Shown in pieces: positions 1 through 64,000 of a DNA stretch of 64,000 nucleotides; position 1 is the stretch's first letter; each line of letters starts with the position of its first letter. This DNA comes from Mytilus edulis (lineage: Eukaryota), in assembly GCF_963676685.1 (NCBI RefSeq), contig NC_092348.1:18476001-18540000 (forward strand). The letters are read 5' to 3'. The notes below the pieces were generated by a model. That model ran no database searches. It was not told where the DNA came from and was given only the letters and a program-made list of their open reading frames with translations. The position numbers and the translations under genes are program-made.

Positions 1-1004
1 TTTTTAAAAGCAAGATGCCAAAACGAGTTAGTGCCTTGCTATAAGTTAACGATATAATTGTGTTATTCATATTACCCCATATCAGCCGTAGTGGAGCTTG
101 ATACTTGTTTTCGTTTATAATATAACAGCAAAATGGAAACGTAAAAAATATATTTACGCATGCCACAAAGGTTTTGTCGTAAAGCAGTGTAGTAACATCG
201 CACCAAAGCTACGCTGATTTCATGAATATTAGATAGCAGTGCAAAAACAGGAACATGCCCTAGGCTTCTCTTCAAACTGCGTAAAAAGGATCAAAAAGAT
301 GTTTTGGGGTTATATGTTAATTTAAAAAAAATCTGTGTTTTATGTTAAAACAATATATGTTTGTTTTCATTGCAATGGAACTGACTTTGAATTATATAAG
401 CATGGCACCAAAAACTAACTGTCAACTACAAATGTATTTAACAAAAATTGAAAGGGATTGTTGGAAGCTATGGACTCTGATACTGTGCATTTTTTTTAGG
501 GATGTGTACTTGCGATACTGAACCTATTTAAATGAAGAAGTTCACTGGCGACATTAAGCCAATCTGGTTATGTTTTGATACAGAGTCGTAGTGATAAAGG
601 ATATGTATTTACTATTAATGTTAAATATTGTGCAAATAAGACGATGTGGATTGATTGGTAATGAGAAAACTTTCCCCAAAGACCAATTTTACAGGAAATT
701 CAATCAGTTCTGCCCCCCCCCTCCCCCCCCCCCCCCATTTCCAAAGTCCTTTATAATAAAACAAAATCTGAATCAAATGTATATATATATTTTTTTTATT
801 AGAATGAGTTCTTTTTCATAAAACGATGTTAGACAATATATTTTAAAACTACTCATGCTTTATAAATCTCCCTTAAACACGATGTTATATCTTCATCAAT
901 ATATTTTTGGTCAGACAAATAGCGAAAACCGTAAAAATACTATTTGTCCGGCTTGCCGGATGAATAGACATTTTTGACTATTTGTCCGGCTAGTCGAACG
1001 AATA

Positions 1005-1500
1005 GCCACTGCCTTAATTGAAGTCTGGAGCTGGAATGTCAACTTACTGCTAGTAGTCTGTTGTTATTTATGTATTATTGTCATTTCCTTTTTTTTGTCA
1101 CATCTTTTTACATCAGACTAGGACTTTTTATTAACTGAAATTTTATTTTGTATTGTTATGCATTTACTTTTCTACATTTGCTAGAGGTATTGGGGAGGGT
1201 TGAGATCTCATAAACATGTTTAACCCCGACGCAATTTTGCTTCTGTCCCAAATCAGGAGCCTCTTGCCTTTGTTAGTCTTGTATTATATTTAATTTTAGT
1301 TTCTTGTGTATAATTTGGAGTTTAGTATGACGTTCATTATCCCTGAACTAGTATATATTGTTTAGGTACCAGCTGAAGGTCACCTCCGGGTGTGGGCATT
1401 TATCGCTGCATTGAAGACCTGTTGGTGACCTTCTGTTATTGTCTGTTCTATGGTCGGGTTGTTGTCTCTTTGACACATTCCCAATTGCCATTCACAATTT
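1005..1500. repeat. Dispersed non-autonomous repeat family (other copies ~22872-22968, 43815-43955, 59832-60057 in opposite orientation)
   Basis: Reverse complement of the 'aaaattgagaatggaaatggggaatgtgtcaaagagacaacaacccg' motif that recurs at least 4 times in the window. No coding capacity; absent from copy B at the equivalent position. Confidence 0.7.
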
Positions 1501-2489
1501 TATATATAAACCAATCTATAATAAATTTCACAAACAGAAACGTAAAAGAACTCATAATATTTATAAAAGAGAAAGATGCCAAAGGGAGATTCAAACTCAG
1601 AAGTCGAAAACAAGGAAACAATGTCATGGCAATAAACGAAGAAATTTAAAGACAAGCAAGTTCATAAAACACAACATAAAAAACTCAAGACTGAGCAAAA
1701 TGAACCCCTTATCACACCAGAGATGATCTCATGTGTACCGGGAGTAAGCAGTTTCTGATCCACTAGTGGTACACGCATTCATTTCATCAGTATACAAACC
1801 TTTCTGTACTAAACTAAAAAGGCACAGTTTTGGCAACTGTTCCTGAGTCGGAATTTCTAACTTTGCAGCAAGTAGCTACAAAGTTTTATATGCTTGAAAA
1901 CGTATTTTGAGTCGAACACGATTTAAGGTATGAATCAGTCTCTGATTAATTGAAACCAAAAGACTAACAACTCAATTTACCGAACAAATATAATACAAAC
2001 GACAACAACTGTCTTACCGAGTCATTACTTGTCATACATTGTAGTCTCATAAAGAATGTGGCGCAGTAGTTACATCTCCTTGTTTAACCTCGTGTTTTGA
2101 CGTCAGTTTGATAAAAGGTTTAACAGACAGATATGGGGTGTGTATTATGTATGAATGCATGAGCCCCGTTGGTAAGAAAACAGTGCAGTTGCAGAATTCA
2201 CATTTGGAAAGCGGACAGCCTTTAAACTATGGAATATAAAGTACGTTACCCGTCAAATATATTTTCACTTGTTATAAATAAGTCCGAACGGTTTCGTTAA
2301 TGAAGGGAATTTGAACTTTTGATTTACTTTTTATTGAAATATAAATTAAAAAGAACTGGTTAGCAAATCTTCGTTATTCGGAACTTGTCTTCCTGCTGTA
2401 ATGGGTTTATATGTATATGTACAAACACTTAGGTCTGAATCATAGTTTAGTTGCAATTTAGGAACGAATATTTAATGTTGCATTTCTCA

Positions 2490-5001
2490 TCCGAAATAGA
2501 TGTAGTGTTGGTTAGCGAGGAGGAAGATACTATTGATGATGAAATCGTGCCGGGTCAGGAGGATGGACATGATGATACTGACATGAATGAGATAATATGG
2601 AGCGAGGCCAATCAAGATGTAAATGTTTGACAGTTTAACGAAAGTACCGGACCTCAAGTCTTATTAAATGCTGATGTTAGTGAACTGGAATGTTTCAATA
2701 CCTTTTTTTACAACAGATATGATTAGTAAAGTGTCCAAGAGAACAACCTAAATGCAACACGCAAACAGCACCTAGCGAGACGAAATGACACACACTGGAC
2801 GGAGACAGATTTTGCTGAAATGTCTGCATATTAAGGTATGTGAAAAACAATATATATTCAAACTAACAATGGTTATACGTGTACGATTGTAAGCTTGGTT
2901 TATAATAAGAAAATTAAATTGAAATGCATAGTAAATTCCCTTTAATTTAAACTGGTATATATACATGTACATGTTTGCATTTTTATGCACTGTTTATGCA
3001 GAAGCCTGTTATTCAGTGGTTGTCGTTTGTTGATGCGGTTCATAGGTGTTTCTTCTTTTTCATGTTGTAGATTAGACTTTTGTTTTTTCCATTTTTGGGT
3101 CCCTTAAATAGCTTGCTGTTTTGTGTACTAAATGTAAGCCTTGACGATATGTTGAAGGCTGTATGTAGACCCATATTTTTTTTTACTCATTGTGACTTGG
3201 ATTGAAAGTTGTTTCATTAGTACTCATACCATGCTTTTATTGACAATATTTATTGGTTTGTACATGCCTTTATTCATGTGTTTGTTCGTTACATGTATTT
3301 TATAATTCTCAAAAGTAGAAGTAGATTTAGTACTCTATGCATGTAGGGTACATTATAAAACTTTACCAAAATTTTACATGTCAAGATATGTATGGACATC
3401 CTATATCCACATGTACATGATGTATATTTAGAAGTGATATTAAAAGTAATATTTTTATGACAAAAAGTTAAAAGCGTATCTTTTATCTTTTCTATGAATC
3501 ATATTTCTTATGGGGATTATACAAGTTCCTGAATACAAGTTTTTATGGTCGACAAATAAATTCCTTGCTGTGGAGGTGTAAAAGATGTCATGCCTGTAAA
3601 AAGATATGAAAAGCTGACACAGTATTTACTTGTGAATGAGCCAGAGGCTGATTCTACTGACAAACTTGCCAGAATTAGGCTTATATTATATTCTGTTCTT
3701 GAAAGATGTCGAGTGCAGATGTAGCTTATAAACCTAGGCAGAACCAAAACATTGACGAGGCAATAATTCCCTACAAGGGTAGATTTTCTGCAAAACAGTA
3801 TGTTCTCTCAAAGCCAGTGAAGTGGGGTATCAAGGTGTGGATGAGATGTGACACAACCTCAGGTACTTACATGTTCAATCAAAATTTGAAATATTATATT
3901 ATATATAAAAGGTTTTGGTTTTTACATGCACTTTTCACTCAACCATGTTATATATAGGACATTTTAGATATAACACCTTTGATTACCAGATATTTTTTCA
4001 ATTGACGTTTACTCTCCCTTATAATCCATGTCATGATGATGTATGCGTGACTAGACATTAAGCAGCAAACAATCAATCATCTATGTTTTAATACGATTAA
4101 TTCAGTTTAAATTAAAAAATGTGTTATCCTTGATCCTTTATAAATCAAAACATTTACTTGTAACTTGCGTTCAGCTGGATTGTTTTTATAATACATGTAC
4201 ATACATGTATGTATATTATGTACTATATTCATCAAATGTTATGTTACAACTTATTTAATTTTCATGATACTGCCATGAATTTGATGTTGACGGTTAAAGG
4301 TTATACTCATATTTGAAGTCGCATGCTTCAAACAAAATTTGAAGGTAAGCAAACAAGTTTAAACTGCCAACTGAAATCCAAATTTACATAAAATACATGT
4401 ATAAATGAGATACCTACAGCACATAACACATGTACTTACATAATGTATTAATTGATGTATACTCTTTGTTTTAGAGTGACATTACTGAAAGGAGACAACA
4501 GGATGGTACTATGAAACAGATCAACAGACCACGGATTATGAATTACCAGGCATACTTTCGTGGTATTGATATTTGTTTCCAACTTCGGACAAATGTCCTG
4601 CTGGAAGGAGCTCTAAAAAGTGGTTGAATTTTTGTTTAACTGTCTCACCAATATTTGTATTATAAATAGCTTTGTTTTGTATGACCACTTCAATCAGGTG
4701 GAAAAGAAGAAAAAAGGGTACACTCAACTTGATTTCAGGCTTAAGTTGGTCGCAAATACATGTATAACCAATGATTACTCTTTCATTAAAAAGAGAACCC
4801 CAGCTTTGGTTATACTCCCAAATGAACATGAGCAGCCCTAAATTGCATAGACATACCAGATTAAAAAGAAAAAAATCAACACGAAAATTTTGTACAAAGC
4901 ATAATGAAAAAAGGAAAGAGACGATCCGTTGTTGTAATACATGTTTTTTATGCCATAGAAGGTTCCATGCTATCATTGGTGTTGTTGTTATGGAAGAGTA
5001 A
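2490..5001 (+). pseudogene. Decayed intron-containing piggyBac (PGBD-like) transposase, copy A
   Basis: Fragments translate to piggyBac motifs: IDEAIIPYKGRFSAKQYVLSKPVKWGIKVWMRCD, IINSFVLY..TQLDFRLKLV, and a Cys-rich C-terminus. Frameshifts and stops; exon-2 acceptor mutated (ag>at near 3495); 5' part deleted relative to copy B. Confidence 0.85.
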
Positions 5002-6363
5002 AGCTGTGAAATTATGAACTATATGTTATGATTACTTAATCCCTAAATTTGACATTAATAACCTTAAAATGAAATAAAGAATAGATCAGTGAAAATTTAT
5101 TATGATTTTTTTTTTAATCAACAACAGCATTTGTTAATGTCCTGTTAAATATTTGTAGATTGTTTGGCAAAGTAATCGATGCGTTTGAACTTTAAAAATC
5201 TTTCAATTTACTTACATTGTTAATGTGTTAAGAAGTGCCTTCAAAGTATTGTAAAGAATACCAGTATGCAAAATATCGAAGACAAACAATGTTTTTTGAA
5301 AAATTTAATGTCTGTGTCTTTGGATTCATAATTGATTTGGCAGATAAGAATATTCTATTCCATTCTTTTCTATAAACATTGTATGACTTTTTAAAGGTTT
5401 GTCTACTTTTGTTGATAAACATGTATAGTTGATTTTTCTGTGAAGTGGATAAAATTATTACTGTATTGAATACTTGTATCAATTGCAGGAATCTCATATT
5501 TTTTTTTATTAATAAAAGTGTCTTCAGTTTAGCTATGAAAAAAAACTGTGCCTGCCTTACACAAACAGTACCGTTTATCAGAGTGGTTTAACTGCATGGT
5601 TAAAATTTTCAATTGATTCAGTTTGTGTTTTTCAATCTGTTGATAATATTTCATTGCATGTTTAGGATCGAAATAGACCGACCTTCTTTTAGGAGGTTCT
5701 AAAATTATTCCCCTTTGTTCACTATGACAACGGCATTTTAAAAACGTAATCAAAAATCAATTTCTGTTTAAATTAGCCGAAGAACACGTGTAGTTATGTG
5801 ACTAATTGACATAAAACTACGATTTTATATCAGAAGTTTTTAATTTTATTATTCATATTGTCTAATAAATTCGGTTACATAACATACGCTGTACATTTTC
5901 AAACTAAACACAGTCCCGCAATCGACAATCGTCAAAATTGACAAAAAATCCACGAAAACAGACAATTTGATACCACGATTATCCCCCGTATTTCATCTCT
6001 GAAGGTATAAAACTATAGTTTATATGATGTTATTAATAGCTCTATGCATGGAACTTATAAATTGTGTCTATGGTGAAGTTTAATAAGTCTAGGCAGATAC
6101 CGTGACATATGAATCAATTAATTACAAGTGCCCGACGTCCAAATGGCCAATTAAATATAACGTGCGGAAATGCAACGTTTTCAACTAAAATGTTCGAGGA
6201 GACGGTGAAAATAAACAAAATGGAAGATAGGGGAAAAGTGTTAAAGTATGTGCCGAAATAAAATATTTCATGAATATACAAAGAGGTAAGACAACTTCGT
6301 AGAAATTGAAAATTGTTCCTAGAAATGTTCATCTTTCCAATCTGTTGCCATAATAAGTCACGC

Positions 6364-7018
6364 GACATTTGACATTTAAACTTATGTATAAAGCGTGTAC
6401 AAGTTGTTTCATATGTATACCAGGTTCATTGAAAGTGTATCGTTCAGAGATACATATGCGGCTGACAATGTGGTTTGGTCTTGTATTGGTGCTGCTTTTA
6501 GCAAAAACATATGCAGATGGAAAACTTACATCCACTTCAGATTCTGGTATTTAAATGTATAACAGAAATTGATGTGTTTTACTCTGTAAATTATTGTACT
6601 AAAAAAAAAAGAAGCGTAAAATTATTTCTAATTTTTACATCATACATTGGTTTTCTTATTATTATAGAGTCAATTTTGCTCATATATCTATGACATTTGA
6701 CATTTAAACTTATGTATAAAGCGTGTACAAGTTGTTTCATATGTATACCAGGTTCATTGAAAGTGTATCGTTCAGAGATACATATGCGGCTGACAATGTG
6801 GTTTGGTCTTGTATTGGTGCTGCTTTTAGTAAAAACATATGCAGATGGAAAACTTACATCCACTTCAGATTCTGGTATTTAAATGTATAACAGAAATTGA
6901 TGTGTTTTACTCTGTAAATTATTGTACTAAAAAAAAAGAAGCGTAAAATTATTTCTAATTTTTACATCATACATTGGTTTTCTTATTATTATAGAGTCAA
7001 TTTTGCTCATATATCTAT
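6364..7018 (+). repeat. Near-perfect 328-bp tandem duplication (6364-6691, 6692-7018) of the FReD core promoter, signal-peptide exon and splice donor
   Basis: ORFs 6369 and 6697 are identical except A/V; units differ by one substitution and one A in a poly-A run; single copy in duplicate B. Confidence 0.95.
6387..6392 (+). promoter_or_regulatory. Putative TATA box of FReD gene A (repeated at 6715-6720; paralogous site 54768-54773)
   Basis: TATAAA 69 bp upstream of the signal-peptide ATG, conserved in all three copies. Confidence 0.45.
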
Positions 7019-10000
7019 CTATGTATTCATTTCATTTTTGTTCTTATCTGTTTTAACTTGATTTTTTAAGGAGTTTGCTTTTATGGGAAAACGGCTGAAC
7101 GAGTACTCAGCATCTTGGCAACTGGTAAATACAGATCTTTGCTGCCTTCAGGTAAAAAGCAAATACATGAACTCACATAAAAATGTAGTTCTAGGTATAA
7201 ATTAATTTTTAGAGTATGACTGTGTCAATATAATAATGTAATATCTTTAAAAAAAAAAAAATACAATTCAAGATTTTTATAAACATAAAACCTTTTTTTG
7301 GTTTGATAAATCAATTTGTGAAGATCAATGCTATAGCTTTACCAAATATTTTAGGTTATCTCTTATATTTTCATATGAACTTACACATACAGGGCCTCAT
7401 GTGCGAGACTGCTCGGATTTAGACCGAAAACATTACAAAAGTGGAGTCTACAAAATATTCCCGGCAGGTGGCGCTGGATTTAAGGCGTACTGTGATATGG
7501 AAACGGACGGGGGAGGGTGGACGGTAAGAATATTTAAATATTAGATGAGGAGTAAAAGCTAGTGAATAATCTATAGAGAGGAGCTTATTTCATATTTTAT
7601 GGTAATATAGTACTTCACTGTAAAGGGTGTGAAAGTCCTCGCTTTTTAATTATTGAAATATCTTGCTCTGTAATTTTACCGATAAAGAGGAATCTGATGT
7701 TTAGTGGTTGTCGTCTGTTTATGAGTTTCATCAGTGTTTTTATATAGATTACACATTTGGTTTTCGCGTTTGAATAGTTTTACACTAGTAATTTTTGGGG
7801 CACTTTATAGCTTGCTGTTCATATCACATCTCATTACACATCTTTCTATATCTAATTAGTATTTGCTTATTATAGAGGTAATATAAGTTCCGTATTTTTA
7901 TAAATTATGTTATATAATATGCACACATGTAATTTACAGGATTTTGTCTTATTCAGCAAAAGCACCAGTAACCTGGAGCACGCCACTTTAAATAACGTTT
8001 CTTTCACTGATTTGAATTCTAGGTTTTTCAGCGAAGACAAGACGGTAAAGTAGATTTCTACCGAGGATGGGAAGACTATGTAAACGGATTTGGTCATTTC
8101 AATACGGAATTCTGGTTAGGTCAGTATTTTCAAATTTTACGCATCCACTAGATTTTTATGTGGTGTACTCTTACATAATTGTCACGGATCATGGTGAAGT
8201 CTGTGTGCTTATAAACATGTGTTCCCCTCCGTTATCGAAATGTAACTTTCCAAATTCAGTAGGCTGTGTGTCAGTGGTTGTCATTGGTTGTTGTCTGTAA
8301 TCTTTGTTTTTTTCGTTTATTGTTTTGTCATAAATCAAACCGTTGCTTTTTTGATTGAGCTGCTTCATATTTTGTATGTTTATGTATTTAACAGGTGACC
8401 AAATTATTGTTGTTATACTCCTTTTTAGCAGTCCGTCTTTGATTCGACTATATTGGATAGGTTTCAAAACGACAAATTATGCTAAATTTACTCATGTTTG
8501 TTAAATCTAATATAAAAGAAGGTTAAATATAAAAAGGACCAACATCTCCATCTTAAATTTCCTCCTTTCCTTTACTTCGATTTTTAAAGGTAATGACAAA
8601 CTATATAAACTAACATCACGAGGACAGTATGAGCTTAGAGTAAACCTGGAGGATTTCAATGGTGATAAAGCCTATGCCAAATATTCTAACTTCTACATTG
8701 GTGACAAGTCAACTAACTACAAACTAACAGTGAATGGTTATAGTGGAACGGCAGGTAATATTTATATTTAAATTAAGTTTTGAATTCACTAAGCTCTTGC
8801 TCCACTGTTTTCATAGAATAGTTGAAAGTACACTTGTTTGAGCTTTTGATTTTGCCACTCGATTGGCATCTTCGCTAGCCAAGGGTTACGATCCACTCCC
8901 GCTATCTTCACCCTTGGCAGATTGAGCCAACATTTGTGATATCAATGTTGCACCATCTATCGGAAGATTAAAATCACGCCCATTCCGAATACATTATTCT
9001 TGACCAATGGTAGCACTTGAACTCTTCAATTTTGAGGAAAAAAACACGGTAGTGTCTAGATTCTACCCACTTGGTAAAGCCGGAAATGACAAAATACGTC
9101 AACATTCATGCATTTGTGCATGAAACATACACAGGAACCTCTATTAGTTGATTAAAAACATTCAAGTTGTCACCAAATATAGTCGTATGTTTAGTGATGT
9201 AAAGACTTGTTGCACAATAAACACGTGGCAATTGTTTACAAATAATTTCTACATTTACACGTGATCATGTTATAGGCGCTTTTTGATTGGATGCAGCGAG
9301 TTTCTACTGCAACCAATAAAAATCCTTTTCTTGTGTCTCCGAAATATTATCTCAATCCGCCAAGGGTGAAGAGAGCGGGAGTGGATCGTAACCCTTGGCT
9401 AGCGAAGATGCTCGATTGGGGACTTTAAGTTTTGAAATTACCTCGGCGTTCAGTGTTTTTGTGATTTTTCTTATACGGCACAAGAATGTAATGAGTAGGT
9501 TTAATAAAACGAAATTTAAAATACTGTTTAAAATTAATCCGGCTTTTAAGATGGTGGCAATGCAAAATAAGAACACACTGGACACTTGAATTATCACTGC
9601 ATTCAGTATTCGATTTTAAAACGTATCTAAAATTTAAATATGTACAAGCACTAAGCCCTTACACATTCAAATTTGAATTCGGTATTAATCATAATAAGGC
9701 TGTATGAACTTGCAAAAGACAAATTACTATTTAAAAAATATGAATTTGTTTTCATGGCTTGGTTGTTTGCTTTATACTAGTATATCATATGGAAGATGAA
9801 ATTGTCCATTTGTGATTTGCAGAATGTGAAATTGAAATAAATTAGCAATTTGATGAAATACAATTATTTCAAACTGTCTCCAAAGTCTTCATGAAATGGA
9901 TGTAATTGGTTTTTATTCAGAGCATTAATTGTTATAAAATCTAGTACTCTATATGTCTAATTTATAGAAACCAGGATGCTTACAATTTATTAGCCTAACC

Positions 10001-10398
10001 ACTGTAGATCATTTATTCACATTTAATAATAAAATTATTTGGTGAATCACTATTGTTGTAGCTAAAACGATATAACTGAATATGCAGTGCATATGAAGTT
10101 GTTTTTATTTTCATCGTTATCGAGTCTACATTTTTTTGTTCAAATAATAGGTGATGCTTTGAAGCGACATAATGATCGTGCTTTCTCGACAAAAGATAAG
10201 GATAATGACACCTATAGCAGTGAAAATTGTGCAAAGAATTACAAAGGGGCTTGGTGGTATTACAACTGTCATGTATCTAATCTGAACGGACTGTATGTAG
10301 GAAATAAGAAGGATGACAAAGGAATGCGTTGGAGTCATTGGAAAGGATCTCAGTCAATGAAGACTACGTCAATGATGATTCGTAGGAAACGTCTCTAA
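6456..10398 (+). CDS. Secreted fibrinogen-related domain protein (FReD/FREP, ficolin/tachylectin-5-like lectin), paralogue A, ~270 aa
   Basis: Phase-consistent GT-AG exons 6456-6546 (or duplicate 6784-6874), 7071-7151, 7393-7523, 8023-8119, 8590-8754, 10151-10398 (813 nt). Signal peptide [23 protein letters not shown] motifs [74 protein letters not shown] at 10418. Confidence 0.93.
8867..9410. mobile_element. Non-autonomous TIR transposon (MITE), ~58-bp TIRs, 9-bp TSD (Mutator- or AcademH-like) in intron 5 of FReD A
   Basis: TIR CATCTTCGCTAGCCAAGGGTTACGATCCACTCCCGC... with its reverse complement at the right end; TSD CTCGATTGG at 8858-8866 and 9411-9419; empty site with a single CTCGATTGG in copy B (~56899). 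Confidence 0.92.
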
Positions 10399-10759
10399 CA
10401 GAGTGTGCTATCATTAAAATAAATGCAGATAAACCATTGTATTGAAAATATATCTTGTTATTGTTATTATTTGTTCTCCTCTCGAATACAAATGCACGTT
10501 ATATATGTACATGTATATTGATTTTAACTTATCATTTATTTTCTATTAGATATCCCTCTCTTCCATGTGAATTTTTGAAGGTTTTATTAAGCTGAAAATG
10601 CTGAAAAAGTCTTACAGGTTTGACTTTTTAACTTTATAGTCATACGCATACCTGATGAACATAACGCTTGGATGTATGCTTTTTTAATTAGTTGTTTGTG
10701 GCTTTAAACTGGCTGTCAGTAACTGTGAGTACTCTCAGATATGTACTTAGTGTCTTTTG

Positions 10760-11160
10760 GGTTCCATTAATATATCCCTCAGGACTAGAAATTACAGAAA
10801 CAACAGAAACGGCTCCATCCGCCTCATTTATAGACTTATACCTCGAATTTGACATACACATTCATCTAAGTACCAGAATCTATGACAAACGAGATTTCCT
10901 CTACCTTAGTAGCAATATACCAATTGCACCTGCATATGGGATATACATTTCCTAACTTATTTGATATTTTTTGATAGTTTTCGGCTCCTACTCAAACTTT
11001 GTAAAACGTCACCAGTGTCTGAGCAGAAAGTTGATGAACCAGTTGATGTCAGAACGTCTCGTTCTTTTTCTAAAAATAAGTTCATCGGAAGGTACCAAGA
11101 CCTTGTTGATAAATACTTCTTATCCACTTTACAAATTATACATGATGGTCGTGATGTATA
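10760..11160 (+). mobile_element. Degenerate Penelope-like RT 3' fragment (paralogous copy 58620-59040)
   Basis: IYPSGLEITETTETAPSASFIDLYLEFD..LSTRIYDKRD..SSNIPIAPAYGIYIS, homologous to the better-preserved copy at 62767-63192. Confidence 0.8.
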
Positions 11161-12989
11161 TATTCTGCGTACTGACGTTATTAGTTTAATAACGTGTTAT
11201 ATTGTTCTTTTTTTCTATTTTTAATAGAACGTTTACTGTTTGATCAGTTTTCTGTGATATCCATTTGAGTAGGCTCGGTACTTCTACATCACGTCAATGT
11301 TTATTTATAAACAAAATGAAATTTTGGTGTATAATATGTGAGTTTTTTTATTTATTTTCTAAGGATCATATACCAAAAAAAAAAACGGAATATGAAATGG
11401 TGGCTTTCCTTACTTACGTACTGGAAGAACGTGGAATCTTACTCTTCAAAATATTTGACAATGAAAATAATCAATTCACGCTGAATGCATGTGCATTAAC
11501 GCTGTATGAAGAAGAGCATGGCTTGCTATAAGACAAAACAAAAAGTAAAATAACGAAAATATCCAACTCCATGAAAAAAATAAAAACAGAAAGTCCCCAT
11601 TATGGAATCAGGAGCTCAAACACATAACCGAAGACAAAAAAACTTGCCATATTCCTCACTTAATCAAAATAGTCAATCCGAACACCTGAGGTGAAAATTT
11701 ACTTCTTTCAGTAGAAACGTTTTCGAATATTCGCAAGCCTTAACTTGGAATATTTGATGTGCCTTTTCCCTTTGATCTGCCAAAAAGTGAAAACCTCTGT
11801 CGATTATTGAAGAACTAGAAGTCTATATGATCAAATTCAAATTGCAGTTAAAAAAACTTAAATCTGGGTTCATGGTAGTTTCAAATAGTCATGCAATGAA
11901 AACTACTTTATTTCAAAGCAGGTAACTCTACGTTATCACCAATAGAGTAACAAAAAACAATTCAACAATCATACTCGTTTCTGCCAATTTTTTTTTACAT
12001 GTACTGCTACATACATACGTACATGAGTATAATCTTTATTAATAGACCCTAGTATCATCAAATCAAACAAAAGTCTTAAGGTCTATCTTAAATATTTTAA
12101 ACAACAATCAATCAATTAGTAGCTATATCAAATTGAATATTGTATTTTTAAATGACAACAATATTTTCTTGTACCTTAATGAAACGTGAATCTTGCTTAA
12201 ACGTGCAACTCATCGTGTCTCGTATAAAAATATAAAGAAAAAACTATCCATCCTTGTAGCTCTTGTTTGTACGCACACTTTATAGAGTTTTCTTCTGAAG
12301 CAGAAATGACCTTGTTTAAGGGGAGTATCTTGAAATAAATGCATAACTTGTAAACGAAAATTTGACAATATTCTAGAAAAAAGTAAAAACACTATTTGTA
12401 TTCATCATGCATAGATGATTTCTTCACAAGAATATGTATGATGATATTTTTAAAGAAGGGGTACTAATGGATTAAACACCAACACGATACGAAGAATACA
12501 TTTTATTTTTGTTAATATTTGTTTTCAGAAACAGTATAATCTAACTACACAGGACGAACATCAAGACAATCAATAAGTTCCAAGCTTTGTTGTTCTCGCC
12601 CAACTGCCTAGGTATCGGTAAACTGAAAGTAGAGCTATATCATCACAACTGATCAGCGCCAAAGTTTTGATTGAATATAAATTCATACTATTCCGAAATA
12701 TTTGAGAAAAGAGTGTCAAAATATTTTAAGTTATTTCAACATATTCACAAATTAAAAGAAGCCGGACATTTTTAGTACTGACACGATATAACTCATACAT
12801 GTTACTATTAAGCTCCAGGTCAATTATGAAGTCATGTTGTTCAGTAGTACTAGAGAAATGTGTAGCGAAGAAAAGTACGTTCATTCAACATACTTATAAA
12901 CAAAACATGAACAAACAGCAGGTAGGTGTTTGACATATGTGATAAGTGCTCACATAACACAAATAATCACAGTCAAGCTGCTGACCTCA

Positions 12990-13343
12990 TTTGAAGTCCA
13001 ATGGGAACAAACTGTGCCCCTCTACTTGCCGACTTGTTTCTTTATTATTATGAGGCTGACGTAATGATGGAACTTCTTAGGAAGAAAGATAAGAAGTAAG
13101 CAATATCCTTTAACTCTAATTTCCGCTATAAATATGATGTTCTTTCACTAAATAATTCAAAATTTAGTGACTATGTGGATCGCATCTATCCAATCGAGCT
13201 AGAGATAAATGATACCACAGATACAGTTAAGTCGGCCTCATATCTTGACTTACATCTAGAAATTGACAATGAGGGTCGGTTGAAAACAAAACTTTACGAC
13301 AAAATAGAGGATTTCAGCTTTCCAATTGTGAACTTTCCATTTC
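12990..13343 (+). mobile_element. Penelope-like RT fragment, left part, interrupted by Tx1/L1 LINE
   Basis: PMGTNCAPLLADLFLYYYEAD..FRY..DVLSLNN..IYPIELEINDTTDTVKSASYLDLHLEIDNEGRL..NFPF; near-identical to 62701-62934. Confidence 0.88.
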
Positions 13344-14847
13344 AAATCCAAAGACACCTATCTATTCACTTCGGTATTAGTTTTACTAAGGGTATTATAC
13401 ATACTGATGTATTAAATGAACTCAAAACTCTAGTTGATCAAAACGAAATAAAAACCATACAAATTACAGAGAAAGATTGTATAGTTACAGTAAACGACCA
13501 GAACACAAAACATACCTTACTCACACGAGGAATAAACTTGAAAAACCGTTTCATCAAAATGGTAGATGTAGAACAAGAAGTTACAAATGTGACTATAAAA
13601 GATGCCCCGTGTGAAATGAGTGACATTACAATATGTGGCCATATTTCAAAATTTGATGATGTTGTGCATGGGTCCCTACGCAGGGATCTAAATAAAGATA
13701 CAAATATTGAGACCGGCACACGTTATGTTCAACTAACAAACTGTGTCCCAATAATTCCAACCGCAACCAAATTCGGGAGGTTCAGTGTCAGGGTATTCGA
13801 AGACAATAATAGGACAGAGTGTCCGTACTGTACGAAAACAGACCATCCATCCTATCGATGCTCAAACAAACCCTCCCGTCAAAATCAAGCGGCACGCAAA
13901 TGTTATCGATGCAACAGTACTGAACATACAATAAAAGATTGTCCCCACTGCGAAAAGGTATGCTATTGGTGCGGGAAAGAAGGTCACATACAAAGGGATT
14001 GTCAGACTGATGACAAAGAAATGTATGTTGTCTATGTACATGACATCCAGGAAGGCAGATACGCCAATAAAGATGACTCGTTTACCGAGGATAATAACAC
14101 AGAGGAAGTTATTATTGATCTAAACAAAACCACTGAAAATGTGATTGATCTGAACAAAACCACTGAAAGTGTGATTGACAAAAAGAACGCTACATTCCCG
14201 ATTTCTCAAACAATAATATTTGGTGCATCCAATTGCAGTCGCCTTAGAATTGAGGACCCAAGTGTAAATATCATAGCGGTATCAGGCACCACTCTTGATC
14301 AAATTGACAAACTTGTTTGCGAATCTGACTACATAGTCAATTCTGACTATGTTACTAATGTGATTTAATCATTAGGGACAAATGACATCAGTAACCTCTG
14401 GAGCGACACCGAGCAAATAACGGCAAATCTCACGACACGTATAGATACAGTTAAAACCAAATATTTAAATGCACGCATTGGCATAAGCAGTATTCTACCA
14501 AGAAGAGGTAAGATTGCCTCTATACAAACATTGAATACAGCAACAAGATCTGTCAATAGTTTTACACAAAAACTCTGTGTAAAAAAAAGGTGCTGAAATA
14601 TATTGACCTATGGGACGAATTCGCTCCCAACAAAACACCAAACCCAGTACTGTTCGATTTGAACGACCCGAGTGGGGTTCATATCAGCAAGTTCGGTACA
14701 GAACTGGTAGAAAATATATTCGAGGACTTTATTAATTCAGATTGTGAAGGTGAATATCAAACCCCGAGTAAAAAACGTAATCGAAGTTCAAGTTCAACTT
14801 CTGGCTCTAGCGAGAAACAAGTAACCAAGATGCCCAAATCATACTAA
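13344..14847 (+). pseudogene. LINE ORF1: gag-like zinc knuckles followed by SGNH/GDSL esterase-like domain
   Basis: CPYCTKTDHPSYRC, CYRCNSTEHTIKDC, CYWCGKEGHIQRDC; then IIFGASN (block I), LGTND just after the stop at 14366-14368 (block III) and SGVHIS (block V). One stop and one frameshift. Confidence 0.8.
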
Positions 14848-15404
14848 CTAATTATTTACAATATATATAGTGCATGATTTCTTTTATTGTAGTCGAAATC
14901 TAAACTGCTATAATGCATCTGTTTAATTCAACTTTGTCAACAATATTCAAAATCAATGTTAATTTTAAACAGCTTGTAAAATTCCAATGTTTATTTTTAT
15001 TTACATATAAACACGTGGACTACGTCCTGAATTGCGACCCTAAAATCAATGTAAAATTGACAAATATTTCAAAGAGTTGTTGTAACTTATGTATGTTCAC
15101 CAACGTACACTATGAAATTACCAAATTATGTGTTATCAGATAGTAAAATATGCAATATGTTTAATTATTATGTGGTACGAAGAAAACAAGTTTTCATGCT
15201 TATTTGTAGTAACCAATGTGGGTTTCGGACTAGACCACAAATCGGAAAATGAATGAAGGTGTTTATTTAATAAAATTTGAAAGGCAGTTACGGGTGTATG
15301 CTCATCCCAGTGAACTGTGACGATGTCATAAGTATGCACGAGTAAAATGAAACGTTTGTAATTGTGAAATACTTTCTATATATATTTTACCATAACTTTG
15401 TATT

Positions 15405-18400
15405 ATGTCAATTTCAATTGTTAGTTTAAATGTCAATGGTATGGTATATAATAAAAAACGAAATGCCGTTTTTTACTGGTGTAAAACGAAAAATATTGAC
15501 GTAATATGCTTGCAAGAAACACAAAGCTCTAGCGAGGTCGAAAAGAAATGGAAAAACGAATGGAAGGGGGACAGTTTTTGGAATCACGGATCAAGTAATT
15601 CAAAAGGGGTAGCGATTCTTTTTTCAGAAAAATTTAAATTTGAAATCTCTAAAAACGGCCAAGATAGTAATGGTAGAACAATTTCTGTACATGTTAAAAC
15701 ACCAGGAAATAACGTGATTTTTATTTACAATATTTATGCTCCAAATTTTGCTGGTGACAGAAAATTATTTTTTGAAAAAACTATTCTTATTGATAACGGT
15801 AATAGAAATATCGTTCTTGGGGACTTTAACTGTGCTCTTATAAAAAAACTTAGATCGATAACCGGTGCCTTTTCGAGAAGACATTGAATCGCTTGAATTA
15901 AAAACATTTTTCGAGCATAACGAATTAATAGACGTGTGGAGAAAACGATACCTTAAAGACAAACAATATACTTTTTGTCGGGGTAACTCAAGGTCACGAA
16001 TTGATTATTATTATATTATAAGTAGTGAGCTTCAGTATTAATCGCAACAGGCAAAAAAAAGTTAATTTCCCGTTCAGTGACCACGACGATGTATTCATGA
16101 AATTAAAAACAAATGAACCAGAATGCGGTCCCGGAACGTGGAAAATAAACTCATCAGTTATTCAATCGGATTTATTGAGAAATACGCTCGACAGCTTTTG
16201 GGAAAACTGGAAATTAAAAAAAAAAATTCGAAAGTAGTCTTGAATGGTGGGAGGAAACTAAGATAAAAATAAAAAGTATTACTATAGAAGTGTCAAAGCA
16301 ATTAAACGTTACAGAAAAACAAATAAGGGAGTGGGGAAAAAATTGGATAAAATTACGGGATCCGATCTTACAAATAACATGAATAATGAAAACTAGTTAA
16401 ATGATTTAAAAGTTAAAATAAAAGACTATTATGACAAAAAAGTCGAGGCAGTCAGAATCAGGTCTAAGGTTAATTGGTAGGAGAAAGGCAAAAAACCTAC
16501 AGGGTACTTCTTTAATCTAGAAAAAAAGAGGGGCGCGGAAAAATTATGGTCTAGAATAAAAGGTGCAGACGGGAAGTATAAAGATGGTATAGAATCTATT
16601 TTAGAAGAACAAGTATCTTTCTACAATAAAATATTTACGTCCGAGGTGTGGGATAGGGAGGCTGCAGAAAATCTATTACAGAACATAGACCATAAACTAA
16701 CCGAAGAAAATAACAAAATGTGTGAAATGGAAATAACTTTGGATGAAATAAGTAAGGCCATTAAAATTTTGAAACCTGATAAATCCCCTGGGGAAGACGG
16801 AATTGTAAATGAATTTTACAAAATATATTGGTATTTGATAAAGGACGACTTCGTAGCAGTTATTAAGGAAATCTTTGACAACAATTTGCTCTGTGAATCT
16901 CAATATAGAGGTATGATTACGCTTATGTTTAAGTCTGGGGAAAGAGAAGACATAAAAAAATTGGCGTCCTATAAAGCTCTTGAACACGGACTATAAAATT
17001 ATTTCCAAAGTACTCGCGATAGTTTAAAAAATGTATTACCGCAAATAATTGATTTCGATCAAAAAGGGTTTGTCAAAGGGCGCAACATTTTTCAAGGCAA
17101 TAGATTACTACAAGATGTTATAGATTTTTGTGAATTAGAAGATGAGGAGGGTGCGATATTATTTTTGGATCAACACAAAGCTTTTGATAGGGCGGAATGG
17201 GAATAGATCGACTTTTGCTTATTAAAATTTGGGTTTGGGGAAAAATTCAGGAGTTGGGTAAAAATGCTTTGCATTAACGCCAAGACGTGTATTCATACGA
17301 ATGGGTTTACTTCTAGATTCGTAGGCATAACCCGTTCAATTCGTCCAGGATACCCAATAGCCCCGATGTTATATATCCTGCAAGCAGAAGCACTTGCAGC
17401 ATCAATTAAAACAATTCTTATATAGAAGGAATAAAACTTCCCACTAGGACTGGGGACTATATTGAAACAAACCTAAATATGTTTGCTGACGATACTCAAC
17501 TCTTTAATAAAAGCGAGGAGTCTTTCGAAGAAACATTTAAAACTATAAAACTGTACGAAAACGCTTCGGGGGCTAAAATGAATATGGATAAGACTGTTGG
17601 CATGTATTTAGGGAAGTGGCGAAATGAAAAACCAAAATTTAACAAAATTAAATGGTCTAAGCGTCCTGTGAAAGCATTAAGGGTACAACATGGCTATGGG
17701 TGGACTTGGATCAAATTTGGTTAGAAAAAATGAATAAGATAAAAAGCTGTATGGAAGTTTGGAAATCAAGAGATCTCACATTTACGGGAAAAGTTTTAAT
17801 TATTAAGTCCTTTGTAATGTCCGTCATTGGATACGAAATCGATATGAGAGGTATCCCGGATATATACGAAAAACAAATAAATAATATTATATAGTCCTTT
17901 ATATGGGATGGGAAGACAAACCAAATCGCTAGAACAGTGTGTTATTAACCGACAGAATTGGGGGATAGGAATGATAAACTTAAGGGACTTTATTTTAAAT
18001 CAAAACAAGTGAAAAGTATGTACAGTATTGTCAACTCAAAAAAACAAAATTGGAATGCAATAGGGAAATACTGGTTAACGTCACTAGACGAAAAATATGA
18101 TACAGATTTTTTTATATGTTCTTGTTCGGACACTACATGTTTTAGGCAAATACAAGTGTCCAAATATTATAAAGAACTTTTAATTTCCTGGACTGACTTA
18201 CAGAAAATCCAAAAATCGGTCACGAAAGAGGACCTTTTAGAAGAAAATATATTCGGCAATTGTAAATTTAAGTTCAAGGGACATGCATTATATTATGCAA
18301 ATTTTGCCTCCAGTGGAATAAAAAATAATAAAAGATATATGGGACTTAAAAACAATAAATCCTTTAAAACTTCTTTTGATATTTTTAACAGTCTTAAAGA

Positions 18401-19160
18401 TAAAAGGAATTTAATTGCAAAATATAGCCGAATTAAGTCTTCGTTAACACCGCAACAAATTGACGTTTTAAAAACAGACTCTATCACACAAAGTCATTCT
18501 GAAAGACCTATAAAAATAACAAATTCTTGTCAATTTATAAAAAATGGAGTTGTCGTTAATGCCAAAAAGTTATGCCTTAAAGATATTAGATACTTTTATG
18601 AGAATAAAACAGCTCCAAATACCAAGTTAAAGTGGAATTTACATTTTGGGAATGAACTACCAGGGGAATACATTTGGGAAACTTTAAATAAGAATTTAGC
18701 TAACAGGAAAACTAAACAACTTCAATGGAAGTTACTACATAATATAATTTACACTGAAGAAAAATTACAAAAAATGAATCGCTCAAACAGGAAGTGTCAC
18801 TTTTGCAATGAAAACGAATCACTTGTTCATCTTTTTATTTATTGTAAACTGGTAGAAGACGTTTAGCGGAAAATTTTTGAGAAAATATGGGAATTTTGTT
18901 CAAAATTAAATATCGAAAAATTACAAAACTCGGAAACAAGTATAATTTTTAGGGTCATTAATGCAGATGCATCTTATACCCAAATTTTAGATACGGTGCT
19001 TTTAATCACCAAATGGGTTATCTGGAAAACTAGAAATATCGCAAAATATCAAAAGAAAGGGATAAGTAAATCGGTGATTTTAAATATGATAAAACATAAA
19101 ATGCAATTTTTGCTCAATGTCTTAAACCAAATACGAAAAACGAAGCCTTTTCTACTATGT
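15405..19160 (+). pseudogene. LINE ORF2 (endonuclease + reverse transcriptase + zinc finger), multiply disrupted
   Basis: Consecutive + strand ORF pieces 15405, 16025, 16646, 17479, 17700, 17958 and 18996 carry Tx1/L1 ORF2 motifs in order. Confidence 0.9.
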
Positions 19161-20420
19161 GTGAAATCTTTTGTATATAAATATATATTTTGCGTGGTCA
19201 GGTCAGTGCAATGGCCTCTTTGATACTGATTGAAGAACAGTGTGTACACTGCTCTCAACTCCCTACATGTAATTTCTATTGTGTATGTAATTCATGTATA
19301 TTATCGAAGTGTAATAAGACATGTTGTATCAACAGGTTCATATTATCAACAAATATTTACTCACCATATCTTTGAAATAAATCCTTTTTGAAAATCAAAA
19401 TCATTAATCCATTTTTATGAATGAACTACACATCCCTTTAACAAATCGCACGTGGTAAATGAGCAATAGACCAGATATTAAATTTAATTGAAATTGACAT
19501 AACAAAAGACTTGATGTACGATAAAATTGAAGCTGCTTAATACAGGTAGCCTTTGTGAGAAATAAATAAAGATAAAATATACTTTATTCAAAAAATTATG
19601 TATGGTGAGAGGTAAAGATATATAGATCGATAATGATTGAAGGTACATATACATTTGTACAAGGATAGATAATATTTATAAAGGTTGATGTTAATAATTC
19701 ATAGTGGGAGATTTTTTTTCTCAAATGTTTTTTCCCCGACAAATGAGAGTGTAAAAATTGGGGCCCCCTTAGTTGCTCCCCTGGGCAACTAAGGGTTGAT
19801 GTAACAGGTGATTGTTAATAAAATATGCTTAATTAAAGGTAGGAACATTTACCATTTACACAGGATTTTTTTTTGTTTGGAAATTTATCACGAATGTACA
19901 AAGGTGACCCTCAAAACAATATTTTTCTCTGGATTAAGCAATATATATATATAATACACGATATTTTAAAGGAGAATTAAGTTTAACAGCATTGATTGAA
20001 AAAAAAACCACATCATTATATTTTGGAGAAGAAGATATCAATTAAAAATAAATGTTTTGACAAGTTTAACTAAGCTTGGTGCATTTACCAAGAGGCTTTA
20101 AAGGATAATTTGGTGGATTAGCAACTATACAAAATTACCAGACATCAAACTAAATTTTTTTTTTTGATATTTGTTTATTTGTTTTTTCTTTTTCTTTTTC
20201 TTAATCATATTTTAATTTTTTTTTATTTATTAATTCTCTATACTTTTTTTGTATGTCCTTTTTAATAATATACAATTATAAAATCCCAACAAAATGTTAT
20301 TTTCCAGTTCTATACATTTTCCGATAGATTGTATTATATTACATTCATATATATGAACTAACTGTTTGATAACTGTACTGTTGTATATTATATATGTTGG
20401 ATAAAAAAAAAATAAAAAAA

Positions 20421-20832
20421 GAGGGTTGCTGGTCGCAAGGAAGCTATGAAACCAAGTGTTCTAAATGGTGAAGTTGAAATCATCCCTTCGTAAATTTTAC
20501 GGACGCCATCACGAGTTGGTTGACCGTTTCACAAATGATATCTGATATGTTCCTTTCATGAATGTGACCTACCGAATTAGACTATTTACTGGCTTTGTTA
20601 TCACATAAGCAACACGACAGGTGCCACATGTGGAGCAGGTTCTACTTACCCTTCCGGAGCACCTGAGATCATCCCTAGTTTTTTGGGGGGTTCGTGTTGT
20701 GTATTCTTTAGTTTTCTATGTTGTGTCATGTGTGCTGTTTTTTGTTTGTCTTTTTCATTTTTAGCCATGGCGTTGTCAGTTTGTTTTAGATTTCTTAGTT
20801 TGACTGTCCCTTTGGTATCTTTAGTCCCTCTT
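20421..20832 (+). mobile_element. Penelope-like fragment, right part (resumes after the LINE poly-A)
   Basis: Matches ~63035-63490 (gagggtt..KLKSSLRKFYGRHHELVD.. plus 3' flank). Confidence 0.88.
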
Positions 20833-22440
20833 GAAGTGAATTGGACATTAATAAAAAAGAAGTGCGTGGCGAAATAACTGTTGAAAGAACTTACATTCTG
20901 ACGTATGGGCTGATAAGGTGGATGCAGTATTGCTTCAGCTCTTTTAGTTTGTTCTTATATACATTTGTAAGAGGTGTTGATATAAAACGGATACCATCAA
21001 ATGTATTAATTTTAAGCAGATCTCACGACTGCATTCATTTAGGATCGTTACTAGTTTGGGACTCTGTAAAAATTCAGAGTAACCTGTTATTTAAGTTTTA
21101 TTTAAAAAACAAACAACTTGAACATAATCAATAAGCCTTTCTAAGCAAGAAGCTCATTCGGTTTGCAAAAGACTCATATCAGGGACGCTTAAATAAACAA
21201 ATTAAAACCACTGAATAATGTAAAATCAGAAATAATTGCGTGACTGTATTTATTATTGCAATTTGTCATTTAAGAGTTAAATGCGATTTTAATTTTTACG
21301 ATTTTGAGAACAAAATCCTCCTTTTATTCAAGTAAAATATATCAAACTGCGAGTTTAAATTAATGCGTTTACAACTGTGTCGCATTTTCGCAATAATAAT
21401 AACCTCACATTAATTTTTGAATGTACCATTAAGTACGAAGTTTACAACACTTGATGACCTGAAATTCCAAAAGTTGTCGAGAAATACAGCTGGAGAAATC
21501 TATTCTGAAATAGAATTACAATACAATAGTTATTAGAAATGCAAAAAAAAAAAAGATAAAAAAATGAAATGATCAAACTCGGTTCAATGTAGAGTATTAT
21601 GAATGTCTAATTGCTACAGTAGTCCTTGTATGCACCTTAAAATGGTTTTAATTGATATTTGCACTATAAAACATTTGGTTAAATGATTAAAAGATTGCGC
21701 GCTAAAGAGATAAGTTTGATATTCATGATGACTTTTAGAAATGAAACATGTGTAATGTAACAAATTCCGTAAACATGTGTAGTGTAACAAATTCCGTATA
21801 CATGTGCATTCATTATCAATTATATAAATATATAAAAAAAATGCAGACTAATTACTTTTCTTATAATGAATATTATCATAGATATTTGTTTAATAATGCA
21901 TAATTCGTAGAAATAAATTTTCAAATAAAAAAAGTATAGTGTACCACCTATTTATATTAATAATGAAAACAATAACAAAAAGCAATGAATATAAAATTCA
22001 AACAAATACCAAAACATGAAATGTTGAACCTACGTTTTATTCTTGATTTCTGTTGCTTTGCATAAGAATAGAGAATAACAAGGGCTGTACTAAGCTCTCC
22101 GGATAAAATATTTAACACCACCCATATACTAAAATAGCTTTTTGTAAAAAAAAAGGTAATCATATTTAGTACATCAAGTCATACATATTTAGCTCATTGC
22201 TCATCATGAATCGTCGTTTTGTACCATTTTCTAATTTAGCATCATCTTATATGACCACTGCATTTATATCGTGAAATCTTTTTAATTGCAAAATTATCTG
22301 AATAATTGGTTAATATTTGATTTGTTGTATCTTTAAATATTATTTAACATGTATTGCTTTGATACAAGCATTTATACCTTTTTTTGTACGGAAATTCTGT
22401 CATGATAAACCCGTCAAAGACGATACTAGGCTAAGCATTT

Positions 22441-22490
22441 GTACACAAGACGCTCGTTTCGTTTGCGAAGGACTCATCAGGGACGATCGA
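22441..22490 (-). ncRNA. Degenerate minimal hammerhead ribozyme motif (retroelement-associated)
   Basis: Minus strand reads cgtcc-CTGATGA-gtc-cttcgca-aac-GAAA-c-gagc-g-TC: conserved core boxes with correct spacing; stem II has a mismatch. A more decayed relative lies at ~21150-21190. Confidence 0.55.
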
Positions 22491-24550
22491 ATAACTTATT
22501 TTTATTTTGATACTTTTTTTGGAAATTTGAAATAGGTACTTATTATCCCACACGCTAAATTCACAGTAACAGCTTGTGAGATGTTAAACATGTATAATCT
22601 TATGTATTTTGACTACGTAATGGTTTGGGAATATACTATTATTAAGTTAAATCTGAGAGTAAAATAAACATACATTCTGAGATTACGTTTGGACGTATTC
22701 CTTTCAGATGACTAACGAAAAATCTTTATTTCATTTCTTCAACATATAACGCCCAAGAAATATCTGTCATCAATGTCCTCCCTTTAAAATCGATTTCTGA
22801 AAATATATAAAGATTTTAATGATACGTGTACTATAATCTTTTTAACTATTTCTCATATATATTTTTTTTAATAAAATTGAGAATATAAATGTAGAATGTA
22901 TCAAAGAGTAACAACCCGAGCAAATAGCAGACAATATCCGAAGGCCACCAATATGTCTTCAATGTAGAAAGATAAAGGAACCAGTAGTATACCGATGTTC
23001 AAAACTAATAAATCGATAGAAAAAAACAAATCCGAGTTACAAACCAAACTCGAGGGAAAAGCATTAAATATAAGAGAATGACGACACAACATTAAAATGT
23101 AACACACACAGAAACTAACTAAGCATTAGACAAAATCCGATGACAATAACAAATATAACATGAAAACTAAATACATGAATTTTGGATAGAAAAGTACCGT
23201 GACACGTCTTATAATAATGTGAATTCACACTCAAATATAAGAGGAAACAAACGACACGAAATAAACACAACGTTAAAATGTAACACACACAGAACATGCA
23301 GAAACGAACTATAATATAACAATGACCATATTCCTGACTTGGAACAGAACATTTTTAAAGAACAAAATGGTGGGTTGAACCCGGTATTGTGGCATGCCAA
23401 ACCTCCCTCTTTTATGGCCTTGTTAAATATACCATTAACATGAAAACACAACATTACAGGACTACAATACAAATAACTAGGAGAACACATTTTCAAATCT
23501 GACTTGTCATAGATACTAAAAGGTTTTTTTACAATTACAAAACCACGACAACTACTTTGATGGACATTGTAATTAAATGAATATAATATAAGACAAATAT
23601 ATATATCAAGAGTTCCTAAGTGATTATGACTATTTACTTGAAATTTTATTCGCATGTTCAGAACATGCAGAATGTTACTTATTTTTTTTTATAATCTGAT
23701 AAGTAAATGAAATACTGATTATAATTGCCAGTTCTAAGTCCAGAATATGACAGTTGTTTACCAATAATTTGATGTATGTAAGCTTTTAATTTAGACTTTG
23801 ATTGATAAAGAACTTTACCTATTGAAGTGTTTTTAGAATTTTCATGTAGAAAATGCATCTGAAAAAGTTATTCAAAATGAAAGAGATGTAAATTGTAGAT
23901 TAGGATGTGAAATGTAAAACTTTTATACACTGTGGCTTTATTAGCACAGATATCAATTTCGGTCTTTTTCTTATGGAATTTACTATTCAATTTGTGCTGT
24001 CTGTGACTACCTATATAGGCAACTAAAAATTAGGTTGACAGCTTTAACGTTGTGAAAGTGAAATCATTTTTTTGTCTTAGCATACGGTTATTTTCTCTTC
24101 TTATATGAGTTTTTGATTTGCCCTTGGTATACGTCACCTCTTTTCTTAATGTTTGATTTCTGATTAACAATATTTATGATTCTCAAATAGTAAACGGTTA
24201 ACTTTGGTGCTTTGGTATAATTTTGCATTTTCATCTTAATAGCCAAATGAACCAAACTTTCTTTGCACCCTAATTTCTCTTTAAGGTTTACCATTATTCA
24301 CTATTATATTCAACCTATCCAGACCTTCATATACCAAGTTACTGTATGTAGTCTCCATCGGGTTGCATTTTAAGACATAAACTATCATAGACAAGTTTTT
24401 TTTATGTTCAAACTACTTACAAAAAAAAACGACATGGACGTTGTAATTAAATAAAATAAAACATCAGGCAAAGATATTCCCCAGTGACTATGATTAAATC
24501 GAAATCTAGTTTATTTACTCGAAATTGTATTCGAATGTCAATTCATATTT

Positions 24551-24910
24551 TAGTTGAAGTCATCACTTCGTAAATTGTACGGACGCCATCACGAGTTGGT
24601 TACAAAATTGACCGTTATGGAATAACCGTTTCACAAATGATATCGGATATGTTCCTTACGTCTTAACTACCTACCCCGTCCCTTTCATGAATGTGACCTG
24701 CCGAATGAGAATATTTACAGGATTTAGTATCACATAAACAACACGACGGGTGCCATATGTGGAGCAAGATCTGCTTATCCTTCTGGAGCATCTGGGATCA
24801 CACCTAGTTTTTCGTGGGGTTCGTCTTGTTTATTCTCTAGTTTTCTATGTTGTGTTATGTGTACTATTGTTTGTCTGTTAGTCTTTTTCATTTTTAGCAA
24901 TGGCGTTGCA
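24551..24910 (+). mobile_element. Penelope-like 3' fragment
   Basis: Matches ~63086-63437 (gttgaagtcatcacttcgtaaattgtacggacgccatcacgag...). Confidence 0.85.
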
Positions 24911-25589
24911 TTTGGCCTTTAGTTGTCACGTTTGAATTGTTTAACTTTTGACAATATGTTTGTTGCCTTTCACAAAATTACTTAATGGTTTTGAGTTTGG
25001 TAATTGTTAATACCTACGCTGACCTCTAATAAATCATAACAGGGTTTTTGTTTGTGTTCTTGAAATATTAACATGTCTACCCTTTATACATTAAAGTTGT
25101 GTGTTTTGTTTAGCCCTTTTTGCAGATAAAAGTTTCGGGTATATACAGATAAAGGTCTACATCATGTTGTGTAAACCCGATTTATAAATAAACTATCTTG
25201 ATTAACGTATATTTTTCTGTTTTCGTTTTCACAAAACACCATATTCTTCTTGTTTTCCCGCTATACATTATTTTTAAATTAATATCTCGTCCAGGATCCA
25301 CTTGCATCGTTGAAGGATTGGCACGAACTACAGTAGCTGTCATTAGTCAATGCACGACTCGTGTGGCCGGAATTAGTTTTTTCACGTGTTGAAGGTAACG
25401 CTCCTCCCTTGACGTTTTTTTTGGTGATTTGCCAGATCTTGGCCTATCCAGTGCAGTTCCAGTTTGTCGATATCTGCTTAAAAAAACCGTTTCTGAAATT
25501 ATTTTAAATATGTTCAAATTTTAATTTTGTTTCCCTAGTATGTGCTCTCTTGTAATCTTCAACATATTGAAGTTAAGAAGTTTTATGTA

Positions 25590-28500
25590 GATAAGATAAG
25601 ATAAGATAAGAAATTTTATTTCAAGTCGGGTTACATTAAATACAAACATAAGCTCTGTAGAGCTTTTTGCCGACATTAATAACAATAACAACACACATAT
25701 TAAGATACATAAAACACACATATGAGACATACAAATTATGATAGCTATATTGCAAGTAAAAAGTTCATAAATAAAAAGCATAGCACATGCAAGCAAAGCA
25801 AAGCAAAGCACTAAAACTGAAACATAAGCACATGCAAAGCAGAATGAAATAAATAAAGCAAACTAATTTCTATAAGCTACATTGAACAAACATTTAACAC
25901 AAAATAAAATAAAGGTATTAAGATCTGCAGGAGCCACACCTGCATGAGTTGCCATTCCAGTTGTTGATCATACTTTTAAACTGGTTTAGGTTTGTCTGTG
26001 CACGGATCGTGTCAGGCAACTCATTCCATAGTGTAGCTCCAGCATATCTTAATGAATGAAGGCCAAAATGTGTGGTTCTCACCTGTGGAATTTCAACAGT
26101 TTGTTGTTTTCTAAAAGTATAAGATACATTTTTAAAATTAATGATATCATGGAGATACACCGGTGATTCTTTATGTAATATTTTAAAAGTTTCTATTGCC
26201 ATCATTCTTAGGCGTCTTATTTTAAAAGAAGGTAAACCAGATTTTAACAACAGAGTTTCATAATCACTATCAAAATCTTCATATATGAACCTCAAGGCAC
26301 GTTCTTGTATTTTTTCCATCTTTTTAGTATTACCCTCCCCACAAAAATGCCAAACCACAGGACAATAATTGAAATTAGACATAATATATGAATGATAAAT
26401 AGTTAACCTTCCCAATTTAGATAGATGTTTTCCAATTCTTTTAAGAACATTTAACTGCCTTGATGCTTTTTTACAAATATCAGAGATATGAGTTTTAAAC
26501 TTGAGTTGATAATCTATTGTCACCCCCAGGAGCTTTACCTCAGTGTCACATAAAATTTCATTCCCATCCAAATTGAATTTAATATTCCCACTTTTTGATT
26601 TATTCCCAACAGCAATAGCCTGAAATTTATCTGGATTAGCTTTCATTTTGTTATTAGCAAACCAATCAATTAAAACAGCACTTTCCTTTTCCAAAGATTT
26701 AACTAATCCATTTAAGTCTGGTCCTGAGTGTGACAATGTATTATCGTCTGCATAATTATACAGTTCATTTTCTTTCACAAAATTGAAAATGTCGTTTAGA
26801 AAAATATTAAAAAGCACAGGACCCAAAATCGAGCCCTGCGGTACACCTTTATAGATATTTTGCCAGGTACTAAAATATGCACCGACTTTTACACACTGTT
26901 TCCTATTTGATAAATAATTATCAATTAAATTAAATACCTCATTTGACAGGCCATATGCCTTCAATTTTAAAAGAAGTAAATTATGGGGTAAGCAGTCAAA
27001 GGCCTTAGAAAGGTCCATTAGCACAGCAGCCACATATAAATTTTGATCGACTGCTTTTTTCCAGTCCTCAATGACTTTTAGTAAGGCGGTGTTACAGCCA
27101 TAGCCAGGTCTAAAAGCTGACAAGGAAGGATGAAATATTTTACTAAAATATTCTATTAGCTGCTGATATATGGCCCTTTCAAAGAACTTTGACACCACCG
27201 GAAGAATGCTAACAGGTCTGTAGTTTCCTGCCTCTAACTGACTATTCTTTTTATGTAGTGGAACTACCTGTGCTTCCTTAAGATCGTCAGGAAACTCTGA
27301 ACTCTTAATAGACATATTTATAAGTTGAGTAATAGGTTTAACAATTACTGGTTTGGCTATTTTCAAGATTTTTACTGATACCCCATCAAAGCCAGTAGCT
27401 TTGTTTACATTGATCTTATTAATTTGTTTTTCAACAAAGTCATCTTTAATTTCTATAAAAGATAAGCTACCATCAACATTACAATTTTCCCTTATTGATT
27501 TTATGCTTGGATGATTATCATCTACCTCACAATTATCATTGCCGATATCTTTGGCTACATTTACAAAGTATTTATTAAAAATTTCTGCAACATTTGATTG
27601 TCATTAATTATTTCATCGTTGTTACATAAAACAATATTGTTATCAAAATGACTACCCTTGTTTGTTAAAAAAGGTTTGATTGTTGGCCAGAAATCTTTTT
27701 GTTTTGGACCACCAGTGCAACGCTCTATAAAATAATTTCTTATAGATTGTCTTCTAAGTTTGGTAGCAAGATTTCTTTGTTGGCGATATAACTCCCAGTT
27801 CTTCTTCGATTTTGCATGTAAATATTTATTGTGAAGCATTTGCTTTTGTAGATTGCACTTTTTAATTGTTTGTTCATGTATGGTGCTGGTTTGTGTACAG
27901 TTTTTCTTGTTTTCTCTGGTATGTGGTTGTTGACTATACTCATTAATTTGGTGTTAAAAATATCATAAGCCTCATTAACATTTTCTACATTGTCTACAAT
28001 TGTTGTAAGATTTGCCTGTTCTAAATCATGTAGAAATTTTTCCTCATCTAGCTTTTATAACTTCTGTATTTTTTTAAAGGTTTTTTTATTGATGGAACAT
28101 CAGATTTAAGTTGTACAGCATTGATGTTATGGACGTCACTTAATCCACAGTTAAAATTTGTGGTATTTTGGAGCATGTTCTTTTTGTTTGTTAAGATGAC
28201 ATCATTTAGTGTTGGTTTTGCATCTTTTGTGAAACAAGTTGCACCTTTTACAATGTTCTCAATACCACAGATATCACATACTGTGCTTAAAGGTGTACAT
28301 TTATCTATTGATAATAAGTTATAATTTAAATCGCCCAGAAAAATCATATTATCATATTTTACAGATATCTTATCATGGGTCTTAGTAAAGTCATTAATAA
28401 GTCATTATCAGATATTGTTTGTGGTCTATACATTCCAGATATTAGCCATTTTTTACCATTTACTACCAGTTCAGCTGCTATGGATTCAATGATCTCACAC

Positions 28501-29012
28501 TCCATGTTCTGCTTCCTGTCGCACGGTAAATCAGATCTTATGTACATGACTATTCCACCCCCATGTGCATTTCTGTCTTTTCTCCAGAAATGGTAGTTAT
28601 CAACCCTAAATTGGGCATCTGGGAAAGACTGGTCTATTTTAGTCTCTGCAATAATGAGGAGATCTACTATGTTTTTACATAACAGTTCTTGGATTGAGCA
28701 AAATTTGTAGCGTAGACTGTTAATGTTTAGGTAAGAACTGATAAATTTATTTGGATGTTTCTTTCTTACCGTGTATAGTTCGTGAAATATATCATGAGAT
28801 GCATCGTCTTGATCTAGTATAGGTGCTTCGGTGTTTACATCGGATGTTGGCACAGTAATGTCAGATGCGGATACGGTGAGGTCTTCATCTGAATCCGTAT
28901 CTGTATTTGAAGTCAGATGATGGAAATCGAAAAATGAATCAGTGAAGTTTGGTAGATGTGGATGAAGTCTCCAAAATTTTAACCTCAAGTCCAGCCACGA
29001 CAACAACAACAC
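25590..29012 (-). mobile_element. CR1/L2-group LINE, 5'-truncated, ORF2 frameshifted; (TCTTA)n 3' tail
   Basis: Minus-strand endonuclease (YLNINSL, AETKID, LGDLN, SDVH) and RT (NYRPVSIL, DLSKAFD, GVPQGSILGP, YADD). The 3' end has AATAAA followed by a tandem TCTTA microsatellite at 25590-25620. Confidence 0.93.
25918..27366 (-). pseudogene. Reverse transcriptase portion of CR1/L2 ORF2 (482-aa open segment)
   Basis: Complete RT motifs including YADD; upstream ORF2 is broken into several frames. Confidence 0.88.
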
Positions 29013-29023
29013 TCATTCCGCCG

Positions 29024-29138
29024 GATGATAAATGATGACACTATGTATGTTTTACATAAAAGATGCTTGACACAGATGATAAATGATGACACTATGTATG
29101 TTTTACATCAAGTATGTTTGACACAGATGATAAATGAC
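29024..29138 (+). repeat. 51-bp tandem repeat, ~2.3 copies
   Basis: gatgataaatgatgacactatgtatgttttacat... at 29024, 29075 and (partial) 29126. Confidence 0.85.
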
Positions 29139-30162
29139 TTTTTTTATTGCTGAAATCAGATACTATTCAGAACTGGCGAAATTTTATTTGAATTTATAGC
29201 TTTTATATTGATCGGTATTGGCCTTGTCCCACTATGAAGAAATATACACTGAAATGCAGTTAACTTTAGCGTTTGATAGTTCATTGATAACATTCTGGCG
29301 TATCACAAACAAACAACTTGTAACGTCTCATTTCATTAGCCGAAAGATTCAAATACAACAACATTTTTAGTTTGCATGTGAATTGACACAGGTGACTGAC
29401 TATGGAATGTACTATGTTAATACGAATGTAAAAACACGGATTTGACAATGTATAGTTTACAAATCTTTGAAAAGAAGTAAATAAATGTTTTGTGTATTTC
29501 AAATTGTTGTGTCGAAATATTATACTGAAGCAACATAATTATCGTGTACATAAAGTACCGCATTATGAAACATATAAGGATAAAATAAAATACATGTGCC
29601 GCTTTTATACATGATTAAGTAACCCTTTTAATTTCTTTCAATGTCGTACATGTAGCTACTTATAATAAGGATCTTATAATGCTTATCCATTATAATAATT
29701 ACAAAAAGTTATGATGGGTTGCATATTCCTCTTTTTGTGTTTTCATGCTATAAAACGAAGATACAGAAAGTTACACAGGAGCTAAGCGTTTGGTTTAAAA
29801 ATTTACGTATCATAAACGGAGCAGATTGTCCCCGAAATATAGAAACGAAAAAAAAAAACAATTATCGTATCATTTCTGCACGTGAATTAAGACGTAGTAT
29901 TCAATGTACTATCATGATTACCACGAAATTCAAATGAATTCAGTAGAGGCATTTTGGTGTAAAAAGGATTGAAATGTTACATCGGCGAAGATTTTTTCTT
30001 TTGTATGTGTGGAACTAAAAAAAATAACTTATCGTAGTTGATAAGGAACAATATAAATGTACTGTTTTCGATTTAAATTGGCTAAAACCCTCTCCTTTGA
30101 TTTAATACCATAAGAAAGTGATATGCATAACATTGTTGAACTATCCGCCAAAGTGACGTGAA

Positions 30163-30345
30163 GTATGCATGCGTATTTAAAATGAAATACAAAATCATAC
30201 ATGTAAGATAAACTGATAAACGAAATATTAAGAAATTATTAAAAAGTATGACTGTATGCATGCGTATTTAAAATGAAATACAAAATCATACATGTAAGAT
30301 AAACTGATAAACGAAATATTTAGAAATTATTAATAAGTATGACTG
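30163..30345 (+). repeat. ~92-bp tandem duplication
   Basis: gtatgcatgcgtatttaaaatgaaatacaaaatc...gtatgact occurs twice with 2 mismatches. Confidence 0.9.
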
Positions 30346-30686
30346 AATGCATGTACTAGAAGGGGTCAACCTTTTTATCAAAACATTTAAAGAATAAACA
30401 CGCTTTTAAAAACTGGTCGTTTTTCTCTGTAACTATTTAAATATTTACAAATATACAATCTACGATCGAATTTCAACCGAGAATAGCAAACAGTTAAGTA
30501 TAAAATTCAATAATCGCTGGAGTTTATAAAGTATATTTATCTCTAAACAAAGTATGGTTGGTTACATGTTCTGAATTTACTTAGAATTTCGGATTTTATT
30601 CTCAAAATTAAGTAAACTGAATTGCAAAAAAAATCATATTATTCTTAGTCGAATACCTAAAACTTGCGATAGATATAAAAAGGCCA

Positions 30687-30780
30687 ATCTAATTACAATA
30701 TTGATCTCTGATTACGTTATACTACATATAATATGTAATATGTAGTATAACGTAATCAGAGATCAATATTTTAATTAGAT
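30687..30780. repeat. 94-bp near-perfect palindrome/hairpin
   Basis: Arms atctaattacaatattgatctctgattacgttatactacatat / atatgtagtataacgtaatcagagatcaatattttaattagat; 43 bp, 1 mismatch, 8-nt loop. Confidence 0.9.
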
Positions 30781-33745
30781 AGATAAAAATGCAGGATGAG
30801 CAACTTGGCAAAAAGGCTGAATTACGATTTATGTAAAAAAAAAAACGGACAAACTAATAAAACACTCAAACGCATATAAGTATAAATGATACATTTTGAT
30901 TAAAAGTTTCCACAGAAAAATATAAATGATACATTTTGGTTAAAAGTCTTCACAGAAAATTACTTTAACATGTCGGATTCATAATCTTAGTTTAGTGACA
31001 ATTTGATTGACAAAATAAAAAGAAATTTATAAAATTAAAGCGAAGTTTTTTTTAAAGCAAGCTGCCAAAATGGGTTAGTGCCATTTTGCTATAAGTTTAC
31101 GATTTTAATTTTGTTATTCATTATACTTTATATCAGCAGTGGTGGAGTTTGATTCTGAATTTCGTAAATGATATAACATCAAAATGGAAACGTAAGTATG
31201 TGTTTACAAATGCCACAAAGGGTTTGTCGTATAGCAGCAGAGTAACATCGAGCCAAAGCAAAGCTGATTTCATGAATATTAGATAGCAGTGCAAAAACAG
31301 GAACATGACCTAGATTTCTCCCCAAACCGTTAAAAAATGATCAAAAAGATGTTGTTTTGGGTTATATGTTTATTTAAACAAAAACAAATCTGTGTTTTAT
31401 GTTAAAACAATAGATGTCTGTTTCCATGGTTATGGAACTGACTTTGAATTATATTAACAAGGCATCAACAACTAACTTAGTTATTAACTACAAATGTATT
31501 TAAAAAAAAGTATAAGGAATTGTTGGAAGCTATGGACTCCTGATACTGTGCATGTTTTAGGGATATGTTCCAGCGATACTTAACCTATTTAATTGAAGAT
31601 GTTCACTGGTGACATTAAGCCCATCTGTTTATTTATTAGTACAGAGTCGTAGTGATACAGGATATGTATTTACTATTGATGTTAAATGTGCAACTAAGAA
31701 GATTTGGATTGATTGGTAATGAGACAACTTTCCCAAGAGACCAATTTACGTAGAAGTTAACAACTTTAGGTCGTATGGCCTTTAACAATGATAAAAAAAA
31801 CCATCAGCCCATTTTATGTCCGATTTTTACTTTGCAGACATGGTCTATTGCATAGGAAAACATTTCATCTAGAAAGTGTTGTTTAACCAATCTGCGTCTT
31901 TGTTGATAACTGCAAAATAGCCAACATGTCACGTAAGTTGTCAATACTATATTTGAATTAGGTAACAGCCGCCGTTGTAAAGCAGGCCAACTAGCTGTTT
32001 CGATATTTAAAAAAAGAATGTGACTTTACATTTCAACGATACTTGATTCAAATTCAATTCACAATCATCTGTTAAGGTCTTTTAACAATAATTGGTGCAT
32101 TTGCATCATAACGGGTACCCAACTTCAAAGTATATTGAAAACCATTGCAATTGGAAAATTGACATAACCTTTCGTAATTGCCAATCAAATGTGTCTACAA
32201 TTGAAAATTTTGTTTTATAATATAACATTATAGAGCTTTTCTGTGCTTGTTTTAGGGGTTGTAAAGGGTAATAATGTCAAACCATAATAATTGATTGGCT
32301 GTAATATTCATGACAGCTAACATAATTGTATATTCTATGTTTAATGTTTTGCACTAATAAGAAAAGACAAATATTCCATTCTCAACCTTGACTTACAGTT
32401 TAAAAAAAAAGAGTTTATGTAGGCTATGTTATTTTGTTTGGCTTTATCAAGATGTGATCTAATAAATTCCAACAAAACGAAACCAAATAAGTTTTTTTTT
32501 TTAAATTGTGCATACGGACTTTTAATTCATTTAAAACATGTGTATATATACATGCATATATTAACCAAACTATAAAAAAATCCACAGATAGAAATGCAAA
32601 AGAACTGATATTATTCATAAAAGAGGGATACCATAGGGATATTCAAACTCATAAGTCGAAAACAAGGAAACAATGACATGGCAATAAACGAAGTAAAGAC
32701 AAGCAAGTTCATAAAACACAACATAGAAAACTCAAGACTGAGTAACATGAACCCCTGACGACACCTGGGGTGATATCATGTGTCCCGGGATGGGAGTTAA
32801 CTAAAATGATACAGTTCTGGCCACTGTTCCTGCGTCGGAATTTTTTAATTTGCAACAAGTAGCTACAAAGTGTTATACGCCTGAATACGTATTTTGAGTC
32901 GAAACAAGATTTATGGCATGGATCAGTTTTTTAACAATTCGAACCAAAAAACTAACAGCTCAATTTACTGAACAAATATAATACAAACGACAACAACTGT
33001 CTTACCGGGTCATTACTTGTCATACATTATAGTCTCATAAAGAATGTGGCGCAGTAGTTACATCTCCTTGTTTAACCTCGTGTTTTGACGTCAGTTTGAT
33101 AAAAGGTTTAACAGACAGATATGAGGTTTACAATGTATGAATGCATGAACCCCGTATGTAAGAAAACAGTGCAGTTGCAGAATTCACATTTTGGAAAGCG
33201 GACAGACTTTAAACTATGGAATATAAAGTACGTCCCCGTCAAATATGTTTTCACTTGTTATAAATATTTCCGAACGGTTTCGTTAATGAAGGGAATTTGA
33301 ACTTTTGATTTACTTTTTATTCCAAACTTGTCTTCCTGCTGTAATTGGTTTATATTTATATGTACAACCACTAAGGTCTGAATCATAGTTTAGTTGCAAT
33401 TTAGGAACGAATATTTAATGTTGCATTTCTCAAAACAACATGCACATTAATACTTTACCACGCATATATACGCTTTTTACGCCAATCCCCTTACACCACG
33501 TATACGCTTTTAACGTTTACCTCCTTCCCCCGCAACTACACTTTCCTATGCTTTTCATGTATTTTGTATTTTGTCTTAAAAACGTTAATGTAAAAATTTA
33601 ACGTACTAATAAATGTTGTGACATTTAAAAATCAATAAACGAGACAAGTACCATTGCTTATCGTAGGAAATGGGCGGTAATTATACACTGTATCAATGTA
33701 TATTCATGAGATTCTCACATGTAATAACAGACTACAATAACAAAT

Positions 33746-35243
33746 ATGTCGGCCTCCGGAAGGCCAAGTGTATGGGATGTTTGGGAACAAATTGTGTCTG
33801 AACCAGCAATAAAAAAAAAACATCAGACGGCTATAGTATTGAAGGTGAGGATAACGGGAATGAATCCGAAATAGATGTAGTGTTGGTTAGCGAGGAGGAA
33901 GATACTATTGATGATGAAATCGTGCCGGGTCAGGAGGATGGAAATGATGATACTGGCATGAATGAGATAATATGGAGCGAGGCCAATCAAGATGTAAATG
34001 TTTGACAGTTTAACGAAAGTACCGGACCTCAAGTCTTATTGAATGCTGATGTTAGTGAACTGCAGTGTTTCAATACCTTCTTTAGAACAGATATGATAAG
34101 TTAACGTGTCCAAGAGACCAACCTAAATGCAACACGCAAACAGCAACTAGCGGGACGAAATGACACACACTGGACGGAGACAGATTTTGCTGAAATGTCT
34201 GCATATTTAGGTAAGTGAAAAACAATATCTGTTCAAACTAACAATGGTTATACGTGTACGATTCTATGCTTGGTTTATAATAAGAAAATTATATTGAAAT
34301 GCATAGTAAATTCCCTTTAATTTATACTAGTATATATACATGTACATGCTTGCATTTTTGTGCACTGTTTATGCACAAGCCTGTTATTCAGTGGTTGTCG
34401 TTTGTTGATGCGGTTCATAGATGTTTCTCCTTTCTCATGTTGTAGATTAGACTTTTGTTTTTTTCCATTTTTGGGTCCTTTAAATAGCTTGCTGTTTGGT
34501 GTACTAAATGTAAGCCTTGACGCTATGTTGAAGGCTGTATGTAGACCCATAATTATTTTTTACTCATTGTGACTTGGATTGAGAGTTGTTTCATTAGTAC
34601 TCATACCATGCTTTTATTGACAATATTTATTGGTTCGTACATGCCTTTATACATGTGTTTGCTCGTTATTTACATGTATTTTATAATTCTCAAAAGTAGA
34701 AGTAGGTTTAGTACTCTATGCATGTAGGGTACATTATAAAACTTCATCGAAATTTTACATGTCAAGATATGTATGCACAGCCTATATCCACATGTACATG
34801 ATGCATATTTAGAAGTGATATTAAAAGTAATATTTTTATGACAAAAAGTTAAAAGTGTATATTTTATTTTTTCTAGGAATCATATTTCTAATGGGGATTA
34901 TACAAGTTCCTGACAACAAGTTTTTATGGTCGACAAATAAATTCCTTGCTGTGGAGGTGTAAAAGATGTCATGCCTGTAAAAAGATATGAAAAGCTGACA
35001 CAGTATTTACATGTGAATGAGCCAGAGGCTGATTCTACTGACAAACCTGCCAGAATCAGGCTTATATTATATTCTTTTCTTGAAAGATGTCGAGTGCAGA
35101 TGTAGCTAATAAACCTAGGCAGAACCAAAGCATTGACGAGGCAATGATTCCCTACAAGGGTAGATTTTCTGCAAAGCAGTATGTTCCCTCAAAGCCAGTG
35201 AAGTGGGGTATCAAGGTGTGGATGAGATGTGACACAACCTCAG
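33746..35243 (+). pseudogene. piggyBac-like transposase, copy B, 5' exons (33746-34210, 34877-35243)
   Basis: Acidic N-terminus; ..WTETDFAEMSAYL|G IIFLMGII joined in phase across a GTAAGT...TAG intron; IDEAMIPYKGRFSAKQYVPSKPVKWGIKVWMRCD; internal stops and frameshifts. Confidence 0.85.
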
Positions 35244-35495
35244 GTACTTACATGTTCAATCATAATTTGAAATATTATATTATATATAAAAGGTTTTGGT
35301 TTTTACATGCACTTTTCACTCAACCATGTCATTTTAAGATATGTTAGATATAACACCTTTGATTACCAGGTACTTTTTCAATTAACGTTTACTAATCCTA
35401 ATAATCCATGTCATGATGATGTATGCGTGATTAGACATTAAGCAACAAACAATCAATCATCTATGTTTTAATACGATTAATTCAGTTTAAATTAA

Positions 35496-36234
35496 GGTTT
35501 ATGTACCCTTCTGTAGCCATTTTTGTGCGAACTTTTCAAACTTCAATTGTTTCAAAACTACAGATATAATGAATAATAGAGATAGGCCATTTTGTACATA
35601 TTCCAAGGGGAAACTTGATGCAAAGCATTATTTTTTACTGTTCCATTGCATTTAATAGAAAAAGAGAACTTTGTGGCAAATAAATCAAGATTTTTATAGA
35701 AAATCCACAGCCTTTATCCTTGTACTCTCATATTTGGCAATTTGATGACTGATAGATATAGGATTATTGCATGCAGTGCTAGCATTGATTTCCTTAAAAC
35801 AAGTTTATAAATGTAGTTATTGGTTAAGACAAGTATAAATATGGCCAAAATCAAGTACACCTTGTAGGGTGCGCTCGACTTTAGTGACTCAGCACGAGGT
35901 GTTTTGGAATTTACAGGTTACTTAGAACGTTTTGTAAAAAATAAACACTAGCACATCATAGAAAATCAAGTGAGTAATTTATGTTTCAAATTTTATAACA
36001 TAAATCTCTGTATTAAAGGCTGTGGATTTTCTATAAAAATCTTGATTTATTTGCCACAAAGTCCTCTTTTTCTATCAAATGCAATGAAACAGTAAAAAAT
36101 AATGCTTTGAATCAAGTTTCCCCTTGGAACATGTACTAAATGGCCTATCTCTATTATTTATTATATCTTTAGTTTTGATACAATTGAGGTTTGAAAAATT
36201 CGTACAAAAATGGCTATAGAAGGGTACATAAACC
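35496..36234. mobile_element. TTAA-specific MITE with ~200-bp TIRs, GG..CC termini (Kolobok-like), copy 1
   Basis: TTAA-GGTTTATGTACCCTTCT...AGAAGGGTACATAAACC-TTAA; empty TTAA at 4112-4115 in copy A. Confidence 0.92.
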
Positions 36235-37137
36235 TTAAAACATGTTTTATCCTTGATCCTTTATAAATCAAAACATTTACTTGTAACTTGCCTTCAGCTG
36301 GATTGTTTTTATAATACATGTACATACATGTATGTATATTATGTACTATATTCATCAAATGTTGTAATAGAGATTTCCAATAAAATGACTTTACTCGACA
36401 TAACCTACCTAATTCAACGTATTTCGTCCTATTGCATTGAAGCATGAAGGAGGGGAGCATACACTGCATGCATTTTGTTCTCTTTGAACACGCATGTTTA
36501 ACTGGAAGAGACTTATTAAAAAATCAACCACAATTATTTTTTTAATCTTCGAATATTTTGTTATTAAATTTTAAATGATTTTATTGACAAAAATATAATA
36601 AGGAATAAGTTAGCTAGCAACTTGTAATCAAACACACCCACAATTTCTTGTTATTTCATTTGACCCATATTTCAGTTCTTCTCAAAATTGAACTTTTAAA
36701 AACTGCGAAGTCAAAATTTAGCATGAAAGTATTAAAATAATGAAATCCGAAGCGAGAAGGTTATCTCATTTTTTTGTTTTTATAGGTTTTCACGTTTCAA
36801 ACGTAGATTCCAACACACCGAAATGTAAAAGGTGTACGCGACTTTCTTTTTATTTCTCTATAATTTAAATCAGGATTATTTGACATGGGCAGAACTGAAT
36901 TATTGATACATTTATCAAAAAAACACTTTTTCGTCTTTAATCATAATGCATGGGACGATGTTTTTTGTTCATGTATTATACCTAATTATGCATTCTAAGA
37001 TACACGGGTAGGGTGTACTCCACCCCCCTTTCGATTGCCAAATAATTTTGAAAATCTCATGTTTTCTACGTTATCTAATAAAATCGTCCAAATTTTTTTT
37101 AATCGCTGCGTTTGGTATAAATCTCACAATCGGACAA

Positions 37138-37410
37138 AAAGAAGATGTACTTATGATTGCCAATGAAATAACTCTTCACAAGAGACCAATGCAAATGACA
37201 TATACAATTAACTACTACATTTCTAGCATATGCCAACGTACAGCCTTCAACAATGAACAAAGCCTATTCCGCATAGTCAGCTTTAAGAGGCCACCACATA
37301 ATGACAAATGTAAAACAACTTAAACGAGAAAACTAACGGCCTAATTAATGTACAATAAAATGAACGAAAACACAGCAACAAAAGATAACCACTGAAATAC
37401 AGGCTCCTGG
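37138..37410 (+). repeat. Dispersed SINE-like/non-autonomous repeat (inverted copy ~44730-44915; fragments ~640-690 and 31700-31800)
   Basis: aagaagatgt..atgattgccaatga..caactc..cacaagagacc..gccttcaacaatga motif recurs in the window. Confidence 0.65.
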
Positions 37411-38795
37411 GCCCCTTAACTCAGACAGTGAAGTAACAGTACGACATAATTGATGAATATTCTAGACATGATTCTGTATATATAAGTTGGAGTTGTTTTT
37501 TAAGATATAGTGTTCAGGAGCTGGGGATACACTGAGTTTATTTGGAAATACTAGAAATTTCTGTTTTGTGCTTCGTTTCTGTCGGACGAGTCAATCCCTT
37601 ACTTACTGTTTCATTTATGAGTAGACATGATCATTTGATAAACATTATTCTATGATCTCTTTTGGCTTTAACTTGGATATTTGCAAAAACTGTGAAGCAA
37701 AGAGATGCATGCATAAAATAAGTTCTCGAAATAAATAAGCTAATTTCGGAAATACGTATTTAGCCTCCTGATATAATACTTTAGAAGAATATTTGGGCCT
37801 CAAGCTATAATATGTATGATGATAATGATGATACTGATGTATCTCTTGTATCCAGCGTCAAATATTGCAATTATGTTCAGGATGATGAAAGGATAAAATT
37901 AAACGAATATACCTTTTTGTACATGACCAACACTTATAGTAGCATTTTATATGATAGATAACAATATAGCGTACCTGCTACAAAGACATATACTTGTCTT
38001 TCTGCGAGTTAACAAATACCTGCTCGGAAAAATCCAGTCTTACAGACATTCGAGGCTAGCCTGCTACCAGTTTTCAGTCATTCGAGGCTAGCCTGCTACC
38101 AGTCTTAGTCATTCCGGAGGCTAGCCTGCTACAAGCCAATCCCATATAAACCTGGGCCCAGTTTCACGAAGCTGTCTTAGGACTAAGACATGTCTTAGGA
38201 TGGTCTTACGACATATCTTAGTTCTAAGTGGGTTTCACAAAGCGGTCCTAAATTAGGACATCTCTTAAAGTTGATCATAAAGTTAGGACAACGCGAGAGG
38301 TGTCTTATGATGGTCTTAGAATAGTTATACGTTTATTTATTTAAATTACACTCATTTTTTATATTAATTTTGAAAAAAAATATCTTATTATTATCTAATT
38401 ATCTATTCTCCTGTTCCTGCTTAAAACATATATACATAGACGGATTATCAGGATTTGTCAACAATGGAAATTCGATGTATTGATATAAAAATTGCACGAT
38501 TTTATCTCTTAACCTTTTATAAATATATTTATTAAAGGTATTAAGTCACATGACGTTGTAACGGTCAAGTGATTGTTTACTATAAACACGTGTGTGTGTT
38601 TATATCAAGCACATGGTGTGTGTTTACGTTCTATTTGATTGGATGGCATATACCCGTACTGCCGGTTTTACGGGTATATGCCCTCATGATTTTCGTGAAA
38701 AGCATGATTAAGTATTACTTAAGGGGGTAGCTTGAGAAAATTAAGTTATTCGAAGTTTGCCTATAGTACGACGTAGCAGCATTCGTTATTGTGGT

Positions 38796-39566
38796 ATGTC
38801 TGACTCCGAGAAACTTCTAGATTCCGACCATGAATCTTTGCCAGCTGGTACTAGTGTACATTCGTTGCGTGATGGTATTTCTGCACATAATACTGGGAAT
38901 AACGACTTGGTGGATACTTTCTCTCTGTTTAAAACCTATCTTGATGGGAAGATCGCTACTCTACACAAAGATTTGGCAGTTGGCAACGAGAATTTTGCTA
39001 CCAAACTCAAGCAGGAAGTTTCAGTTAAACTCAAAGGTGAGGGCAACCAGATACAATTCAACTTTAATTGTGAAATCATGGCCGACCTCGTTAAGCTCCA
39101 GAAGCGTATTCCTGATGAAGATGCAGCTTGTCTTAAATTGGTATCTGGAGCTATCCTTAAGGTTAAGAAGCGAAATAAACTCATCCGCATTGCAGACAAA
39201 TCTCCTGCAGGATGGAAAACCGTCCGTGAATATGAAAGCGACGACCTTGCCTCCGACTCCGAAGACGAGAAGCGCATTCGTTCTGCAGAAACCCGTGCCA
39301 TCAGGAGTATCAAGGAAAAGAAAAGACCTCATCCTTATAGAACCGCTACAGCTACTGCTTCTGCTCCTTCTGCACCTATGCCTAATCAACATAACGCTAG
39401 ACAAAACAACTACCAACAGCCGCCCTTTCGGACCGGCAGACGGAGGGAACCGTCATCTCAGGACATCTGTTACAACTGCAACCAGCTTGGTCACTGGCGA
39501 ACTCAGTGCCCCCTCCTATTCAGTACAAAACCAGGTGTCTCAGGGACAACAAGGCAACAGAATTAA
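38796..39566 (+). CDS. Ngaro ORF1, gag-like with CCHC zinc knuckle
   Basis: ATG just after repeat A1; RNKLIRIADKSPAGWKTVREYESDDLASDSEDEKRI motif; CYNCNQLGHWRTQC. Confidence 0.88.
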   Translation: MSDSEKLLDSDHESLPAGTSVHSLRDGISAHNTGNNDLVDTFSLFKTYLDGKIATLHKDLAVGNENFATKLKQEVSVKLKGEGNQIQFNFNCEIMADLVKLQKRIPDEDAACLKLVSGAILKVKKRNKLIRIADKSPAGWKTVREYESDDLASDSEDEKRIRSAETRAIRSIKEKKRPHPYRTATATASAPSAPMPNQHNARQNNYQQPPFRTGRRREPSSQDICYNCNQLGHWRTQCPLLFSTKPGVSGTTRQQN

Positions 39567-41580
39567 TGATAAGTATTTTTATACTACTTTTTTAGATGAA
39601 CGTAATCTTTACGGGCAGTTTGAACTGTTTATGTCACATGCAAAATATTTTGATAATATTGATATTTCATCTGTTGCAAAAGGGGTGAAATATAGCTTAC
39701 GCAAGCATATACAATTTTGGAAACATATAGGTGCTAATGAGTTTGTTATAAATACTATCAAAAATGGGTATGTTATTCCTTTTTTGCAGACTCCTACATC
39801 TATGTCATTTAAGAATAACAAATCTGCTAATGTCCATTCTAAATTTGTAAATGAAGCAATTTCAGAATTACTTGATATCAGAGGTGTTATTGAAACTCCA
39901 TTTCAACCTTTTGTTGTAAATCCGCTTAGTGTTGCAGTTCAAAGTTCGGGCAAAAAACGTCTGATTTTGGATTTAAGTGAACTGAATGTTTTTATTAAAA
40001 AAGAAAGAATTAAATTTGAAGACTGGAAAGTGGCATTAAACTATTTCACAAAAGATTGCTATCTATTTAAGTTTGATCTTAAGTCTGGTTATTTTCATTA
40101 TGACGTATGTACTAAACAACAAACATATTTAGGATTTTGCTGGAACAATAAATTTTACTGTTTTACAGTTTTAGCCTTTGGTCTTTCGTCTGCTCCATAT
40201 CTATTCACTAAATGTTTACGTCCTATCGTAAAATACTGGCGAGAAAACGGCGTAGATATTGTGCTTTACTTAGATGATGGACTTGGAATGGGTAAAAATA
40301 AACAAGAAGCTTCCGAATGTTCATCTTTTGTAAAAACGTCTTTGTTAGAAGCAGGGTTTCTTATTAACAGGGAAAAATCTATTTTTGAACCAGTCCAATG
40401 TTTAGAGTGGTTAGGTTTAGTTTGGAATTCGTCTGATTTTTCAATTAGTATATCAGATAGGCGGATTAAAAATACCCTAGCATCATTGGTTGATGTTTTG
40501 AATAACTTTCCTAATTTCACAGCACGAGAATTGGCTCAGGTAACTGGAAAGGTAATTTCTATGTGTCCAGTCATGGGTAACATAACTAGTTTAATGACCC
40601 GTTATTTACACTGGGCTATTGAAAGCAGAGTAAAGTGGGATTTAAATTTAAAATTGGAATGTCCCGATTGTGTATTCAATGAGCTCACATTTTGGCTGAA
40701 TAACATTCTAAGATTGAACAGAAAACATTTAGCAGGTTATTCTTTTACCCACGTGGTTGTATACTCTGATGCAAGTAATGTAGCTGCTGGTGCTTACTCG
40801 ATAGATATTGACTCTAATATTTTTCATCAGATGTGGACTTTACAAGAGTCTATACAGAGTTCTACTTGGAGAGAACTTCAAGCTATTTTGTTAGCATTGA
40901 TGTCTTTTAAAAACTGTTTAAGAAATAAATGTGTTAAATGGCATACAGATAACAATAACTGTGTTTTCATTGTTCAGAAAGGAAGTTCAAAAGTACATTT
41001 ACAAGAGATAGCTATGAATATTTTTAAGTTGTGTTCTGAATTGAATATTACGTTAGATGTTGTTTGGATCCCGAGATCTGAAAATACTAAAGCTGATTAT
41101 ATTTCAAAAATGATTGATATAGAAGACTGGGGAACAAGCATAGAATTTTTTAAATTTATAGATGATATGTGGGGTCCGCATACTGTGGACAGGTTTGCGA
41201 GTAATTTAAATAAAAAATGACCCAGGTTTAATTCTAAGTTCTGGAATCCAGGTGTTGAAGCAGTTGATGCGTTCACGCAAAATTGGAACAATGAAGTTAA
41301 TTGGATTGTTCCTCCAATTTCTGTTGTCTGTAGAGCAATTAAACATTTGATTTTATGTAAAGCTAGAGGCACTTTGATCGTTCCAAAGTGGCCTTCCTCG
41401 TCATTTTGGACAATGATTTTTAAAAGAGGTTCGCATTTGCAACCATATGTAATTGATGTTTTAGAATTTCAACCAAATCAGAACATTTTTATTCATGGTA
41501 TGAATAATAAGTCCTTGTTGGGATCTTCTGAATTCGTTTCTAGTGTTTTAGCTATTAGATTGAACGCTGAGTTCACGTAA
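38830..41580 (+). CDS. Ngaro ORF2: reverse transcriptase + RNase H + adenine methyltransferase-like domain; one in-frame TGA at 41218-41220
   Basis: KKRLILDL, FDLKSGYFH, FGLSSAP, YLDDG; YSDAS, STWREL, TDN, NTKADYISK; VDRFAS..*PRFNS..VDAF..W..NWIVPP continues in the same frame to TAA at 41580. Confidence 0.9.
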
Positions 41581-41792
41581 GAATTTACGACAAGGCTGTT
41601 GAGCAAGGTCGCATAGTAAAGACAAGGCCAAATTTATTGGCAAGGTCGTTTGTTGATGACAAGGCCAAATTTAATAGGCAAGGTCTCACTGACATGGCCA
41701 GTATGAAAAATAAATCTGGCAAGGTCATTTAATTATATTGTAAGCTTGTTGTATAGTAGATTATATTTCTATTTCATATGCACGTTTTTCAG

Positions 41793-42808
41793 ATATTTTT
41801 TCATGTGGAATATGGAAATCCTTGCCTAAGCCAGTCGACCAAGATTTGACATCTTTATCTAATTGCCTACCTGAGTTCTGTCTGCGTTCGAAGGCCGAGA
41901 ATACCAAAAGAAAATATTCATATGCATTTAACAATTTCTGTAAGTGGTGTAATAACTATTTAAATGTTAAACCTCTACCAGCTTCAGATTTTTATGTTTC
42001 ATTGTACTTAATACACCTGTCAAAGACATTTAATTCGTATGCTAAGGTTGAAGAAGCATATTATTTCATAAGCTGGGCTCATAAACTAGCAGGCTATCCA
42101 AACCCGTGTTATTCACAGTTGTGTATATCGGTTAAAGAAGGAGCTCATAGAAAGATCGGACATGCTATTGTAAATAAAAAAGAACCAATTACACCAGATA
42201 TTTTAAAGAAAATTGTTATTAAATATGGTCAAGAATGTAACAATCTTATAGAAATTAGAATTTGTTGTATGTGTCTTATAAGCTATGCAGGGTTCTTAAG
42301 GTTTTCTGAAATGGTAAATTTAAAAAGATCTGATTTAAAATTTAGTGATTCACATGTCTCTTTGCTCATAACGAAAAGCAAAACTGATCATTATAGAGAA
42401 GGCACTCAGGTTTTAATTGCTAGAACAGATACACAAACATGTCCTGTTAGTATGTTGGAGAAATATTTATTATTATCTAATATTGACGCTTCATCTTCAG
42501 ATTATATATTTAGATCCATGTATTTATGTAAAAAATCTAAGTCTTATAAACTGAGAGGTCTTAAACCTTTATCATATACTAGAGTAAGAGAAATTATATT
42601 ATCAGCTCTTGAATCTATCGGTTTAGATAAGTCCAAATTTGGATTACATAGCTTGAGATCAGGTGGAGCTACTGCAGCTGCATCAGCTGGCATTCAGGAT
42701 AGATTATTCAAGAAGCATGGTAGATGGGCTTCAGATAAAGCCAAAGATGGCTATGTAAGAGAAAATATAAAAGAAAAACTGACAGTGTCTAAAAGTTTGG
42801 GAATATAA
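41793..42808 (+). CDS. Ngaro ORF3, tyrosine recombinase
   Basis: Catalytic R-K-H-R-H/W-Y residues: GFLRFSE, KSKTD, HSLRSGG, KHGRW, KDGY. Open frame with no N-terminal ATG, preceded by the acceptor tttttcag at 41792. Confidence 0.93.
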
Positions 42809-45517
42809 TTTTCATAAATATACTTTAAACATTGTATATGTATCACTCTATGTTCACATCTCACATCTACTTGCATTTTTTGCTTTCTTTGTCTTTCGAA
42901 AGGCTGCTACAGCTGTAGGCACACTTATCCTATTTATGTGTTGTTTTATTTATTAAATAATTTATATTCGTTTGAGTTGGCGAATTAGAATATAAATATA
43001 TTTATTAAAGGTATTAAGTCACATGACGTTGTAACGGTCAAGTGATTGTTTACTATAAACACGTGTGTGTGTTTATATCAAGCACATGGTGTGTGTTTAC
43101 GTTCTATTTGATTGGATGGCATATACCCGTACTGCCGGTTTTACGGGTATATGCCCTCATGATTTTCGTGAAAAGCATGATTAAGTATTACTTAAGGGGG
43201 TAGCTTGAGAAAATTAAGTTATTCGAAGTTTGCCTATAGTACGACGTAGCAGCATTCGAAAAGGCTGCTACAGCTGTAGGCACACTTATCCTATTTATGT
43301 GTTGTTTTATTTATTAAATAATTTATATTCGTTTGAGTTGGCGAATTAGAATATAACCAATAAAGTCGAAATTGAATTCAACTCACTTGTACCAAAACAA
43401 TGTCATAATTCTATATTCTGTTTTCTTAATTTTGCATTGAAAATTTCATATTTATATTGATGTATTGTTTAAAGATAATTTATATATAAATTACTTTTAT
43501 TTTTTTATATTTATTTTGCAAATTATGTCATTATATTAATCAATACGTTTAGAATAATTTATGGTAAGACATACTACATTTACATGATATTTTTCCGTAG
43601 ATCATATTTATATTTGAAAATTTAAAGAACTTGCGACAGGTTTAGGATATCTTAGCTAAGATGATCCTAAGACAGCTTCGAGACGAGGTCTGAGATATGT
43701 CCTAGGATAGTCATAAGAGGATGATAAGACATGTCCTAAGATATGTATTATGACATGTCTTAGGATAGCTTCGTGAAACCGGCCCCTGTTTTATATATTT
43801 TATGCTTTATAAAAAAAATTGAGAATGGTAATGGGGAATGTGTCAAAGAGACAACAACCCGACAAAAGAGCAGATAACAGCCGAAGGCCATCAATGGGTC
43901 TTCAATGCAGCGAGAAAATCCTGCATTCTGAGGTGTGCTTCAGCTGACCCCTTTATGTGTATATATTATTAATCTAGCAAGACTTGTTTTGTTTTGATAG
44001 CCATTTGTTGCATATTTGTTTTTATTTTTTTCTCCTTGTTTCTTTGTATCAAGAATCTCAGTTGATATTGTAAAATGGTGTTTTACAGCTTCCATTCTCC
44101 GTGTGAATCGCTATTATTAGTTAAATTTCGTAGGGTTGCAGTTATTATTCTAAATAGTATACAATATCTTTACAAGTAAAGATTTTCCCTTTTCGAACCA
44201 GACTTCACTACCACTAGTATCTAAGATAAATATACTGACAACATATTGTACCTCCATTCATAATAACAATCACTCTGTCTGTCTGTCCGACAGTCTGTCC
44301 GTACAAAAAAAAATATTTTCAATTTTCTCTTCAAAAGCTTTAGTATGCTTAGCATGTGTTCCTTTTTCGATTGATCCTGAATCTGCTAAACAAGCGACTG
44401 TCTTAAGCATGTTGTTCAGTGGTTGTAGTTTGTAGGTATGTTTCAAATGTGTTTCTCGTTTCTATTTTTTTTTTTATACATTTTCATTCCTTTGTACTTC
44501 TTGGAATATAGTCTGTTTGATTATGTGAACGAATTATCTACAGTTAAATAAAACTCCAAACAAGATAAAATATATTTCATGCTGGGGTCAACTAGATTTT
44601 TTTTCAAAAGATGGAGAGAAGTACCCACAATCATATATATAATAACACGAGAAAGTTATAAATTAATGTTTTTTTAATAATTCATAGGCGGACTACTGTC
44701 ATACTTTTTACTGACTACATTTTTTAAAATTGAAATAAGGCCGTTAGTTTCTCGTTTGAATTGTTTTACATTGTCATATGGGGGCCTTTTATAACTGACT
44801 ATGCGGTATTGGCTTTGCTCATTGTTGAATGCCGTACGGTGACCTATAGTTGTTAATTTCTGTGTCATTTTGTTCTCTTGTGGACGGTTGTCTCATTGGC
44901 AAACCACATCTTCTTTTTATATTTGAAGCTTGTTCTAAATTAGAAAAAAGGAGTTATAGTTTCTGCAAATTATTTTATTCCAATAAAAAGTGATTTAATT
45001 AGCAATATGGAATTAAAACATATCACATGTCTAAAAATTTGTCCATGCATCTCATCATCTTTGCCTCTAGCGGCCTTCCACGATCCGAATCGTCAAGATA
45101 CCGTTCATACGCTTCCCGTGCCATTTCTGTTGTTGATTTCCTTTTCTTTTCTTGAGTTTTAGGCTTTTCCCGATTGAGAGGTTCCTTGGCTCTAACAACT
45201 TCTTCCTCGCTTGAATCCTCTTTCTCTGCATCCTCTCCTTCATCCTCCTTATCCTCTTCAACCACCTCATCTTCCAAAGCTGGCACATCGCCATCGGCGT
45301 CCGGATTAATGACAGCCTGACGAATATCCGTATTTTGCTTTTGTGGTTCCACCTACAAAAAAGTACAATAATTACGTTTAATTCATCATGTGTTATCCCG
45401 AAAAAAAGGCACTTAATTTGTTCAGTAAGATAAATGCCGTAGGTGGATAAGAAGTATTAACAAAGGGCTAATAAAATATTCAACACAATGAAATAGTATA
45501 TAAAAAATCATGAAAAT

Positions 45518-45770
45518 TGATTGATTGACTGTTGTGTAACACCACGTTCGGCACTACTGTTCTGTTTCATAGCGTTCAGTTTATGATTGACGAATGAAGC
45601 CAGAGTGCACGGGGAGAACTACCGACATTCGGTAGGAAAACTTACAATTCAAGTCAATGAAGATTGGAGTCGAGTGCACCTGTCTCTTGTGGGATTTGAA
45701 CTAATGACCTAAGTATCACAAGCTATTGAAACAGTGGTTCAACAACTTAGACCACTGGTACACTGAGCCC
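45518..45770 (-). mobile_element. tRNA-derived SINE
   Basis: Minus strand starts GGGCTCAGTGTACCAGTGGTCTAAG (A-box-like), has GTTCAAATCC (B-box) and ends in an (AATC)n tail. Confidence 0.65.
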
Positions 45771-45794
45771 TTATCGCCCAAAAAGATATATAAT

Positions 45795-46473
45795 AAACAG
45801 CTGCGCTTCGAGTGCATGATACGCCCGTCGTCTTGTGTGTAAAGTTTTAATGCAATAATCATATAAAATAGTTTCCGATATACAGCAACACATGTGTAAA
45901 AAAATCTTTAAAAAAATCCATTGCTCTAAAACAAAATTTTGAATCATCACCGAAAAGTAAACAGATTTTTAAATTAATGTGATTAAGAAGTGTGTAAAGT
46001 TTTAAGCAATAATCGTGGTCGTTTTTGAGATATGGTGCGACATTTGACCCCCCTTTTTTTTTACAAAAAACTCAATAACTCTAAAATAAAATTTGAATCA
46101 TCACCAAAAGGTATAAAAGTCTTTCCATAAATATAACTAAGAAGTGTGTAAAGTTTTAAGCAATAAACATAAATCTTTTTTAGATACGGCGCGACACGTG
46201 AACTCCCCCTTCTTTCTTCAAGAACTCCAATAACTCTAAAATAAAAATTTCTGTCATCACTAAAATATTATACAGATCTTTAGATTTACATAATTAAGAA
46301 GTGTATAAAGTTTTAAACAAAAATCCTTAATCGATTTTGAGATACGGCGCTACATGTGAAAAAAAACCAACATGACATTGTTTAAGCAGGAAAGACAAAC
46401 GGACATACAGACGGACGCCGGACATTTGTATACCATAATAAGTCCCGTCGAAATTTTGACGAGCGTATAAAAA
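45795..46473. mobile_element. Helentron-associated (HINE/DINE-1-like) non-autonomous element with internal ~155-bp tandem array
   Basis: aaagttttaa(g)caa unit at ~45841, 45997, 46150 and 46307; gaca/cgga microsatellite ~46393-46422; terminal palindrome cgtcgaaattttgacg followed by tataaaaa. Confidence 0.7.
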
Positions 46474-47259
46474 TTTACAAAAACAAGGGCCAGCCATGTC
46501 TTAAAACTCTTGAATTTACACACGAGTTTGTGTGTACTAAGAGTAAAATATGTGGTTCATATATATATATATATATATATATATCTCATCATTATACATA
46601 TTTGTAAATTCCTAAAAATAACCATTAGAGGAATAGCTATTATTAAAGAAAAGCAAAAAATATACTGATATGATTTAGGCAACCTATTTTTTTTTTCTTC
46701 TTCAAAATGTGTTTTTAGTAAAATAAAAGATATACAAATATTTTCAAATACCTCTTTTTTTCTTAGATTTCTCACTAGGGTGCTCCTTTGTTTGGTAACG
46801 TTTGTTTTTTGATTTAATATCCTCCACAACTTTTTTCATTTCTTCACTGGTGGTGACAAAACCTTCCTTCATGGCCTTTTTTATCTGGTCGGACATGCGT
46901 CTTTTGACTTTTTCAAATTTCCCGTTTTCATACAAATTCCTGGCAGCTGGAGGGAGTAGATGAACTTGCCGTCTAACATCGGCCTGAATAGCCACCCAAT
47001 TGCTGCTATTTTTCGAATAGCTATCCAAAATTACTTCAACTTCTGATGGTGTTACTTCCACGTTTTTTTTTTGTTGCCATTTTTTTCTTTCTATCCGGTC
47101 AGTTATGTAAGATTTTTAGAAATCGAGTTGACCTGAAAAATCCAAACCGACCTCGCACAAAAAAATTATCGAAATGACGTAATGTATACGAATCGAGTTG
47201 ACCGCTTAACAATAAGTTGAATATCAGCCGCCTGAAGATTAAAACTCAAACGTCACATC

Positions 47260-48790
47260 ATGAATGAAAGAAGAAAAAAATTGTTTGCTGTTATTCTTAT
47301 GATGTTTGTGAGATATAAGATGCTGCTGAAACCACCACCACCTTACTTGTTAAGTGATACTGATGATTTTGGATTTGTTATTTTACTTAATTTATTTTAC
47401 CAATATTCAAAACAAAGGAGGCGACCACTACCATTTTACAACATGACTATTCGTAACAAAATTATAGAAAATTGGGAACACGATAACTATGTTATAAATG
47501 ATGTTTATTCATTGATCATCAGAAGACCATATGATTTCTGGATGCTGACCGGAGAAAATCCAAACTCATTCCATACGTTAGTTGGATTAGTAGCAGGCAA
47601 CATTACAGGGCATGGTAACATGATCCTGTCCGTTAACAATAGAATTTGGCTTCGTCAATATCCCACCTATGCATTACTTTCGCTAAATTTCTGACTTAGC
47701 GTATCAACCATCAGTCACATCATAAGGCATACATGGATAAAATTGTGGGAGGTTTTTTCACCTATTGTAGTATGGCCGACACCGGAAGAGTGGTTTAACA
47801 AAAGGGGAAAGTGGCATGAAATGCCTAATGTCGTTGGAATGATAGATGGAACGTCGCATGAAATATTAGTTCCAATGAATGAACCCCAACAAGACTTTTA
47901 CAGCGGTCATCGTAAATATCATTGAATACATACTCAGGTAATTATTGATCATTTATTTAAAAAGTCATTATGTAACAATAAAAAAAAAGGATAAAGGGTA
48001 TCCATTCATAAAACATTGTCTGTAAAATCAAAGCGAAACCACAAAAACAAAGAAACGACGTTTTTATTGCTAATATGTCGTTTTCGATGTGACATCTGAA
48101 GTGATGCCATCCTTACAGATTACAAATGTATGGGGTCAAATATCAATGTCACACCAGCAAGTATAAAGTGAAAAACTTTGGGAACTTTGGGTCAACAGAT
48201 GTAATCTTTTGAAAATTATAACAAACACATAGTCATAGTCATCATTATTGAATATAGGCAAATCTAATACAAAATATAAAAATCCTTAAAAAATCAACTG
48301 ATTGTTTCATGCTGTTACAAATGTTACATTGTAAAAACTTTTTTTCTATTTATTATGTTCCTGTATTTGTACAAACATCCAAACATATTATCTACACTGA
48401 TCTGTGTCCACACTTGCATTTGTAAAATATAAAGATTCTATACTATTGCTTATTTGATTGTAGGTTATTGCTGACAACGACAAGAATATTTGCTTTGTAC
48501 ATTTAGGTTTTCTTGGGCATGACAACGATGCGAACTCGTACCATCAAATAGGGCCGATTGGGCCAAATCTGCCGTTAAATTTCCCATTAAATTGTTATAT
48601 TTTAGCGGATAGCATATATCCAAACAATTATCCATTGATTACCCCATACAAAAGTACTGATATCAGACATCAACAAAGTCCAGAGAGACGTAGACGACGT
48701 AAGTTGAATGCACTTCATAGGAAGAGACGTGTATACATCGAACATGTTATTAAAGAGATAAAAACATTTCGGGCAATAGGATCGTTAAAC
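47260..48790 (+). pseudogene. PIF/Harbinger-group DDE transposase (HARBI1/DDE_Tnp_4-like), two exons, two premature stops
   Basis: WLRQYPTY (HTH), VVGMIDGT, FYSGHRKYH*IHTQ|VIAD (intron 47938-48463, phase 0), GFLGHDNDA, ILADSIY, RRVYIEHVI; TGA at 47692 and 47923. Confidence 0.88.
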
Positions 48791-49452
48791 ATATAGAACT
48801 GTGCGCTGGTCTCTCTAAAAGACGAACAGATATTTTAAATACTGTAACAGATAGATGAATAAAATATATTTGGAATTTGTATTATCTTCTCTTTGTAAGA
48901 AATATATATTCATCTTTTTGAAATATAACTTGAAATAATTATTCACCATGCACAATTTCTAATATAGAGATTTATAGAGATTGAATTCAGTATAGTTTAT
49001 ATCAAATAAGGTGATGTGAAGCGTCAAACTATCAAACAGTCCAAGTGGCGTGAATAACGACTACAGTGGCTCGTACTGTCCTCAACAATAAGCAAATATT
49101 CATACCGTATTATCAGATACCAGTATATAAGTCATTGACTTGGAAAAATATAAACAGTGCAAACGAGAAAAGAAAAAAAAACATGACCGAAAGTAACCAA
49201 CAAAAGCTTATTATTTGGGAAAACCAATATAAAATTTGGCTTGATTAAACACTCTGGTGTCACTGCACAATATCTGAAAAAAATAGAATTCTGTTGGAAT
49301 ATACATATATGATGAAAGTCACCGATTACCGATCTTAAAGTACCCTCAGGTACTGAAAGCTTTATATTCTCACATATTAAATTACCATGTGGTTATCCGA
49401 GAACATTCAACGTATTTGGTTAAAACAATAAGGAACGAACTCGATGTGTGAG

Positions 49453-49455
49453 CCA

Positions 49456-49495
<40 letters not shown>

Positions 49496-49955
49496 TGGGG
49501 TAACTTCCTATTATTGGGTATACGGGTATGTGCCAAAAATATTGGTCATAATTTTGCAAGATCTTATATAAAAATGACCCTCCTTTTTAATGACATCCTA
49601 TATTAAAATGCATTTACGTTTGATAATTGTATATTGATTTGGGGTATGATCTACATATATATAAACATGCTATTGATATGTGCACCAATCGATGTCAATT
49701 CATTTATAAAAACTGAAGGGTAGCTGGTATATTTATGAATTATGAGTGATGATGAGTTAGTGCTTATATAATCATGGGTCATATTTTAAATATTGTATAT
49801 AAGTATAGGTCATTCTTTCTTAAATATTTATATAACTATAGGTACTGAATTTCAGTGAATGTTATATTAAAATGGGTACGTTTTTTGAGGCAAAAGTGGC
49901 ACACCCCTACCAAAAAAATATCGAAGTTACCCCCCCCCCCCCCCCCCCCTCGTGG
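49453..49955. mobile_element. Unclassified MITE with poly-G/poly-C TIRs and 6-bp TSD
   Basis: CCACG(G)n..GGTAACTTC / GAAGTTAC(C)nTCGTGG; TGTGAG at 49447-49452 and 49956-49961. Confidence 0.85.
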
Positions 49956-52090
49956 TGTGAGCAATGGTATGCAACCGTACGCCTTTATCAAGGAGAAAAG
50001 TTCATACCGTATAGTCAACTATAAAAGAGGCCAGCTTGGAAAAAAATAAAAAAAAAAAATAATTAAGAAAACTACCGGCCTGCTTTAAAATAAAACAATT
50101 TACTAAAAACAAACATAACAGACATTAACCAACGACAACAAGTGAACCATAGGCTCATGGCATTGGACAGACACACAAAGAATGTGGCCGGGTTGAACAT
50201 GTTTGTGAGTGCTCAATTCCTTCCCCCTAAACCTGGGACAGTGGTACAAATGCACGACATAAGAACAACCTGGAAAACCTTCCTTCCGAGAGCTTGGTTT
50301 ACACAAATACACGCATATTTATATTAATTTTTTAGATAAAATGTGGTTTCAACCGTGTATCACCTTCAATGGTGATCATATGCATGGATCTGTCGCAGAG
50401 CTGTCACTTTTATCTATATATATATATATATTTTTGATGGCGATCCGATGGATACATCTGTTGTAGAGTTGTCACTGACTCAGACGTACTTATAAATATA
50501 ATTATTTTCTGTGACTGTATATTACATTAATTTGTAGGATCCTTTACTGTAGATAATTTAGCTGATCTGTAACAATAACATCTTCATGCCTTATATATCA
50601 TGTACTGTAGTACGCTGCTAGATTTAAACTGACGAGAAAAGGTAACACACGGCCAGCGAAAGCTCTTTTTTTGAGAGCCCAGGTGGTACTCATATAAGAT
50701 AAGTGATAGTTTTAACATCCACTTCTTAATGGATTAGTCGGAGTTGTCTTAATCCAAATACAACTATGACAATATCAAGCCTTACTAAACAAAAGTACAG
50801 TTTTAAAAAAAAAATCATGTAAAGACTAAAGTGACATTATATATGTTTGAAAAAGGGTTACAATTATGTAAATTTGTATTCTCGTCCACTTTAAATCAGA
50901 GATACTTTGGAACAGGACCTTTTTTAGCGAATTACTATGTACTATAAATTGATAGTTTACTATCCGCAGCGTATCCCATGTGTATATGTAGATTATTAGT
51001 CATCATTGGTAATCAAGTACACCTTCCAAATTATAATCTATTGAATCTGAATCTGAATCTATATAATGCATTGGTGTCCACATTTGTTTACATATACTAT
51101 GATTAATTACAAAGTTCTACTTTATTTTAATGAAAGTTGACTTTCATTTGAAAGAAAAGTGTATGCCAACCATTAAAATTTAAAGAAGTACAAGACACCC
51201 CTAGGCTAAATGTACGACAAAGGTATGTGCATTTAAAAAAAAATAAATAGGAGTCGGAGATTTAAATAAAGTTAAAACAAGATTAACTGCAGAAAAAAAA
51301 GAACGTTTGAAACGATACAAATAAATTATGATGCAATCCCAGTTATCAAATTTAACAAAGACACATTCTGATTCATACTTTCGATATTTCTGAAATTGCT
51401 AGAAAAATCTCTGTCTAGTAATAAATTCCCATGGTAATTAAGTATCATATCGCATTAACATAACAAAAGGAAGAAGGACACCTATCTCATAACGACAAAT
51501 AAAAGCATGTGAAATATTAAATAATAAAAGGTTCATTTGCAAAGTTTATCGGGGAAAAAATATGAATGACAACTCAAATCAATCGTGATAGGTTAAGATA
51601 CGTATATATACGTGGTCTTATGACAGTGAAATTTTGGCGGGAATCTCAAAAATCACGTGATAGTTAAAAATCATGATTTCGTTCGTTTTTTCGGCATCTT
51701 ATGAATACTTGATATTGATAAAAATTATAAGGAATGGGTTTTATAATTTAGGAATACTTAGTTAAAACTTGAGTGACACATTTAACAAATTTAATAGGTA
51801 AGCAATAACCGGTCCCGTTACGTGCGTACGTCGAGTTAGGTGCGTATGTCATTTTATTGGAAATCTCTATTACAACTTATTTAATTTTCAGGATACTGCC
51901 ATGAATTTGATGTTGAAGGTTAAAGGTTATACTCATAAATGAAGCCGCAAACAAAAAAAGTTAAGCAAACAAGTTTAAACTGCCAACTGAAATCCAAATT
52001 TACATAAAATACATGTATAAATGAGATACCTACACAACATGAAACATGTACTTACATAATGTATTAATTGATGTATACTCTTTGTTATAG

Positions 52091-52631
52091 AGTGACATTA
52101 CTGAAAGGAGACAACAAGATGATACTATGAAACAGATCACCAGACCACGGATTATCACGAATTACTAGACATACTTTCGTGGTGTTGATATTTGTTTCCA
52201 ATTTTTGTCAAATATCCTGTTGGAAGGAGCTCTAAAAAGTGGTGGAATTTTTGTTTAACTTTCTCACCAATATTTGTATTATAAATGGCTTTGTTTGGTA
52301 TGACCACTTCAATCAGGTGGAAAAGAAGAAAAAAAGGTACACTCAACTTGATTTCAGGCTTAAGTTGGTCGCAAATATAATCAATGGTTACTCTTTCACT
52401 GAAAAGAGAACCCCAGCTTTGGTTGTACTCCCAATGAACATGAGCAGCCCTCACTTGCATAGACATACCAGATTAAAAAGAAAAAAATCAACACGTAAAT
52501 TTTGTACAAAGCATGGTGAAAAAAAAAGAAAGAGACGATCCGTGGTTTTAATACATGTTTTGAATGCCATAGAAGGTTCCATGCTATCATTGGTGTTGTT
52601 TTTATGGAAGAGTGAAGCTGTGAAATTATGA
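52091..52631 (+). pseudogene. piggyBac-like transposase, copy B, 3' exon
   Basis: Paralogous to 4475-5001; IINGFVWY..TQLDFRLKLV..; separated from its 5' exons by the 15.5-kb insertion. Confidence 0.82.
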
Positions 52632-52877
52632 ACTATATATTTTATGATTACTTAATCCCTAAATTTGACATTAATAACCTTAAAATGAAATAAAGAATAG
52701 ATCAGTGTAAAGCAAAGTTCGATAATCAATAATCATACTGAAATTTATTATGATTTTTTTTAATCAACAACATTGTTTGTTAATGTCCTGTTAAGTATTT
52801 GTAGTTTGTTCGGCAAAGTAATCAATGCGTTTGAACTTTAAAAATCTTTCAATTTACTTACATTGTTGATGTGTTAA

Positions 52878-53615
52878 GGTTTATGTACCCTTCTGTAGCC
52901 ATTTTTGTACGAACTTTTCAAACTTCAATTGTATCAAAACTACAGATATTATGAATAATAGAGATAGGCCATTTTGTACATATTCCAAGGGGACACTTGA
53001 TGCAAAGCATTATTTTTTACTGTTCCATTACATTTAATAGAAAAAGAGGACTTTGTGGCAAATAAATCTAGATTTTTAAAGAAAATCCACAGCCTTTATC
53101 CTTGTACTCTCATATTTGGCAATTTGATGACTGATAGATAAAGGATTATTGCATGCAGTGCTAGCATTGATTTCCTTAAAACAAGTTTATAAATGTAGTT
53201 ATTGGTTAAGACAAGTATAAATATGACCAAAATCAAGTACACCTTTAAGGGTGCGCTCGACTTTAGTGACTCAGCACGAGGTGTTTTGGAATTTACAGGT
53301 TACTTAGAACTTTTTGTAAAACATAAACACTAGCACATCATAGAAAATCAAGTGAGTTATTTATGTTTCAAATTTTATAACAAAAATCACTGTATTAAAC
53401 GCTGTGGATTTTCTATAAAAATCTTGATTTATTTGCCACAAAGACCTTTTTTCTATCAAATGCAATGAAACAGTAAAAAATAATGCTTTGCATCAAGTTT
53501 CCCCTTGGAACATGTACTAAATGGCCTATCTCTATTAATTGTTATATCTTTAGTTTTGATACAATTGAGGTTTGAAAAATTCGTACAAAAATGGCTACAG
53601 AAGGGTACATAAACC
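52878..53615. mobile_element. TTAA-specific Kolobok-like MITE, copy 2
   Basis: Same family and orientation as 35496-36234; TTAA TSD; empty site at 5228-5231 in copy A. Confidence 0.92.
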
Positions 53616-54836
53616 TTAAGAAGTGCCTTCAAAATATTGTAAAGAATACCAGTATGCAAAATATCGAAGACAAAAAATGTTTTTTGAAAAATTTAATTTC
53701 TGTGTTTCTGCATTCTTAATTGATTTGGCAGATAAGAATATTCTATTTCATTCTTTTCTATAAAAATTGTATGACTTTTTTAATGTTTGTCTACTTTTGT
53801 TGATATACATGTATAGTTGATTTTTCTGTGAAGTAGATAAAAATATTACTGTATTGAATACTTGTATCAATTGCAGGAATCTCATATTTTTTTTTATTAA
53901 AGTGTCTTCAGTTTAGCTATGAAAAAAAAACTGTGCCTGCCTTACACAAACAGTACCGTTTATCAGAGTTGTTTAACTGCATGGTTAAAATTTTCAATTG
54001 ATTTAGTTTGTGTTTTTCAATCTGTTGATAATATTTCATTGCATGTTTGGGATCGAAATATACCGACCTTCTTTTAGGAGGTTCTAAAATTATTCCCCTT
54101 TGTTCACTATGACAACGGCATTTTAAAGACGTAATCAAAAATCAATTTCTCTTCAAATTAGCCGAAGAACACGTGTACAAAATGTAGTTATGTGACTAAT
54201 TGACATAAAAGTCCGATTTTTTAAAAATTTTATTATTCATATTGTCTAATAAATTCGGTAACATAACCATGCTAACATACGCTCTACATTTTCAAACTAA
54301 ACACAGCCCCGCAATCGACAATCGTCAAAATTGACAACAAAAACCCACGAAAACAGACAATTTGATTATCCCCCGTATTTCAGCTCTTAAGGTATAAAAC
54401 TATAGTTTATATAATGTTATTAATAGCTCTATGCATGGAACTTATAAATTGTGTCTATGGTGAAGTTTTATAAGTCTAGGCAGATGCCGTGACATATGAA
54501 TCAATAAATTACAAGTGCCCGACGTCCAAATGTGCCAATTATATATAACGTGCGGAAATGCGAATTTTTCAACCAAAATGCTCGAGGAGACGATGAAAAT
54601 AAACAAAATGGAAGAAAGGGGGAAAGTGTTAAAGTTTGTGCCAAAATAAAATATTTCATGAATATAAAAAGACAACTTCGTAGAAATTCAAAGTTGTTCC
54701 TAGAAATGTTCACCTTTCCAATCTGTTGCCAAAATAAGTCACGCGACATTTGACATTTAAACTAATGTATAAAGCGTGTACAAGTTGTTTCATATTTATA
54801 CCAGGTTCATTGAAAGTGTTTCGTTCAAAGATACAT

Positions 54837-57800
54837 ATGTGGCTGACAATGTGCTTTGGTCTTGTATTGGTGCTGCTTTTAGCAAACACATATGCAGATG
54901 GAAAACTTACATCCACTTCAGATTCTGGTATTTAAATTTATAACAGAAATTGGTGTGATTTACTCTGTAAATTATTGTACTAAGTGTAAAATTATTTCCA
55001 ATTTTTACATCGTACAGTGGTTTTCTTATTGTTATAGAGTGAATTTTGCTCATATATTTATCTATGTATTCATTTCATTTTTGTTCTTATCTGTTTTATT
55101 GGTTGTTTTTAAGGAGTTTGCTTTTATGGGAAAACGGCTGAACGAGTACTCAGCATCTTGGCAACTGGTAAATACAGATCTTTGATGCCTTCAGGTAAAA
55201 AGCAAATACATGAACTCACTTAAAAATTTAGTTCTAGGTATAAATTGATTTTTAGAGTACGCCTGTGTCAATATAATAATGTAATATCTTATAAACCAAA
55301 AAATACAATTCAAGATTTGTATAAACATAAAACCTTTTTTGGTTTGATAGATCAATTTGTGAAGATAAATGCTATAGCTTTACCAAATATTTTAGGTTTG
55401 CTCTTATATTTTCATATGAATTTACACATACAGGGCCTCATGTGCGAGACTGCTCGGATTTAGACCGAAAACATTACAAAAGTGGAGTCTACAAAATATT
55501 CCCGGCAGGTGGCGCTGGATTTAAGGCGTACTGTGCTATGGAGACGGACGAGGGAGGGTGGACGGTAAGAATATTTAAATATTAGATGATGAGTAAAAGC
55601 TAGTGAATAATCTATAAAAAGAAGCTTATTTCATATTTTATGGTAATATAGTACCTCACTGTAGAGGGCGTGAAAGTCCTCGCTTTTTAATTATCGAAAT
55701 ATCTTGCTCTGTAATTCTACCGATAAAGAGGAATCTGATGTTTAGTGGTTGTCGTCTGTTTATGAGTTTCATCAGTGTTTTTATATAGATTACACATTTG
55801 GTTTTCGCGTTTGAATAGTTTTACACTAGTAATTTTTGGGGCACTTTATAGCTTGCTGTTCATATCACATCTCATTACACATCTTCCTATATCTAATTAG
55901 TATTTGATTATTATAGAGGTAATATAAGTTTCGTATTTTTATAAATTATGTAATATAATATGCACACATGTAATTTACAGGATTTTGTCTTATTCAGTAA
56001 ATGCACCAGTAACCTGGAGCACGCCACTTTAAATAACGTTTATTTCACTGATTTGAATTCTAGGTTTTTCAGCGAAGACAAGACGGTAAAGTAGATTTCT
56101 ACCGAGGATGGGAAGACTATGTAAACGGATTTGGTCATTTCAATACGGAATTCTGGTTAGGTCAGTATTTTCAAATTTTACGCATCCACTAGATTTTTAT
56201 GTGGTGTACTCTTACATAATTGTCAAAGATCATGGTGAAGTCTGTGTGCTTATAAACATGTGTTCCCCTCTGTTATCGAAATGTAACTTTCCCAATTCAG
56301 TAGGCTGTGTGTCAGTGGTTGTCATTGGTTGTTGTCTGTAATCTTTGTTTTTTTCGTTTATTGTTTTGTCATAAATCAAACCGTTGCTTTTTTGATTGAG
56401 CTGCTTCATATTTTGTATGTTTATGTATTTAACAGGTGACCAAATTATTGTTGTTATACTCCTTTTTAGCAGTCCGTCTTTAATTCGACTATATTGGATA
56501 GGTTTCAAAACGACAAATTATGCTAAATTTACTCATGTTTGTTAAATCTAATATAAAAGAAGGTTAAATATAAAAAGGACCAACATCTCCATCTTAAATT
56601 TCCTCCTTTCCTTTACTTCGATTTTTAAAGGTAATGACAAACTATATAAACTAACATCACGAGGACAGTATGAGCTTAGAGTAAACCTGGAGGATTTCAA
56701 TGGTGATAAAGCCTATGCCAAATATTCTAACTTCTACATTGGCGACGAGTCAACTAACTACAAACTAACAGTGAATGGTTATAGTGGAACGGCAGGTAAT
56801 ATTTATATTTAAATTAAGTTTTGAATTCACTAAGCTCTTGTTCCACTGTTTTCATAGAATAGTTGAAAGTACACTTGTTTGAGATTTTGATTTTGCCACT
56901 CGATTGGTGACTTTAAGTTTTGAAATTACCTCCGCGTTCAGTGTTTTTGTGATTTTTTCTTATACGGCACAAGAATGTAATGAGTAGGTTTAATAAAACG
57001 AAATTTAAAATGCTGTTTAAAGTTAATCCGGCTTTTAAGATGGTGGCAATGCAAAATAAGAACACACTGGACACTTGAATTATCACTGCATTCAGTATTA
57101 GATTATAAAACGTATCTAAAATTTACATATGTACAAGCACTAAGCCCTTACACATTCAAATTTGAATTCGGTATTAATCATAATAAGCCTGTATGAACTT
57201 GCAAAAGACAAATTACTATTTAAAAAAATATGAATTTGTGTTCATGGTTTGGTTGTTTGCTTTATACTAGTATATCATATGGAAGATGAAATTGTCCATT
57301 TGTGATTTGCAGAATGTGAAATTGAAATAAATTAGCAATTTGATGAAATACAATTATTTCAAACTGTTTCCAAAATCTTCAAGAAATGGATGTAATAGAC
57401 CACTTTCGAGTTCATCCGTCACCGAAAAAAACTCGTCAATTATACGCGCCTTTTGTCATTTACCAGATAGAGGGGGTCGCCTGTATCCCTGCACTATTTA
57501 CGTTCATCAAGCGTCTTAGTGATCGTCATTGTGCAGGATAAACTAGAAATAATGAATGTTCTGTAGGTACTTAATGACAATTCCCTAATGACAGCAATGC
57601 TGATTGTCAATTTTGAGAATTCAATTTGCAGAATAATTCGTACAATATAGAATTATAGTTTTCCAACCACTCGCTCAACATTGGAATGGAAGTGACGACG
57701 CCCCTAAACGCACAAATGACGTTCACTAAAACCAGAGTTTTTGACGGAAATGCATCGACCTCGAAAGTTGTCTATTGGTTTTTATTCAGAGCATTAATTG

Positions 57801-58264
57801 TTATAAAATCTAGTACTCTATATGTCTAATTTATAGAAACCAGGATGCTTACAATTTATTAGCCTAACCACTGTAGATCATTTATTCACATTTAATAATA
57901 AAATTATTTGGTGAATCACTATTGTTGTAGCTAAAACGATATTACTGAATATGCAGTGCATATGAAGTTGTTTTTATTTTCATCGTTATCGAGTCTACAT
58001 TTTTTTGTTTAAATAATAGGTGATGCTTTGAAGCGACATAATGATCGTGCTTTCTCGACAAAAGATAAGGATAATGACAATACTAGCGGTGAGTGTGCAA
58101 AGAATTACAAAGGTGCTTGGTGGTATAACAACTGTCATGACTCTAATCTGAACGGACTGTATCTAGGAAATAAAAAGGATACCAAAGGATTGCGATGGAG
58201 TCAGTGGAAAGGATCTCAGTCAATGAAGACAACGTCAATGATGATTCGTAGGAAACGTCTCTAA
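54837..58264 (+). CDS. Secreted fibrinogen-related domain protein (FReD/FREP, ficolin-like lectin), paralogue B, ~269 aa
   Basis: Exons 54837-54927, 55114-55194, 55434-55564, 56064-56160, 56631-56795, 58020-58264; all GT-AG and in frame; same FBG motifs as paralogue A; AATAAA at 58284. Confidence 0.93.
57397..57773. mobile_element. 377-bp MITE with AT TSD in intron 5 of FReD B
   Basis: TIR AGACCACTTTCGAG / CTCGAAAGTTGTCT; empty site gatgtaATtggttt in copy A (~9899-9912). Confidence 0.9.
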
Positions 58265-58619
58265 CAGAGTGTGCTATCATTAAAATAAATGCAGATAAAC
58301 CATTGTATTGAAAATATATCTTGTTATCGTTATTACTTGTTCTCCTCTCGAATACAAATGCACGTTAAATGTGTACATACATGTATATTGATCATTTCTT
58401 TAGTATATTGGATATCCCTCTCTTCAATGTTAATTTTTGAAGGTTTTATTAAGCTGAAAATGCTCTCAAAGTCTTATAGGTTTGACTTTTTAACTTTATA
58501 GTCATACGTATACCTGATGAACAGAACGCTTGGATGTATGCTTTTTTAATTAGTTGTTTGTGGCTTTAAACTGGCTGTCAGTAACTGTGAGTACTCTCAG
58601 ATATTTACTTAGTGTCTGT

Positions 58620-59040
58620 TGGGTTCCATTAATATATCCCTCAGGACTAGAAATTACAGAAACAACAGAAACGGCTCCATCCGCCTCATTTATAGACTTA
58701 AACCTCGAATTTGACATACACATTCATCTAAGTACCAGAAGCTATGACAAACGAGATGATTTTATTTTGAAATTATCAATTTCCTCTACCTTAGTAGCAA
58801 TATACCAATTTCACCTGCATATGGGATATACATTTCCTTACTTATTTGATATTTTTTGATAGTTTTCGGCTCCTACTCAGACTTTGTAAAACGTCACCAG
58901 TGTCTGAGCAGAAAGTTGATGAACCAGTTGATGTCAGAACGTCTCGTTTTTTTTTCTAAAAAAAAGTTCATCGGAAGGTACCAAGACCTTGTTGATAAAT
59001 ACTCCTTATCCACTTTACAAATTATACATGATGGTCGTGA
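58620..59040 (+). mobile_element. Degenerate Penelope-like RT 3' fragment (paralogue of 10760-11160)
   Basis: Same translated motifs as the copy A fragment. Confidence 0.8.
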
Positions 59041-60057
59041 TGTATATATTCTGCGTACTGACGTTATTAGTTTAATAACGTGTTATATTGTTCTTGTATT
59101 TGTCTTTTTTATCTATTTTTAATATAACGTTTACTGTTTGATCAGTTTTCTGTGATATCCATTTGAGTAGGCTCGGTACTTCTACATCACGTCAATGTTT
59201 ATTTATAAACAAAATGATATTTTGGTGTATAATATGTGAGTTTTTTAATTTATTTTCTAAGGATCATATACCAAAAAAAACCGAATGTGAAATGGTGGCT
59301 TTCCTTACTTACGTACTGGAAGAACGTGGAATCTTACTCTTCAAAATATTTGACAATGAAAATAATCAATTCACGCTGAATGCATGTGCATTAACACTGT
59401 ATGCAGAAGTGCATGGCTTGCTATAAGACAAAACAAAAAGTAAAATAACGAAAATATCCAACTTCATGAAAAAATAAAAACAGAAAGTCCCCATTATGGA
59501 ATCAGGAGCTCAAACACATAACTGAAGACAAAAAAACTTGATCAAAACAGTCAATCCGAACACTTGAGGTGAAAATTTACTTCTTTCAGTAGTCTTTTCA
59601 GTAACTTGGAATATTTGATGTGCCTTTTCCCTTTGATCTGCCAAAAAGTGAAAACCTCTGTCGATTATTGAAGAACTAGAAGTCTATATGATCAAATTCA
59701 AATTGCAGTTAAAAAAAATTAATCTGGGTACATGGTAGTTTCAAATAGTCATGCAATGAAAACTACTTTATTTCAAAGCAGATAACTCTACGTTATCACC
59801 AATAGAGTAACAAAAACAATTCAACAATCATAAAATTGAGAATGGAAATGGGGAATGTGTCAAAGAGACAACAACCCGACCAAATAAAAAACAACAGCAG
59901 AGGGTCACCAACAGGTCTTCAATGAAGCGAGAAATTCCCGCACCCGAAGGCGTCCTTCAGCTGGTCCCTAAACAAATATATACTAGTCCAGTGATAATGA
60001 ACGCCATACTAATTTCCAAATTGTACACAAGAAACTAAAATTAAAATAATACAAGAC

Positions 60058-61083
60058 TGTAACGATAACCGAGCGGTCAAGCTTTGGTGTTAACTATAAA
60101 TATTGGAACCCTTAGTGTGTTGCTATAAGACTGGAACATATGAACTAAAGTTATAACTGGCGACTCTTCTTTGGTAACGTGGTTCTCTGGTATCGTGGTA
60201 TTCGGGTAGATCTACAGTTGGTTCTGTATAGGTTTTGTGGTACGTTGTTGTATTCTGATAGATCTTAGTTTGGTTCCGTTTAGGTTTTTGTAAGAATAAC
60301 AGACTCGTTAAATAAAAATCAACTTGTATTTACTTTAAGATGTATTATAAATATCAACAATGCGTACACATATTAAATAACTTAACAGTATTCTAGTTTA
60401 ACAAATAAATACCACACTTTATTAGAATATCGCAAAGAAAATGGATAGCGGAAATATTATACCCCGAAAGTCTACATGGTCTACGAACTATAGTTTGGTA
60501 ATCGGCAAATGGTAAATCAAATTCAATGTTAAAAGACAACGTTTCTCTCGAGAAGTTATTCTATAAATACAACTTGTTATAGAACTAACAAGCCCACATT
60601 ATACGGAAATAGTCTGGTTATTACTTAGTCTGGTAAATGGTTTCGGTACATGTATATTTAAATCGCTTGGAATTAGCGTGTGTTACTTGCCCAGGGTAAA
60701 GTCGTACTAAACCTTATCCTTTCTCTCCACCGTATTTATACTTTGGTAAACCATTACCAAAATGGTTTACCATTTACCATTTCGGCTTACCATTTTTACC
60801 ATTTCGGCTTACCATTTACCGAAATTACCAAAGCCAGAGCCGACGTCATAACAAAAATAGGTTATGACGTCATTGGTGTACTTCATTTGAAGTAAACAAT
60901 TCACAGCTGTTCCGATTGTAAAAACAAAGGTAAGAATAATAAAAAGTTAACAATGTTTACACAAAGTTGTACAATAAATATATAATAGGAACAGTACGTA
61001 AATTTACGGTAAGGTTTTAACAACATCATCACATAATTTTAGGGAAAACAAGTTCCATTTCAAGGGACCCCCATTTCGTTTCA
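60058..61083 (-). repeat. 3' long terminal repeat (~1026 bp)
   Basis: Minus strand begins TGAAACGA directly after polypurine tract AAAGGTGGGGAGAC (61084-61097) and ends TCGTTACA, where it truncates a dispersed repeat at 60057. The partner LTR is not in the window. Confidence 0.75.
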
Positions 61084-62700
61084 GTCTCCCCACCTTTGAA
61101 AAATAATGTTTGTCCCCAAACATGAAAAGACATTCCCTAAAATTTAAAACAACTTCTTCAATATCCTTCATTTAAATATTCTATAACATACATATTCAAA
61201 ATTATAAAACAATATTTGATCAAATTAATTACAATCTTCTGAGTGTTCATTGTTCATTTTCGTCTTCCCGCTAAGTTTGACTTCCGCACAGTTCTTTATG
61301 ATGCTTTAGTTTTGTAAATGTTCATATAGCACCAACATCTCTTCTTCACATAACGATTGTTCATAAAAACGAGTTCTGTTTATTTTAACGAATGTTTATA
61401 TGTTCATTAAGCAGCAACACTTCTTCTTCTCGTTATGCATGTTCTCGCATCAGAAATAATTCTGTGTATTCTGACAAATGTTTATAGAGCACCATCAAAT
61501 ATTCTCTGCGGGACGAATGTTCATATAGCGCTATTTTACAAATAATTTTCCTGAAAACAAATTACATATTACACAACAATCAATAAATGTTAACAATATC
61601 AATAAAAATCTGAAATAAATTGACACTTAATTAAAAAAAAAACTCTTTCCCTTATCCAATATACACATGGACTTTTATCTATAAAAATCAAACTCAATAA
61701 TCATTGATACAAGTATATCTATGTCAGCAATAATGAGACACGATACCGAGTATTTATTAGACTGTGTTGGTAATACAGCAGTCCCCATCGGCATAACTAC
61801 GCTTCAATTAGTCATGCAGGGGTATCCCACTACGTGTATTGGTTAACACTGTCTTCACAATCTTGGACATGGTATTTTTCATGGATGTATAACAAATAAT
61901 AATAAAAAAAACTATCCACATACAATGGACCTGGTATCAATCAAACAATTTAATGCTATGTCAAAAACATTGACAATTACATATAAACTATCAGAATGTA
62001 TTTATCTGACTGAATTTCTCACAATTAATGGACTCTATAAATCATAATTTCTAAGTCTCTGCTAAAACATGGTACTCAGTTTCAGCTTCTAATAGTTTCC
62101 CCGACCAGTCATTTGGTCTACCACTTTTATTTCTTGGAATTAAAAATTGTTATTTCTGTTATATTGAATTTTTGAAAGACGACCTGAAATGTCATCAAAT
62201 TGTTCAGACAAATAAATTTCCCTATCTAAATCAAACTTATTATATATTTATTTACAGTATTTACGTCTGTTGTTTTGGAAGGCTTCATATTCAAGAGCTA
62301 CTTGAATTGCGTTGTCAATATTTTTTGCTTTGGCCTGGAAAATGGCCCATTCCATGTCAGCATCATTAAGGGAATCAATAAAACAATCACGTGCTAAAAG
62401 TTCCTTAACCTCCATTGGAGCTGATGGATACGCTAATCTTACTAGACGTTTAATGTCTTGGCCTAATTCAGGTATATGTTCCGTGCGTCCGCGTATTTTA
62501 CTTTTCATTTGCGCCCTGTACAATTCTGCTTGGTTTTCTGGTTGAAAACGTGACGCTAAAGCGGCAGTTAGTTGTACAAAATTTTACCGCATCTTTGGTC
62601 TTAAATTGGTTAAAATACTTTGGGCGGAACCTCTTAAGCTAGTAGCTAATTCTAAAGCTTTCTCTAGGTCAGACCATTTATTAATTGCCGCAATTAATCC

Positions 62701-63491
62701 TTTAACTCCACTTTCCGCTATATAGATGACGTTCTTTCACTAAACAATTCAAAATTTGGTGACTATGTGGAACGCATCTATCCCATCGAATTGGAGATAA
62801 AGGATACTACAGATACAGTTAAGTCGGTTTCATATCTTGACTTACATCTAGAAATTGACAATGAGGGTCGATTGAAAACTAAACTTTACGACAAAAGAGA
62901 TGATTTCAGCTTTCCAATTGTGAACTTTCCATTTCTAAGTAGCAACATTCCAGCAGCACCTGCATACGGGGTATATATCTCCCAATTGATACGATATTCC
63001 CGTGCTTGCATTTCCTATCATGATTTTCTTGATAGAGGGTTACTGCTCACAAGGAAGCTATTAAACCAAGAGTTCCAAATGGTGAAGTTGAAATCATCCC
63101 TTCGTAAATTTTACGGACGCCATCACGAGTTGGTTGACCGTTATGAAATAACCGTTTCACAAATGATATCGGATATGTTCCTTACGTCGTAACTACAATC
63201 CCCTTCCCTTTCATGAATGTGACCTACCGAATTAGACTATTTACCGGATTTGTAATCACATAAACAACACGACGGGTGCCACATGTGGAGCAGGATCTGC
63301 TTACCCTTCCGGAGCACCTGAGATCACCCCTAGTTTTTGGTGGGGTTCGTGTTGTTTATTCTTTAGTTTTCTATGTTGTGTCATGTATACTATTGTTTTT
63401 CTGTTTGTCTTTTTCATTTTTAGCCATGGCGTTGTCAGTTTGTTTTAGATTTATGAGTTTGACTGTCCCTTTGGTATCTTTCGTCCCTCTT
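62701..63491 (+). mobile_element. 5'-truncated Penelope-like retroelement inserted antisense into the Gypsy gag
   Basis: FRYIDDVLSLNN..YLDLHLEI..NFPFLSSNIPAAPAYGVYISQLIRY..RKFYGRHHELV open to its stop at 63192; TTAATCC duplicated at 62694-62700 and 63492-63498; gag continues on both sides. Confidence 0.9.
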
Positions 63492-64000
63492 TTAATCCAA
63501 ACTAAACTAAATAGTCTTCCCAATTAGTCTCTCCATCATAAAGTACTGGTTTCTTTTTGTAACAGTTTGTATTTTGTAAGTTTATATCATAATCACGCTC
63601 AAAATTTGGTTTATTGCTAATGCCAGAATAATTTAAATTACTGGTCATTTCATCAGTACGGTGTTCATGGTCGGTCCCGTTAACCCCAACTCTGAATCGT
63701 CCGCGGGACGTCAAAGGTAATGCTTGGTACGTTGCCCCCATATTATGGAGTACGCCCCGGTCCAAAGTCCTAGGTAAATCTCCCGAATCCCATCTGGATT
63801 CACAAGACGTTGCGCCTTGTCTTGTATTCCCGGAGTCTCCCTCAGCAGAACCCTTTGCCTCTGCAGTAACCTCTGCCCCGGCATAACCCTCTGCTATAGC
63901 AATACCCTCTGCTATAGTAGAACCCTCTGCTTTCTGACTCCAAAACCCATACCTAGACCTGGCAGCATGGTTATAAAGAGTGCTTGACTCTTCACCAAGA

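Follow-up and report, generated by a model that had tools for sequence, protein, structure and literature searches.

Genes A and B are tandem single-fibrinogen-domain genes of Mytilus edulis, located in a window of 64,000 nucleotides (the whole stretch of DNA analyzed here; contig NC_092348.1, positions 18,476,001 to 18,540,000, forward strand). Parts of their coding sequence are identical, and their last exon is markedly divergent. The locus thus raises the question of what the divergent segment encodes, how old it is, and which process has kept it different. The features on which the answer depends are as follows.

6784..10398, forward strand: gene A, encoding a single-FReD secreted-type protein of 270 aa (XP_071173041.1) with PF00147 as its only domain
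6784-6874, 7071-7151, 7393-7523, 8023-8119, 8590-8754, and 10151-10398, forward strand: exons of gene A
54837..58264, forward strand: gene B, encoding a protein of 269 aa (XP_071171951.1), with splice joints
54837-54927, 55114-55194, 55434-55564, 56064-56160, 56631-56795, and 58020-58264, forward strand: exons of gene B
10151..10398, forward strand: exon 6 of A, the C-terminal Ca2+/pocket subdomain of the FReD
10209..10338, forward strand: divergent patch in A (codons 209-251), with 17 of the 18 exon-6 base differences and the indel
58078..58204, forward strand: counterpart of the patch in B, with a Ca2+ loop one codon shorter
9905..10210, forward strand: near-identical A/B tract, comprising the end of intron 5 and the first 60 nt of exon 6
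8023..8754, forward strand: exon 4 to exon 5, where the duplicated copies are most alike (7 differences over 732 aligned nucleotides)
1..12917, forward strand: repeat unit with A; the partner unit starts near 30881 and continues past the end of the window

Both six-exon models have canonical GT/AG borders and open frames, and each protein is identical to an NCBI M. edulis record (P0001 for A and P0034 for B). All 5 introns of B were seen as GT..AG joints, read directly in contigs from runs whose RNA-type label is a guess, and these joints show that the B introns are spliced. Fibrinogen_C (PF00147) was identified with 253 bits at residues 61-266, and the fold match described below agrees with FReD membership. 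A single FReD follows a short N-terminus, judged hydrophobic by reading the sequence, which is the architecture of the single-FReD, lectin-like proteins of Mytilus. No collagen Pfam match or Gly-X-Y run was identified in A and B, as a ficolin in the strict sense would have, and the Pfam search returned no IgSF domain before the FReD, such as a strict gastropod FREP has. Gene A has 2 copies of exon 1 owing to a 328-bp tandem duplication (6364-6691 and 6692-7018, 99.4% identical); the copies differ at codon 16 (A/V), NCBI isoforms X1 and X2 match one each, and the duplication is either recent or an assembly slip.

The repeat units are 84-86% identical in their distal 5' part and 95-99% identical in the gene body, and they are unlike in distal flanks and transposon content. 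Two copies of a 747-bp element (35492-36238 and 52874-53619, 96.8% identical, with terminal inverted repeats of ~225 bp) lie upstream of B, each at a TTAA target as in piggyBac-type non-autonomous elements, inserted into the remnant of a piggyBac-like transposase (PF13843, 3703-3954 in the unit of A). A 15.5-kb insertion with terminal inverted repeats (36364-51872) is private to the unit of B. Within it lie DDE transposase fragments (48464-48793) and a tyrosine-recombinase retrotransposon that looks intact (38518-43356), with a zinc knuckle, RT, and recombinase; insertion of this retrotransposon is recent, given split direct repeats that are 99-100% identical. Intron 5 carries a private inverted-repeat insertion in each copy, of ~0.55 kb with a 9-bp target duplication in A (8867-9419) and of ~0.38 kb in B (57397-57773), the latter abundant in RNA runs. 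LINE-type retrotransposon fragments were located between the genes and beyond them, at 13100-19223, 25918-29012, and 62698-63192, with zinc knuckle and RT Pfam matches in 2 of them.

A preliminary description had compared A and B by hand, and formal alignment reproduced its per-exon counts; the peptides it quoted are correct. The copies differ at 4 nucleotides and 4 amino acids in exon 1, 1 and 1 in exon 2, 3 and 2 in exon 3, none in exon 4, and 2 and 1 in exon 5. Exon 6 has 18 nucleotide differences in 245 positions, amounting to 9 substitutions, an indel of 1 codon, and 5 purely silent codons, an excess over exons 2-5 (6/474, p=4e-5), introns 4 and 5 (p=8e-6), and all aligned non-coding DNA (p=0.005). 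The adjoining sequence is nearly identical, as had been described, with ~2 differences in 9905-10150 and 2/102 in 10399-10500. Of the 18 protein differences, 10 fall in exon 6. The description did not mention that exon 1 has an equal replacement rate (pN 0.060 vs 0.059 in exon 6) or that the highest 100-nt peak of the unit is non-coding (16 differences in 10501-10606 vs 12 in 10206-10308). That non-coding segment, which begins just 3' of the stop codon, is partly a small rearrangement of the TACATGTATAT motif and is variable in other samples too. From 5' to 3', divergence was 4.7% upstream, 9.1% in intron 1, 5.9% in intron 2, 3.2% in intron 3, 1.1% in intron 4, 2.0% in intron 5, 7.3% in exon 6, and 3.4% downstream. 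Divergence is therefore not uniform across exons and introns; the A/B unit is a mosaic of ~84% to 99% identity, in which a local peak that includes silent sites stands between flanks of low divergence, with non-coding peaks besides.

We asked which part of the protein the divergent codons encode. A structure model built from a 90-sequence alignment reached pLDDT 84 (31 close sequences gave pLDDT 37), and its top fold match was FIBCD1 (Foldseek E 4.5e-28, rmsd 1.5). The pocket was mapped by HMMER sequence alignment onto residues named in PMC3908420 and PMC10825690. On this mapping, D206 and D208 are the probable Ca2+ ligands (D393/D395 of FIBCD1) and C215 and C228 the likely counterparts of C401 and C414, in both A and B; residues 209-214, among them the counterpart of H396, would form the Ca2+ loop, and 228/229 the Cys-His pair. 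Residues 226 and 227 appear to match R412 and N413 of the secondary pockets, and 244 appears to match Ala432 at the pocket base. H229 aligns with H415 and Y219 with Y405, and D206, D208, C215, Y219, C228, and H229 are the same in A and B. The A/B changes occupy 6 of the 14 rim positions defined from FIBCD1 and 4 of the 62 other exon-6 positions (p=0.002), which bears out the earlier remark that they cluster on the Ca2+ loop and around the pocket. Across 31 other Mytilus proteins, the 9 substitution sites have a mean entropy of 1.75, compared with 0.60 at other exon-6 sites (p=7e-5).

The preliminary description had called this an acetyl-group-binding site, and that wording has to be narrowed. 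The Ca2+ ligands and the C401-C414 pair of acetyl-binding FReD lectins are present in A and B, and the equivalents of the Cys-His pair and Tyr405 are kept. Of the acetyl-pocket residues Tyr405, His415, Tyr431, Ala432, and Trp/Tyr443, however, the sequence alignment retains only 2 of 5 (Y219 and H229): Tyr431 is replaced by Asp or a gap, Ala432 by Asp in A and Thr in B, and Trp443 by Ser or Gln. Only Ala fits at position 432 of FIBCD1, according to PMC3908420. Because Tyr431, Ala432, and Trp443 are not conserved, canonical N-acetyl binding by A and B appears doubtful, and "lectin" is a name they would owe to family membership.

The age of the patch was read from its silent sites. Silent divergence between A and B is 0.24 in the patch (5.5/23) and 0.026 in exons 3-5 (2/76.7; Fisher p=0.007), a rise of ~9-fold that falls to near zero on either side; the excess persists without the indel loop (p=0.016), and against all non-coding DNA it is weak (p=0.03 when 5 changes are counted and 0.09 when 4 are). 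In 27 other C5 pairs, which are not independent, the means are 0.30 in the patch, a comparison resting on just 23 silent sites, and 0.41 in exons 3-5. Silent change is thus raised in exon 6, as had been noted, and since it approaches the level between paralogues, the patch is old. A and B both carry A191 and R198, in place of the S and H of the other copies, so their recent common ancestry extends to the very edge of the patch.

The earlier account dealt with this pair only, and we found that the patch varies both among mussels and within the cluster. Protein predictions from other assemblies, which are alleles or paralogues (P0033, P0039, and P0037, along with 2 partial ones, P0106 and P0002, of which P0002 was assigned by similarity alone), match A in exons 3-5, and each has its own pocket mosaic at positions 209-218, 226, 227, 230, and 244. 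Among 5 full copies (A, B, 2 other M. edulis models, and 1 M. galloprovincialis model), 16 of 77 exon-6 positions were variable, whereas exons 3-5 had 3 variable positions out of 127, each of them private to B. With B excluded, 13 variable sites remained in exon 6 and 1 in exons 2-5 (6 sequences, 2 of them partial). Nine informative sites gave 12 four-gamete conflicts, which point to recombination or recurrent change. The variable fraction was higher in exon 6 in 6 of 7 orthogroups, and the G-type orthogroup was nearly invariant, even against M. californianus (P0011).

Independent sequencing runs contained both patch types. Run X15 yielded a contig with the exact difference count of A (15 letters and 5 gaps; the 7 listed letters and all listed gaps agree with A) at depth 408, a gap-free B-like contig with 5 differences at depth 346, and 1 common exon 4-5 contig at depth 776; run X16, under a different species label, contained the patch of B with 1 difference in 176 bases and no gap. 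Contig depth in these runs is no gauge of expression. A B-type or B-like patch therefore occurs under 2 species labels, an outcome that mussel hybridization could also produce. Metagenome scans for orthologous DNA returned 0 matches and then 2 unrelated loci, and 4 DNA-type contig sets, taken at 85% similarity, let paralogues in and yielded no usable alleles. One raw-read RNA run, of which ~6% was read, covered intronic repeats only and no exons, which is not evidence of silence.

One way to obtain an old patch in a young gene pair is import, in which A or B acquired its patch, once or occasionally, by copying from a different paralogue, which may be absent from the assembly. A DNA search identified 12 exon-6 copies on C5 (18.47-19.20 Mb) and more on C3, 17 of which were extracted, including A and B; the family comprises at least 150 exon-6 candidates (150/150 scored passed, of 429). 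Import would fit the paralogue-like silent depth of the patch beside homogeneous exons 3-5, the patch-only ML tree, in which A and B are not grouped, and the 10 of 22 patch states that B has in common with G (10 also with H). It would also fit the 2 paralogues whose exon 6 lies as follows.

C5:18801167-18801398: exon 6 of paralogue F
C5:19010017-19010248: exon 6 of paralogue G

These exons are near-identical (2-3/76 aa, with 0 replacement changes in codons 209-251), and exons 3-5 of F and G differ at 20-21 of 127 residues, the opposite of the A/B pattern, which suggests patch exchange within the cluster. None of the 17 extracted copies corresponds to P0006, P0007, P0008, or P0035, gene types known from the annotation of other Mytilus assemblies. 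This suggests presence/absence variation in the cluster; P0006 has a 15-residue stretch in common with A. No donor was found, however, among the 15 other copies on 2 contigs or in genome searches with A and B, and the best genome-wide match of B is A. Over the patch region, 18 positions separate A from B, and the nearest other copy is 19 differences from A and 23 from B. Six patch states of B occur in none of the 15 copies, and derived states lie on both the A and B lineages. Trees group A with B both for exons 3-5 (bootstrap 92) and for exon 6 as a whole (69), and this grouping is not rejected by the patch (AU p=0.33), for which no other pairing is preferred; the exon-6 tree is rejected by exons 3-5 (AU p=0.009), with p=0.052 in reverse. 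A silent-site run test (10 paralogues, 65 sites, 45 pairs) detected no tract surviving correction (best p=0.005). A single patch from a third paralogue, as first suggested, is thus not borne out, and import in general, which leaves the separate mosaic of every other copy unexplained, is unlikely. Defective copies, which have stops or frameshifts or consist of an orphan exon 6 only, are scattered through the cluster at C5 18.56, 18.70, 19.04, and 19.20 Mb and are possible conversion templates.

FReD surface loops may vary from low constraint alone. Loose loops, together with very high mussel heterozygosity and hybridization, could in principle yield the mosaic with no selection on binding, and we consider this quite unlikely. 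It agrees with A/B pN/pS ratios below 1 (0.42 in exon 6 and 0.47 in the patch) and with the equally high non-coding peaks of a unit that is a mosaic throughout. Codon site models, run with our own code on 10 paralogues, gave no signal of positive selection in exons 3-5 (121 codons, omega 0.18). In exon 6 (76 codons), M7/M8 gave p=0.015 and M8a/M8 p=0.048, with 11% of sites at omega 1.8, although M8 is sensitive to indel-loop alignment and to recombination, which can inflate it; M1a/M2a was not significant (p=0.20). Copies with stops or frameshifts (C564, E700, K203, and c3e) and copies with exons absent from the fetched DNA (I042, c3c, and c3d) were excluded, and D588 was retained despite 1 mutated splice donor. 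The top M8 sites were 194, 213, 218, 226, and 250, which overlap the A/B changes at 226 and the indel loop only. Evidence for positive selection on exon 6, which had been suggested earlier as diversifying selection, is weak. An absence of selection on binding fits poorly, however, with omega above 1 in exon 6 only, with an exon-6 excess that recurs in 6 of 7 orthogroups, and with the sharp silent rise confined to the patch.

Decay of B under relaxed selection is very improbable as the source of the patch. Seven amino-acid changes in exons 1-5 are private to B, compared with 2 silent differences; one of the 7 is D92A (window 55536, codon 92), at a position where Asp occurs in 81 of 86 ungapped rows and Ala in B alone. 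RNA-type contigs of X15 and X17 contain A-type exon 1 only, and several cluster members carry stops or frameshifts. Yet the exon-6 changes spare the conserved residues, the patch of B recurs in independent contigs, which makes decay an unlikely cause of it, and the mosaic holds without B. Decay may account for exons 1-5 of B, not for the patch; the B haplotype sequenced here may be degenerating, with its pocket type surviving elsewhere. An assembly artefact, with 2 alleles placed in tandem or consensus errors, is more improbable still. Gene-body non-coding divergence (3.5%) does lie within the mussel allelic range, but the independent contigs exclude consensus error, the units are unlike in distal flanks and transposon content, and the patch would be genuine variation between alleles even if the tandem were false.

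We therefore favor, as moderately probable, the reading that old pocket-rim variants are kept by balancing or diversifying selection while exchange homogenizes the remainder of the gene. A and B would be 2 copies of one mussel single-FReD gene whose rim (codons 209-251) exists in several old variants that selection presumably preserves, and silent sites linked to these variants would diverge along with them. Recombination and gene conversion would even out the flanks and reshuffle rim residues, so that the mosaics would arise from exchange instead of repeated mutation, and unequal crossing-over may have produced the tandem unit, with 2 pocket types on one chromosome. Selective maintenance has against it the pN/pS below 1, the null M2a result, the equal or higher non-coding peaks, and the run test without a tract. 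A further-reaching version, possible but doubtful, is that the chromosome-scale FReD cluster is a germline pocket-shuffling system in which a rim cassette of ~130 bases is swapped among alleles, paralogues, and pseudogenes and ancient types cross Mytilus species; if true, every mussel would carry a recognition repertoire of its own, built on an unchanging scaffold. With over 100 genes in the family, the place of diversity and its effect on recognition are hard to test, and natural variants with a near-identical scaffold and ~10 different pocket-rim residues are a ready-made test series. Such a series lets one ask whether invertebrate innate receptors have MHC-like binding-site polymorphism, and it bears on what a FReD without a canonical acetyl pocket binds.

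The FReD gene family and its diversity are already known, and mussel fibrinogen-related proteins are described as very diverse in PMC5549309, PMC5877582, and PMC3039611. A and B resemble the Mytilus single-fibrinogen-domain lectins/FREPs in having a hydrophobic N-terminus and one FReD with no collagen or Ig domain, and in belonging to a large family. No report of pocket-rim localization, deep silent divergence, or mosaics in mussel FReDs was found in the literature as far as its text was available, and Gorbushin and Iakovleva 2011 and Romero et al. 2011 may contain one. A and B are like human FIBCD1, M- and L-ficolin, and tachylectin-5A in fold, the Ca2+ Asp pair, the Cys pair, the His, and Tyr405, but they differ in a loop 2 residues shorter, in lacking Tyr431, Ala432, and an aromatic 443, and in having neither collagen stalk nor membrane anchor. 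A divergence peak under gene conversion is known from exon 5 of the red/green opsins and from RHD/RHCE, alongside haplotype mosaics of the MHC type, and PMC3924837 describes such a peak as a signature of conversion with selection. What A/B has in common with these systems is a divergent patch of presumed function in which silent change is raised, set between homogenized flanks, together with a cluster containing pseudogenes and with mosaic variants. The opsin differences are fixed between paralogues, whereas the mussel patch looks multi-allelic. The A/B pattern is a fresh instance of this known evolutionary pattern, and a wider one than first noted.
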